Shown here: positions 1-58,586 of the stretch, one piece after another | Position numbering within the stretch: position 1 is the stretch's first letter | Layout: every line of letters starts with the position of its first letter | Assembly (NCBI GenBank): GCA_001938485.1 | Contig: MQRK01249112.1 | Coordinates: 106,604-165,189, forward strand | DNA: 58,586 nt | Reading direction: 5' to 3' | Origin: Girardia tigrina | Lineage: Eukaryota | Notes under the pieces: generated by a model | Told to the model about the DNA's origin: nothing | Seen by the model: only the letters and a program-made list of their open reading frames with translations | Databases searched by the model: none | Made by a program: the position numbers and the translations under genes

Positions 1-654
1 GTAATTTATATGAAACTCTCTGTATCAAACTTGATGTTGCAGTTTACGTTGGGTCACTTGAGGAATACATTTACAGAAAACAATATTAGGCTTTATCTCT
101 GAAACTGGACGTGATAGAAGAAAACGGTAAACAGTTCTGAAATCAGCGTGAAAAACTGAGTAGGATACGACTCAAACAGTCTCAGAAAAAATTTTGAATT
201 GAAAAAATGTAGAATAGTGCTATCAACACTGGTTATTTTCATTTTTTGTTCACAATTACAACATTTCAAGTTGCCAAGAATCCGATTGAAGTGCAATAAA
301 ATCGTTGAACTACTTACACAATAAATTATCAAGCAAGAAATTATCCAAAATATTAATTGAATGACAATTTTTATATGAAAACGCCAATAGACTAAATCAT
401 ATTCCTTTATCGTTAGTTCTGGATTGTATAGATCGTAGGAAGGAAGCTTCGGAGGAGTGGAGTCAATTGACACCAAAAATGGAAATAATAAAAATATATT
501 ACATGACACAAGTGAGCACCACACACACACTCGACTAAATACAAATGTCACCAAAAATAAACAAAATACTTAGAAATAAATACAAGCTCAAAAATAAAAA
601 AAATCTCCAAATCAAAGATAATTCAGAGAGAAGACTGGTGAGAGAAATACCCAC

Positions 655-1548
655 TACAATGTCCAGTAATCTAGCCTGAATTTCTCCCCATTTTTTACTC
701 TCTTTCTCAATTAATTCTTCCTCTACTTTGTTTATTGCATTTCTTTCAGTGAGCGGGATCTCTAGCTCTTTCCACTTCAGGAATGCCATGGCATGTGATA
801 TGCTATCTTCATGTTCATGAAATTTAGGATTTAATTTTCACCAGTTCTTAAAGCCTTCTTCAGCAGAAAAATCGGACAGCCAAACTGAAAAAAAAGTCTG
901 CAGCAAAAGCAGAACAGGGCCTCCTCTGATGAAGAATACTCCATCCATATTCTCATACTTTTCTCTCCGTTCCGCAGATCACGAGAAAACCATTTTTGCT
1001 TAGCTTCTTAGTGTATGTATCACCTTTTGTTTTCGTTTCTGGTCGCGGTACTTCTTTGAATTAACAATGAACGTGCTGCACAGAAGTATATCCTTGCCGA
1101 ACAAACATAGCGCGAATTTCATGGTTAATCTTAACAAGTCAAAAACCAATGTCAGTAAAATCAATTACAAATTCTGTTTTCAGAGTGATTAGTTGTTGTG
1201 CTTCAATTTCACGCTCACATACTTCTCCGTCAATGACACTTTCAGTCGCCTCTACGCTTTTAATGCTACCTTCGCCTTCCGCGGTAGCAATATCGGCTTC
1301 AAATGTAGCATTAGCAATATCGACTTCATCTAAAATGAATTTGTGCATCTCTGGTAAGAGACTAATTTTCCAGCCCATTGGGAGTTTTCATTAAATTAAG
1401 CATCATTTTAAAATTCTGTTATGGCCAGCATTTCTGATTAGATTTTTCTTTGTTTTATTTTATGTGTAATATTTTTTTTCATTCACAAATGTCGCCCCAA
1501 ACAGTCGTGCCGCCCGAGGCGGACCGCCCCCCTCATGCTACGCCACTG
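655..1548 (-). mobile_element. 5' part of a degenerate hAT transposon (ZMYM1/DUF4371-type transposase N-terminus)
   Basis: The minus strand begins CAGTGGCGTAGC at 1548, a typical hAT terminus. Frameshifted coding reads GFKNW*KLNPKFHEHEDSISHAMAFLKWKELE...KKWGEIQARLLDIV and then stops abruptly near 655. Confidence 0.7.
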
Positions 1549-3056
1549 ATCAGGCAACACCAAAATAGAACCCATGATTGATGTCTTATGCAAGAATTTG
1601 CATAATCGTTTTTATTAACAAATAATAATAATATTTTTTGGTGTTAAAAATATTTCCTTTTTTATTTTTATTTCTAGAAGTCGGTAAAAGATGTTGATTA
1701 TAAGGTGGGTAGCAACGCAAAAAGAGTAAAGACCACTGCTTAAAAATACAACCTATATTTAGCTGTGTGAAATTCGTTCTTTCGCATAGTGGGTCCAGAA
1801 GACAAATAAATTGTTTCGAGTGCCATAACTCTAAACTCAGGTTGATTAATTTAAAATGCATTTCTTCTTTTTATTCCTTCTTATATCACTTTTTCTTTTT
1901 GATGATCAATAGAAACTGTCTTTGCTCTTTAAAATAATTTAAAAAAAATAATTGCAAAAGTTTTTAATAAAAATCAGATATCCAATATAAATTTTCAAAT
2001 TTTATTGATGGTATATTTGAATGTCATCCATCTTTAGACAAAATTGACATTTATTGTTCTGTCTTATAAATTAAAATAGTGATTTCGTAATCAACTTATG
2101 CAATAGCTAATAAATTAATTTTACCAAAGTGAAAAAGAGGCTCGTTTGAGAATTAATTGATGAATTAATTAAGTAATTTAATTAATTTTGTCTCACAAGA
2201 AACTCTTTCCAAATAATTCTTAAAATTAATGCATGAGTTCGATTGATTTATTTACGTTTTTTTCTCCTCATGTTTGTTAAATAAAAATTTTTTGTTAGAT
2301 TATTTAGATTTTAAATTCGTTAATTAAAACAAAAATTTAAATTTAAAACGGGAGTACCATTAAAACCATTTACCAAAATAATTCTCGTGGAGCTCTAAGT
2401 TAATTAATTCCTAAAATCATTTAATTATTACATGAACGATTTATGAAACATCTAATTTTACTAACAATTTAAAAACGCTTTTAAACAACAAATATTATTT
2501 ATTTTTTTGTTCATTTCAGATACAAATTTCCAAAATGTAATCCAAAATTCCGCAGGTAAATTAATAAATATTTGAGACATTATTTCCATTGAAATTATAA
2601 AAAAAATGGTTAGACAAAAACTTTTATTCTTTACAATTTATTTATAATTGTATATTTATTATTATAATATGTATATTTAAAATTTATTAGATTTAAATAA
2701 CACAAATTTCAAAAAAAAGTTTTTCAAAAACCAGAATTACCAAAAATGATGAGAGGTACCCGGAGCTAATTTGGCAGGGGTCATTCTTAGAAAATTAAAG
2801 ATTAAAATTGCAAATTCTAAGAATGTGTCCATATTTATTTAAAAAGTATATTCCTGTAAAAGTTCATTTAAAGATTATATGTGATTTAAAGACATTATAT
2901 GTCTAGCATTCCCCATTTATTATTAAAATTTATTATTAGAATAATTATAATAATGATTATTATTGTAAATAAATATTTTTACTAATTTATATATACTTGT
3001 CTGATCAGTTCCCTTTGGGAAGTGATACCAAGAGTGGCTTTTACCTGACATATGAT

Positions 3057-3064
<8 letters not shown>

Positions 3065-3106
<42 letters not shown>
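3065..3106. repeat. (TA)n microsatellite
   Basis: Direct reading. Similar tracts occur at about 10584-10622 and 11163-11209. Confidence 0.95.
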
Positions 3107-3112
<6 letters not shown>

Positions 3113-3939
3113 TCTTTCTAAGGAAATATTAAATTTTTATAAATAAATTAATCAATAAAATAATAATTTAATATTATCAATAAACAAGAAAATAAGTAGA
3201 CTTAAACAGAGGATTTGAAACCAAAATAACTGAATTCACGATCAGCTGCACTAGAATATCGTAAAATGCGTGTTGGAAGACACAACCAGTGATCAATCGT
3301 TCAGAATTGGTTGAAGAACTCGATCATGGCAAGGATGCCTAATGATTGAGATCAATTAAAGATCATAAATCGTCTTGTCTAAATACTAGTTCAGTGATGG
3401 CTGACCTATGACACGTGAGCTCATTTTTGGTGAAACGCATCTTTAAAAATAAGAAATTTAATATGATTTAATTAATCTTTAAATATTTATTAATTAAATC
3501 ATTTCTAGACACTACACATATATTTAACATTTATTTATTTATTCTTTTATTTCTTTATATGTGTTAAATGATGTGTATTGTTAATGATCTTTTGATATCC
3601 CTACTGATAATATCCATTATTTACAGTTATTATTATTTTTTTATCATTGGGCAAAAGTACTCGTTCAGCCCATTATAAATTCGCATGACTGGTGAGCCGT
3701 GCCATGGTTTTTATCGGGCTTCTTTTCGTGCGGCCTCCCCCTGCACCAATAGATTTGGTGATGTTTTCCGTCTCCCTGTGTACCTTATATTTTCATTCCT
3801 CATCGTCTGATATTTCTTCATCAGAGGATGGGTACTTGTCCTTATCGTCAAGTTGCTCAATTCTATGTACGTACGATTAGAGCAACTCATCAGGAACTAC
3901 CGGATCGAAATCTTCTGCACCTGTTTCCATTTGGGGATC

Positions 3940-4476
3940 CTACAAACTGTGTGGTTCTTCCATGTTCAGTATGGAGTCCATGGGTACTTCCTCCTCTCTC
4001 ATCTCGATCCGGTTCAGTTTGATGATCCCTGAGCATCTTCCATCGCTATGAAATGCCCATGGCGCCGAAGAATATTTGACATTATATATCGAGCGAGCTA
4101 TCACAATTTTTCTAATTGTCTTTGGCGGGATGCTAAGACTTTTCAAAATACTTGTACTGCGCTTTGGCCAAGTTCCGATACACCCTACCTGGAGGATGTT
4201 GAGCAGTACCGTTGTATTCGGCATTGCATATCTACAAGCAATTGCCAAGGACTTGTAGTGATCCAAATTCTTGGTATTGCTGTTTTCTATATTTTTCTGT
4301 GTGTCATATGGGCACTTGACATCTACGAGATACAGAGTCTTCTGCGCAGGAACCATTATTTGGAGGTCTACCAGTTGTTGTGACGAAACATAGGCCAACA
4401 CAGAATCTATATGAATTTCAAAATCTAAGTGCTGTGTTATTTGTTCCGTCACAAAGTATAAGACCTCATTATGTCG
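3940..4476 (-). pseudogene. Restriction-like (PD-(D/E)xK) endonuclease domain of an RLE non-LTR element
   Basis: YRHNEVLYFVTEQ...VDLQIMV..KTLYLVDVKCPYD...HYKSL...LQVGCIGTWP...LKSLSI follows the RHN / PD / D-P / K-Y / VG-LG-W pattern of R2/NeSL endonucleases. Confidence 0.8.
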
Positions 4477-4556
4477 GTACTTTCAAACAAGATCCTGTTC
4501 ACAGCATTATGGATCTTATCTGCTAACACAATTGTTCTTCCCTTAATGATACCACT

Positions 4557-5048
4557 TCATATCGGATCTATAACGAAGCTCACTTTTTCCTCTAATAAAA
4601 CTCCGAATAAGGTCCAGTGTTTGTTATCAACATTGAATTGGCAGAATATGGTATTACAACCTTCCAAGGACTTTTCAGTGATACCTGGGATTTCCCTAAC
4701 TCTAGTTCTGCTATTCAGCATTATATTGACATCCACTGGTCTTATGTATTTCTCGTATATCACATCCACATCATTCTGAAAATGAAAGTCAATGTGTTCA
4801 CTAATGAACAATATTTTCTTATTATATTCAAAGCGATCCATCACAAGTGAGAAATGAGTGTCATTTCCTGGTTCCATTATATCAAAATATGGTGAAGGAA
4901 GCACTTCTGCCGATATGACTTCTTCTTCATGTGATGGTGTTTCATGAGACGAAGTTTGTCCACCTTTCTCCACCATAATGATGGTTCTCGCGTTTTCTTG
5001 CTCTGAAACTTCTTTTGTTTGTATCTTCTCGTACACACTTTCTACCAT
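4557..5048 (-). pseudogene. Truncated Ulp1-like (C48) cysteine protease segment of a NeSL-type ORF
   Basis: IFCQFNVDNKHWTLFGVLLEEKVSFVIDP contains the HW and D catalytic motifs. The Q..C part is missing. Confidence 0.55.
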
Positions 5049-7842
5049 TCTTATTATTCGTTCTCCTTATCACATTCATAGCTACTTTATTCGCTATGGG
5101 GGAATATGATGGAGTATCCGTAATGTTTCGGAAGCTATCATCCATCGAGTTATCCCATAAAATTATTTTATCCAGTTCAACCAAACTGGTGGCGACATCT
5201 CCTATGACGACTCTGTGGGTAGATTGTTCTTCATCCACCCCAGGAGTTTCTCTATCATCTTTCTCCGTCCCTTCTTCCTGTTCCACAATCTGTTTTTTCC
5301 GCTGTCATGTTCGCCGCTTCCATTTTGGTTGTTCTTATCTATTGCATGGATAATTTTAAAATCAATTTTGTTTTTGCTGTTCTCTTCTTTACTCATTTGA
5401 TGTTTGTCTTCCATCATCTCATCTGTTTTGTTTTCTTAATGTTTTTCTTGTTTTTCATTGTTAAAAAGATGTGTTTTCTCATATTTTTTTCCAATATCTG
5501 TAACAAGTTTACTGATTAGGATTCTTAAAAGAAGTGGCAGATTATAAGCAGATATTCTACTATCCAATCTCTGTTCCAGTTCTTCAATAAGTACTCCTCT
5601 GATGTTATCACGAAGTAAGTGAATAGCAGCTATTCTATCGGCAATTAATTGGACCAGATTGAGATAGTATTTCACATCATCACATTTTCTTGTTATCTCG
5701 TCATAAACATGAAAATGATGTTCCAAAAGAGGTTTAAGATTTCTCTTCTTTGGAATTGGTTTTCCTGTTTCCATCATTTCATCTTTATACTATGTCGTTG
5801 TTTGCATTGGCGTCCTCTTTCCACTCAGTTGAAAGATGTTTGTGCGACACTCTTCTGCGAATGTTTTTATTACTTCAATAATCCCTGGTGAGATAAGATT
5901 CTCGACTGGAATTCGCATTCTGTGACTCGATTCATCTGCAGTAATGCAACATACAATTTCTAATGTGTTGTCCTCCTTGTATTCTTTGAATGTCTTTCTA
6001 ATCTCCTTGCCAGACTTGACTTGCACTTGGATATAAACATTGTCACCTCTGCTACCTGCACAGTGCTTGATTCAATGAAATCTATTCTCGCTCCTAGGGC
6101 AGCCGCTCCCTCTGCAACTTCTGGCACCCATCCTTGTACTGATGTCGCTAGTGACTCGAAGGGTTAGTCTCTCTGCATTTTCCTTACTTACCATCTTCCT
6201 TTGTGATAGTTAAAAGGCTAAATATGTGACTAAATTTGTCAAATATATCGAGTCCTCCATTATCTTCGACAGGACCTTTCTTATTTCATCTATGGTCTTT
6301 AGTCCTTTCACCTCTGCTCTAAAAGTCTTTCTTAGTCCTAGGATCTGATATCTGGATTTTTCATCAACCAATTTATTATCCTCTCCCTCAAGGACTTTGA
6401 ATTCAACCTTCGTCGCCGATCTTCTCTTATTTTTCTTTTTACGCTCTTTTTCATTGCTTTCTTTCACTACATCTTTGCTTGATGGGTGGTTATTTGTTAT
6501 ATTATTTTTAAAATTTTTGTCATCCTCTTCTACATTTCTTTGATGATTGTCATTCTTGACAATCACTATTCCAATTAACCTCTCCCTCACTATTGAAAGT
6601 TTGAAATTATATTCTTCTTGTAATTTTGAGTTAAGTGTTTCAAGTCTAATTGATTCACTAGTGTTTCTAATCAGTTGAATTAATTTGGAATTGTATTTTT
6701 CAGGCCATTCTTCATTAAAGATAATCAGCTCTATAACATCATGCAACTGCTTCATTATTGGTCACAGAAGTTGTCTATTAATCCTTTCAAATGGGTTAAA
6801 TGTGGATTTTTCGATAAAATTATGGGCGATAATGTGTTCCATTGTCATTTAACTTGAGTTTGTTAGAAGGGTTTCGTTCTACTTTCCCATAGTTATCACC
6901 TGCGCATTCTTGAGCACAGGAAACTTGTCTTTCAGTATCCATTTTCTTTAAATCACTTCTGGAACTTGATTTATACTTCTTTGTGATACATATAGCGCTT
7001 TGAAAGTACAGATCAAATCCTTTAAATCCATGTTCGTCTTCATTCAAATATCTTTCATATTCAGGGTGATATTCCATGTGATTTTTAAGGGATTATATAG
7101 TAGATGTTCTATGCTCAATTTGCGTTCATCATTATAGAAACTTTTGCATTCTTCAGGGAATATTTAAAATTTCTATTTCGGTGAAGATTCACAAAAGTTT
7201 TGTAGGGACTTACTTTTCAAAAGTCTTCTTAAGACTAACAATTTAAAAAGTCTTATTCAGGTACAAATCCATTTTAAAAACCTTTTTATATTTAAAATTG
7301 CTTTGAAATTTTCATTTCAAATTTCTTCAACCTTTCTTTAATATTTTATTTTGACGGATTATACATATTTTTTGTAAAAAAGTAATTTTTAATAAAACAT
7401 TGAAAGTTGCTTGTAAAGTGAACATTAATAAAACATTATATAGGGTCCTTAAAACACAAAAAATAAAAAAAAGTTATTGTTTAACAAATAAATGACTAGT
7501 ATAACATTTTTGTCAAATGTCGAATTGTTATTTATATGTGAAATGATGTATTATATGATTATCATATTATTTTGTTTAATAAAATTTTATTAATTATATT
7601 TTTTGCAGATATGAACACTCCAACTGCACTTTTTCTTTCCCCATGTATTTTGAATAATATTTTTAATAATAATATGATATTTCCTCTATTATTCCTCATA
7701 ACTTTTATTTCTTCATTTCAGTCGCAAATATTTGAAATGCCCTCCACAAATCCAACGGTATTATTATAAACAATTTTACAAAATTTAATATTTTATTGTG
7801 CTTAACAATTGATTTACATTGATTTCTCTTTCGTCATAAATA

Positions 7843-10580
7843 TAGGGTGTTCCAAAAGTAATGGGATGATGATTATTTTAATCTATCTTCAGAAAGGCAT
7901 TTTATTTCGCGGAAATTCATATTTAAGTTTTAATTTTGACTATTCTATTTACAGATGAATGGAATCTGAACATGACACCCTCTTGATGAGAGAATTAAAA
8001 TAGTTTTCCTCTAAGCAAAATTCCAGAATTATGAAATGGTACGAAGCCAGTGGGATTTTCCTTTGACTACATCGTCTCCTTAGTTCACGATGATCAAGGA
8101 TGTGTGTGAGAGATTTTAGCAGACTGGAAGCGTTGAAGATTTCCCCAGGTCAGGGCGCTCAGTTACATCTGCAACTCCTGAACGGCTTGAGCAAGTTCAA
8201 AAGTTGGTCGCCGCAAATCATTCAAAGTCTGTGTCTCGTGGGGCAGCTACTCTTGACCTGCAACGAACGAGCTACCACCGCATGCTTGTAAAACTGGATC
8301 TTAAGCCCTACTATCTGCAAGACATGCAATGCTCAGCGATTGCAACTTTGATAGGCGAGTAGAGTTTTCCAAAACGATTGTGGAGGTATTCGATGCCGAC
8401 CCTCACTTAATTGACCACATAATGTGGATAGACGAATCTTTATTTCACCTATCTGCAGCAGTGTCACGAAATAACATTATTTGGTAGGGTGCAAAGAATC
8501 TACACGCTTAACAGCAGATTCTAAACTCTCGCAAGGGAATTATGGTGTGCTGTTGAGTAAATTTGGCGGGTGTCTTGGGACCTTACTTCTTTGATGGTCC
8601 AGTCAATGCTGATACCTATCACCTCCAACATGTCGGGGATCCTTCCCATTACGCAACTTGAGTACGCAGCTGAGGTTTCCTCAGCGGTTGATTGGTAGAG
8701 GTGGCCCAATGGAGTGGCTCCCTCATTCGCCTGACTTAACTGTATGGGATTAGTTCCTCTGGGTTTACCTGAAGGAACATATGTACTGCACAAGGACTAA
8801 TACCATTGCTGAGCTCCGAGACAAGTTCGAGTGTAGTATTAATGAAATATTACAGGACATGGTCAAAAAAGCATGTCATGCAGCTTATGAGCGGTTTGAA
8901 CAGTGCACCGCCTTGTAGGGTGTAATAATCAATATCAACATCAATTCATTTATATTCGCATATTTGTATTTATACTAGTAATATATCATGTTATTATATT
9001 AAATTAAATTATTATTATATTATATTTTACGGTATATTGTAATTAATATTATAAGATTAAAAAATCAATAATAAATATTACATTAAAATACAAATTAATT
9101 AAAAATATATATAAGGATTAGAAACCGTGAACTAATTATATTCTATCTGTTAAGGGTTCCTTTTTGGTGAACTGTAAATTTTTGATATTTTTAAATTAAA
9201 AATCATATTTATATTTGAGATAAATTAAAAATAATGTTCTACTAATTAAAATGAAATAACTCTTTATAAAAAAATTAATTTTTTAGATAATACTTTTACG
9301 AATTAAAATGAAATAAGGTTTCATAAAAAATTATGGTTTATAATTAATATTTTTGCTAATTAAATTGAAATAACTTTTTATAAAAATTATAGTTCACAGA
9401 TAGTATATTACTAATTAAAATGAAATAAGTTTTTATAAAAAAATATAGTGTAATGATAATATTTTAATAATTAAATTGGAACAACTTTTTATAAAAATTA
9501 GGCTTTAAAAAATAACAATTAAAATAACAGCTTTGGAGTTAAAGAATATTATAAAGAAGATTTTGATATATCTTGTAACACTATTTAAAATAAAAATCAT
9601 AATGCTTATTGAATTTAATTGTCAATGGAAAAGTTTTATTAAAAAAATAATTTATTGAATATTTTAAAATCAAGTTCTAAAATAAAAATGATAATGTTTT
9701 ATTGAAGTTAATTGTCCACGGAAAGTCTTATTAAAAAAATAATTTATAATTGAATGATTTAAAATTAAAGAAAAAAATATTTAGGAATTGAATTTTTACA
9801 GAACATGTCCATTAAAATATTTTTAAAGATCTAAATTTATATTTCATTTAATAAACATTGTAAAAATTAATAAAACAAAAACAAAATATGATTTATGCAA
9901 AATTGAATAAAATAACATATATTGTTAATATATACATCGATATTATAATTTATATTTAGAATTTTAAAATCTGGTTTATGTATCTTAAATATTGTTCCTC
10001 ATAAATTTGTTTGAATAATGAAAGTTGTATTAGAAATAAAGTTTGCGAATAATGACTTTGGATTTTAATCACGAACCCAAGACTATCCATATCTTATTCA
10101 AAACCAATTCCATACAATTTCAAAAGGAATAATTTCACTTAGAAGCACCCAAAAAAATCTCAGAATACAATTTTCATAAGAACAATAAAAAGATCTAAGG
10201 AAATATTTTCAGAACCACAAATTAAAAAATCACAAACTGTTCCGAGATGTATCAGAAGGAAATAATATTCCCCCCATTGACTAATCATTGTATTCTAATT
10301 ACATTTAATCTCAAAGTAATTTTAATTCAAGTTTAAATATATATTGTTTATCTGGTTACATATCGTTATTTATTAATTTTTATATTGCAAAAGGTAGCTC
10401 ATTGGTACACAATGTTTCTTAAAATACCAGTTAGCTTTCTTTTACACAGGGAAAACGACCGCAAATGTGATCCCATTCAGAACACCCTCTGTATTTTGGT
10501 AGATACAGCTGTACCATTAATGCTTTTCTTTTATTTTGTCAGATATGCATAAAAATAATTATCTCCCATTACGTTTGGAA

Positions 10581-10587
<7 letters not shown>
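7843..10587 (+). mobile_element. Degenerate Tc1/mariner-superfamily element; transposase remnant at about 7980-8920
   Basis: The left end TAGGGTGTTCCAAAAGTAATGGGA has an imperfect inverted copy TCCCATTACGTTTGGAATACTATA at 10564-10587. Remnant motifs include IMWIDESLFHL, GPYFFDG and a WP..SPDLT-like segment. Confidence 0.55.
9241..9500. repeat. Minisatellite, ~56-bp unit x ~5
   Basis: AATTAAA(A/T)TGAAATAA..TTTTATAAAAA recurs about every 56 bp. Confidence 0.8.
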
Positions 10588-10624
<37 letters not shown>

Positions 10625-11162
10625 TGATAATTTTTAAAAAAATAAAACTTTAAAAACATTTAAAAAATGTTTAAATAAATTCAAACAAAGAAATATGAAA
10701 TATTAAAAATATCATCTCTAAATTGACCTAATTTCATTATTTATTTAATCTTTTTCTAATTAAAATTTAATATAACTATAACTGTTGTTGAGTAACTGTT
10801 GATATTGTAAACATTTTTATTAGTAAACAAACACAAATGTCGACTGATAATGAAACATTGAAATCAAATATCGAAGAAGATGATATTTTCCGAACAATCA
10901 ATCCAAAGAGACTGAGCAGGATCGAGCTATAGAGAATTATTCATTAATAAAATATTAGAGTTTTGTATTTTGTAATTGCCATAAGTATATTCATACGATG
11001 GAGGAAAATTTTCAAAGATTCTATTTTATAAGTCTGTACATACTTTTATACGAACCAAAAATTGTTTATTTATATTAAATAATACATCATTCTTATTTAT
11101 AATAAAACATATNNNNNNNNNNNNNNNNNNNNNNNNNNNNNNNNNNNNNNNNNNNNNNNNNN

Positions 11163-11210
<48 letters not shown>

Positions 11211-11619
11211 TTTAGTTTAATAATTATTTATATATGTTGTTAGTGCATCCTCGGGATTATTATTAAAAGTTACTTCTGACATCCAAATTTTATTATAATT
11301 GTTAGGGATTAAAATTGAGCCGAAAAGTTTTGATGCATTAAATAATTAAATTATTTTATGTATAAAATAATTTCAATTAAATTTTAAATTGAGTTCACAG
11401 AATTTTAAAGTGTTTTGAATTTATATCTCCTTTACAATGTGTTCCTGGATTCTCTTACAGAGATGACGTGAAGTATCTCCAATGTAAGTGGCGTTACATC
11501 AATTACATGTATATTGGTAAATGATTACTGGGAGAGAGTGACATGTGAAGCGTTATATATATATATATATATAAGATCTTTGGATCTTAAAATTAACGTT
11601 CAAACTGCCTGCTCTACAA

Positions 11620-13189
11620 CAGTGTCGGGCAACCGTGCGCCGCGAAAAATACTGGGGGCGCCACGAACATTTTTGTACAATATTTAAAATCGTTAAAGTT
11701 ATTGAAGTATTGCTTTAGCAATATTTGTCGTATTTTTGCATCTTTGTAAAACACACCGTAAAATCTGTAGGTTAAAAAAACAATGTAGTGTCCACGACTT
11801 CAGTATTAAATATTAATTTAATTTAAATTTTAAATTAATTTACTTAATGCCGCCCGGCGGAATGTGATATATAATTTTTCTTTTAACTTTTTATTTATTT
11901 ATTTAATTAGTATTTTTGTCCCCCATCTTGTCAATCCTCGAAACTGGGGACTAAAAATAAATTTGAACAAAAAGTCAATATTAAATTTTGAAAAACAAAG
12001 TATATTGATAATTGCTTAAATAATCAGAATTGTACGCATTTTTCAAATCAAAATAATAAAGATTTTTTTGTATCTTTTTATTGTCATTTTATCACACAAA
12101 ACAGTGAAAAATAATTTATGGCACAAGAATTCTGTGATTATAATTTATTCTTAGCGAGATTCTCACTCACCTTTTACTCAAGGTAATTAAATTAAACATT
12201 ATTAAGAAATGCTCTTATATTATGTATTCTAAATTCTCTCAAAACTAGATGGAGATATTTGTAATTAGAAAAGGTTCCAATGATAAACAAAATCCAAACG
12301 AAAACAGAGACGATAAGAAATCGTAAAATCAATCGGAAAAAACGAAAATACGATGACGATTATCTTAAATATGAATTTATACAATCTGTTAATAATCTAT
12401 CACTGCCGTTTTGCATAATTTGCCGAAAAACTCCCAGCGACGAAGTAAACTACTTCGCCATATGATGATAAATCATCGGGAGCAGATGAACAAGCTATTT
12501 TGAATATATATATGATCAAATCTTCAAAAGCAATCAAAAAAATTCAAGAAATTTTTGACCAAGTCAGATGAAGCTCAAACAACTAGTTACCTGATAACTC
12601 AACTCATCGCTCGATAGAAAAAAGCTCACGCGGAAGCAGAGTAAATTATCTGCCTGCTTTAAAAATTGTAGCTGGATGTAGGTTAATGGATATTGCTGTG
12701 AAGAAGTTATCAAAAATTCCACTATCATTAAAAAGTATTGCGAGAAGAATTGTAGATATGTCAAATGATATTGAGGTGCAAATGAAACAATGTTTTAATG
12801 ACCCTCCAAGAAAATGGGCTATACAGCTTGATGAAAGCACAGTAATGAAGCTCAGTTGCTGGCCTTTTGAAGTTCGTTTATACAGGAAAAATTGTGAATA
12901 ATTACTTTTTTGTAAAGAATTAAAACAAAGAACAACTGGTGCGGACATTTTTGAATTAGTCGACGAAAATGTTACGAAGTATAACTTGAGATGGGAAAAT
13001 TGTATTATCGTCTGCACGGATGGAGCTCCGTCTATGAAAGGTTTAAAAAAGGGATTTATAGCACATGTCATAACAAAAAATCCAAATATCAAATTTGTTC
13101 ACTGCATGATTCATAGAGAAATTTTAGTGTCAAAGGTGGTCCCTCCCATCCTTGTCACAAGTCTAGATGAAGTCTTCAAAATATTGTAA
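11620..13189 (+). mobile_element. 5' half of a hAT (Buster/Charlie; ZBED8/FAM200-like) transposon, pseudogenised
   Basis: Terminus CAGTGTCGGGCAACC; BED finger RKYDDDYLKYEF..PFCIICRK; conserved motifs AIQLDEST, CTDGAPSM and HCMIHRE. Confidence 0.85.
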
Positions 13190-14640
13190 ATATAATCAAC
13201 AAGATACAAAATAAAATCAAAGACAAAAGTGAACCTAGTTTAATTTGATTTGATTTTATAGTCTCCTGTACTGTAGAATCGATTTGACTAATTATATTTT
13301 TCTTAGGATATTTGTTAACGTTCATAAAATTTTACTCATCTTTAATTGCTTCTTTGTGACATTGTGACGTCAGATGATTTCTAGGAGCTTCATTAAAATC
13401 TTTATAGTTTACAAATGCAGATTTTATAAATGCCCGTTGAAAACCTCGATGAATATTTGTTGGAAAAGAACACGATATTTGCAAAATGCTTCTTTTTTAA
13501 TTGTTGAATAACACAACCATGGTCAATATTAAACAATCCAAGGAAATCGAAAACATATTTTCGATTATTTACAGGATTAGAGATTTCGGCATAGTCCCTA
13601 CATTCAGTAGAGGGTACAGATTCAGGTTCACTTAGATTTTCTATTTTCTGTTTTTATTTTCTAGTTTACCACTGGATAAATATTTTCTTATATCCATTCT
13701 AATATGAGAGGAATAAAATGATTGAAAATTGAACAAAGTAATTTTATATAAATCGTGAATAAATTGTTTAAAAAGTTATTTTTCTGATAATATTTAAGAC
13801 TCAACTTCCGTTCTGTCACCCAATTTCAAAATATTATTATTTAAATAATAGTATTTTAACCAATTCAGTGAAGATATATTATTAAATTTAATTTATAATG
13901 TTTGTTATTAAAAATTTTTTTTAATCTCAAAATTAGTTCACTTTGTTTTCATTTAATTTTAGATAAATTAAATAGTTTTTAGTTAGATTTTAGTTAAAAT
14001 TAGTTTTAAAAGTTAATTTTTTTAAACCACTTTGTCTCTGAAACTTTGGGAGATATACATAAAACAATTAAAACAGAACACTGAACTGAAAAACTGAAAT
14101 TATTATCAGATCAAAGTACGAATTAAAGTGCGAAATTATATTATTTATATATTTCACTTAATTATATTTTTATATAACTTAAAATCATTTTTGGTTTAGT
14201 AGATTCTACATCTTCAACTATTCAATATTTAAATTCTCGAAACTTAAGGTTACGATCTTTCAAATTAAACTTGTTATTTTTAAATATTAAATGCATATTT
14301 TTAAAATAATTGTCTAATTGTTTTGATTTTCCTTTTAAATTTAATAATCACCTGATGAATTTTAAATTTAATAATCAGGCAGATGAATAAACAAATATAT
14401 CTTTTATTCCTAACTAAAAAATATCAAACTTAATTTTAATTGTTAAATTAAAAAATATGATATTATAAAATGTTTATTTTAACAATGTTCGAATAGTCCA
14501 ATCAATTTAAATTTAAATAAAAAAAATACCAATTTCCATCTGGGTGGGAGAATCACCATTCTAAATTCAACATAATTAAATCAACATATAGCATCACTAC
14601 ATTTACACATTCAAACAATTTAAAATATTCCTCACATATA

Positions 14641-17200
14641 TGTTGCGGTCAGAGATTCATTAAATATACAGACAAAACATTTAAAAGATTTATAAAAGAA
14701 AGCAAACATAATTACAACATAATACATATATTCAAAGTTCATGACAGGAAAATATGATCAAATAGGAATCGTGTCTGGCGACCTGAACTACGGTAAACAC
14801 CATCAGCATCACCTTGCATCTCCTCACGGTCCAGCGAAACCCTGTCGTCGTTCTCCGTATCTTAAAAATCATATAGCTGAATTGAAACACAAAAGTTATG
14901 CCAAAACCCCCTTGATGGACGAAATTGATCAACTGACCCTCTCCGTCTAGATCTTGTTGATATCGATCCGTTTGTGAAACCCCTTTCGGAGTTGGACCAT
15001 CCTGTAAAAAGTTATCAACCTCTGAAGAATTAAAAATTAATAAATATTACAACAAGACCGTTACCGAGCCTTCCATTACTTGCAGACAACCATCTGACCC
15101 TCTCCTGAAGGTCTCAAGAAGAGTAATCACTTTGTGGACCTCGTGAAGAGATCAGCCCATTCCGTGCAAACTCCTGAAAACACAAAAGAAATTAATTAAA
15201 TATGACAAATTAATAAACAAACCCGTGGTGACTCAAAAACAGACAAATACTTTCATGAATAATCAAGTCATTTCAATTTTCGCTATCAGTGTTAACCCCA
15301 ACAAACTCGGAGGCCGCGAATCATAATATGACAAGCGAAATATACACAGGACATCAGCAAACCGACAATAATAAACTCTGTTATTAATACTACAAGCATT
15401 TTTCATACAAAACCTACCTAATTCGAACATAGTTTCAAAACGCGATCCAAATATTACAATTTTCAAACGACAATTTTGATTTCAAAGCACCAATTCGATC
15501 TCAAGACCACCCGTAGTTACCAACGCAATCTTCGAACGTGTTATAAAAACATGAAAGCTTGCCGTACAACGAGCGTAATCAGACGAGACGAAGACCAGAA
15601 CTAGTTAACGATCACGATACAATCGGATACCTAGTCTATTACGACAGAACTTTGAGCATCACCGAGTTAATCCAAAGATAATTTTTGTTGTTTATATGCT
15701 TTTCTTATTATTCTATTATGTATAATTATTTTACGTCTAATATATTATATTCATTGAATTTACCGTCATTTTTCTTTCGTTTATAATATTTTTTTATAGT
15801 TGGAGTTTAATTTCATTCCCTCAAACTAGTACGTTCCGTCGTTCCCCTTGCTCGTCCTCCCGAATTGATTTGACAGTTATGAATTGGCCTGAAAAATGTT
15901 TTTCAATTAATTATGTTGATTAAAAGATCTGAGTAGCGTATGATATGTGAGCAGATAAGTCCAACGTGCCCGAATGAGAGTCGAATCCATGTGGAAGTTT
16001 CCTTGCGTTATTCACCAGACGACTGTCGATCGTTAAAGTTATCAGTGTGGAATCCTCTTCATTCAATATCTACTGCGAGAAGGCAAAATCGTACGAACAG
16101 CATAAGCGAATATTCAGAACAAATCCTTGAATTAATTTATGACAGACAGAATATGGTTAATCGTGCTGTCAGTACGAAGGCGGAAGGGAATGCTTTTTAT
16201 GAGTGATCATTATGTAATCAATAATATTCGGCTCTGAATTACATTAATGGTGTTATTTTAACCCCGTCATTCGCTTAATATTACGATTACATTTATTCTT
16301 TTCAGTGATATTCTATTTAAATTATTTTGGTGGAAGTTCGATTTTATTTCATCAAAAGTATAATTCGTTGTAATTCTATTAAAGGTCGACACGTACTATC
16401 AGAAGTCGGTCATTCTTATTAGCAACCCTAACGAGCAAATTAAACATATTTGTCAAACAACAACAATGCGGTTATTTAAATAATGCTTGTATAAGAATAT
16501 ACACTAACATTTAAATATTTGATATAAATAACGTAGAATTTTGACAATGAATTTCAGAAATCCCTTGTAAATAGATTTGGGCTTCCGAACGACATTCAAA
16601 GAGTATACGATCATCCCCGAATGGTACGGAGCCGGTTGGGAGGTCATAACCTGTCCTGACCTATTTGAATCCGAAGGCGCTCCAGACCCAGCACTACATT
16701 ATAGATGTTGAAAGAGGGAGGCGCATCCGGTCGGTCGACATAGTTAGTTAGCCCCCAGTGGCCGTTAAGGGTCACCACGACCCAATTATTTTCGATTTAG
16801 TGTATTTTAGGAGTCGGACGCACCTCCCTCGTCTGCCATTTAACGAGTAGTGACAGGTATGGAGTGCCTTTAGGTTCTGTGAAGTTGGGAAAGGACTATA
16901 GCCCCCCCCTGAACTAGATGAGCGTTGCTCGGAGATGAATATTTGTTTTTCTGATTAATTTTATATTTGGTACTACTCTCTGCATACCTCGCTTATGCTT
17001 CGGTTAAGTCTATGTACGATGGTTCTCTTGAGGTGATGTTCCCCACGCACCCTGTTTGTGTTTGATACTGATATGTTCTATTAACTTGTGTTTCGATCAG
17101 ATGTTTCTGGAATAAGTATCAAAGTGATATTAATAGTTACTCGAATAAACACCCAAAATTAGCTCGCTTATAGAGTTTATAATTAATATACTGTGGTGGG
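14641..17200. repeat. Large LTR-like or terminal repeat sequence beginning TGTTGCGGTC
   Basis: TG start. Patches of similarity to the reverse complement of 21950-22431. The inner boundary is uncertain. Confidence 0.4.
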
Positions 17201-17994
17201 ATTTCTATTATCTATTCTAAAAAAATCAAAGATTAAATTTTTAACTATTTCAAATTTTTAACTATTTCAACTGTTTTCAAACACTTGTTAGGTATTAGAA
17301 ATCTTTAATGTAATTATTTACTTTTTAAAACACAAATCTTAAATCTTTAATCGTAAATCTTTATTCCTCAATTTTTAATCTGAAACCTTTAATCTGTAAT
17401 CTTTAATCCGAAATCTTTAATCTGACTCCAATTAATCAGAAAAGACTTCCAACATAAATATATAGACAATGAACACAAATTCTTTTATGAAACTTTATTT
17501 CAAATTACAAAAATAAACAAGTCAAAAATAATAATAATAATTCAATTCTTGATGACAGAACACAAACACAAAACAATATTTCGTGCGAGTTAACAGATTA
17601 CAGTAAAAGCTGTGAATCTCCCAAAACGAACGATATTGTATTTTCTTAAAGTAAACCTTTTTCTCCCATACGGAATACTTTTGGTTTAACAAAAAAATAA
17701 TATTTTAAAAGAATAAAATAAAAATAAAATAAATTTTTGTATTCACGTTACTTGTTTCCTTTACCGAGAATTCTTGTTAGGCAATTTTTTCAGCAAATAT
17801 TTTTGGGCAAACTAAACTAAATTTGCTGCTGTTTATAGTAGTTTTCATCAGCCTTGAAAATTGATAAAATAAAACAAAGACTAAAATATTTATAATTTTT
17901 AATTCCAAGTTTTGTTAAACTAAATATTATTTTATTTGAAATTAATAATTTTACCAAAAGAATTATTTTAAAAATTTTTCTACATAAAATTTTA

Positions 17995-19812
17995 TCAAAA
18001 GTGTTGGGGTTCCAATATTTGAATATTAAAGATCAAAATAAAATTTTCAATTTCCATTTTACTTACTATTAAATCTTTTAAATCCTTAACCGTACTCTGT
18101 GGTGATAAATCTACCATAGTAACTTCTCTTCCGTAACTATTAATCAAAATTTCAAGTTTTTCAAATATTAAAATCTGTCTTAATTCTTTTCCAAGATTTT
18201 TCATCAATAACTTTATTTTATTTTTTGAATTGCCATTATCATGTAAATAATTTGATAACAATTTTAATAAATTTGCAGTTTTCTCTGTAGTAACTTCCAT
18301 TCCTGCAATCTTTGCTGCATAATTATATACTTTATTAGTATTTTCTTTATTTAAATCTATTTGATTTGATAAACGATTTATACTAATTCTAAGTTTATCC
18401 AATTTTAAATCGTCAATTTTTGAACAACTTTGTTTCTGTTTAATTTCTTCAACATTTAACTGATCTGATTTTCTTTTACTATTCTTATATCTCAAACCAT
18501 TAACCATAGATGTTTTATTAGACGTTTCATCTACTCTAGCAGATAATCTGTCAAATTGAGTTTTTAACTCATCAAATTCATATTTTATAGCATTAGTACT
18601 ATCATCATCTGAAGATACACAGCCAACATCGACAGGTTTATCCTGGAATTTAATTTGTTTCTTTAAAATTGATGGTGATGATTGTTTTATATTGTATCTA
18701 CAAGATCTTGTAACATGTCCGTATTTTTTGCACTTTTTACATTGAATTTTGCCTTATAAATTTACTTTGTCACGTTGCTGTGACGGTGTTAACGATCTCG
18801 TTTTAAATCGACAAACATTTGATGTATGACCTTGTTTACCACAATTGAAGCAAGTTTTAGTAATTGGTGGATTTGATTGTTGTTTAAACCAACATTGACT
18901 ACTAAGATGACCAACTTTGTTGCAATTATAGCATCTTGGAATTCTTTGGTCAAATTTTTTTTGGTCATTTCTAAATCTTGGGCGATCAATTTGTTGTAAA
19001 TTGTTTGATCTGGTAAACTTAGGACTTCTATTTCCGTTATGTTTGTTGTTATTCTGGAAGTATTGATTTCTTGTCCTTCTTTCATCTGGTTGTTGGGATC
19101 TTTGTATTCTAGGAGAAACATAACCATCACTTTCATCTTCATACTCACTTCTTTTTATAATTGATTTAGGCGAACGTTCAAACGATTTCATTTTAGTCGT
19201 GAAAACTGGGCGAGCTTGACCAATGTTTAAATTCATTTCAATTTTCATAGCTTTTTTCACTAATTCATCAAAATTTTCATATTCAACCAGACTCAATGCT
19301 GCTTTTAAGTGATTTTGAATTCCAGACCAAAATTGATCCTCTACAAGTTTATTTGTTTGTTCCGACCACTTTTTCTTTTCGCCAAAAGCTTTTTCTGCTA
19401 GCGTAGATAGATGAAAAGCGAATTCACTAACTGATTCATTACTATTTTGCACTCTTGAATAGAATTTCTTTCGTAAAATTCGTTCGATATCTCCACTGAT
19501 TAATTTTTCAGCAAAGTCATCCTTTAATCTTGACCACTCAACCACTGTACGTTTATCAATTTGATTAAAAGCTTCACGAGCTGCACCTTTCAGATACAAA
19601 GGTAATCTTTGAATCATTATTTTGTCTGACCAGCCACAGGCCGATGCGTACATATAGTAATCAGTCATATAATCAACAAAATCGACTGGATCTCCTCCAT
19701 ATTGATTAACGGGTAATCTCTGGAAGCTTGCCAAATCGTTATTTACTTCTCTATTTTCTTCAATCATGATTTTATTTCCAAGTTTTTTATTCCTCAAATA
19801 ATATCTCGACAC
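17995..19812 (-). pseudogene. gag: Gag (capsid, 3 CCHC knuckles, coiled coil, C-terminal ubiquitin-like segment) with one in-frame TAA at 18754-18756
   Basis: LPLYLKGAAREAF..W..LK..F..., RVQNSNESVSEFA; knuckles CYNCNKVGHLSSQC and CFNCGKQGHTSNVC. Past the TAA the same frame gives CKKCKKYGHVTRSC and continues into the 17995-18507 ORF. Confidence 0.85.
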
Positions 19813-19958
19813 TTTTAAATATTTTCTTTAACACAATTTAATATTTTCTTCAATAATTCGACCAATACTCGACAAAATAATCTTTGATATATTTATCGTA
19901 AATAATCTTCACAATGATTGTGCTTCAATAGCTTCAGAAATATATTTTGAATTAAATA

Positions 19959-19971
19959 GTCGGGCTCACCA
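19959..19971 (-). promoter_or_regulatory. Primer-binding site (tRNA-Trp-like)
   Basis: TGGTGAGCCCGAC lies immediately inside the 5' LTR and differs by one base from the canonical Trp PBS TGGTGACCCCGAC. Confidence 0.6.
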
Positions 19972-20330
19972 AATATATTATGTTGGGTATTACAATTAAA
20001 TCTCGTTTTTATCTTTGTTTATATTAAACTAATAATCTGACTCCAAATCGACCAAAAGGTTTCTTCCAACAATAATATATAAAGAATGAACACAATTCAT
20101 TTTAATAAACTTTATTTGCAAATGACAACTTGAGCACAAACTGAAATCGAAAATTTATCGCCAAATCAAATGTTTGAAGCACATTCAATCAACACAAATC
20201 AATATCAATTTTGAACGAGCAATATCTTAAGTTTAAAATAACAATCTTTCTCCCTTACTGGATACTCGATTTGTAATTATAATTAAAATAAAAAGATTAC
20301 CGCAATTCATTATGAACATAAAACTTTAAT

Positions 20331-20918
20331 GGATTCTAGGACTGTTCATCCCGGACGGTTCATCCCCGGACGTTTCATCTAAGCGAACGGTTCATCCCCG
20401 GACTGTTCATCCAATTGATTAACTTAAACTTAATAATATAATCATAATTTGGCCTGGCCTATATGACTAATTCGACAAAGCGACTTGGCATCAGTGAAGC
20501 GTGAGTTTGAAAATTTTATTGTGAGGGACTTATGTGAAAAGCTCATCCCATCAAATTTTTGAATAAATAATTTTTATAGATAATATTTGAAATAAGTAAA
20601 TATTTAAAATCAAGTTGTCTAATTATTTATAATTTAAAAATATATCGTAATTAATTTTAAAAAGTTAGTTTCGAGAATAATCAAATTTTATTTGAAGAGT
20701 AAAAAAAAACTTAAATTAAATTAATTGGGAAATAATGAATTTTAAATAATTGATTAGGACTGTATATATATATATAATATGGTTCATCCCCGGACGTTTC
20801 ATCTAACGTTTCATCCCCGGGATGAACAGTCCGGGGATGAACCGTCCGCCTAGATGAAACGTCCGGGGATGAACCGTCCGCTTAGATGAAACGTCCGGGG
20901 ATGAACAGTCCGGATACC
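20331..20918. mobile_element. Non-autonomous foldback/Mutator(Phantom)-like element with tandemly repeated TIRs
   Basis: Left arrays of GGAC(T/G)GTTCATCCCC are mirrored by right arrays of GGGGATGAAC(A/C)GTCC around an AT-rich core. The superfamily assignment is tentative. Confidence 0.7.
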
Positions 20919-20929
20919 GAATTTTATAG

Positions 20930-22431
20930 ATATTAATCATTGAATTAACAAGTCGTTAGAACATTTATTTAATCTCAACCAATCGTATAACCGTTCCTTT
21001 CTTACTCTATTTGTATTAAACATTTCTCGACTAATACGTGTTACAAATATCAGTGTCGACTTCAGTTCTTAACGATAATGATTTCTCCTAAAATGGATAT
21101 GATTTCTCCTAACTGATCCGGCCATCATACTATTAAAACGGTTAATTGATTCCCTCGCTGCTCGGATGAGGAAAAACCTTTTATCACATGACGGGACGGC
21201 GTATATATTTTGATCGACCCCTCTCGGCGATCTGCCTGATAATGGGTGACCTGTCTTGATAACATATTCTAACGGATTCTGCTACTGAGGACGAAGACCG
21301 ACGACGATTAATTTAAAGGCACGAGACTAATCAGCTAAGCGCGGAAACGTACCAGTCTAAATTCGAGACTATTTATGTAAATATGTTAATGAAATAAATA
21401 TAACAAATTATGATAAATATAAATATTCAATAGGTAAAATAAAACGTAGTACAATATTTACATCGATTTTAATATTTTTGGTCAGGAGGAAAGTCGTCTA
21501 TCTCGTAAACTACAGATTCGCAAATGTGTATTTATTCTCGTAAATTCGTCGATTCGACTGCTGGTTCAAGATTGCTGATGATTAATTGTTCGTCCTGCAG
21601 CGTTGTTGTATAGTTTGAATTCACTCTGTTGCTTCGATTAAATTCAAATTCTGATCGATTTAATTTCAGTTCAGTTTTTGCTTTTTGGTTCAAAACGTTC
21701 AAAATTGTTTTTCCAATTTTTGTGTCAAAATTTTCTGAGTGCTGCTGTATTTATAGCAGAACGTTTTTTGATTCCTGGGTATGCGTGTCCTGTTGGCATC
21801 TTTTGATTCGTCGTATGGTATTTTCTATGACTCTTACTGGCTGCTGGTGTTGATGTCTGCAACTATTACCTCTTTGGACTAATCGGGGTTTGCCAGCATT
21901 CTGTTATTGAAAATCTGCTGATATTCTGAGTCACGATGATTCATGATTATTCATGAAATCGTCAACAAATTTTTACTCATTGTAAGTTCATTAATTAACT
22001 TCTATTATTTTAATTAATTTTCCTCAATCTTTAAGGGTTCACAACTCTGCTCCGGGTACTCAGAATTCGACGGACGGGCATCCACGGGGAGCTTTCGCCA
22101 CACTCTGTCTGGAGAGGGGCGGATGAGCTGATCAACTTCTCGGTATGTTCTGGAGACCGTTTTATGATGTTTTTATTAATTTTTCTGTAATCTTTAGAGT
22201 TCACGAAGCATTCAATCGGGCAAACTGGACGAGGGAAGCCTTCTGACTAGGAGAACTTAATGTTTCTGACTATATGGGTTGTCATACTGCTTAAAAGAAA
22301 TGTATTAAATGTGTTGTTTATTTCGTTATTGATAATAGTTCTTTTTTTGTTAGTTGTGGTATAATTTATACCGATTTTTAACTTATTAAATTGTCGAAGT
22401 AACTAATACTTATGGACTACCGACCGCAACA
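20930..22431. repeat. Large LTR-like or terminal repeat ending GACCGCAACA, an inverted relative of the 14641 end
   Basis: The terminal 10 bp are the exact reverse complement of 14641-14650, with internal homologous patches. Confidence 0.4.
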
Positions 22432-22880
22432 TAATACTTTTACAGATAAATATTTTATCAGTAATTAATATGTAGCAATATGTCAGATAATAATGCAAAA
22501 TTGAACAATATCGTGAAAAAAGACCAGTAATTCATAATTACTGATATTTTGTTCAATTCAAATCAAATGATTATCTGAATTACCACCACAAACAAATGTT
22601 TTTGACTAAAATGCTGTAAATAGGATTTTACCTCCTCTGAAAAATAATAAGACTTCAGAAGTTCAATCATGAATGAAAAACTTGCTGAATTATTTTTTTT
22701 ATGTTCTTTGATGACCATATATGATTCATTATCAAGATTTTGGATTCACGACAGTAAAATATTGCTAAAATACTGCTTTATCACAGATATTGATACGCTT
22801 TACTAAACTAATATTCTCCTGAATATAAATTCATTGCGAAAGTAAGGCCCTTCATAATTTACATCTGGTTTCGTAATGTA

Positions 22881-24197
22881 CAGTCGTGGCCATAATTCAC
22901 CGGACACCCTTGCATTTTAAAGAAAATTAATATCTACGTGCATGTGTGTAAGTGCATGTAAATAATTGTAGTTAACCAACATTCTATAAGAATACAGTTT
23001 TAGTAGCATACCCACTATGATATAATGATATATAAAAGTATTTGTCTCAAGTATTTGTGACTATTCCTACATAACTGGCAACCACCTTTTACCCCATCTG
23101 AGGGCACTAATCGTCGCTTTACACGAAACTGGAGTCTCGAACCGTGCAATTGCCTGCGATTCAATATTAGTCACGCTGCAGTAGCCAACACTCTCCGTCT
23201 TCATCGAGCCACCGGCGCCGCGTATCACAAGCAAGGTGACAGATCGAGAAATTTTGAGATCCTGCAAGACCAATCCATTTGCTGGCTCCCGCGCAATACA
23301 AGCTGATTTTCCAGCTAACATTGATAAATTGCCTTGCGCACGAACCATTCGTCGACGTCTGGTTGAAGGACGTTTTCGATCGTACAAGCCTGCAAAAAAA
23401 CCGCGTTTATCATCGAAGAATATTCGTGATAGACTCGCGTTTGCAAAAGCTTACCAATATTGGACAGTGGATCAATGGCGTTCGGTGTTGTTCAGTGATG
23501 AAACCGCAATCTGTCAGCAAGGCACATGGATCCGCACGGTGCTTCGGCCGCCTGGTCACCGCTTTAGACCACAGTACACTGTTTCCACTGTGCAGAGTGC
23601 ACCGAAAGTTATGATTTGGGGCGCAATTGCTGTCAGAGGTCGCTGCAGTCCTCCGTTATGTCCCGAGAGAACTACTATCACATCGCCTGTGTACAACGGC
23701 ATTCTTCGCGATAAGGTCCAACACTTCCTTCAAATGAGTCAGTGCAATTATTTCCAACATGGTGTGGCTCCATGCCATCAATCTTGACTAAAAGAAGCCT
23801 GGTTAGAGCAAACTAGATCAAAGTTCTGGGTCCATGGCCTGGCAACTCACCTGATTTATCGCCGATTGAAAGTTGTTTGAGAATAGTGACAGAAAAGGTT
23901 GCTAAGCATGCGACCACATCACATGATGATATACTTAAACGTGTTTGGCTACAGGAGATCAGACCCGAACTCCCTGACAATCTAATCGCGTCAATGCCCC
24001 ACCGATTGGCAGGATTGATTAATACAAAAGGTGGCCATACAAAGTACTAGTGGAAGAGTGTTTGAACTGTGCATCCATGTCTGTATTCTTCTTATAGTTT
24101 TTATGTACTGAATATATCCTTAATACTTCGTTACAATATCAGTTAGTCAAATGTCTCAGTATTTTTAGTGATGGCTGATGAATTATGGCCACGACTG
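22881..24197 (+). mobile_element. Full-length degenerate Tc1 (DD34E) transposon
   Basis: TIRs CAGTCGTGGCCATAATTCA / TGAATTATGGCCACGACTG with a left TA. Transposase motifs: ARTIRRRL, KKPRLS, WRSVLFSDE, KVMIWG, WPGNSPDLSPIE. Confidence 0.9.
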
Positions 24198-24551
24198 TTT
24201 TTATTTTTCATACATTTTCACACGTATCATTAACATATAAAGAACAAAATATTACAAAAAAGTCAATATATATTTATTTTAGAAAAATTTACGATAAAAA
24301 CTGCATCAGATTATAATTTTAATTACGATAAAATTTTATTTAATTAAAGTAACAAAATAATAATAAAACTCTAAAAAATGTCATTTCACCAATTTCACAC
24401 AATCTCAAATTATGTTTGCGTTGTTTTAATACGTGTAGCTTTAATTATCTTCGCGAACGATTTGATTCAATTGACATTTAAATGCTCGAATATCCATATT
24501 CTGTTATCTCGTTATACAGTTGAAAATAAATCGTTTCTCGATTGCCGACGA

Positions 24552-24641
24552 ATGTCTTGTGATGCCGAGTTACAGGAACTGATGGTCCAAGTCGACAGAA
24601 TGGTCGAAGAAAAGAAAATCGAGTGGCAAGAAAAAATCAAA
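24552..24641 (+). CDS. CEP63: CEP63/DEUP1-family centriolar coiled-coil protein, coding exon 1
   Basis: MSCDAELQELMVQVDRMVEEKKIEWQEKIK matches the conserved CEP63/DEUP1 N-terminal SCEAELQELMKQIDIMV..KK.EW motif (recalled from vertebrate sequences). GT donor at 24642, phase 0. Confidence 0.85.
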
Positions 24642-25007
24642 GTGATTATTTATTTCTCAGTAGAAAATAATGTGACGAGCGATTTTTTAAACGACTTCCG
24701 ATTCGCCACTCCCCCACAAAAATTTATAATTCATAATTAATTGAACTAATAAATAATTACATAAATTATTAGCTAAATAAATAATTAATTTAATAACTTA
24801 TCAAATAAATCAATTAAATAAATTACTAATAAATGGAATGAATAAGTAAATTATTACTTAATTGAATTATTAAAAAATAAATAATAAATAAAATAAATAG
24901 TTAAATAATAAGTATAGTAATAAATAAATAATTAAATAAATCAATTCATAATTAATTAAATAAATAATTAAAAATAAAAAAATTTAAGCTATTAATTATG
25001 AATTATA

Positions 25008-25900
25008 TTAGGGGTACCCAAATGTTATGTCGTTTTTTATTGATTTTTAGAAACAAAAATAAAACCATATAAAACATTTATTTAATCAGAAAAATAGTCC
25101 CCATCGCAATCGATGACNNNNNNNNNNNNNNNNNNNNNNNNNNNNNNNNNNNNNNNNNNNNNNNNNNNNNNNNNNNNNNNNNNNNNNNNNNNNNNNNNNN
25201 NNNNNNNNNNNNNNNNNNNNNNNNNNNNNNNNNNNNNNNNNNNNNNNNNNNNNNNNNNNNNNNNNNNNNNNNNNNNNNNNNNNNNNNNNNNNNNNNNNNN
25301 NNNNNNNNNNNNNNNNNNNNNNNNNNNNNNNNNNNNNNNNNNNNNNNNNNNNNNNNNNNNNNNNNNNNNNNNNNNNNNNNNNNNNNNNNNNNNNNNNNNN
25401 NNNNNNNNNNNNNNNNNNNNNNNNNNNNNNNNNNNNNNNNNNNNNNNNNNNNNNNNNNNNNNNNNNNNNNNNNNNNNNNNNNNNNNNNNNNNNNNNNNNN
25501 NNNNNNNNNNNNNNNNNNNNNNNNNNTGCACAAAAGAACTTTTTTCCCATGGAGATTAGGCTTAGGTGTGTGTGTAGGGGATGCACCTACTGATAACCAT
25601 TGTTTTTTCATACAGGGATTCTCATAGAGAACCCATTTCTCATCTGTGACAATTCGATGCAGGAATGGGTCTGTGAGGTTCCGATTTAAAAGAATTCCGC
25701 AAATCGATGATCGTTGAGATTTGTTAACATTGGTGAGTTTGTGGGGAACCCATTTTCCCGCTNNNNNNNNNNNNNNNNNNNNNNNNNNNNNACGCTGAAC
25801 TGTAGACCAGGTAGCTCCCAATCTGCACGATATTTCCTCAATGGATTGAGTTGGATCCTCCTCCACTATAGCCAATAATTGTTTCTCATCGAAATGTGAC
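25008..25900 (-). mobile_element. Mariner element, partial and gapped
   Basis: GKWVPHKL, DEKWVLYEN and KKVLLC motifs; C-terminal VIDCDGDYF; terminal TA-TTAGGGG. Confidence 0.85.
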
Positions 25901-27639
25901 GGTCGGCCATTATATATTTGTGGGATGAAGATCGGAAGTCGTTCCTCGATAATTCACGATTTGGGTGTACTTCCGTGGCGGCCGAAGCAAAATTAAAAAT
26001 ACTTCATTAATATAGTATTATAAGTCTACAAGGAAAAATATTTTGAAAATTTTAAAAAGTTTACTTAAACTTTTTTTCAAGTAGCCTAATCATAAGCAAA
26101 TATATATACATTGGCTTGCAATTAAATGCTGATAAATGCAAATATACTTTCCTATTTCCTTAATCTGCATTCGATTTTAAAGATTTATTTTATTGTCGGC
26201 CGAACTCGATATTCCTCAAATATCCATTGTACGACTGTTTTTGTCCAATCCGTCTCCACTTTCCAATCACGATTTTTGGCCCTGAAGAGGACCGTATTTC
26301 TTTCGCAATTATTGGAACCACTTGAGGAACCATCGATGAAATAATCTGGTTGAAACAATTTCCCAATGTTCGAATTCAGTACATAATCGAGAGTGGTACT
26401 ATTCAATTCAACCATGACACTGATCGGCACACATTTTCCATGGATCCCAAAAGTAAAGTAAACGTAAATTCTACGTAATTGCAAATCACGGTCACTTTCG
26501 TAAACACCAGTGGTCGGTTTAACAATGTGTTCGATGATGGTTATTTTCCAAAACTTTGAAATATTCTCATCAATTCATTTTTAGTAGGAGCTGGAATTTC
26601 ATCAGTTTCTTTGATATACAATCTCCGATCGGGAATTTTTACATGATTATCTTCAAATGTCTTCATAAAATAATCCATAATCAGAATGAATAATTTTCTT
26701 TGATAATTAAATATATTTAATATTTTTCTCTAATAATTAAAAAAATCAATATTACTATAAAACTTTATTTAGCTATCAAAACTCACAATAAATAATTCGT
26801 TTAAACAAAACGAATTTTTGGCAATAAATTTTCTAACTCTAACTCTACATATTTACATATATATATATATATATATAAGGGATAAAAACAAGACGACGCG
26901 TTTCGAGATAATAAAAATCCCATCATCAGGTCACAAAATGTACCAAGCAGGTACACTATATGGAAACATGCCGAAAATAAATAAAATTTATCCAATAAAT
27001 TATTGGATGAAAATAACTTTATTTCACTTTTCCTCAAAATTAAGAAAAATGCACTAAATGCAATCAATCTCATTCTCGCAATCCAACCATTGGCAGCTAT
27101 CAATTGCCATTTGAGAAAACGATATGTTTTCTCTATCGTCCCGTACTTTACAAGGTAACGGAGACATATGATAAAGATGACAACTAACAGCACACCAAAA
27201 GNNNNNNNNNNNNNNNNNNNNNNNNNNNNNNNNNNNNNNNNNNNNNNNNNNNNNNNNNNNNNNNNNNNNNNNNNNNNNNNNNNNNNNNNNNNNNNNNNNN
27301 NNNNAATGTCTGACCAAATGGAAATCTGAGAGAACGTTGTGTTCTCTCAACTGTACCAGGTTTGACACTGGTGACACTCAGTATAATAACACATTTGATC
27401 AATGCAAAACAATCGCACACCGACAAAATACATTTTGTTTTGAATTCCTTCGTTCTTTCCAAGTTGTTCAAAAAATATTTGATTTTAACGTCAGAATATA
27501 TACATTGTAAGGTAAAATCTATATAATAGGGATAAAAACAAGACGACGCGTATTTTGTGTATTTGTCGGTGTTTTTTTTTAATTCATTCTGAAACAATGA
27601 CACCTTCACGCTCTTGGCAAGGTCAATAGACGATGTCGA

Positions 27640-28398
27640 GAAGTGCCTCATGAATCGACACAAATTCAAGCCGAAAAGCGTTTCGAAACTTGTCAAAAAT
27701 TGTTTGAAAATCTGCGCGATGACCGTTTCATCCGTCGAATTGTAACTTGCGATGAAAAGTGGGTTTACTTCAGTAATCCAGACCATCAAAATCAATGGTT
27801 GGACCCCGGACAAAAGGTGAAACCGGTAGCGAAATGAGATCGTTTCTCAAGGAAGGCACTTTTGTGTGTTTGGTGGAATTTCGAAGCCGTGATTCACTTC
27901 GAGCTGGTTTCAAATGGTCGTACCATCGACGCTGACCTTTACTGTGCCCAACTTGATCGAATGTATGCGGCACTTGGCGAGAAATACCGCGCTTTGATCA
28001 ATCGAAAGCCAGTTCTTCTACAACAGGACAATGCAAAACCGCACACCGTCAAACAAACAGGAAAAAATCAGAAATCTCGACGCCTTTCAACTTCTTCCAC
28101 GCCCAGCGTATAATCCGGATCTTGCGCCGTCCGACTATCACATTTTCCGCTCTATGGCACACTTTCTTCGTGGTCGCAGCTTCAATAATCTGGCCGAGGT
28201 CGAAAACGGGTGTCACCAGTTCTTCGCTTCTAAGAACAAGGATTGGTACCGCAGCGGGATCGCACAACTTGCCCATAGATGGGTTCAAGCTATAGATTCA
28301 AATGACCTTTACTTTGAAACTTAAATGTTTTTTATTTGTTGTAAAATTATGTTTAAATTTTTAATAAAAAATACGAAAAGACTTTTGGTTCACTCTAA
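27640..28398 (+). mobile_element. Mariner element, 5'-truncated pseudogene
   Basis: IVTCDEKWV, CVWW, QQDNAKPH and YNPDLAPSDY (DD34D) motifs; ends in a TIR followed by TA. Confidence 0.9.
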
Positions 28399-28529
28399 TA
28401 GAATACTTTTTTAATAATTATTTTTGTTATCATGACTTGCATAAATAATGGTAGATTATTGGTATATTTTTTGTTTTATTAAATTATTCTTTATTTGATT
28501 TGCAAAACATCATTTAAAAATTTTACCCG

Positions 28530-29594
28530 AGTCATGCTACATCCACGAGAATATCACAGTGTAATAAAATTATTCATTTTGCGAGGTGAGAAGAATGAAA
28601 AACTTAAAACTCAGTTGATGGAAACTTATGGGAATACTTTCACTTCACGCACTACCATCTATTATTTGATTAGTCAGTTTAGACATGGTCGAGAATCAAT
28701 GTGTGATGATTAAAAATGTGGTTGCCCATGTGAAATTTCTAAAGAAAGAAAGTGGAGTGTGCCAGGATTATGAGCTAGGAGCGACGAATTACCACAAGAA
28801 AACTGTCGGAGATATTGAATGTGAGTACAGGAAGCGTGGGAATCATTTTGAGTGATTTTAGAATTCGGAAATTGGCATCCAGATTCATTCCATGCTTCCT
28901 TACCATGGAAATGTGTCAAAATAGGCTGGAATGCTGCTCAGCAAATCTTCGCCTCTTTGATGAGCATGGAGACAATTTCTTGAAGAATATCATCACTGAG
29001 GATGAAACACCACTGTCATTGTATATTCCAGAGTCTAAAAGAGAATCAGCTGAATGGAGAAAGAGAATCTGTTTCCAGGAAGCTCCGATGTGGTACATCC
29101 CATCGGAAATCCGTGATACTGAGCATTTTCTAGTATTACACTGGTGTCTTATTAGTCGATATTGCTGGCAAAGGTGTTCACATAAACTCCACGAACTATA
29201 GTGTCTTATTCAGAAGTGCAGACGTGCTCGACGAAAGCCGCGTGGCTATCCACTGAGACTATTACAAGATAATGCTTCTATTCATAAAAGTGCTGAAACA
29301 ATGGAAACAATTTCTAAAAGTAGATTTGGGTTGCTGGATCACTCTCCATACAGTCAGGATCTCGCACCAAGTGGTTTTTACCTATTTAGTAACATGAAAA
29401 GACATTTGAGATGTCAAAAGTTTGAAAATGCTGATGATCTGCGTCAGTGCGTGGAGAATTTCCTGAAGGAGCAGCCACCAATTTTCTACAAAAATGCTTT
29501 CTTGGAACTTGTTAATCATTGGAAGAAGTGTGTGGCTCATGAAGGGTCTTATGTTGAGAAATATACCTATAGAGAATTTTCAATAATAAAATAA
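28530..29594 (+). mobile_element. Degenerate mariner-like transposase
   Basis: RFIPCFLT, IITEDET, LQDNA..H and SPYSQDLAPSGFYLF motifs across frameshifts. Confidence 0.8.
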
Positions 29595-30488
29595 CACAAA
29601 AAACGTCAAATTTAAAATTCAAAAATATCTTGTAAATAAAATTATTTTCATTTCAAAAAAAACATTTCAGAGCGAATATGATATATGAATTTATTAACAC
29701 AGAATTGTTTAAATACTCTGATAAAAAGCAAAATTCAAAAAAAGCAATTAAAATTACAAATTAATTTTGTGTATCGACGATAATTTTCGTATTTGTAATT
29801 ATACTGAATTTTCAAATTTATTTTCCTGAGTAAATTTTGGTTTTTTTTTCAAAATTTTTATTATTGGAAATGATTTTATATGAGTTTTTTCGGGATCGGT
29901 GCACCGGGGCAAGATGGCCGCCAAAACTCATTTACCAAAGTGCCAACCTATAACGGTGCTTTCTTTATTGGTGGTTATTAGGTTCGTGATTGAAATCAGA
30001 ATTCATAATTTGCAAACTTTTATTTCTACTACAATTTTCATTATTGAAACAAATTTATGAGGAACTATTTCAATTTCATAATCCAGATCTAAAAATTCTA
30101 AGTATACATAATAATATCGATAAATAAATAAATATGTTATTTTATTCAATTTTTTATAAATTTAGATCTTTAAAAATATTTTGAAAATTCAATTTAAACA
30201 TAGTGATTATTAATAATTTAAACTATAAATTATTTCTCTTTAATAAAACATTTTATTTCTTTTTAACAAAAATTTGCAAAAACCATTTACAACTTTAAGA
30301 TACAATTCACAAAACTGAAATACAGCAAATATTATTTTATTTTTGAATATAAATCACGATTTTTAAAAAACACAAATATTAATCACTATTTAAATTTATT
30401 ATCATTTAATAGAGATTTTAATTATAAAATTTTAAAATATTTATATATCTATATTTTATTAATTATTTATGGAATTAACTTTTTAAAA

Positions 30489-32234
30489 NNNNNNNNNNNN
30501 NNNNNNNNNNNNNNNNNNNNNNNNNNNNNNNNNNNNNNNNNNNNNNNNNNNNNNNNNNNNNNNNNNNNNNNNNNNNNNNNNNNNNNNNNNNNNNNNNNNN
30601 NNNNNNNNNNNNNNNNNNNNNNNNNNNNNNNNNNNNNNNNNNNNNNNNNNNNNNNNNNNNNNNNNNNNNNNNNNNNNNNNNNNNNNNNNNNNNNNNNNNN
30701 NNNNNNNNNNNNNNNNNNNNNNNNNNNNNNNNNNNNNNNNNNNNNNNNNNNNNNNNNNNNNNNNNNNNNNNNNNNNNNNNNNNNNNNNNNNNNNNNNNNN
30801 NNNNNNNNNNNNNNNNNNNNNNNNNNNNNNNNNNNNNNNNNNNNNNNNNNNNNNNNNNNNNNNNNNNNNNNNNNNNNNNNNNNNNNNNNNNNNNNNNNNN
30901 NNNNNNNNNNNNNNNNNNNNNNNNNNNNNNNNNNNNNNNNNNNNNNNNNNNNNNNNNNNNNNNNNNNNNNNNNNNNNNNNNNNNNNNNNNNNNNNNNNNN
31001 NNNNNNNNNNNNNNNNNNNNNNNNNNNNNNNNNNNNNNNNNNNNNNNNNNNNNNNNNNNNNNNNNNNNNNNNNNNNNNNNNNNNNNNNNNNNNNNNNNNN
31101 NNNNNNNNNNNNNNNNNNNNNNNNNNNNNNNNNNNNNNNNNNNNNNNNNNNNNNNNNNNNNNNNNNNNNNNNNNNNNNNNNNNNNNNNNNNNNNNNNNNN
31201 NNNNNNNNNNNAGGGTTTCATAGCCCAACTCATTAAGCTTTTGAAGAGTCACTTTTGAAATATGAGGTCTAGCGTTATCATGAAGAAGGATGGGACTTTT
31301 TCGATTGACCAATCCCGGACAAAGAGTTTCCAATTTTTTATGCTTTTCATCAATTTCATGACAGTACCTCTCCGCTGTGATTGTTTCACCTGGATTCAAG
31401 AAACTATAGCGGATGATTCCAGCATCACACCACCAAACTGTCACAATAACCTTACGGGGTGTTAGTTTCGGTTTCGGAAAGTGTTTCGGTACTTTATCTT
31501 TGTCCAACCACTGTGCAGATCGACGTCGGTTATCATACAGGATCCATTTCTCATCACAGGTAATAATACATCATTGTATTATAATATTATAATACATCAC
31601 AGTAACAATACGATCAAGAAATGGATCGTTTTTATTGCGAAGATGATTGGCAGAACAAATTTCATAGCGTCAGTTCTTTTGATTTTCATTCAAATCATGT
31701 GGAACCAATTTATCAAGTTTCTTGATTTTTCCAAGTTGTTTTAAATGATCCAGGACTGTTAAATGACTAATGCCCAACCCATCTGCAAGTTCTTTGATTG
31801 TTGTACGGGGATCTGTTTCCACCATTGTCCTCAAATTGTCGTTGTTCACAGCAACTGGACGACCACGACCTTCTTCATCTTCAAGGTTTTCATCTCCATC
31901 AGAAAATTTTCGGAACCATCGTTGCACTGTGCGCTCAGAAGCTGTTCCCTTGCCAAATGCTTTATTGATATTGCGAGCCGTTTCTGCTGCTTTACGACCC
32001 ACTTTAAATTCGTACAAGAAAATTGCTCGAATTTTAATTTTTCCATTATTAATTTAGCACCGTAAATATTCTTAAAAATAACAGCAATATGTTAATAATG
32101 GCTATAGGAATATACAGCTAGGCATAAGATTTCAAATAATATCTAACACTAATGCATTTAAACTTATATGCATATCAAAGTAGATAAACAAAGTATATAG
32201 CTCAAAAACCGCAATTATTTTTCGACCAACCTAA
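30489..32234 (-). mobile_element. Mariner element (cecropia-like), copy 1, 3' part in a gap
   Basis: MYEFKVGRKAAETARNIN, LVPHDL, VWW and HDNARPH motifs; TIR TTAGGTTGGTCGAAA at 32234 flanked by TA. Confidence 0.9.
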
Positions 32235-32924
32235 TATTAGAGTTACTTTAGTACTTTTATATGATTAGTGTTCCTCTGTTGTAATATGAGGCTCCTGTTT
32301 TTTTGCTTTCTTACTTAGTCCGGGTACTTATAGGGCACACCACGTAGAAAGTAAGCTAATATAAAGAATGGAAAAAATAAACATGTGCTCTACGAAAAAA
32401 TCTAGAAATCATGAGCAACATTCCCTTGGATTTTATTAACGAATTCGTCGACTTAATACTTGATCGTTGTAAAGCTAATTTAGCTGCGAAAGGATATGCT
32501 ACAAAACATTAATAAAATTAAAAATTTCTATAGATTCTTGTAAAAAAATTCTTTTTCAATCAAATTTAAAATTATCCTCATACCTTTCCAAGGGTTAAAA
32601 TAAAAAAAATATGTTTTGTTTTATAAAATATTAACAAAATTAAAAAACAATTTGCGTTAAAGCTTATAAAAAATAACATAGCTGGTCAAAATTTAAGCTT
32701 GCTAGCGCGCAATAAACTCGTGACTTACATGTGGAAATCTGATCCACTCAGCGAAAAGACATCAAAATCGTCGTTAATTAAGCTATGAATTTTGTGGAAA
32801 ATCAACCGAAATATATTGCAATTAAATTAAAATTTAATTTTACCAATGGTGTTGTTAAACGTGAATTGTTTTTTATTCTTTTTAATTTTCCATCATTATC
32901 ACAGCGAGTTTATTTTTCATTCAG

Positions 32925-33002
32925 ACTACAGAAACTAAATTAACGAACGTATTGCAAGAAAATTTCAGTTTAAAATCGATTATTGAAGAGAGAAACAATG
33001 AG
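32925..33002 (+). CDS. CEP63: CEP63/DEUP1-family coding exon 2
   Basis: TTCATTCAG acceptor and GTAAGT donor; 26 codons TTETKLTNVLQENFSLKSIIEERNNE; phase 0/0. Confidence 0.75.
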
Positions 33003-35153
33003 GTAAGTAATTTAGAAAGGCTATCTGTTCGGAATTTAAATTGTTATTATATGTTGATTTATTATCAGTATTTATTTCGTTAATCCTTCTGAACCTCAAA
33101 GTTGAAATTCAAACCATTTTCGAATCATTTGAATAATAATCACTAATTATTTTATTAATCCCTTGTGATATGCTATATATGTGTGTATATATGTTAAAAT
33201 GTTAAATTGAGAGTTGTTGGGTCTATGTTGGTAGATTGGGATATGAATATTCCGAGGGCGATGTCACTTGGGTTTTTCCTCAACGTGGAGGGATCGACAT
33301 TGACGGAGTGTGGTGGAGTTGCTTTAAGATGATGGAGAATGAATGCTTGTCGCAGTTGTTTGAAAGTTGTTTGAAGCTCAATATCCCAAATTATGTGAAT
33401 TTGAACCATTTAATGAGTGTAAATATGAACGGTGTGATGATGTCTCTAAGTTTCATCGATCAGTTGAATGCCGGTTTAAGAAAATTGACTGATAATATAC
33501 TTTCTGTAAAATTAAAGATTCAGATGTGATAGCGAATCTCTAATTTTACTATGTAACTACTAATCTATCGATATCAAACTAGATTAATCTAAAAAAAATG
33601 TCGATTTAGACCAACCTAGTCGTGATTAAAATAGCGCAGTAATAATAATAATCAACAAAATAAAAAAACAACGTTACAGCAATTTTTATTCACAAACCAA
33701 CATTAAATAATCTTACGTCTAATAAAACGTTCAAATAATATCTAGTCCGAGCATTCAATAATATCTACGGTAACAAATTATTGTATTTTATAATCGATTC
33801 CAATTTGTAATTAAGTAATAATTTGTAATTTAGTAATACTTAATTTTAACCGCCTTAAAGCGAATATTTGACCACTCGTCGTTCCAATTAACCATCAAAA
33901 CTATTTCCAGGCAAAACTATTTAAATGAGATCATTTAAAGTGTCTTTCGTTCTTCAAAACTTAATTTCACTTTCATTTATATTCTCGACGCTTTCTTTTG
34001 ATTTTGAATTAGATTATCGATGAAACGAAAATCCAAAATAAAAATTTAAAAAAAATTGACAAAATTTCGTAATTTGCATTTGAATTTTTGTTGCGAGTTT
34101 TGATGATGATAAATTAGAGGACATTCCGAACGATCGTTTGCAATTAAGAGACTCGCGATAAACATAACGATACTTATATTTATAAAAATGTCAATAATTC
34201 GCGAATTAATGTGGTGAAAATTGTGAGTGTGATTATCACAATATTTGTGGCCGTTTCGATCTTTGCGAGTTGTATTATTTCGCTTTTACATAATTCGTAT
34301 GAAGTTGACATTCGAATATTCGACGAATTAGGGAATTTCAATTGAATTCGTTCTTACGTTCCTGTATTTCCCTTCGATTTTTGGCGTTTCAAAAATTAAA
34401 CTCTCACAAATTTTTGTAATATTTTTCTGTACAAGAACGGTAAGAAAATTTTGTAAGTATTATTTCTATTCGATAATTTTGCTTTTGTTTTCTTTCTAAT
34501 AACTCGATTATCATAAAAAAAACAACGACAAGCCAATCACACACCATGAACGAAAACAACAATACACACACAAAACCCCATCGACTCAGACTTTGTACAT
34601 AAACCAAAAGGAAGACAGAATCACACGCATTCCTATCACTCGGAATTGAGATATCACACTTTCGTTACCCATGTTACGTTTTTTTGTGCCTGGGATCGCC
34701 ACAATATCTTATTTAGGTAGCCAAAAATATCGCGCGATCACGTCCCCAGAATAGAATGAACAAATATTTGACGCTAATAATGTAATGGCCACGTGTAATT
34801 ATAGTCATTTTACTGTCACCACTATGTATTTGTTGAAGTATGGGGTGGAACAATTCTTTTTGCACAGGAGCTATCATTTATTTTCATAATAAGTAAAGAA
34901 GTTATGTACAATTTCATTGTTACGTTACAAGTCTCAATTCTTCAAATCATTCTTCTAATAGTTTTGAACAATTTGGTAACAAAGCTTGCTTATGTATTAA
35001 TTTTTTATAAATTAAAACTTTTTCGTAAAAATGTGAAATTATTTTACAAACTTATTATGTTAGATAATCCTTAACATTTTGAAAAAATATTTATAACAGT
35101 TATTTACTTCTAATTAAATTGTTGTGATTACCTAAATTAGGTTTCATTTACAG

Positions 35154-35615
35154 ATAGCCAATTTCAAGAACCGTATGAAATATAAAGATAATGTATCAAA
35201 TATATTTGATTATGATCAAGAAGTTTTACATTTAAGATTAGAATTATCTCAAATCAAAAAGTCTTATGAAAAGTATTATCATAAATATACAAAGAAAACC
35301 AAAGAAATTGAAAAGGATAAAGAGGAGTTATGTAAAGAAAAAATTGAGTTGTTGAAAGAGGTAAACGAATTAAGAAATTTACAGCGGCAATATAATGATG
35401 AAAAAATTCACTATCAAGAACAAATAAGAGAGATTGAATTAAAGAAAACCACTACAATGTTAGATCGTGAAACTTTAAATGAACAATTAAAACTTTTAAA
35501 AGTTGATTATAATGATCAACTAAATAAATTTGTTGAAGCTGAACAAAGATATTTACAACATATAAAAGAATTGGAAAATAAATTACAAGAATCCAAAAAT
35601 TCTCTACAACACGAA
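35154..35615 (+). CDS. CEP63: CEP63/DEUP1-family coding exon 3
   Basis: TTTACAG acceptor. DYDQEVLHLRLELSQIKKSYEK resembles CEP63 EYKQELKKL..EL..LKRSYEK. Heptad coiled coil; GTAAAC donor. Confidence 0.8.
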
Positions 35616-35658
35616 GTAAACTTGTATTATTAATATTATTATTATTATGTAAAAATAG

Positions 35659-35894
35659 ACAGAAGAATACAATAGCAAACTTAATGATATCATGCAACAC
35701 CTGAAGAAATCGTTGGATGAAAAACAACAATTAATCATTGATAATGAATCCGCCAAACGAATGATAATTCGTTTGGAGAATGAATTAAGTAGAGTCAGTA
35801 CTGAAAATAAAGTTAAAGAAAAAAATATATGTAAGATGGAGCAGGTTATCAAGGTCTCGGAAAAAACGATTATTGAAAAGAATGAAGTTATCAG
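35659..35894 (+). CDS. CEP63: CEP63/DEUP1-family coding exon 4
   Basis: Follows a 43-nt GT-AG intron; coiled coil TEEYNSKLNDIMQHLKKSL...; ends in phase 2 at AG|GTATT. Confidence 0.75.
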
Positions 35895-36356
35895 GTATTA
35901 ATGTTTTTCATTAAGATACATTAATTATTTTCTTTCTATTAGTCTGTGTACTTTATTCTTCTTTTTATATTGATCATTTACCTTTTCGATTGATTTTTAA
36001 TTACTAATTTAGGAAAAAATATTTGCAATATGTACATTTCATGTTTTTTTACATCTTTCATGTAAAATCTCTACTAAATTATATTTAATTAATATAAATT
36101 AAATTCGTATTATTATTTTGTTACTGCCAAAATTTTTATGTCTCTATTTCATAAGTACATTTTTATTTACATAAAAATCATTTTTTAAAGATTATTAAAC
36201 AGTTAGTTTCCAAATTATATTTGACTCTTAATTTTTTTTAATTTTAACTTATAATGATTTTTTTTCAATCAATTTTTAAGTCTTCGTTGTGTTTCATTTT
36301 TTAAAATGTTTGTTTGGAAATATAAAAGCAATATATGAAATAACAAATAATACAAA

Positions 36357-37460
36357 TGTGAGGAATATTTGGTGTGTGGATGTTTTTGTGTAGTGTTTGC
36401 ATGTTTAAATGTTGTATGTTGATTTGGGATTGTGCCTCTCCTAACCAGATGGAGAGTGTACTATGCTGGTAGTAAAAAGGTTTATGACTATTTGAAAGAT
36501 GATTTTGATATGGTTAATATGAGAGAGATAATTAAGGAAATTGTAAAATGTTGCATAAACTGTCAAAAAGAAAGACTTTAACCACAAAAAAGAAAGAAAG
36601 TTTATTTATTTATTAAACAATTTGCTGATGAACCATTTCAAAAGCTTTATATGGATTTTTGCGGACCATTTAAAAGGACTTTAAATGAATATCAATATAT
36701 ATATTAGCTATAATTGATCAATTTAGCAGGTATATAAGTCTAAATGCTGTAATTCATCAAGATGAGAAAACTGCTCGGAAGGTACTACTGGAGAGATGGA
36801 ATTGGAAATTCGGACCACCAAAAGAGATCCATGTGGATAGAGGTAAAGCATTCGAATCGACACTCTTCAAAGACACACTGAAGAAATAATTTACTCCAGT
36901 CCTTATCATCACAATACGAATGGCATCATTGAAAGACAATTTAGAACTATTAGAGATGCTATGAACATAAAGATAAAAGATTAAGCCAACAAAGATTGGA
37001 CGGAAATTTTGCCAGAAGTAGAATTTATGATGAACAGCACAATTCAAGCTACCACAGGAATCTCACCAGCAGAAATAATATTTGGTAGGAATCTAAGACA
37101 TTGGTGGAAAGATACTAAGAAACAGAGTTGTAATAAGAAAGAAAAGAGCGAAAATAAAATAGAGACAAAACGAATATTTCATACAGGGGATAAAGTGTTG
37201 ATAAAAAAAGAAAATGCTACAAAGGAAGAAGATCGATATATGGGTCCAGCCACAGTAAAAAGCAGAAGACATGAAAGAAGTTATGAATTGGAGCTAGAAG
37301 ATGGTAGAATTTTGATCAGAAATGTGGAATGACTAAAGCCATTTAAATTGAGGGGGATGTGAGGAATATTTGGTGTGTGGATGTTTTTGTGTAGTTTTTG
37401 CGTGTTCAAATGTTGTATGTTGATTTGGGATTGTGCCTCTCCTAACCAGATGGATTATCA
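36357..37460 (+). mobile_element. Internally deleted Ty3/Gypsy element: two ~100-bp LTR-like repeats flanking an integrase remnant
   Basis: Direct repeats at 36357-36453 and 37358-37454; polypurine tract AAATTGAGGGGGA before the second. Integrase motifs: CINCQK, MDFCGPF, IHVDRG, NGIIER, GISPAEIIFGR and a GPY/F-like YMGP. Confidence 0.85.
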
Positions 37461-38136
37461 ATATTTAATTTTTTATAATTTAAACTAATTTATTTAAATT
37501 TAGATTTAATATTCAAATTTTTAATTTTTATTATTGCAACTTTTAAATAATTTTATTGATTTTATTTTTGTAAATTTTTAAATAATTAAAATCAAATTAA
37601 TGTTTAAAAATGACTATAAAAATATTTTATTTCAGCCAATAAAATTTAAATTAAATATTTTTAAATAAAATAATCTTCTCAAGTATAGTTCAGATTATAA
37701 TGAGAGATATGAAAAATTGATTGATGGATCTAAGTGAAAGCAATACTATTGATCATCATAAAGATGATAAGAGATGTGAATGTAATAAATGTTCTGTCAA
37801 ATGTGTGAGTTCTCTTAACAACAAATATTAGAGGTTCAGGAAACATCGTTGGAATTATTAATATGAGTTATTTCAGACATCAAAACTTATTATACGACAA
37901 AAAATGTTTAAATCTAATATTTAAACAAACTTATTATTTTTTTTGAGAAACAATTTGTTTTATAAATCTTAAATAAAAATACTTATAAATATTCATATTT
38001 GATTTTTTTATTACTTTTATAAATCAATTTTCAATTACGATATCATTTTAAAATATTTAATCGTTTTGTTTAATTTTTTTGATTTTTTAAAAATCGTTCC
38101 ACGTATAAAAATTATACATTTTAATTTTATATTATA

Positions 38137-39354
38137 TTAGGTTGGTCGAAATATAATGGCGGTTTTGGGACACAAACTTCAAAGACGTGCAAATTCACAG
38201 AAACAAAAGTTTATTAATCAAAGTATGAACCGTTGGCATCAATAGATTTTTGCCAACGAGAAACAAGTTGTTTTATTCCATCAGCATAAAATGCATCGAT
38301 TCTCGAAGCGATGAATTCTTGGAAGGCATTTTGAGCATCATTTTGGTTTTTGAAATTTTTTTCACGTAGGAAGTTGTACAAATGCCTGAAAAAGTAGAAG
38401 TCCGTTGGCGAGAGGTCTGGTGAANNNNNNNNNNNNNNNNNNNNNNNNNNNNNNNNNNNNNNNNNNNNNNNNNNNNNNNNNNNNNNNNNNNNNNNNNNNN
38501 NNNNNNNNNNNNNNNNNNNNNNNNNNNNNNNNNNNNNNNNNNNNNNNNNNNNNNNNNNNNNNNNNNNNNNNNNNNNNNNNNNNNNNNNNNNNNNNNNNNN
38601 NNNNNNNNNNNNNNNNNNNNNNNNNNNTCGGTTTTGGAAAGTGTTTCGGTACTTCATCTTTGTCCAACCACTGTGCAGATCGACGTCGGTTATCATACAG
38701 GATCCATTTCTCATCATAGGTAACAATACGATCAAGAAATGGATCGATTTTATTGCGAAGATGATTGGCAGAACAAATTTCATAGCGTCGGTTCTTTTGA
38801 TTTTCATTCAAATCATGTGGAACCTATTTATCAAGTTTCTTGATTTTCCCAAGTTGTTTTAAATGATCCAGGACTGTTGAATGACTAATGCCTAACCCAT
38901 CTGCAAGTTCTTTGATTGTTGTACGGGGATCTGTTTCCACCATTGTTCTCAAATTGTCGTCGTTCACAGCAACTGGACGACCAATACCTTCTTCATCTTC
39001 AAGGTTTTCATCTCCATCATAAAAATTTCGGAACCATCCTTGCACTGTGCGCTCAGAAGCTGTTCCCTTGCCAAACGCTTTATTGATATTACGAGCCGTT
39101 TCTGCTGCTTTACGACCCAGTTTAAATTCGTACAAGAAAATTGCTCGAATTTTAATTTTTCCATTATTAATTTAGCACCGTAAATATTCTTAAAAATAAC
39201 AGCAATATTTTAATAATGGCTATAGGAATATACATCTAGGCATAAGATTTCAAATAATATCTAACACTAATGCATTTAAACTTATATATATATATCAAAG
39301 TAGATAAACAAAGTATATAGCTCAAAAAGCGCCATTATTTTTCGACCAACCTAA
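38137..39354 (-). mobile_element. Mariner element (cecropia-like), copy 2, both TIRs present
   Basis: TA-TTAGGTTGGTCGAAA...TTTCGACCAACCTAA-TA; near-identical to copy 1; SPDLSPTDF motif; premature stop. Confidence 0.92.
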
Positions 39355-40393
39355 TATTTAAAACTCTCAAAAATTTTTAATTATTAACAATTTAATTAGA
39401 TCTTCATAATTTTAGTAATTTATATTTTCAAACGTTACATATTTAATTATATATAAATTTTAATTTGTACATATTTAATTTAAACTTCTTTCAAAAATTT
39501 TCCTACAATTTTTAATTCCTAACAAGAAATATTGTCTTGAAAGGGATATGATGTTTGATACAAATTTATTTAATATATTAATATTTTGTAATGCTACCAT
39601 TCTCGAATTATGGCTTCAATGCGTTGTGATATGATTTCTATGCAGACTAACAGTTTAATGAATATATATTATTATAATGCGAAACTCTGACAATGATCTC
39701 TATTAAATGTTGCTTGTTTGTAATGACTTGCTTAGCCACTGCCATTTTCGTGATTTCCTTTATGATTGGCTAGCCAATTAGAGCGAGTGGTTGATTACAA
39801 TGAATTCTAAATTCACTTTTTTGATTTCATGTTTTCCGGTTGAATTTTTCGTTGTATCAAAACTGATTGAATTTATTTATTGTTTCGAAAGCAATTGAAT
39901 TATTATTGTTGATTACGATTCATTTTATTAATTTTTGTGGACGAAAACGATGCATTTAATATTTTTGTAACGAAATCGATTGATATTTTTGTTGATGAAA
40001 ACGATTAATTATTTCTGTGTTTCCAAAAAAACGTTTAATTTTCTTTAGGTGATTAACATTAAAGATTTGCTGATAATAAATTTAATTTGCTCAAATTTTA
40101 AAATTATTTGATTCTGATTTCGAAGATGATCTATCTGAATAATTTTAGAACAAAATTGGCCCATCACTTCGAATTATCCCAGCTCTTATCATTCCTTCGC
40201 GCTTCTGCTACCACTGTCCTGTCTTCGGGGTAACCTGGGGTTCTCGTGGAACACTGAGTGTAAAGGACTTTTCTTTAAAAAAATTAGTGGTAAACAATTT
40301 TCTAAAACTCAATCAAAAATTAATTTTAATTTTATTTTTGTTTTAAAAAATCAACTTTCAACCTTAAATTCATAATAATATTACTTTTTTATG

Positions 40394-40757
40394 TACTCTA
40401 AAACTTCTAATAATCCCCCACGGGGATTATTCTATTTTTTTTAAATTTGAAAAAAGGACATTTTAAAAAGGATTAGTAGACATTTTTCAAAATCAAAAAT
40501 TTTTTTTAGAAAATCAAATTTATTCATCAATTTCTGAATAGCTAGATTCCGAATAGTCCTCACCATCAAGAACTTGATTTATACTAGCACAATAATTTGT
40601 TCTAAATTTGATACCAGATTGTGTATCTTTTTATTTTAAAATTTTTATTTAAAAAATTTTCAGCATGGGGAATTATTAGAAGTGGGGGATTATTCTCGAG
40701 AAAAAAATTGATCAGAAAAAATAGCTGTACTGAGGGATTATTAGAAGTTATAGAGTA
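40394..40757. mobile_element. TA-flanked MITE (Tc1/pogo-type)
   Basis: TACTCTAAAACTTCTAATAATCCC ... GGGATTATTAGAAGTTATAGAGTA. Confidence 0.75.
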
Positions 40758-41384
40758 TTCTACTCCTAAAAAATTTGAAAAAGATTGTTGTTAATTTATT
40801 TTGAATTTTACTTTTTAAAAAATTAATTCGAATGGTTTTCATTAAAATACTAGAAAAATTGACCAAATTATCTTTATTTGATGTCAAAACGATTCCACAA
40901 GTGCAAATAAAATACCAACAGGGTTAATTAAACTATTAAACCCGTCTATACCATTTAAACATTATTCATTATTTCATGATAATTAAAATTTTATCACGTT
41001 ATTAATTGCTTCTTTAAAGTTTATTATTACAAATCCTATTGGAACTAACAAATATATTTAGTACAATAAAACACCAATTTTCAAACTAGTTAGGAAAATC
41101 AAAATTCCAAATTTAATACAATCATATCACAAGATTACAATTATTAAAATATTCCTCACAGCTCCTTCATACGTTCACTATGTTCATCCATTGTTTTAAA
41201 ATCAATTTGTGCTTCTCATCTGTCAAATTACAACCTTGCCTAAAAATATTCTTTTATAAAAAATTAAGTAACGATAGAGGTTTAACTAAAGTTAGATTAA
41301 ATGTATCATTATGATGGCACTGAAATATCAAAAATAATGAATACGGATTACTTAATTATGCATCTCAATATTTATAATGTTTAA

Positions 41385-41616
41385 CCCTTGAATGCATCTT
41401 GTATCAAAAATGATACAACAAACGTTTGAAAGTGCCATGCATCCAGTTTGTGTAAATAATTGCTGTCCTTTGTAAATAAATTATCTTTGTACATTTTTGT
41501 CTATGACGATTATAACAAAACATGTCAAAACTCCCGCCAATATTGATATAAACGTCAAAATAATATAAACAGAAAAAAATATTTCATGAAAAAATAAAAA
41601 ATCATGCATTTAAGGG
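41385..41616. mobile_element. piggyBac MITE
   Basis: TTAA-CCCTTGAATGCAT ... ATGCATTTAAGGG-TTAA. Confidence 0.85.
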
Positions 41617-41972
41617 TTAATTACTGATAAAAGTGAAATAACATTCAAACTAGAAAAACTAAAGTGTCCTGGTAAATAATATTTGTTATTTTTTAGTACA
41701 AAAAAATAGGAGAAAAAAAGTAAAAAAGTAATAGAAGAGAATAACTAATGATGTAGTTGGACTTTTTATTTTTCTCTAAGTTGTATTTCTTCCACATCCG
41801 ACAGATTATAACTTACCACTGTTTATAAAAACTAATTTATTTATTGTTTCTATAAGAAATAACAAATATTTTATTCTTGTTTGATGAAAAGTTCTCTTTC
41901 CTTGAACTTTAATTTCACATTAAATTGTAAAATTGTTTATTTTCTTTATGATTGTAATGCGTTCTTTATCAG

Positions 41973-42156
41973 AGCCCTTCAAGTAAATTCAGCATCGAAG
42001 GATTATGTTACCACTGTTTCTAAACTCGAAAATGAATTATTAGAAATCAAATCGCATTTAAAAACGTGTAAAAAAGCTGAAAAATCTTATCAAGCTGAAA
42101 TTCAAATGCTTCAAAAGAAAGTAAAAGAAACTCAGGAATTATCAGAAAACGAAAAA
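41973..42156 (+). CDS. CEP63: CEP63/DEUP1-family coding exon 5 (no stop codon; gene continues)
   Basis: TTATCAG acceptor with phase 2 matching exon 4 (AG+A=Arg); ALQVNSASKDYVTTVSKLENELLEIK...; GTGATT donor. Confidence 0.7.
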
Positions 42157-42910
42157 GTGATTTATTTTCGTATTTTCTTAAGTATAAATGTTAAGTTTAT
42201 TTTATTTTTTATGTAAATTTCTTAGCCGATACGATACATTCCCTTAAAACATTATATAATGGCGTCTGTATAGAGATGAATATGTCTACGATTTGTAGGA
42301 TCATCTCTGTGAAAAGTGGTTGCAACGTCTATATCAGAATTCATATTTTTTAAACACCAAAATTTATTACTATAACAATTCACATTTCTAAAACAAATTT
42401 TCCTGTTAATTTAATTTAATTATCTCGACCCAAATTAATCTATTAAATTCTTTTCGATTTAATTTGTAAAATCCTGGAAATTTATTTCGAAAATTTATTT
42501 CAAAAAATTATTTAAACTTTATTTTCAAAATCAATTTTTAAAATTGCTTATTAAAAATATTTTTATTTATAAATAAATATTTAATNNNNNNNNNNNNNNN
42601 NNNNNNNNNNNNNNNNNNNNNNNNNNNNNNNNNNNNNNNNNNNNNNNNNNNNNNNNNNNNNNNNNNNNNNNNNNNNNNNNNNNNNNNNNNNNNTTAATTT
42701 TTTAAAATATTTAATAAGCAAATTAACATAAAAATATTTTACCCTTTAAATTAAAAAAAATAATAAACTATTCAGGCGAGATAAAAATTTAAAATTAACC
42801 CCTCATAATCTCAATTTATAAACTCTTTAAGAAAAATAAATGAAAGATTTATTCATGCTCTTGTAAATTATTAAATTTCCCGTTATAAATTTATAGACTC
42901 AACTATCTTA

Positions 42911-44328
42911 TATATTCGAACCTCTATTTAACGAAGTGGAAGGGACCAAAAAAATACTTCGTTAAATAGAGGTAAGTCTTTTTTTCTATCCGATATCAGT
43001 GGCCAGGTTGATAGCTATTCACTAATTTAATTGTAATTAGGAACTCTCGATATTTTAATTAAATTTCATGTTCTCGTAAGTGATAAAAAAAGTTTTGTGA
43101 ATTATTTATTTAACAATAGCAGCACAAGTACTGATCAGAATGAGGGGGACATTAAATGTAATACAATGTCATCATGTGAAAAAATCTGTGATTTTTGTCT
43201 GCTGCTGAAAAGTTGCACGCTGTTGACCAATAATTTGTTCAAGTTCATCAATTTGTAGGCTATCAATCCCTCACTGGTTGCAAAAGGATCATAGAATATT
43301 AATACTGTCAATTGCCGCAGCCAGAGTAATAGGAGGTTTTTCTATGTTCATCATATCGACACATTCGTCTGACTCTTTAACAACCTCCTTTGTTGAGCGT
43401 ACCTGATGCAATCGTAAAATAAAAAAATTAATGTATGCATTACAACACTTACTTGTTTAAGAATGTCCTCGTCAGTAATTATTTTCTCCGTGAGAGCCAT
43501 TTCGTCCACATTGATGTAGTCTTCGCTAGAAGCATTATTAATGACTGATGGAAATTCACGCCGAAAGTAGTCAAATAGGTTGCGCACCTCGTCACTACGA
43601 ATAATCGCTAGTTACCTTTTAAATACGCTTTAACTCTGAGTCACCAGATGTTTGGGACCACTGCGCCTGTAACTTTTCTCGTTGCGATATAATCGTCGAT
43701 AGACTGCTTGCTGGTATACCATATTCCGTAGCAATGTCAACTTTTCTCTTCTTAGCATTATCTACATCCACTAGGATGTAAATCTTGTCTTTCAAAGTGA
43801 GTATCTTCCGCTTTTGCACTGATATGTAGAAATAAAAAAAATTTTATTAAATAAAAGGGAATTTTACTGATAATAGTTCTTTATAAACAAATTATTTAGA
43901 GTATTCAATAATTTCACTTTTTAAAATAATAATTTCTTTTTACATATTTTAAATACAAGTATTAAGAAAAACAAGTTTTAAGAAAATAAATGTGTGTTCT
44001 AAAAAATAATGATTTTTAATGCAAATATACTTTTGAAAAAATACATTTCTTTTTCCGAGTTTGATAATCGGTAATTGCTTAAAGGTTTTGAAATTTTCAA
44101 GTATTTAAAATATCTGAAAATTTTCAACGCGGCATTGACTTATACAGAGGTTAATTTACACCTAAAATTTTTGTTCGGTACAGGAAAATGCTTTATTAAA
44201 TAGAGGTTTTCGTTAAATGGAGTTTCTTTAAATAGAGGGATAAATTTATGAGGATTTCTGCCCTCTTAGTCGGGACAAAAAATTTGCTTCGTTAAATGGA
44301 AACTTCGTTAAATAGAGGTTCGACTGTA
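42911..44328 (-). mobile_element. Internally deleted pogo/Tigger element
   Basis: TIRs TCGAACCTCTATTTAACGAAG / CTTCGTTAAATAGAGGTTCGACTGTA. A psq-HTH (KRKILTLKDK..DIATEYGIPASSLSTII) is joined to the C-terminal remnant DYINVDE..TDEDI; the DDE core is missing. Confidence 0.85.
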
Positions 44329-44619
44329 GTTGATTTTCAAAAATGTTATCTAACATCGAATGCTGTTTATGAACTTATCGATTACAGTACATGTTTCAGA
44401 ATATTCTCCATCATCAGCAATTATATTGATGCCATAATGTTATTTTTTATTTTTAAAAGGGAACAAACCCATCATTTATTTATTTATTAATGGTTTTTAT
44501 GGTAAAAAAAGTTTTAAAAATTTTAATTAACGATTTTAAGACTTGAAACGGCTTTACTTTGTCCATTTCGAATACTTATTAATGAGTTATAGTGTCTTAT
44601 TGATAATGATTCACGAACC

Positions 44620-45771
44620 CTGGTTCACAATCAGCTAAATTATATGGGCTTACTAAAATACATACAGCTGGTCATCCACTCCACACTGTATTATCGATGA
44701 TTAAGACTGTGCAGTACAATGTCGTAAAGATTATTTATTCCTAATTGAGTCCCTTGATTTTCAATGAATTTGAGATCAGGGATAGCTTTGAATTCAAAGA
44801 TTTCATTTTTGATCAGATACCTAAAGTCGATTCTGAATGTATGATCTCATTTGATGTCTCCAGTTTATTTACGAATGTGCCCATCGATGAAACTATTGAT
44901 TTGTGTGAACAATTATGGGATGATAATTCTGACTGCGTGAATGAAGTAATAAATAAAAATGGAATAAAAAACTGCTTTTTCAACGATGAATGGTACATTC
45001 AGAAAGATAGAGTAACAATGGGTTCCTCAACGTTGACATTAATTTTTATGATGTCCTTTGAGGATAAAATTGATACATACTTGGGGAAAACTTGAGAAAT
45101 ACAGGAGATATGTAGATGACATTTTTCTTGTTTACAAAAACGAATCCCTTATAGAACCATTCTTAAAATCTTTGAATGATCTACATCCTAATATCAAATT
45201 CACTACAGAATCGGAAGTTAATAACACACTTCCTTTTCTTGACATTCTTATCACTAGGATGAATTGGAAATATCGAACTGAATTATACAGAAAAACCACA
45301 GATGCAATTCTCCCGTTATCTTTCGTGATCTTGCGTGAGGAAAAATATAGAGAGGGTATGATAAAGGGCCTAGGTCACAGACTTGGGAGTTTGTTTTCCT
45401 ATTTTGAAACCGCAAATCATGGTTTAAATATTCTTAGAAGACGCTTGAGGGATAAAATTTATACAAACAAAAAGATAGATCACAACAATAATGTTATGTT
45501 GGACTACTTATGTACACAAATATTGGTTAAGAAAGGATTAAATGAAGAAAACATTCAAAAGCACAAGCAAATAATCAAAATACCATATTCTGAAAGATTT
45601 AAAGCATTTAAAAAGAGTATTTGCAAGAATAAAAGTATTGTCAAAGTTGTTTCAATAATTTAAAAAGTTCAAAGCTTCCTCTCGAATAAATCGAAAACGG
45701 TTTGTGAATCGCAAGCTTATCTAATTTATAAATTTGATTGTCACAGATGTAAAAACTCGTACATTGGAGAG
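44620..45771 (+). mobile_element. Penelope-like retroelement fragment (RT plus start of GIY-YIG)
   Basis: SFDVSSLFTNVP, MGS, RYVDDIF, IKFTTESE..LPFLDI..YRK; then LIYKFDCHRCKNSYIGE, truncated immediately afterwards. Confidence 0.9.
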
Positions 45772-45779
45772 TACAAAAC

Positions 45780-46366
45780 GAAATGATGGTTCACTAGGCA
45801 TCTGCGTAAAGATCATCGAATAGAAGCGAGGGAGAATATCAATGAACATCCGACAGAATCATCAGTGCAATCCAACAGAAGAAGCGACAATCCAGACAGA
45901 GACGAAGAACCCACACTTATCCAAACGACCAATTTTCAGCCAGCAACAGTCACCCGACTATTTCAACGGTGGTGGAGCAAACGACTTATCCCGAAGATAC
46001 ACATTTGACTTTTAGGATCGCAGATCCAAATGCGAGGGGAAAGTTCAAATGTCCCTTTCGCGGCTGTACCAAGTCCACCAATACAGCCAAAGGGATGCTG
46101 AATCCATGGTACCACAATTCATGATTGGTCGTTTGCAACAGGGAAGCCTAAGAAATTTCGGAGACTGAAGCACTACATCCCCGTAGGAGGCCTATCGGGG
46201 GGCAGGTAGCACTTTTTAGTTTGGGTGGACCCTCTAAAGAGCCTAGTGGCTCAATACCATTCGAAAGAGATGGGAGGCCCACATTGGAGAGACAAATCGG
46301 CATCTCAAAACCCTGTTTAGTGAGTATTCACAATCAAGTCGATCGAGTAAGGTTCTTGACCATGGG
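45780..46366 (+). mobile_element. Fragment with C2H2 zinc-finger remnants and a GC-rich tail, probably from a non-LTR element
   Basis: WFTRHLRKDH and FKCPFRGCTKSTNTAKGMLN remnants; higher GC than the flanks. Confidence 0.35.
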
Positions 46367-46429
46367 TTACACTGTAAAAATAGAATCTTTAATTTCATAT
46401 ACTACACCTGATTTTTTTTTCTTACTCAT
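46367..46429 (-). pseudogene. Truncated viral ORF start (MSKKKKSGVVYEIKDSIFTV)
   Basis: Same upstream context (TTTAAAAGAAAATGAGT) as the 47047 ORF; it ends at the junction with the unrelated fragment. Confidence 0.4.
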
Positions 46430-46450
46430 TTTCTTTTAAAATATTATAAA

Positions 46451-46552
46451 AATCCAATTAAATCCAAAATCCAAAATCCAATTAAATCCAAAATCCAAAA
46501 TCCAATTAAATCCAAAATCCAAAATCCATTTAAATCCAAATCCAAAATCAAA
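46451..46552. repeat. Tandem repeat, ~24-bp unit (AATCCAATTAAATCCAAAATCCAA) x ~4
   Basis: Direct reading. Confidence 0.9.
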
Positions 46553-47047
46553 TTAAATCTTATTTTCTTTTTGTCTTGTTTTTAAATTAGTTTGTCCTTT
46601 TGCTCTTCCTTTATAATTCCCAGTTCTTTTCGATGATGTTATTGATTCAGTAATTTCACTACATTCATTAACAGATGAAGATTTCTCGTTATCAATTTTC
46701 CAAGAACTAATTTTTTCTTCTAAATTATGTTCTTTAAGATCTTTTAAAATTTCTTCTTTATTTTCATCTTTTTGTAATAATCTCGCATTAAGATTATAAT
46801 TTTCTTCCTTTAGAAGTTTTATAGTATTTTCTAATTTCCTATTTTTTTCCTCTAATTTCAATATTTTATCATTTGAAAAATCAGATGTTTCACTTTTTTC
46901 TTTTAGCATCGTTTGAAATTGAAATGCTAATAATTTATATTCTTCCATCTTTTTTTCGTAAAAAGATATATCATTATTATATCGTGATTTGTAAAAATCA
47001 CAATCTAAACATTTATTTATTAATAAATTTTTTTTTGTCTCACTCAT
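46553..47047 (-). CDS. Viral coiled-coil protein of unknown function, divergent from the ATPase
   Basis: Intact 164-aa ORF with CLDC near the N-terminus, heptad repeats and a basic C-terminus. Confidence 0.6.
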   Translation of the reverse strand: MSETKKNLLINKCLDCDFYKSRYNNDISFYEKKMEEYKLLAFQFQTMLKEKSETSDFSNDKILKLEEKNRKLENTIKLLKEENYNLNARLLQKDENKEEILKDLKEHNLEEKISSWKIDNEKSSSVNECSEITESITSSKRTGNYKGRAKGQTNLKTRQKENKI

Positions 47048-47110
47048 TTTCTTTAAAAATAATTTGAAAATTTTTTCAAAATTTTTTTACCAAAAATTCA
47101 AATTTTAAAA

Positions 47111-48016
47111 ATGAAGGAAAAACTGAATATTTTAACAATGTATGAGTCAAAATTCAAGAATAAACTGTTCCCAAAGAACTTTAGACTGTTAATAGTTGGT
47201 GAATCGGGATGCGGTAAAAATGTTTTATTAACAAAAATGTTACTAGAAGATGGATTTCTCGATTTTAATAATCTAATATTTTATTCCATAACTATTGATC
47301 AACCGGAACTTAAAGTTATTTCAAGTGGATTCCGTTTTGAAGATGGATCATCTTTAACAAAAATGGGAATTCGTGATGTTTTCGAAAAACAGAAAATGTT
47401 ATTAGAAATGATAAAAAAAGAATTAGGAAATAATAATTCTGATTATGTTCCTCCTCCGGAATATCTCGTTTATGCGTATAAAAGATTTATTAATAATAAT
47501 AATAATATTGATAAATCAAAATATTTAATTAGAGATCCTGAAAAAGCGATATCAGTTCTCTTTTCAAGTGATCCTAATCAAATCGTCGCTTGCGACTCTC
47601 TACCGAAAGATGCAAAAAATCTCATTATTTTCGATGATGTTGTAAACTTATCAGATCAGAAAATAATGAAATCGTATTTCACCAGAGGACGTCATAATAA
47701 CTGTAATACGATATACATCTCCCAAACTTTCTACGGATTGGATAAGCATTCTATCCGGAATAATTCCACTGGATTCATTTTTTTCGAATTAGGAAAAAGA
47801 GATAAATCTTATATCTTTTCTGATCTCTTACCCAATAGTGAAAATATCAACGAATATCAGCGGGAAATAATTCATCACTGGCAGCGTAAAAAATATAATT
47901 ATATTTATTTTGATCGCACTGAAAAAAAAATTTATAAAAATTTATTTACAGAAGAAGAAATATCAATCGAAAATCCGAATATGCACTCAGATATTGAAAA
48001 TGGAGAAAGTGATTAA
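47111..48016 (+). CDS. A32/FtsK-like genome-packaging ATPase
   Basis: Walker A LIVGESGCGKN, Walker B LIIFDD, FTRGRH, ISQ and IRNN motifs. Confidence 0.92.
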   Translation: MKEKLNILTMYESKFKNKLFPKNFRLLIVGESGCGKNVLLTKMLLEDGFLDFNNLIFYSITIDQPELKVISSGFRFEDGSSLTKMGIRDVFEKQKMLLEMIKKELGNNNSDYVPPPEYLVYAYKRFINNNNNIDKSKYLIRDPEKAISVLFSSDPNQIVACDSLPKDAKNLIIFDDVVNLSDQKIMKSYFTRGRHNNCNTIYISQTFYGLDKHSIRNNSTGFIFFELGKRDKSYIFSDLLPNSENINEYQREIIHHWQRKKYNYIYFDRTEKKIYKNLFTEEEISIENPNMHSDIENGESD

Positions 48017-48158
48017 TAAAATGATTTCATAAAATAAAAAAAACTTAGATTTTCCTTGAAAAAATAAATAATATTATTCTTTCCTTATCTAACAATATGC
48101 CTTTAATATCATGTCTATAGAAAATAGCTTGATAGTATTGGAAATTTTTATTAAGAAA

Positions 48159-48623
48159 ATGATGATTATTAAAAAAGAAGGTGGAGACATTCAACAATCT
48201 ATGGGAAATTTTGCAAAATATATTCCTGGATTTATGAAAACAAAATACGGTGAACTGCATTTACCAGGTAAAAATTATTGTGGTCCACTAACAAGATTGG
48301 ATATTCGATTAGATGAAAATGATCAACCAATTGGAGAAGATAATAAACCCGTTGATGGATTGGATCAGGCATGCTATAAACATGATATCGCCTACAGATC
48401 TGAAGATTTACGAGATCGGCACTTGGCGGATGTAAATCTTATTCACGATATCAATCAACTTCAAGATCTGACTTTACGACAAAAATTTGAAAGATTTCTC
48501 ATAAAATTTATTATGAAAGGAAAAATCGCATTTGGTGGTGAATTGGAAAATAAAATATATAATAAACAATTAGCTAAAGAACTGCATAAAGCTCATAAAA
48601 AAATAAGGACTTTCTCCGCATAA
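48159..48623 (+). CDS. Parvovirus-VP1u-like phospholipase A2 domain; N-terminal half of a PLA2-integrase fusion
   Basis: ELHLPGKNYCGP (Ca-binding loop), LDQACYKHDIAY (HDxxY), RHLAD. The ORF ends with the integrase N-terminal motif LAKELHK. The start is placed at the AAGAAAATG context. Confidence 0.88.
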   Translation: MMIIKKEGGDIQQSMGNFAKYIPGFMKTKYGELHLPGKNYCGPLTRLDIRLDENDQPIGEDNKPVDGLDQACYKHDIAYRSEDLRDRHLADVNLIHDINQLQDLTLRQKFERFLIKFIMKGKIAFGGELENKIYNKQLAKELHKAHKKIRTFSA

Positions 48624-49480
48624 ATGTTAAATCACTGAATCGGATTTGGTCAGCCGACTTGATAACTGTTGACGCGAAAGAGGATACTGAAAATGGAGTC
48701 GTTGCAACAACAATAACAAAATCAGGACAAACTCGTAAAATTTGGAAATATTATATTTTAACAGTTATAGATATTTATTCACGATATGGTTTTTTTCGTT
48801 TTTTACCAAATAAGAAATCTGAATCAATAATCCAAGCTTTCATTTCAATCTTAACGGAATTGGAAAATACTGAATTACCAATTCCAAAATATTTATGGGT
48901 TGACCAGGGAGCTGAATTCACAAATAAAGAATTTGATAAAAAATTCCTAAAAGCGAATAATATTAAAATGTATTTCGTAAAGGAAAAACCCGTTTTTATT
49001 GAAAGATTTAATAGAACATTAAAATCTGAAATCTATAAACTATTTACTGAGAAAGGTGAGAAAGTTATCACTGAAGCGGAAATGCAAAAAATATTAGAGA
49101 ATTATAATAATAGAATTCATAGCTCTATCCGTGTGTCACCACACGATGTAATGTTTAATAATGCTATTCCACAACCAAAACCACAAAAATTACCCAAGAA
49201 AAAAGTTAAACCAAAATTCAAAGTTGGAGATCGAGTTCGTGTATTCGAAACAAAAATATTTAGTGGTGATAAACCTGAAGGTACTCGTAATAAAAATCAA
49301 GAACGGAAATTACAAACTTTTAAAAAAGGTTATGAACCGAAATGGACGAGAGAAATTTATGTAATTTCTCAAGTTTTGGACCATGAATATCCCGTTACAT
49401 ATAAATTAATAAATCCAGAAAAAGATCGGGAACTATTTGGTCGGTTCTATGAAGCGGATTTACAAAAATCAAATTTTTAA
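48602..49480 (+). CDS. int: Retroviral-like (rve) integrase of Polinton type
   Basis: DDE triad IWSADL / LWVDQGAEF / IERFNRTLK; C-terminal PKFKVGDRVR..FKKGY.PKWTRE..PVTYKL..G.FYE..LQ. No chromodomain. Confidence 0.93.
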   Translation, partial: NKDFLRINVKSLNRIWSADLITVDAKEDTENGVVATTITKSGQTRKIWKYYILTVIDIYSRYGFFRFLPNKKSESIIQAFISILTELENTELPIPKYLWVDQGAEFTNKEFDKKFLKANNIKMYFVKEKPVFIERFNRTLKSEIYKLFTEKGEKVITEAEMQKILENYNNRIHSSIRVSPHDVMFNNAIPQPKPQKLPKKKVKPKFKVGDRVRVFETKIFSGDKPEGTRNKNQERKLQTFKKGYEPKWTREIYVISQVLDHEYPVTYKLINPEKDRELFGRFYEADLQKSNF

Positions 49481-49485
49481 AGAAA

Positions 49486-50901
49486 ATGGAAACAAGTTTT
49501 GAAAAACCAATAAGTCAATTAACCACAGGGATGATTCCCTTGGGAATTTTAGATCTTGATAATAATAAGGAATTTACTCATGTTTTGAAAAAATCTGATA
49601 TAATAAAATTGGCTCCAACATCTGGATCACAAGCATATATGAATAGTAATGGAACTCTGGTTTACCAATTATCGCAAACCACTGATCCGATAGATATTTG
49701 TAACGCAAAATTAGTTTATGATATTGAAATAAAAGACAGTGATTGTGTTTTGGAGACTAATTTCTTTCCAAAATTATTTTCATGCATGTCATTAAAATTA
49801 GGTAACTATGTCGTTGAATCGATAAATAATTCTGGAGTTGTATCGGATATGCTATTATATGTGTCTAAAGACCGAAACTATTTACCATGCGGAGAAATAA
49901 CTGATTTTATTCCAGATCATTATGAAATGATATATGGTGAGAAAATACCTGCGGTATCAACTGCATCTACAAGTAAAAAAATTGATGATGAAGAGGATAC
50001 TCCCGGTTCGAGCGGAGGTACTAACAATACCACAGAAGTTCCAGCGGGTCTACGATACCGAAATATTGGTTATGAAATTCGGAAAGATCAGTTTAAGAAA
50101 AATAGATTCAGAGGTGCTTTCTCACTGAAACATCTCTTTGGATTTTTACAAAATTATAACCGAGTTATTTATAATATTCTTCTAGAATTCACAATGGTGC
50201 GAAAACTTGATGATAAAAGTATTTTTTATTCAGAAAAAGGAACCAAAGGAAAATTAACGATAAATTCCCTGGAACTGCATATGAATCAATTGGAATTGAA
50301 TATCGATTATTATGCTCGANNNNNNNNNNNNNNNNNNNNNNNNNNNNNNNNNNNNNNNNNNNNNNNNNNNNNNNNNNNNNNNNNNNNNNNNNNNNNNNNN
50401 NNCGAGAAAGTTTTCTCCTGGAATGTCGCATATCTAAATTATTTACCAAGATATATTTTCGTGGGAATGAAATTACAAGATTCAAATTACAACTGGAATA
50501 ATTCCCGTTTTCATATGGATTCTAATGAATTCACGATTCAGCTGAAATTGAACAATACTTATTATCCTATTCAACCAATGGTGAATGAAAAAGCGAATCA
50601 GAATTTTTATGATTTATATAATTCATATGTTCAATGTTCTCGCGGATTCCAAGATAAAACCCCAATGCTATCGTTAAAAGATTGGAAAAGTTTATATCCA
50701 ATTATCTGTTTCGATACTAGTGATATCGATAAAACTTTGGATGTCAATAACGTCACCGTTACACTTCTCATTCGAAAATCAGAAACTTTTCAACCGAAAA
50801 TGTATTGTGTAATTTTGGAAGAAGCAAAAATAAAAATGTCTCTACGAGGATCACAAATCACAATAATCGAACCATTCAAAGGAACCGTTGATAAGAAATA
50901 A
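49486..50901 (+). CDS. Double jelly-roll major capsid protein
   Basis: 471 aa, beta-rich, with Polinton-MCP-like motifs (LF..MSLKLGN..VE, LKHLFGF, PRYIFVG, YPIICFD). It sits in the virion module. Confidence 0.8.
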   Translation: METSFEKPISQLTTGMIPLGILDLDNNKEFTHVLKKSDIIKLAPTSGSQAYMNSNGTLVYQLSQTTDPIDICNAKLVYDIEIKDSDCVLETNFFPKLFSCMSLKLGNYVVESINNSGVVSDMLLYVSKDRNYLPCGEITDFIPDHYEMIYGEKIPAVSTASTSKKIDDEEDTPGSSGGTNNTTEVPAGLRYRNIGYEIRKDQFKKNRFRGAFSLKHLFGFLQNYNRVIYNILLEFTMVRKLDDKSIFYSEKGTKGKLTINSLELHMNQLELNIDYYARXXXXXXXXXXXXXXXXXXXXXXXXXXXXEKVFSWNVAYLNYLPRYIFVGMKLQDSNYNWNNSRFHMDSNEFTIQLKLNNTYYPIQPMVNEKANQNFYDLYNSYVQCSRGFQDKTPMLSLKDWKSLYPIICFDTSDIDKTLDVNNVTVTLLIRKSETFQPKMYCVILEEAKIKMSLRGSQITIIEPFKGTVDKK

Positions 50902-50970
50902 AGATACGAGCAGAATTGGGCATAATTTGTTTTTTTTATGAAAAAAAGAAAATATGAGATCCCTGAAGGT

Positions 50971-51007
50971 TAATAATTTTTATTCTCAGCGAGAACAAAA
51001 ATTATTA
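50971..51007 (+). promoter_or_regulatory. Pre-ATG hairpin 1
   Basis: TAATAATTTTT-A-TTCTC-agc-GAGAA-C-AAAAATTATTA; ATG at 51013. Confidence 0.6.
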
Positions 51008-51012
51008 TAAAA

Positions 51013-51702
51013 ATGGCTTCGAAAACAGATGCTTTAAAAATACGAAAATTAATAGATACACAAACTCCTGGTTTGATTCGAGTGAATGGAAAGGAAGTGT
51101 ATTTAAATCGGGAAATGTTGAAAAAGATTAAAGATTTAGAAAAGAATGGAGGAGAGATTGGTGGATATTATCACAGCGGAGGAATTTTACCACTTATTCC
51201 CGCTATAATCGCTGGTTTAACTACTCTTTTCACAGTAGGAGGAGCAGCCGCTGGAGTAGCCACTGGAGTTGCAAAAACTGTTGCAAATGCTCGCGAAGCA
51301 CAAAAGAATAAGGTTGAAACCGAGAAAGCAGAAATTGAAAAACAAATAAGACAAAAGGAACTTGATAGAATGAATGAACCAACAGGATCAGGATTACGGA
51401 AAGGAAAAAAAGGAGGAATTTTACCTTTTATAGCAGAAATAGAAAAAAATTTGCCAGGTTTATGGAAAATAGCTAAATCAGCACTAGATAGTTTAGGAGA
51501 AGGGTTGTACTTGGATGATTATACTGGTAAAGGAATTCAAAAATTTTTTCGTGAACAAATAAATCAATCGGATAAAGATCCAAAATCGAAAAAGGCTCTA
51601 TTGAATAAAAATAAAAAATTGGGAGGGAAATTGAAATGCCATTTCTTGGGAAAGGGATTATACTTGGAACCTTGGGATCCGAATAATCAGAATCAGATTT
51701 GA
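51013..51702 (+). CDS. pX-like core/membrane-active precursor protein
   Basis: GGILPLIPAIIAGL...GGAAAGVA resembles adenovirus pX (GGILPLLIPLIAAAIGA). A second GGILPF and several GxG(L/I) motifs follow. Confidence 0.65.
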   Translation: MASKTDALKIRKLIDTQTPGLIRVNGKEVYLNREMLKKIKDLEKNGGEIGGYYHSGGILPLIPAIIAGLTTLFTVGGAAAGVATGVAKTVANAREAQKNKVETEKAEIEKQIRQKELDRMNEPTGSGLRKGKKGGILPFIAEIEKNLPGLWKIAKSALDSLGEGLYLDDYTGKGIQKFFREQINQSDKDPKSKKALLNKNKKLGGKLKCHFLGKGLYLEPWDPNNQNQI

Positions 51703-51709
51703 ATAAAAA

Positions 51710-52045
51710 ATGAATAGAAATAATAATAATAATGATTTATATAATTTTATGCGAGCATTACCAGAACAATTACGAAAAGAGAAAGCAGCTCGACGGAAAT
51801 ACAATGAAAAAATTAAAAAAAGATTATACGTTCGCAGAAATGAGGGTATGCAATATCACGACCGACAACAGAAACCCATGAAATCGGAAGAGGAGATCAA
51901 AGCTCGACTTGAGGAGAAAAGATTAAAATTAAAAATATTAGAGCAAGAAATCCTAGCAAAATTATTTGCAAAGCAATTAAATCTTGAAAAACCGAAACAG
52001 AAAGAGGGAGAAGGAATTAGAAAAACAAAATCCATAAGAAAATGA
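51710..52045 (+). CDS. Small basic viral protein (possible core/DNA-binding)
   Basis: K/R-rich helical ORF ending EGEGIRK; its stop overlaps the next ATG (ATGA). Confidence 0.55.
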   Translation: MNRNNNNNDLYNFMRALPEQLRKEKAARRKYNEKIKKRLYVRRNEGMQYHDRQQKPMKSEEEIKARLEEKRLKLKILEQEILAKLFAKQLNLEKPKQKEGEGIRKTKSIRK

Positions 52046-53292
52046 CTATACAATTAAATGAAGGAGAAAATCGAGTATTAAAAGGTTTTGTTGCTACACA
52101 ACAACAACCTTTGAATGAACATCAAAAATATTTTGATTATTTACGAAAAAGTTTGGCACAATCCTCACTAGCAATCCATGAATACAATCGTCAAGAATTG
52201 GAATATAAAAGCGGTATAACCGATTTTCAAACATCAATGTCGAAAATGTTCCAACCTTTAATGACTGGATTACAAGGTCCCATCACAGACAGAATCTCAG
52301 CTCTAAAAACCAAAGTTGTTAAATTGGAAAATGATTTGAAACGATTTCTTGAAGTTGATATAAAGAATTATGATAATGTGAAATCCAAATCTTTTTTTGT
52401 TCAATATCAACAGGAATATTTACTCATTCAACAGGAATTAGCTCCGATAATGCAGGAAATGATTGAGAAATATCCACAAGATAAGGAATTTATCACCAGT
52501 CATCATGAGATAACAAAAAAATTATTAGAAGAGTTGGCACAGAAATTGGGAACGAAATTCGAACCTCAACAATTATCGCAAGCTGCTCCCTTTTTGGAAA
52601 TATTCTTTATTACAAGATATTATGAAAATTTCGGATCTTCTCCGATGTTGCGTCCAACGTTTGGAAGAAATGCCGAGGGAAAACAATTTATGACATTCAA
52701 TAAATATATATTTATTCTCATGAACGAGGGTGGAAAATATTATTTCGTGAGAAATGATAATCGGGTTCGGGTAGAGCTTGATGAGATTTTTAATAATATC
52801 CTAATTGGTAATTATGAAATTATTTTCAATAAAAGTTATACTCTGGAAGAAAAACATACATCATTTGACAAGTATTTATCATTTCTATTAAATAATGGAA
52901 TAAACGCTCGAGAAAGAGATTATTATTATACTAAACTTTGTTTTGATGCTTTTAATAAAGCTGAAGGATTAGTAGGAGAATTTGCGCAACCACTAGGATA
53001 TCCGAAAAAGGAAAGAACATCATCATTACCACGGTTACGATCACAAAAAGGAAAACCAAAAGAAAAATATTTCGATGCTCCTCAATCACCACCACCTGAA
53101 GGACAAGGAATACCTAAAGATCCGATTTCAATGTTTTCGTATTTGTATAAATATATCGCTGCAAAGAAGGCTGGTCATGATGGTTTGGATGATAATATTT
53201 TGAATATTATGAAGAAATTAAGACGAAAAAAATTATTAACAAAAGAAAAACAAGAGGAATTATTGAAAAAAATATTTGATAAAAATGGGTGA
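52042..53292 (+). CDS. Conserved Polinton-type protein of unknown function
   Basis: The C-terminal GQGIPKDP..MF..L...AAKKAGHDG...I..I...L resembles a GxG..DP..L..A..AG[NH] motif I recall from animal Polinton ORFs. Confidence 0.55.
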   Translation: MTIQLNEGENRVLKGFVATQQQPLNEHQKYFDYLRKSLAQSSLAIHEYNRQELEYKSGITDFQTSMSKMFQPLMTGLQGPITDRISALKTKVVKLENDLKRFLEVDIKNYDNVKSKSFFVQYQQEYLLIQQELAPIMQEMIEKYPQDKEFITSHHEITKKLLEELAQKLGTKFEPQQLSQAAPFLEIFFITRYYENFGSSPMLRPTFGRNAEGKQFMTFNKYIFILMNEGGKYYFVRNDNRVRVELDEIFNNILIGNYEIIFNKSYTLEEKHTSFDKYLSFLLNNGINARERDYYYTKLCFDAFNKAEGLVGEFAQPLGYPKKERTSSLPRLRSQKGKPKEKYFDAPQSPPPEGQGIPKDPISMFSYLYKYIAAKKAGHDGLDDNILNIMKKLRRKKLLTKEKQEELLKKIFDKNG

Positions 53293-53311
53293 CTCGCTTC
53301 GCTCGCCACGT

Positions 53312-53340
53312 TTTTTTATAATATTTCATATTATAAAAAA
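53312..53340 (+). promoter_or_regulatory. Pre-start hairpin 2
   Basis: Perfect 13-bp stem TTTTTTATAATAT-ttc-ATATTATAAAAAA directly before the penton frame. Confidence 0.6.
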
Positions 53341-54341
53341 TTGGTGAGAGTAGTGGATTTTCTACAACGTTTACAATTTCTGCTGCGAAATCGGAAATTA
53401 AAGTGCAACTACCTGTTCAGTTGAATCTGGATCCAAAACATAAATACGAAATCGGATTAGTTTGGTTCTCNNNNNNNNNNNNNNNNNNNNNNNNNNNNNN
53501 NNNNNNNNNNNNNNNNNNNNGGATTAGTTTGGTTCTCGACTTATAACTTGGTTGCGAATATCACTGAAACGAATAATTCGTTTTTATTAATCTATAAGGG
53601 TAAAGAATTTCCAGCTGATAAAAAATTTAAAAATGTGAATAAGATTGATGATCCTGAATTTGTTTATCTAGATTTAAAACTGAAACCAGGATCAAAAGGA
53701 TTCAAGGAAATCAATAAAGAAATCGGAGATCTAACGCAACAAATTATTCAAGTGAAAACGGATGAGAAAACTGCAAAATCAACAATTGTTATACCCGATA
53801 AATATGCACTAGAATTCAATCAGCAGTCATTCCTGCATTCGATGCATGGATTTGANNNNNNNNNNNNNNNNNNNNNNNNNNNNNNNNNNNNNNNNNNNNN
53901 NNNNNACTAGAATTCAATCAGCAGTCATTCCTGCATTCGATGCATGGATTTGATTCGAATAATAATAATTCATATTGGCTTGAAGTTAGTATAAAAGGTC
54001 CAGTGAAAGATTATGAATCGAAATTTACTTTTCAGATAACGGATATAAATATCTGTAATATTGATTGCAATATCGCAAATGGTGGATACGTTTCGTTTGA
54101 TGATGAAAATAAAGAAAATGAGAATGTGAAGAACTCTAATATTATTTATTCGTTTCCAGCGTTTACAGTTCCAATCGGCTATAAAATCAGTGAGCGACCA
54201 TCCTTCGTAACTTATTATCCGGTATACATTTATCAAATAAATGATTTCACTGTGAGAATTATTGATAATAAGGGGCGTTTAATAGATTTCCAAAATGAGA
54301 AAATAAATATGTGTTTACGCTTGAGACAAAGTGTATTATGA
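53340..54341 (+). CDS. Minor capsid protein (penton, single jelly roll); split by two artefactual gaps; starts at ATT
   Basis: SEIKVQLPVQLNL..KYEIGLVWFSTYN..NITETNN; later IDCNI..G, IYSFP..VPIGYKISERP..YYPV, VRIID.KGRLIDF. Sequences flanking both N-runs are duplicated. Confidence 0.85.
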
Positions 54342-54388
54342 AAATGATAGCTCAGCGAAGCCTCGTGATTTTGAATAAAATCAATTAA

Positions 54389-54426
54389 TGAGTAGAATTT
54401 TTTTCTACGAAAACAAATTCTACTCA
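54389..54426 (+). promoter_or_regulatory. Pre-ATG hairpin 3
   Basis: TGAGTAGAATTT-TTTTC-tac-GAAAA-C-AAATTCTACTCA; ATG at 54430. Confidence 0.65.
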
Positions 54427-54429
54427 AAA

Positions 54430-54927
54430 ATGATAGAATTTTACAATCTCGAAGACATAATGCAAATGTTCGGAGTTGACACTTCAACGAATATTCAACT
54501 TGAAGATTGGGCAAGAAAATTAAAAATTGAAATACAAGTTTTGATGGCTGATGAAGTGGATAAAAAAATAAATAATAAAAAACTTAGTATAATAAATTAC
54601 CAGGATTCAGATGAGAAAGGGAGTCATTGGGTGGGATTTTATAATGGAAAAGTGAAAAATGAGAAAGTATCTTATGAGAATGAAAACGCGACGAAGGAGC
54701 CGGTTTCATTCTATTTTGATCCGTATGGAATAGAACCTTTACCAGATTTTCCAAAATGTATATATAATTCAGTACAAGTACAACCCTTCGGAACACGATT
54801 ATGTGGACAATTGAGTTTATATTTTTTATTTAAAATGAATCAGTGTGAATGCAATAATAAGGCGCAAAAATTTGATGATATAATTGAGGAAATGTTAGAT
54901 TGTTTATGGCCAGAAACACTTCTATGA
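54430..54927 (+). CDS. Adenain-like (C5) maturation cysteine protease
   Basis: IINY..S..GSHWV (His), FYFDPYG (Asp), QVQ....LCG (Gln/Cys). The start is placed at the ATG after the hairpin. Confidence 0.92.
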   Translation: MIEFYNLEDIMQMFGVDTSTNIQLEDWARKLKIEIQVLMADEVDKKINNKKLSIINYQDSDEKGSHWVGFYNGKVKNEKVSYENENATKEPVSFYFDPYGIEPLPDFPKCIYNSVQVQPFGTRLCGQLSLYFLFKMNQCECNNKAQKFDDIIEEMLDCLWPETLL

Positions 54928-54950
54928 TTTAATTTTATAAAATGGGTAAC

Positions 54951-54990
54951 TGAGATGATTTTTTTTTCTTTTAAAAACAAAATCATCTCA
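54951..54990 (+). promoter_or_regulatory. Pre-ATG hairpin 4
   Basis: TGAGATGATTTT-TTTTT-ctttt-AAAAA-C-AAAATCATCTCA; ATG at 54995. Confidence 0.65.
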
Positions 54991-54994
54991 AAAA

Positions 54995-55603
54995 ATGAAT
55001 TATATTCCTGTGAATAAATTAGGAATGGTAATGCAGATTGGTGGAATGAAAGAGAAAATAAATGAAAATATTGAAGCAAATAATCGGAAATTGGATAAGA
55101 TATTTGTGAATACAGAAAAATTAGAGGAGAATAATAAAAAGTTGGATAAGATATTTGTGAATGAGCAGGGAAATGATGATGTTGAATCAATGCGAGTAAA
55201 AGAATCATTAATTGTTAAAGATAAAGATATTTATCAGGAAATAGATTCAATAAATAAATTTAAAAAATTTGTCATCAATCCATTGAATAAAAATGTTAGT
55301 GAGAATACGAAAAAGATTGATAATATTAATGAGAATATGAAAAAAATTGAAGAAAAGATTAATCAGAATATTCTTGAAAATGTTAAAAAAATTAATAAGG
55401 ATATTGAAAAGATTAATCAGAATATTCTTGAAAAAATTAATAAGGATATTGAAAAGATTAATCAGAATATTCTTGAAAATGTTAAAAATATTGTTGAAAA
55501 AATTAAAATGATAAATAAAGATATTCTGAATGTGGAAAAGAAAATAAAATTACATGAAAACTGTTTGAAGAAATGTATAGAAGAAATTAAGAAACCTAAA
55601 TAA
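54995..55603 (+). CDS. Coiled-coil repeat protein, putative fibre/spike
   Basis: N-terminal VNKLG; repeats of KINQNILE(NVK)KINKDIE and KLDKIFVN. Confidence 0.5.
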   Translation: MNYIPVNKLGMVMQIGGMKEKINENIEANNRKLDKIFVNTEKLEENNKKLDKIFVNEQGNDDVESMRVKESLIVKDKDIYQEIDSINKFKKFVINPLNKNVSENTKKIDNINENMKKIEEKINQNILENVKKINKDIEKINQNILEKINKDIEKINQNILENVKNIVEKIKMINKDILNVEKKIKLHENCLKKCIEEIKKPK

Positions 55604-55605
55604 AA

Positions 55606-56151
55606 ATGTATGTGAATAAATTGGGAGAATCTTGGTTGGACGCGGAATACGTCAATGAGAGTGGAGATCAGATTCCCGATTTGGAAGTTGGGAATTTGGT
55701 TGTTGATAATCTTGTAGTGAGGAGTCTTCATCAAAATCCGATAGGAGATTTAAAATTGAAAATTAATTTTAATTATTCAGAAGAAGTTAAAAAACAGGAG
55801 AAAGATTTAAAAGTATTAGATGTATCTTTGAAAATAATAGGAAAATATTCTCAACGATATAAATTCGACTTTTCCAACTTTGAAGGGGAAATAAATGAAG
55901 TTGATGAAGAGGAATTAAAAAAACATAATATTGAAGATATATTAAAAAAATTAACTTTTGAATATATCCATAGAATAATTATTGAAGTAAAAGATTACAA
56001 AAAAATAAAAGGAGGAGGAGGAATTATAGTATCCAAAGATGTTATTGTTAAATACGAATATTATAACTGGGTGGAAATAAGGAATTTTGAAAATTATTTT
56101 TTTAATCTTCATATTCCACCGTTGTTTTTAAGAAAAAAAAATATTTTATGA
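55606..56151 (+). CDS. Viral protein with N-terminal VNKLG, putative fibre-related
   Basis: Starts 2 nt after the previous stop; MYVNKLG; LEVGNLVVDNLVV beta-repeat-like stretch. Confidence 0.5.
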   Translation: MYVNKLGESWLDAEYVNESGDQIPDLEVGNLVVDNLVVRSLHQNPIGDLKLKINFNYSEEVKKQEKDLKVLDVSLKIIGKYSQRYKFDFSNFEGEINEVDEEELKKHNIEDILKKLTFEYIHRIIIEVKDYKKIKGGGGIIVSKDVIVKYEYYNWVEIRNFENYFFNLHIPPLFLRKKNIL

Positions 56152-56830
56152 CTACTGAAAATGAGATAACTTTTTTTAAACATTTAAAAGCATTAGAAGA
56201 AAAATTAAAAGAAAAATTAGATTTAGTTTTTTTTATAATATGACTTTTTATTCATTTGAAAAATATGTAAAAGAATTAAAAGAACGGGAAGTTAGGATAA
56301 AATTGGAAAAAGTAGGAGAAAAAAGAATTCAAATATTGAATTCATCTGATTCTGAATCGATGTATATTAATTTTTATTTGAAAAATAAAGTGGAAAGACT
56401 GGAAGCTCGGATACAGACATTGGAACAACATTTGAAAAAATATACACATGAAATAATTAATCACCAGGAACAGACAAATGAAATTATTTTTCAAAAATTT
56501 ATTAATAAATTCATAGTGAATTCATTGTTAAGTGTTGAAGAATTGAAAATTATTAAATACTCATTTGCTGAAATATTTGAAATGCATATATATAAATTTA
56601 TTGTGAATCTATATGATGAAAATTATAAAATCGTAAAAGTAATCCACTTGACAAATATCAGTTTATTCGGGAATTGGGAAATTAAAAATAAAAAATATTA
56701 TGTTATATTCAATAATACGATTAATAAGTATTATGTTTTTCAATATTTCATATTTTATTATTATTTATTTTTCAAATGGAAATATGTTGTAAATACTTTC
56801 GAAGTAAAAAAGGAATTGATAAGAAAATGA
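56148..56830 (+). CDS. Viral protein of unknown function; probable homopolymer frameshift at the T8 run 56227-56234
   Basis: An ATGA-coupled start (MTTENEITFFKHLKALEEKLKEKL) connects to the 56240-56830 ORF through the T-run. Confidence 0.45.
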
Positions 56831-56857
56831 GTGACTCGCTTCGCTCGCCACGTTTTC

Positions 56858-56895
56858 TGAGATGATTTGTTTCTATAAAAACAAAAATCATCTCA
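56858..56895 (+). promoter_or_regulatory. Pre-ATG hairpin 5
   Basis: TGAGATGATTT...AAAAC-AA-AAATCATCTCA; ATG at 56899. Confidence 0.65.
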
Positions 56896-56898
56896 AAA

Positions 56899-57543
56899 AT
56901 GGGCGAAGAAATGAAAACTTCTGTGGAAGAAAATGTTTCGTATCCTGATTTGTACATGGAAGAATTTTTACAAAAGTATAATAAACCGGTAACTCCTGAA
57001 ACTTATAAAAAAGAATTGAATACTTTGCATGTTCAGTATTTTAAGAAAGATTTGGAATATTTAAGTGAGCATATTGCTCATTATCAGAAATTACATAAAA
57101 GATGGAAACGAATTGCTATAACAGTAAAATATTGTAATGGGATATTAACTTTCGTTGGATCTGTTGGAGCNNNNNNNNNNNNNNNNNNNNNNNNNNNNNN
57201 NNNNNNNNNNNNNNNNNNNNNNNNNNNNNNNNNNNNNNNNNNNNNNNNNNNNNNNNNNNNNNNNNNNNNNNNTAATTTAATAACTTTGAAAAAATTGAAA
57301 AAATATCGAAATTATTTACGAACATTAGAAAAGACTAATGATGAATTATTTATGTTTCATAAGAAAGCATTGAGTGATAATTTGATAACTGATGAAGAGT
57401 TAAAAATGAGTAAAGATATTTTGGAGAAGTGTAAAATAAATATTGGAAAATTAAATGATGGACAAAAGAGAGAGGATAAAACGAATACTTTAATTACAAA
57501 TGATCATTTGGAAAAATTGAGAATATTATTAGAAAAAATATAA
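56899..57543 (+). CDS. Putative membrane protein of a Polinton accessory family
   Basis: A hydrophobic segment starts at IAITVKYCNGILTFVGSVG (rest in the gap), followed by KKLKKY...KALSDNLITDEEL. Confidence 0.55.
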   Translation: MGEEMKTSVEENVSYPDLYMEEFLQKYNKPVTPETYKKELNTLHVQYFKKDLEYLSEHIAHYQKLHKRWKRIAITVKYCNGILTFVGSVGXXXXXXXXXXXXXXXXXXXXXXXXXXXXXXXXXXXNLITLKKLKKYRNYLRTLEKTNDELFMFHKKALSDNLITDEELKMSKDILEKCKINIGKLNDGQKREDKTNTLITNDHLEKLRILLEKI

Positions 57544-57567
57544 AAATAAAATTTTAAATAAAAAAAA

Positions 57568-57909
57568 ATGGATAAAGAAATATTTATTTGTGATATATGT
57601 AATTTTAAAGGATTAATACAAAATAAACAGAGACATTTGAATAGTAAAAAACATCATGTAAAAACGAATTTTGAAAAAGTTTATAAAGCTGTTAAAAATA
57701 ATTCCAATTCAGAAAATAATAATAGTAATTCCGATCCTGAATATGAATATAATCTAAATATTGGGTTTAATCCAAATAATAAATATAATCCAAATAATGA
57801 ATATAATCCAAATAATGGGTTTAATCCAAATAATGAATATAGTTATTCTGATCCTGAATATATACCGAATACAGAAAATAGTTCCTTTTGTGATGATGAA
57901 AATGAATAA
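57568..57909 (+). CDS. C2H2 zinc-finger protein with NPNN(E/K/G)(Y/F) repeats
   Basis: CDIC..........HLNSKKH; 18-bp tandem repeats at about 57766-57840. Confidence 0.65.
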   Translation: MDKEIFICDICNFKGLIQNKQRHLNSKKHHVKTNFEKVYKAVKNNSNSENNNSNSDPEYEYNLNIGFNPNNKYNPNNEYNPNNGFNPNNEYSYSDPEYIPNTENSSFCDDENE

Positions 57910-57992
57910 AAATTTAAATGGTCATAAATAATCTAATATTTTTAATTTGTTAGTCTAATATAATTTTTATTTTCAGCAATAAAATAACCATT

Positions 57993-58016
57993 AGCTATTC
58001 TTCGGAATAGCTTTTT
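57993..58016 (+). terminator. Hairpin AGCTATTC-TTCG-GAATAGCT followed by a T-run
   Basis: Perfect 8-bp stem with a C(UUCG)G loop, intergenic, followed by TTTT. Function is inferred only. Confidence 0.4.
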
Positions 58017-58056
58017 GGCACCCGAATTGGGAAATGCTATAATATTTTTAAAGAAA

Positions 58057-58586
58057 ATGTCCATAAAATTTTTACAAAAGATGAGTTTAAGAAGAAGATC
58101 AAAAAAATTTGATATTTGGGATGAAGAGAGTTTAAATTTAGAGTGGTTATTCTTATTACCTGAGATAAATAATATTAATGAGAATGTTGATTTGAGTATT
58201 GATGTTGAAGATGATGAAGAAGAAATTGAAACAGATACCGAATCCAATAATATTTGGCGGAATATTATTGGAAGAGATATCGATTTCAATTTTGGTGATA
58301 GTGATGATGAAAATTTTATTATAAAAATAAAAAAGAAAAAAAAATTAGACGAAGAGGAAATGAGTACAGATAATGATTGTGAATCTTTAGACGGAAATAA
58401 TATTGTGAATGAAAATCCATTGTATTGTTCATATTGTAGAAAACATTTTAAAAATAAATCTGGAATTGGTTCACATAATAGAAGTATACAACATATAAGA
58501 AATGTGAATCTTCAAGGAATTGAAGGAGAAGGAATTGGAGAAGATGAAAACATGGAAATAGTTGAAAATGATGAATGCTCTTATCT
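58057..58586 (+). CDS. Acidic, C2H2 zinc-finger-containing ORF open at the window end (possibly the N-terminus of pPolB)
   Basis: Not in the supplied ORF track because it has no stop. MSIKFLQKMSLRRRSKK...CSYCRKHFKNKSGIGSHNRSIQH...QGIEGEGIGE. Confidence 0.6.
   Translation, partial: MSIKFLQKMSLRRRSKKFDIWDEESLNLEWLFLLPEINNINENVDLSIDVEDDEEEIETDTESNNIWRNIIGRDIDFNFGDSDDENFIIKIKKKKKLDEEEMSTDNDCESLDGNNIVNENPLYCSYCRKHFKNKSGIGSHNRSIQHIRNVNLQGIEGEGIGEDENMEIVENDECSY

What the first reader, a model, noticed from the sequence alone, without database searches (positions are those of the whole stretch)
46367..58586. Near-intact endogenous Polinton/adintovirus-like virus with a complete virion module
Seen: more than 12 kb of tightly packed intronless ORFs with ATPase, PLA2, DDE integrase, capsid-like and adenain motifs. 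The few lesions (homopolymer slips, one ATT start) contrast with the heavily decayed transposons nearby, and the N-gaps have duplicated flanks. Known: this gene set defines Polintons/Mavericks/adintoviruses. Inferred: this is a young, probably multicopy and possibly virion-competent family in a flatworm-like host.
Basis: partly seen in the sequence, partly recalled or inferred. Interest (0 to 1): 0.85.

Follow-up and report, generated by a model that had tools for sequence, protein, structure and literature searches.

The report
Integrated Polinton-type virus, partial copy
This is the capsid-and-integrase part of a Polinton/Maverick-type DNA virus sitting in an animal chromosome, a well-known kind of element, and its main point of interest is that its membrane-breaching phospholipase belongs to the same gene as its integrase.

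Summary
From about 46.37 kb to the window's end, 95% of the + strand is open reading frame, against 19% in the rest of the window and about 0.1% in shuffles.

Tools identify these genes:
- an A32-type packaging ATPase;
- a parvovirus-type PLA2 domain;
- an rve integrase;
- a double-jelly-roll major capsid protein;
- a penton protein. A relative's confident model matches the mavirus, adenovirus and Sputnik pentons.

The adenain-like protease has only weak support. No replication gene, terminal repeat or target duplication is in the window, and the last ORF runs off its end. "Near-intact" and "complete" therefore cannot be shown.

Breaks counted:
- one frame change, in the PLA2-integrase gene;
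- no canonical start codon for the penton gene;
- four assembly gaps, of which two, not all, have duplicated flanks.

New point: twelve relative clusters encode PLA2 and integrase as one protein, so the two ORFs here are one gene. I found no description of this fusion.

The host is an animal, shown by a CEP63-like multi-exon gene and transposons nearby. "Flatworm", copy number and age could not be tested.

Verdict: a divergent new member of a known kind, of moderate interest.

The parts
46442..46567 (.). 24-nt tandem repeat (about 5 units) just inside the left junction. A 42-nt block at 46412-46453 recurs at 47030-47071 with 86% identity.
   Evidence: (D2, D8, D10)
46553..47047 (-). Only - strand ORF of the element, 164 aa, coiled-coil-like, function unknown.
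   Evidence: no Pfam hit
47111..48016 (+). A32/FtsK-HerA-type genome-packaging ATPase, 301 aa, open throughout.
   Evidence: Pfam Pox_A32 E 1e-8, 35.3 bits against a cut-off of 22.8
48111..49480 (+). PLA2-integrase gene: an N-terminal parvovirus-type PLA2 domain followed by an rve integrase with a C-terminal SH3/chromo-like tail. Broken: one frame change between the two parts, so it reads as two ORFs. No internal stops were seen inside the aligned pieces.
   Evidence: Pfam. 12 fused relatives of 381-434 aa. Each gives two colinear tblastn matches in two frames. HD dyad and DDE columns are conserved. PDB integrase cores.
49486..50901 (+). Major capsid protein of double-jelly-roll type. One assembly gap (50320-50402). 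No stop or frame change was detected outside the gap. It has an extra low-complexity loop of about 45 residues relative to its relatives.
   Evidence: Pfam DJR-like_dom on both sides of the gap. Full-length alignment with 9 relatives at 22-42% identity. The low-confidence model still ranks DJR capsid proteins first.
51013..51702 (+). 229-aa ORF with a Gly/Ala-rich hydrophobic stretch and basic tracts. Inferred to be an internal or membrane-active virion protein.
   Evidence: position between capsid genes; no Pfam or PDB hit
51710..52045 (+). 111-aa, very basic ORF. Inferred to be a DNA-condensing core protein.
   Evidence: no Pfam hit
52042..53292 (+). 416-aa ORF of unknown function. Its start overlaps the preceding ORF's stop by 4 nt.
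   Evidence: no Pfam or PDB hit
53337..54341 (+). Penton (vertex, single-jelly-roll) protein gene. Two assembly gaps (53471-53520 and 53856-53905) with exactly duplicated flanks. The open frame has no canonical start codon. No stop or frame change inside the three pieces.
   Evidence: 342 relatives of the C-terminal piece. Colinear hhalign of the three pieces. Relative's model at pLDDT 94. Foldseek matches to mavirus, adenovirus and Sputnik pentons.
54388..54927 (+). Probable adenain-like (clan CE) cysteine protease, open throughout. Relatives and the upstream hairpin suggest the start at 54430.
   Evidence: H, D, Q and C motifs invariant in 5 sequences. Peptidase_C5 hits only at E 0.008 and 0.06 in two relatives. 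No PDB hit.
54995..55603 (+). 202-aa ORF made of internal coiled-coil repeats, function unknown.
   Evidence: (D1, D4, D5)
55606..56151 (+). 181-aa ORF, function unknown.
56240..56830 (+). 196-aa ORF, function unknown.
56899..57543 (+). 214-aa ORF, function unknown, with one assembly gap (57171-57272). Continuity could not be tested.
57568..57909 (+). 113-aa ORF with an N-terminal C2H2-like finger and Asn-rich repeats.
   Evidence: (D3)
57988..58586 (+). Acidic ORF with a C2H2-like finger that runs off the window end. The element is therefore cut here.
54389..54429 (+). Gene-start hairpin, copy 1. It ends directly before the ATG at 54430.
54951..54993 (+). Gene-start hairpin, copy 2. It ends 1 nt before the ATG at 54995.
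56858..56898 (+). Gene-start hairpin, copy 3. It ends directly before the ATG at 56899.
53282..53339 (+). 58-nt intergenic motif with a GC-rich core. A second copy lies at 56824-56881 (83% identity).
   Evidence: (D7)

Best explanation
Window 46.37-58.59 kb is part of an integrated genome of a Polinton/Maverick-class virus (class Polintoviricetes, 'adintovirus-like') in an animal chromosome.

Shown:
- It encodes a double-jelly-roll major capsid protein, a single-jelly-roll penton protein, an A32-type packaging ATPase and an rve integrase.
- The integrase carries a parvovirus-type phospholipase A2 domain at its N-terminus.
- A probable adenain-like maturation protease is present, on weak evidence.

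Inferred working, from established knowledge of adenoviruses, virophages, parvoviruses and retroviruses:
- Capsid-protein trimers and penton pentamers build an icosahedral shell.
- The ATPase pumps the linear dsDNA into the shell, and the protease matures internal proteins.
- The small basic and hydrophobic ORFs between the capsid and penton genes are core or membrane-active virion proteins.
- The PLA2-integrase travels inside the particle. Its PLA2 domain opens the endosomal membrane on entry, and its integrase part then inserts the genome into the chromosome.
- The three conserved hairpins placed directly before start codons, and the shared intergenic motifs, are the element's own gene-expression signals.

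State of this copy:
- It is mostly open but not demonstrably whole.
- It has one frame change in PLA2-integrase, no canonical start for the penton gene and four assembly gaps.
- The replication gene and the right end lie outside the window, or are lost.
- The left edge abuts an unrelated repeat.
For: - ORF density is far above chance.
- Pfam identifies Pox_A32, Phospholip_A2_4, rve and DJR-like_dom.
- The capsid protein aligns full length with 9 DJR-domain relatives. Even its poor model ranks the mavirus, Sputnik, STIV, PRD1 and PBCV-1 capsid proteins first.
- Penton: 342 relatives of mostly 230-280 aa. The three window pieces are colinear with the family profile. A relative's model at pLDDT 94 matches the mavirus penton (E 1e-12), adenovirus penton base, Sputnik penton, adomavirus LO5 and MELD/adintovirus pentons. 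There is a weak profile hit to the PBCV-1 and atadenovirus pentons.
- PLA2-integrase: 12 fused relative clusters, one with 114 members on contigs up to 83 kb. The two-frame match to the window is colinear. The catalytic HD and DDE columns are conserved. PDB integrase cores match.
- Protease: the H, D, Q and C motifs are invariant across copies at 81-91% identity.
- Animal context: CEP63 exons, mariner, Tc1 and pogo fragments. Named penton and integrase relatives come from Lottia gigantea and Diachasma alloeum.
- The junction lies inside a gapless stretch, 42694-50319.
- The literature records PLA2 genes and this gene set in animal Maverick-Polintons (PMC8502044, PMC5803895, 10.64898/2026.06.19.733378) and Polintons in flatworms (PMC8532177, 10.1101/2025.04.19.649669).
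Against: - No protein-primed polymerase or any other replication gene was detected in 46368-58586.
- Terminal inverted repeats and a target-site duplication cannot be checked.
- The protease has no hit above any curated threshold.
- The model of the window's capsid protein is poor, with pLDDT 46 and TM about 0.17 to its hits.
- Eight ORFs, about 4.5 kb in all, have no recognisable relatives.
- One position of the ATPase P-loop departs from the canonical pattern. One position of the PLA2 calcium loop departs from what all 12 relatives have. Activity of these two proteins in this copy is therefore uncertain.
- The assembly is a draft with many gaps. The frame change may be a sequencing error, and the junction may be an assembly join.
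Confidence: 0.85

Rival explanations
1. It is a truncated, dead fragment, not most of a near-intact element. The left side, including a - strand gene, was cut off where the other repeat now lies, and the replication module is gone.
For: - A 42-nt block that holds the start of the - strand ORF at 47047 recurs at 46412-46453. There it is followed by only about 20 codons before the junction (D10, 12).
- The left flank carries reverse-transcriptase-like and GIY-YIG-like motifs, seen by eye.
- No replication gene is in the window.
- This copy has one frame change and a penton gene without a canonical start.
Against: - 95% of the + strand is still open, which argues against long neutral decay.
- The ORF train continues to the very end of the window, so the missing genes may simply lie beyond it.
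- Pfam does not confirm the nature of the left flank.
Confidence: 0.3
2. It is the genome of a free virus or a contaminant, joined to host DNA by the assembler.
For: - The assembly is a draft with 11 gaps in 58.6 kb.
- Unmerged duplicated gap flanks lie inside the element.
- The composition steps sharply at the junction.
Against: - The junction lies within a gapless stretch.
- The element's GC (28%) is close to that of the rest of the window (30%).
- The 45% GC segment is a short stretch on the flank side of the junction, ending a region with reverse-transcriptase-like motifs, not the element.
- Related penton and PLA2-integrase genes sit on contigs of 83 kb to 2 Mb elsewhere, which means they are integrated.
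Confidence: 0.07
3. It is a Polinton-like virus or a virophage-type element rather than a Maverick-Polinton.
For: - The best structural matches of the penton family are a Tetraselmis virus protein and the mavirus penton.
- No pPolB was seen.
Against: - Sequence identity to those structures is only 13-15%.
- An rve integrase, a protease-like gene and a PLA2 in animal DNA fit Maverick-Polintons. The published framework says a phospholipase is common in its group 2 and that pPolB is often replaced there (10.64898/2026.06.19.733378).
- Named relatives come from animals.
Confidence: 0.05

Closest known systems
Animal Maverick-Polintons with a phospholipase gene (Alpha-type adintoviruses with 'PLA2X'; 'group 2' Maverick-Polintons; class Polintoviricetes)
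   Same: Both have a DJR capsid protein, a penton, an A32/FtsK-type ATPase, an adenain-type protease, an rve integrase and a parvovirus-type PLA2. Both are integrated in animal genomes (PMC8502044; 10.64898/2026.06.19.733378).
   Different: - In those elements PLA2 is described as a separate virion gene with a pX-like tail. Here and in 12 relative clusters PLA2 is the N-terminal domain of the integrase.
- No PolB was seen in the window.
- The capsid protein is at most 42% identical to anything found.
Spodoptera frugiperda Mavericks 1 and 2 (PMC5803895)
   Same: The gene set is the same: ATPase, integrase, PLA2-bearing protein, adenain-like protease with weak scores, and PolB.
   Different: - Their PLA2 sits in a separate 'CAP' protein.
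- Their integrase has a chromodomain. No chromodomain is detected here, whereas many non-fused relatives have one.
Mavirus virophage capsid proteins (PDB 6g42 penton; 6g44 and 6g45 major capsid protein)
   Same: These are the best solved-structure matches for the penton family (E 1e-12) and for the capsid-protein model (E 2e-5). Mavirus also has an rve integrase and a cysteine protease.
   Different: - Sequence identity is only 10-14%.
- Mavirus depends on a giant virus in a protist, whereas this element lies in an animal chromosome.
- Mavirus has no PLA2.
Parvovirus VP1 unique-region PLA2
   Same: The Pfam family is the same (Phospholip_A2_4), with a conserved HD dyad and calcium loop. The presumed role in endosome escape is the same.
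   Different: In parvoviruses the domain is tethered to the capsid protein. Here it is tethered to the integrase.
Retroviral and Ty3 integrases (for example PFV integrase 3l2q, Ty3 7z0h)
   Same: The catalytic core is homologous (E 4e-7 to 2e-6).
   Different: The element has no retroviral N-terminal zinc domain, a PLA2 domain takes that place, and it is a DNA virus.

Membership tests
Polinton/Maverick (Polintoviricetes) | Retrovirus-like (rve) integrase | tested here: met
   Pfam rve E 7e-9. 632 relatives. PDB integrase cores. DDE columns conserved. One frame change upstream within the same gene.
Polinton/Maverick (Polintoviricetes) | [quoted passage not shown] | tested here: inconclusive
   No such Pfam hit in any ORF of 46368-58586. 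The ORF train runs off the window end, so the gene may lie outside.
Polinton/Maverick (Polintoviricetes) | Terminal inverted repeats | not testable with these tools
   The right end is not in the window. No convincing inverted partner of the left end was found inside it.
Polinton/Maverick (Polintoviricetes) | Target-site duplication (6 bp) | not testable with these tools
   Testing needs both ends of the element.
Polinton/Maverick (Polintoviricetes) | Double-jelly-roll major capsid protein | tested here: met
   Pfam DJR-like_dom on both halves, 25.4 and 34.9 bits against a cut-off of 27. All 9 relatives carry PF21738. Foldseek ranks DJR capsid proteins first, though from a poor model.
Polinton/Maverick (Polintoviricetes) | Single-jelly-roll penton (minor capsid) protein | tested here: met
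   The fold was tested on a relative that is 43% identical over the C-terminal piece, not on the window's gapped gene.
Polinton/Maverick (Polintoviricetes) | A32/FtsK-HerA packaging ATPase | tested here: met
   Pfam Pox_A32, 35.3 bits against a cut-off of 22.8.
Polinton/Maverick (Polintoviricetes) | Adenain-like (C5/Ulp1-type) cysteine protease | tested here: inconclusive
   The motif order H, D, Q, C is invariant. Peptidase_C5 hits are below the cut-off and only in relatives. No PDB hit.
Adintoviruses, Alpha type (Starrett et al., PMC8502044) | PLA2X: a PLA2 gene with a C-terminal pX-like domain | tested here: not met
   PLA2 is followed by the integrase within one gene in 12 relative clusters and, in two frames, in the window.
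Adintoviruses (Starrett et al., PMC8502044) | Animal host | tested here: met
   CEP63 exons (one above the Pfam cut-off) and animal-type transposon fragments in the flanks. Named relatives are in Lottia and Diachasma. The phylum of the host was not determined.
Virophages (Lavidaviridae) and Polinton-like viruses | Close sequence relationship of capsid genes; protist or giant-virus context | tested here: not met
   Only fold-level likeness, at 13-15% identity. The chromosomal context is animal.

The most novel reading that the evidence does not exclude
The PLA2-integrase fusion marks an undescribed lineage of animal Maverick-Polintons. In this lineage the enzyme that breaches the endosome and the enzyme that integrates the genome are one virion-borne protein. 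That would imply the integrase is packaged and delivered with the DNA, as in retroviruses. The lineage would also have its own gene-start hairpin signal.
Probability: 0.35. Interest if true: 0.55.

Novelty: new member of a known kind. Interest (0 to 1): 0.4.

Why it matters
Endogenous Maverick-Polintons with capsid genes are already known across animals, flatworms included. The element as such adds a divergent member rather than a new kind.

Two things are worth keeping:
- The PLA2 domain and the integrase are one gene in a sizeable set of relatives. This gives a testable idea about how these viruses enter and integrate: the integrase would be a virion component tethered to the membrane-lytic domain. 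It also gives a simple marker for a sub-lineage.
- The penton family found here has 342 clusters and no Pfam model. It now has a confident fold assignment, which can be used to annotate these genes in animal genomes, where they are labelled hypothetical.

Tried and rejected
- Window capsid protein, structure prediction: the alignment has only 10 sequences, so the model is poor (pLDDT 46). The fold search with it is used only as weak support.
- Sequence searches of PDB gave nothing for the capsid-protein profile, the protease alone or as a profile, the ATPase (only P-loop noise), and the 416-aa and 229-aa ORFs.
- Rfam on the whole window gave no family, and no tRNA was found.
- A search for a second copy or fragment of the element elsewhere in the window found none.
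- Host identification by exact look-up of three flank ORFs: none is on record.
- Cluster look-ups for names returned almost none.
- Pfam on the left-flank ORFs did not confirm a reverse transcriptase.
- I considered that PLA2 and integrase are two separate genes, as in published Mavericks. I rejected this because 12 relative clusters are single ORFs that match both window ORFs colinearly.
- I considered a programmed frameshift. I rejected it as the default reading because the relatives need none.
- I looked for adenovirus-type cleavage motifs in the PLA2-integrase linker. The conserved Gly-rich linker does not fit that consensus, so I make no claim.
- A literature search for a PLA2-integrase fusion found nothing. 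This shows only that it is absent from the library I could search.

Full report
**1. What is there**

From 47111 to the last base of the window, the + strand carries an almost unbroken train of ORFs, and one ORF lies on the - strand at 46553-47047. Open stretches of at least 100 codons cover 95% of the + strand of 47111-58586. The figure is 19% for the rest of the window and a mean of 0.1% in 200 shuffles. In DNA with 28% G+C this cannot be chance. The composition steps at about 46.37 kb: GC is 45% in 45700-46367 and 21% in 46368-47110. The step lies inside a gapless stretch, 42694-50319.

**2. The gaps, tested first**

Four N runs lie in the element.

- **Capsid gene gap (50320-50402).** The left side hits Pfam DJR-like_dom at profile positions 50-132 and the right side at 171-313. 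Both sides align colinearly with nine relatives, which have about 30 residues where the window shows 28 X. The two sides therefore belong to one gene. Whether they are in frame cannot be known, because the gap length is an estimate.
- **Penton gene gaps (53471-53520 and 53856-53905).** These two 50-N gaps have exact direct copies abutting each edge, 17 nt and 48 nt long (D9). The copies translate to the same residues on both sides.
- **The other two gaps.** The 83-N gap in the capsid gene and the 102-N gap at 57171-57272 have no duplicated flanks.
- **Gap 57171-57272.** It lies in an ORF without known relatives, so its continuity could not be tested.

I filled no gap, merged no duplicate and joined no pieces.

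**3. The genes**

- **47111-48016: packaging ATPase.** It is an A32-type packaging ATPase (Pfam Pox_A32, above the cut-off).
- **49486-50901: major capsid protein.** Only nine relatives were found in the 5.8-billion-protein collection. The best is 40-42% identical, and all carry PF21738. With so shallow an alignment the model was poor (pLDDT 46). Even so, a fold search put the mavirus, Sputnik, STIV, PRD1-type, iridovirus and PBCV-1 capsid proteins first (E 2e-5 to 1e-3, TM about 0.17). I count that as weak support on top of Pfam.
- **53337-54341: penton protein.**
  - Its C-terminal piece alone finds 342 clusters, mostly proteins of 230-280 aa that match at their C-terminus.
  - The three window pieces map to columns 4-42, 48-133 and 140-239 of a 66-sequence alignment of these relatives.
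  - One relative, P0015, folds with pLDDT 94. Its model matches the mavirus penton (E 1e-12), adenovirus penton bases and the Sputnik penton in PDB.
  - In BFVD it matches a Tetraselmis virus protein, the mavirus minor capsid protein, adomavirus LO5 and MELD/adintovirus pentons.
  - The family has no Pfam model. Its only named members found are two 'hypothetical proteins' of the limpet Lottia gigantea, on scaffolds of 0.45 and 2.1 Mb.
- **54388-54927: candidate protease.**
  - It has four relatives at 81-91% identity on short JGI and ENA contigs.
  - The His, Asp, Gln and Cys motifs, in adenain order, are invariant among them.
  - The only family signal is Peptidase_C5 at E 0.008 and 0.06 in two relatives, below the cut-off. 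PDB gives nothing. The assignment is probable, not shown.
- **Between the capsid and penton genes.** Three ORFs lie here: 229 aa with a Gly/Ala-rich hydrophobic stretch, 111 aa and very basic, and 416 aa. None has relatives that I could find. Their roles as virion core or membrane-active proteins are inferred from position and composition only.
- **Right of the protease.** Six more + strand ORFs follow. One is built of coiled-coil repeats, and two have weak matches to C2H2-type zinc-finger families. The last runs off the window.
- **Replication gene.** No ORF in the element matches a DNA polymerase, helicase or primase.

**4. PLA2 and integrase are one gene**

- Among the best 120 of 632 integrase relatives, twelve clusters are single proteins of 381-434 aa with Phospholip_A2_4 at the N-terminus followed by rve.
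- One of these clusters has 114 near-identical members on ENA contigs up to 83 kb. It is therefore a multicopy integrated family in some other genome.
- Each of the twelve gives two colinear tblastn matches to the window. Its N-terminal 120-170 residues match the PLA2 frame and the rest match the integrase frame.
- The window gene is thus a PLA2-integrase with one frame change. I give no position.
- Conserved features:
  - The HD dyad of PLA2 and the linker are conserved.
  - The integrase Asp, Asp and Glu columns are conserved, and the first Asp motif is present in the integrase frame.
  - The family profile matches retroviral and Ty3 integrase cores in PDB.
- One position of the PLA2 calcium loop departs from what all twelve relatives share. 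One position of the ATPase P-loop departs from the canonical Walker A pattern (compared with established knowledge).
- Many other relatives are the usual rve-plus-chromodomain integrases of Polintons.
- The papers I could search describe PLA2 in Mavericks and adintoviruses as a separate virion gene, called 'CAP' or 'PLA2X' (PMC5803895, PMC8502044, PMC4642659, PMC3671162). None mentions a fusion to the integrase.

**5. Breaks, counted**

| Gene | State |
|---|---|
| PLA2-integrase | one frame change |
| Penton | no canonical start codon in its open frame; two assembly gaps |
| Capsid protein | one assembly gap, nothing else detected |
| ATPase | open |
| Protease | open |
| Other ORFs | cannot be judged, for lack of relatives |

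The assembly is a draft, so the frame change may be an error of sequencing.

**6. Surroundings**

- **Host gene.** Two exons of a CEP63-like gene lie at 24378-24740 (above Pfam's cut-off) and at 35175-35633. I searched them exon by exon and left the joined model out.
- **Transposon fragments around them.** These are a mariner HTH at 31670-32017 (-), a Tc1 HTH at 23236-23787, a gag-like zinc-knuckle ORF at 18754-19812 (-), and a pogo-type CENP-B_N fragment at 43619-43819 (-).
- **What this shows.** This is animal chromosomal DNA, and not human. The phylum could not be determined. Three flank ORFs are not on record, and the relatives carry almost no names.
- **Left flank.** The 1.6 kb left of the junction shows reverse-transcriptase-like and GIY-YIG-like motifs by eye. 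Pfam does not confirm them.
- **Left edge.** A 42-nt block that contains the start of the - strand ORF recurs close to the junction and is followed by only about 20 codons. The left edge may therefore be a truncation rather than the true terminus.

**7. Signals**

- A hairpin of 15 predicted pairs occurs three times, only in the element. Each copy ends directly before an ATG or 1 nt before it (54430, 54995, 56899). None is expected by chance, and four pairs show compensatory changes.
- A 58-nt motif with a GC-rich core follows two ORF ends (D7). Weaker versions follow others.

**8. Verdict**

- The element belongs to the Maverick-Polinton class by five features that were tested and met: integrase, DJR capsid protein, penton, ATPase and animal host.
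- Two features are inconclusive: the protease and the replication gene.
- Two cannot be tested: the terminal repeats and the target duplication.
- It does not have the PLA2X architecture of Alpha adintoviruses.
- Polintons are already reported in flatworms and many other animals (PMC8532177; 10.1101/2025.04.19.649669). I therefore rate it a new, divergent member of a known kind, with the PLA2-integrase fusion as the one feature that may be new.

**9. Steps left out and a note on conduct**

I did not do the following:
- fetch the contigs of any relative;
- look up the element's own proteins in public assemblies;
- join frames or pieces;
- collapse gap duplicates;
- build any consensus.

Searches printed single-frame alignments of each open frame of the PLA2-integrase gene with natural relatives. 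These alignments reach the ends of the two frames. While reading them I noted to myself that the frame change must lie near where they end. I derived no position and record none.

Noticed in passing
window 24378-24740 and 35175-35633 (+): Two exons of a CEP63-like centrosomal protein gene, separated by about 10 kb of intron that holds transposon fragments and large assembly gaps. A weak further coiled-coil hit lies at 41881-42216.
   Followed up: partly
window 44745-46130 (+): ORFs and broken frames with reverse-transcriptase-like (YxDD) and GIY-YIG-like motifs, seen by eye. They end in a 45% GC tail that abuts the element. This may be a Penelope-like retroelement, but Pfam gives no hit.
   Followed up: partly
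window 43619-43819 (-), 31670-32017 (-), 23236-23787 (+), 18754-19812 (-): Fragments of pogo-type (CENP-B_N), mariner (HTH_48) and Tc1 (HTH_Tnp_Tc3_2) transposases, and a gag-like ORF with zinc knuckles. All are short pieces, in contrast with the open element.
   Followed up: partly
window 54389-54429, 54951-54993, 56858-56898: A conserved hairpin with four compensatory pairs, each copy ending directly before a start codon or 1 nt before it. It is absent from the rest of the window. It may be a gene-start or transcript-end signal of the element.
   Followed up: partly
window 53282-53339 and 56824-56881; weaker after 50901, 54341, 54927 and 56151: A shared intergenic motif: an AAAATGRGT-like word followed by a GC-rich core and a T run, placed after ORF ends. 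It suggests discrete transcription units.
   Followed up: no
window 46412-46567 and 47030-47071: A 24-nt tandem repeat of about 5 units lies next to the left junction. A 42-nt block holding the - strand ORF's start is duplicated close to the junction.
   Followed up: partly
within window 49486-50901: The capsid protein has a loop of about 45 residues, rich in Ser, Thr, Gly, Asp and Glu, that none of its nine relatives has. It is probably a surface loop.
   Followed up: no
proteins P0239 and P0294-P0307 (not in the window): A cluster of 114 near-identical PLA2-integrase proteins on ENA contigs of 5-83 kb. This is a multicopy integrated family of the fused type in another, unnamed assembly.
   Followed up: partly
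proteins P0019 and P0023 (Lottia gigantea XP_009058815.1, XP_009048973.1): Penton-family proteins annotated only as hypothetical proteins, on Mb-scale limpet scaffolds. The family of 342 clusters has no Pfam model.
   Followed up: no
window 54995-55603, 57568-57909 and 57988-58586: One ORF is built of repeats of about 15 residues of coiled-coil type. Two ORFs share a C2H2-like finger with Asn-rich or acidic low-complexity tails. Their functions are unknown.
   Followed up: no
within window 47111-48016 and 48111-48623: One position of the ATPase P-loop and one of the PLA2 calcium loop are non-canonical in this copy. Counts only; no residues are given.
   Followed up: partly

What the first reader, a model, noticed from the sequence alone, without database searches (positions are those of the whole stretch)
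50971..56901. Conserved hairpin immediately before the first start codon of each viral gene block
Seen: five intergenic stem-loops (50971, 53312, 54389, 54951, 56858) with 11-13 bp outer stems, each ending 0-5 nt before a start codon. Four have an unpaired C or AAC in the 3' arm followed by AAAATG. Stem sequences differ (TAATAATTTT, TGAGTAGAATTT, TGAGATGATTTT) yet pairing is retained, which suggests selection on structure. Known: mimivirus and virophage transcripts end in AT-rich hairpins, and phage N4 uses hairpin promoters. Inferred: this is a hairpin-based promoter, 3'-processing or translation-initiation signal, which I do not know to be described for animal Polintons.
Basis: partly seen in the sequence, partly recalled or inferred. 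Interest (0 to 1): 0.85.

Follow-up and report, generated by a model that had tools for sequence, protein, structure and literature searches.

The report
Hairpins punctuating a Polinton's gene blocks
A virus-like element sitting in transposon-rich, animal-like DNA carries non-random AT-rich hairpins at nearly every boundary between same-direction gene blocks, four of them built from a start-codon-proximal motif plus its inverted copy. This gives a concrete, still untested handle on how such elements mark where one transcript ends and the next begins.

Summary
The five hairpins exist at the stated coordinates. Their perfect outer stems are 11, 13, 12, 12 and 11 bp, the folds are -9 to -15.5 kcal/mol, and z is -4.1 to -6.7. 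The element has 7 such perfect hairpins against 0.32 expected, and 5 of them lie in the 6.3% that is non-coding.

Corrections:
- Only four hairpins are followed by an ATG, 3-5 nt later. The hairpin at 53312 is a different, pure A/T type with no ATG after it.
- Two of the three "different" stems are identical (54951 = 56858).
- All stem pairs are Watson-Crick, and the minus strand folds as well. So RNA-level selection is not shown.
- Two ORF-internal hairpins are equally unusual.

The "unpaired C / AAC" belongs to a linear motif 18-19 nt before the ATG of five genes. One of those genes (52042) has no hairpin, so the 3' arm is a start-proximal signal and the 5' arm is its added complement. Stem-loops occupy 6 of 7 co-directional junctions of at least 40 nt, and the divergent junction has none.

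Best reading (0.4): hairpins mark the 3' end of the upstream unit and overlap the start signal of the next. This resembles the giant-virus "hairpin rule" and yeast linear-plasmid terminators. No Rfam family or paper describes it.

The parts
50971..51007 (+). Hairpin H1: 11-bp outer stem, A/C mismatch, 5-bp inner stem, 3-nt loop. The ATG of ORF 51013 follows 5 nt later. The stem's first triplet is a stop codon.
   Evidence: (-11.0 kcal/mol, z -5.1)
53312..53340 (+). Hairpin H2: pure A/T 13-bp stem with a 3-nt loop. It is a different type: no C, and no ATG after it.
   Evidence: (-9.0 kcal/mol, z -4.1)
54389..54426 (+). Hairpin H3: 12-bp outer stem, bulged C, 5-bp inner stem, 3-nt loop. ATG 54430 follows 3 nt later.
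   Evidence: (-15.5 kcal/mol, z -6.7)
54951..54990 (+). Hairpin H4: 12-bp outer stem. ATG 54995 follows 4 nt later. Its stem is the same as that of H5.
   Evidence: (-14.5 kcal/mol, z -4.9)
56858..56895 (+). Hairpin H5: 11-bp outer stem. ATG 56899 follows 3 nt later.
   Evidence: (-15.1 kcal/mol, z -5.3)
52024..52044 (+). The same start-proximal motif (AAC, 3-5 A, T, lying 18 nt before the ATG) in front of ORF 52042, inside the upstream ORF and with no hairpin partner.
53282..53314 (+). GC-rich box, copy 1 (33 nt, 32/33 identical to copy 2). It lies between the stop of ORF 52042-53292 and H2. It forms a small 6-7 bp stem-loop, then a T run.
56824..56856 (+). GC-rich box, copy 2, lying between the stop of ORF 56240-56830 and H5.
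57993..58012 (+). Sixth block-boundary stem-loop: 8-bp stem and 4-nt loop, followed by a T run. It is 45 nt before ATG 58057, so not adjacent to the start.
   Evidence: -12.7 kcal/mol, z -3.1
50938..50973 (+). Short ORF of 11 codons whose stop codon is the first triplet of the H1 stem.
54338..54388 (+). Short ORF of 16 codons ending directly against the first base of H3. Its ATG overlaps the upstream stop codon.
54942..54953 (+). Short ORF of 3 codons whose stop codon is the first triplet of the H4 stem.
56827..56865 (+). Short ORF of 12 codons spanning GC box 2 and ending 5 nt inside the H5 stem.
49474..49488 (+). Second start-motif class: 15 nt ending in the ATG of the capsid gene. The same 15 nt occur at 58045-58059 (+) and 47045-47059 (-), and with 1 mismatch at 46427-46441 (-).
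47111..48016 (+). A32-type packaging ATPase gene.
   Evidence: (PF04665, 1.1e-08)
48111..48623 (+). Gene with a phospholipase A2-like domain.
   Evidence: PF08398, 1.8e-10
48659..49480 (+). rve integrase-like ORF with no ATG at its head (one defect: missing start or 5' truncation).
   Evidence: PF00665, 7.3e-09
49486..50901 (+). Double jelly-roll major capsid protein gene. It holds an 83-N gap, and the same frame is open on both sides of it.
   Evidence: PF21738 on both pieces
51013..53292 (+). Gene block after H1: ORFs 51013-51702, 51710-52045 and 52042-53292, with junctions of 7 nt and -4 nt. Functions unassigned.
53337..54341 (+). ORF after H2, in three pieces around two assembly gaps. It has no ATG at its head (one defect) and its function is unassigned. 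A penton role is only a guess from its position.
54430..54927 (+). ORF after H3 (165 aa). A cysteine protease is my own reading and is not confirmed by Pfam or by the PDB sequence search.
54995..56830 (+). Gene block after H4: ORFs 54995-55603, 55606-56151, 56148-56243 and 56240-56830, with junctions of 2, -4 and -4 nt.
56899..57909 (+). Gene block after H5: ORFs 56899-57543 (holds a 102-N gap) and 57568-57909.
46553..47047 (-). Divergent minus-strand ORF (164 aa, coiled-coil-like). The 63-nt divergent junction 47048-47110 holds no significant hairpin.

Best explanation
The hairpins mark the boundaries between transcription units in a very compact, AT-rich virus-like genome.

Each of the four ATG-adjacent hairpins has two parts:
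- The 3' arm is a linear start-proximal signal of the downstream gene: an A-rich stretch with one C about 16-17 nt before the ATG, then a run of A, then the ATG.
- The 5' arm is an inverted copy of that signal. It begins with stop codons and carries a T run.

Inferred mechanism: a polymerase arriving from the upstream block transcribes both arms. The RNA then folds and marks the 3' end of the upstream transcript by termination or processing, which also keeps read-through out of the next unit. Transcripts of the downstream block start within or just after the 3' arm, so they carry an unstructured A-rich leader and no hairpin. H2, the two GC boxes and the stem-loop at 57993 would be further 3'-end marks of other shapes.

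Shown here: the anatomy, the positions and the statistics. Inferred: that the structure acts as RNA, that it ends transcripts, and where transcripts start.
For: 1. Stem-loops occupy 6 of the 7 co-directional junctions of at least 40 nt. There is none at the divergent junction 47048-47110, where no upstream transcript has to end. There is none at the tightly coupled or overlapping junctions inside blocks either.
2. The AAC/A-run/T pattern lies exactly 18-19 nt before five ATGs, out of 13 occurrences in the element. One of the five is ORF 52042, which has no hairpin. The looser pattern lies at -28 to -12 of 7 of 15 starts (P about 8e-7, post hoc). So the 3' arm carries a strand-specific signal that also works without a partner.
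3. A second motif of 15 identical nt abuts three other start codons, and 11 of 16 starts are preceded by AAA against 33 of 252 other ATGs. Signals in this element therefore sit directly against start codons, which leaves little room for a transcript start upstream of the hairpin.
4. AATAAA occurs 56 times on the coding strand, so it cannot mark 3' ends on its own. PMC4402537 gives this same argument for why AT-rich giant viruses use a structural signal.
5. There is precedent. Hairpin-forming palindromes end Mimiviridae transcripts and flank virophage and transpoviron genes. RNA stem-loops with a median of -7.5 kcal/mol end the transcripts of yeast linear virus-like elements.
Against: - No transcript data exist for this locus.
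- Hairpin position is fixed relative to the downstream ATG (3-5 nt) but variable relative to the upstream stop (19-69 nt). That pattern is what a pure start signal would show. My model explains it only through the double duty of the 3' arm.
- The AT hairpins are followed by A runs, not the U tract of intrinsic terminators.
- No RNA polymerase, RNase III or poly(A) polymerase gene lies in the visible 12 kb. Nuclear Pol II is not known to use such hairpins for polyadenylated mRNAs.
- The ATPase-to-PLA2 junction (94 nt) has no hairpin.
- Everything rests on one element, and conservation in other copies or relatives was not tested.
Confidence: 0.4

Rival explanations
1. DNA-level promoter element. 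The palindrome itself is recognised in double-stranded or extruded form by the transcription machinery or by a dimeric factor. It would switch on the first gene of each block, as the hairpin promoters of phage N4 do.
For: - The hairpin covers about -45 to -4 from the ATG, which is where a compact promoter must sit.
- All stem pairs are Watson-Crick with no G.U, and both strands fold equally well. That is expected for a DNA palindrome.
- H4 and H5 share one stem sequence inside unrelated flanks, as co-regulated promoters would.
- Three hairpins have 3-nt loops.
Against: - ORF 52042 carries the same 3'-arm motif without any palindrome, and the ATPase gene, which is first in the array, has no significant hairpin. 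So the palindrome is not needed for a start.
- Stem sequences differ between H1, H2 and H3-H5, so no single factor site exists.
- The centre of the palindrome is self-complementary too, which a dimeric binding site does not need.
- No polymerase gene of the N4 kind was seen.
Confidence: 0.2
2. Translation-level signal on polycistronic mRNA. A short upstream ORF ends at the foot of the hairpin. The ribosome then bypasses or melts the stem and re-initiates at the ATG 3-5 nt beyond it, which is the logic of ribosome shunting in plant pararetroviruses. This would let the first gene of a block be read from a long transcript.
For: - In H1, H3, H4 and H5 an ATG-headed ORF of 3-16 codons stops at -3, 0, 0 and +5 nt from the first stem base. 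The joint chance with shuffled spacers is 0.0024, tested post hoc.
- Three of these short ORFs, and the one before H2, start in the same context as real genes.
- ATGA-type stop/start overlaps inside blocks suggest that coupled translation is used elsewhere in the element.
Against: - The test was designed after seeing the pattern.
- Stems of -11 to -15 kcal/mol are weak obstacles for scanning ribosomes (established knowledge, not tested here).
- For H2 the short ORF runs through the hairpin.
- The start motifs that abut the ATGs argue for separate transcripts.
- After a long upstream ORF, eukaryotic ribosomes are not expected to stay competent for re-initiation.
Confidence: 0.15
3. No function of its own. 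The palindromes are by-products of replication (template switching that copies a local A-rich motif in inverse orientation) or small palindromic insertions, tolerated only where no protein is encoded.
For: - Perfect Watson-Crick arms with no wobble pairs fit a recent mutational origin.
- Intergenic location is also where such events are tolerated.
- Two further perfect hairpins lie inside ORFs (47622, 58243).
- The element looks young, with long open ORFs, so little time has passed for decay.
Against: - Four independent sites share one architecture: stop triplet at the stem foot, T run, one unpaired C, and 3-5 nt to the ATG.
- Six of 7 eligible junctions are occupied.
- No target-site duplications flank the hairpins.
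- No copy occurs in the 46 kb of host DNA in the window.
Confidence: 0.1

Closest known systems
"Hairpin rule" 3'-end signals of Mimiviridae and Pithovirus, also found flanking virophage and transpoviron genes (PMC4402537, PMC7031253)
   Same: AT-rich genome. Hairpin-forming palindromes lie in short intergenic regions after the stop codon. The structure rather than one sequence is shared. AATAAA is too frequent to be informative. The small dependent elements carry the same marks as their helper virus.
   Different: - Here the hairpins are locked to the next start codon (3-5 nt) and contain its start-proximal motif.
- Three of them share sequence.
- They follow gene blocks, not every gene.
- No RNase III-like or poly(A) polymerase gene and no helper virus is in evidence.
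- The element is integrated in animal-like DNA.
- Transcript ends are unknown.
Transcription signals of yeast cytoplasmic linear virus-like elements pGKL1/2 (PMC6211774)
   Same: Very AT-rich, compact relatives of protein-primed elements. Short promoter elements lie 20-40 nt before the ATG, with an A-run initiator next to the start. Weak RNA stem-loops (median -7.5 kcal/mol) act as terminators.
   Different: - The yeast terminators are followed by a U tract, whereas the five AT hairpins here are followed by A runs. Only the GC boxes and the 57993 stem-loop have T runs.
- The yeast elements encode their own polymerase, capping enzyme and helicase, and none was seen in the 12 kb here.
- I saw the yeast upstream conserved sequence (ATNTGA) in the hairpins only with mismatches, and I ran no search for it.
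Ribosome shunt leaders of plant pararetroviruses (from my own knowledge; not fetched or compared)
   Same: A short ORF ends at the foot of a stem, with the main start just beyond the stem.
   Different: The stems here are short and weak. The context would be an internal site of a polycistronic RNA rather than a capped leader. None of this was tested.
Hairpin promoters of phage N4
   Same: Small DNA hairpins with 3-nt loops lie upstream of starts.
   Different: The stems here are much longer. There is no virion-type single-subunit polymerase gene and no shared promoter sequence. A start motif works here without the hairpin.

Membership tests
Polinton / Maverick (adintovirus-like) element | Double jelly-roll capsid gene, A32/FtsK-type packaging ATPase and rve integrase in one compact array | tested here: met
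   Pfam hits PF21738, PF04665 and PF00665 on adjacent ORFs. A PLA2-like domain (PF08398) is also present, a trait that PMC8502044 reports for Mayetiola-class adintoviruses.
Polinton / Maverick (adintovirus-like) element | Protein-primed family B DNA polymerase, terminal inverted repeats and target-site duplication | not testable with these tools
   The element runs off the window at 58586. No polymerase was found in the visible 12 kb. The left side abuts other repeats and a 24-nt tandem array at 46449-46559.
Polinton / Maverick (adintovirus-like) element | Adenovirus-type cysteine protease | tested here: inconclusive
   ORF 54430-54927 gave no Pfam protease hit and no PDB sequence hit. No structure search was run.
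Giant-virus "hairpin rule" 3'-end signal | Hairpin-forming AT-rich palindrome in the intergenic region downstream of the stop codon | tested here: met
   All five lie 19-69 nt after a stop, with z of -4.1 to -6.7.
Giant-virus "hairpin rule" 3'-end signal | Polyadenylation sites of transcripts coincide with the hairpin | not testable with these tools
   No transcript data are available here.
Giant-virus "hairpin rule" 3'-end signal | Motif not conserved at sequence level, and one per gene | tested here: not met
   H4 and H5 share their stem, and H3 differs from them at only 3 pairs. Hairpins follow blocks of 1-4 genes, not each gene.
Giant-virus "hairpin rule" 3'-end signal | Cognate RNase III-like nuclease and viral poly(A) polymerase, own or from a helper | tested here: inconclusive
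   None among the ORFs scanned. The element is incomplete, and a helper virus cannot be seen from this window.
Intrinsic stem-loop terminators (bacterial type, yeast VLE type) | Stem-loop immediately followed by a U tract | tested here: not met
   The five AT hairpins are followed by A runs or, for H2, by a mixed TTGGTGAG. The simple terminator scan flags only GC box 1 and two unrelated sites, with counts equal to shuffles. The 57993 stem-loop and the GC boxes do have T runs.
Any Rfam RNA family (includes the histone 3' stem-loop and known viral elements) | Covariance-model match | tested here: not met
   There were 0 matches at E of 1 or less in 46000-58586 on both strands.
Phage N4-type hairpin promoter | Short hairpin with conserved promoter letters, read by a dedicated single-subunit polymerase | tested here: inconclusive
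   No such polymerase gene was found in the visible part. The stems are 16-18 bp rather than short. ORF 52042 carries the same motif without a hairpin. No N4 sequence was compared.
Shunt-type translation leader | Short ORF ending at the foot of the stem, with a start codon just beyond it | tested here: met
   Found in four of five hairpins, with joint chance 0.0024, tested post hoc.
Shunt-type translation leader | The short ORF is the first ORF of a capped mRNA and is translated | not testable with these tools
   This needs transcript and ribosome data.
Miniature palindromic mobile insertion (MITE-like) | Target-site duplication and further copies elsewhere | tested here: not met
   The flanks show no duplication. 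No copy lies outside the element in 46 kb of host DNA.

The most novel reading that the evidence does not exclude
The element is not expressed by the host's nuclear Pol II. It would instead be read by a cytoplasmic, giant-virus-type transcription system: start signals abutting the ATG, A-rich leaders and structural 3'-end marks. That would make it a virophage-like dependant of a large DNA virus, integrated in an animal genome, with the hairpins being that helper's transcript-end signal.
Probability: 0.12. Interest if true: 0.85.

Novelty: new variant of a known kind. Interest (0 to 1): 0.55.

Why it matters
In the papers I could search, nothing describes how Polintons, Mavericks or adintoviruses organise transcription. 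This locus offers a precise, checkable map. It gives two classes of start-codon-proximal motifs and a stem-loop at nearly every boundary between same-direction gene blocks.

If transcript ends fall on these marks, annotators would have a rule for finding transcription units in AT-rich virus-like elements, where AATAAA is uninformative. The kind of machinery implied, nuclear or giant-virus-like, would also say whether such elements in animals are autonomous or depend on a helper virus.

Tried and rejected
- Rfam at a permissive threshold found nothing.
- The bacterial-type promoter and terminator scan gave counts equal to shuffles.
- The Mimivirus early motif AAAATTGA, as printed in the papers, occurs 6 times in the element but only once within 100 nt of a start. 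I rejected it.
- A search for other copies or fragments of the element in the remaining 46 kb found none by blastn or tblastx.
- Pattern searches for the stem and for the motif before the ATG found no extra members outside the element.
- A MITE reading fails because there is no target-site duplication.
- Splice-acceptor reading: only H1's loop and the region before 57977 look like acceptors, and the other hairpins have no AG between the T run and the ATG. I did not pursue it.
- microRNA precursor reading: the stems of 16-18 bp are too short (my own knowledge).
I counted pairs by script instead.
- PDB sequence searches for the ORFs after H2, after H3 and at 52042 found nothing significant.
- The RT-like ORFs at 44745-45663 were not confirmed by Pfam.
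- The ATPase search found only unnamed metagenome proteins of at most 54% identity over most of the query, plus one at 74% over 56% of it. It gave no host information.
- Literature searches for hairpins or promoters in Polintons, Mavericks and adintoviruses found nothing pertinent.

Full report
CONTEXT. The window is about 29% G+C and has eleven runs of N. Its first 46 kb hold few long ORFs and several transposon remnants. These include two Mos1-type mariner copies (HTH_48, 6e-15), a Tc3-type transposase HTH, a gag-like zinc knuckle and RT-like ORFs that Pfam did not confirm. This is transposon-rich eukaryotic DNA, plausibly from an animal. The species was not identified, and nothing suggests human sequence.

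From about 46.4 kb to the end of the window lies a compact array of intron-less ORFs, nearly all on the + strand:
- an A32-type ATPase (47111-48016);
- a PLA2-like protein (48111-48623);
- an rve integrase-like ORF (48659-49480);
- a double jelly-roll capsid protein (49486-50901);
- about eleven further ORFs without assignable function.

This is a Polinton/Maverick-like element, cut by the window end. PMC8502044 reports the PLA2-like gene as characteristic of Mayetiola-class adintoviruses. The closest ATPase relatives in the protein collection are unnamed metagenome proteins of at most 54% identity over most of the query, plus one at 74% over 56% of it.

State of the genes as they stand:
- Two ORFs, the integrase-like one and the ORF after hairpin 2, have no ATG at their head (one defect each).
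- A minus-strand start motif at the left edge is followed by only 20 codons (one truncation).
- Four N runs fall inside ORFs.
- I saw no internal stop or frameshift in the other ORFs.

GAPS (tested first, as asked). The gaps at 53471-53520 and 53856-53905 both lie inside the ORF that follows hairpin 2, and neither touches a hairpin. Each gap is flanked by an exact direct duplicate, of 17 nt and 48 nt. Unmerged overlapping contig ends would give this pattern. Each of the three ORF pieces has exactly one open frame. The offsets between the duplicates (67 and 98 nt) carry each frame onto the next. So the pieces are compatible with one continuous reading frame. I did not build the joined sequence, fill any gap or look up the letters elsewhere.

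THE OBSERVATION. With inner pairs, four of them form 16-18 bp hairpins interrupted by one mismatch or bulge. The energies are -9.0 to -15.5 kcal/mol and the z-scores are -4.1 to -6.7. DNA parameters give the same picture.

The element holds seven perfect hairpins of at least 11 bp, against 0.32 expected from dinucleotide shuffles, and no shuffle reached five. Five of the seven lie in the 6.3% of the element that is non-coding (P = 1.8e-5). Junctions without a hairpin fold no better than shuffles. The host part of the window has seven such hairpins in 46.5 kb, a quarter of the density.

CORRECTIONS.
1. Hairpin 53312 is another kind of object. It is pure A/T with a 3-nt loop and no unpaired C, and no ATG follows it. 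The frame of the next ORF is open from inside its 3' arm.
2. The stems at 54951 and 56858 are the same in their 11 outermost pairs. The stem at 54389 differs from them at three pairs, all changed on both sides, and the stem at 50971 differs at five to six. These are paralogous sites of one element. There is not one G.U pair, and the minus strand folds as well or better. So the data cannot tell an RNA structure from a DNA palindrome. A palindrome born as an inverted copy of a local motif is complementary from the outset.
3. By energy alone the five are not unique. ORF-internal windows 55660-55709 (which uses G.U pairs and folds on the + strand only) and 52734-52783 have z of about -5. Windows at or below -14 kcal/mol are nevertheless about 15 times denser in non-coding sequence than in coding sequence.

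NEW ANATOMY. The "unpaired C / AAC" is part of a linear motif. The pattern "AAC, three to five A, T" occurs 13 times on the coding strand. Five of those occurrences lie exactly 18-19 nt before a start codon: the four hairpin-adjacent genes and ORF 52042. The motif of ORF 52042 lies inside the upstream ORF and has no complementary partner. A looser form lies at -28 to -12 of 7 of 15 starts (P about 8e-7, post hoc).

A second motif of 15 identical letters ending in the ATG heads three other genes: the capsid gene, the ORF at 58057 and the minus-strand ORF at 47047. It occurs with one mismatch at a fourth start, at the left edge. Eleven of 16 starts are preceded by AAA, against 33 of 252 other ATGs. 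Start signals in this element therefore sit directly against the start codons. The 3' arm of each ATG-adjacent hairpin is such a signal, and the 5' arm is its added inverted copy.

WHERE THE COMPLEMENT IS ADDED. The element has seven co-directional junctions of at least 40 nt. Six hold a stem-loop:
- H1 to H5;
- an 8-bp stem with a 4-nt loop and a T run at 57993-58012 (z -3.1).

The exception is the ATPase-to-PLA2 junction. The divergent junction before the ATPase gene has the A-rich motif but no significant hairpin. Inside blocks the ORFs are 2-7 nt apart or overlap by 4 nt, including a 31-codon ORF (56148-56243) that overlaps both of its neighbours.

FURTHER FEATURES AT THE JUNCTIONS.
- A 33-nt GC-rich box, 32/33 identical, precedes H2 and H5. 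It forms a small stem-loop followed by a T run.
- An 8-letter CG-containing word occurs only twice in the element: in the loop of H1 and 30 nt before H3.
- The 5' arms of H1, H3, H4 and H5 begin with a stop triplet. In each, a short ORF of 3-16 codons ends within -3 to +5 nt of the stem foot. The joint chance is 0.0024, tested after the fact.
- Three of the junctions share a 12-letter start-like word ahead of the hairpin.

MECHANISM. I commit, at 0.4, to punctuation between transcription units. The RNA hairpin would be made only by polymerases arriving from upstream. It would mark the 3' end of that unit and protect the next start. The next unit would begin within or after the 3' arm. Three things fit this reading:
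- the occupancy rule: co-directional block ends have stem-loops, while the divergent junction and in-block starts do not;
- the hairpin-less copy of the motif at ORF 52042;
- the uselessness of AATAAA here, at 56 copies on the coding strand.

Three things do not fit:
- A runs rather than U tracts follow the stems;
- no processing or polymerase gene is visible;
- the spacing is fixed to the downstream ATG and not to the upstream stop.

The rivals are a DNA-level promoter palindrome (0.2), a short-ORF/hairpin/ATG device for re-initiation or shunting (0.15), and functionless by-products (0.1). Only transcript-end data and comparison with other copies can decide among them.

COMPARISON WITH WHAT IS KNOWN. 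The nearest systems are two. One is the hairpin-forming palindromes that end transcripts of Mimiviridae and Pithovirus and also flank virophage and transpoviron genes (PMC4402537, PMC7031253). The other is the signals of yeast cytoplasmic linear virus-like elements (PMC6211774). Those have an upstream element 20-40 nt before the ATG, an A-run initiator and weak stem-loop terminators.

The present case works like these in outline. It fails or cannot meet several defining features: one hairpin per gene with no shared sequence, a U tract after the stem, and cognate enzymes. It also adds a feature that neither system is described with, a hairpin fused to the next gene's start signal and locked 3-5 nt from the ATG. 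I found no Rfam family and no paper describing this for Polintons, Mavericks or adintoviruses. I rate it a new variant of a known kind, seen so far in one element.

VERDICT. The feature is real, non-random and apparently undescribed. Its anatomy is now clearer than in the finding, but its function remains inferred. Interest is 0.55.

Noticed in passing
53282-53314 and 56824-56856: A 33-nt GC-rich box, 32/33 identical, sits in an otherwise 21-30% G+C element. Each copy lies between a block's last stop codon and an AT hairpin, and each can form a 6-7 bp stem-loop followed by a T run. Each is also the body of a short ORF with nearly the same first ten residues.
   Followed up: partly
47045-47059 (-), 49474-49488 (+), 58045-58059 (+), 46427-46441 (-): Fifteen identical letters ending in the ATG head three genes, among them the capsid gene. 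A fourth copy has one mismatch. This is a second class of start-codon-proximal motif, distinct from the one in the hairpins' 3' arms.
   Followed up: partly
50938-50973, 54338-54388, 54942-54953, 56827-56865, 53285-53347: Short ORFs of 3-20 codons lie in the junctions. Four of them stop at the foot of a hairpin. The fifth runs through hairpin 2.
   Followed up: partly
57993-58012: An 8-bp stem with a 4-nt loop, followed by a T run, lies in the 147-nt junction before ORF 58057. About 20 nt upstream (to 57976) is a pyrimidine run ending in CAG that looks like a splice acceptor.
   Followed up: partly
55660-55709 and 52734-52783: ORF-internal RNA hairpins as unusual as the intergenic ones (z about -5). 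The first uses G.U pairs, so it folds on the + strand only. It lies 55 nt into ORF 55606-56151.
   Followed up: partly
53454-53537 and 53808-53953: Both 50-N gaps are flanked by exact direct duplicates (17 and 48 nt), as unmerged overlapping contig ends would be. The ORF frames on the two sides of each gap correspond.
   Followed up: yes
56148-56243: A 31-codon ORF overlaps the stop codon of the preceding ORF and the start codon of the next by 4 nt each. ORFs 51710 and 52042 overlap in the same way. This is a gene packing unusual for nuclear eukaryotic genes.
   Followed up: partly
48111-48623: The ORF holds a phospholipase A2-like domain (PF08398, 1.8e-10). Papers report this domain for parvovirus VP1, Mayetiola-class adintoviruses and polinton-like viruses found with entomopoxviruses.
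   Followed up: partly
46449-46559; 55292-55506; 57743-57841: Three tandem arrays: a 24-nt unit repeated 4.7 times at the left edge of the element, 45-nt repeats inside the coiled-coil ORF 54995-55603, and 18-nt repeats inside ORF 57568-57909.
   Followed up: no
30467-32017 and 38214-39135: Two Mos1-type mariner copies on the minus strand, both with long runs of N in the transposase body. A Tc3-type HTH lies at 23236-23787 and a gag-like zinc knuckle at 18754-19812. The neighbourhood is transposon-rich. The N runs were left as they are.
   Followed up: partly
50985-50992 and 54351-54358: The same 8-letter CG-containing word occurs only twice in the element: in the apical loop of hairpin 1 and 30 nt upstream of hairpin 3. 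Part of it is the reverse complement of the core of the GC box.
   Followed up: no
57568-57909 and 58057-58586: Two ORFs with weak C2H2-type zinc-finger matches, below the Pfam cut-offs. The second runs off the end of the window.
   Followed up: no
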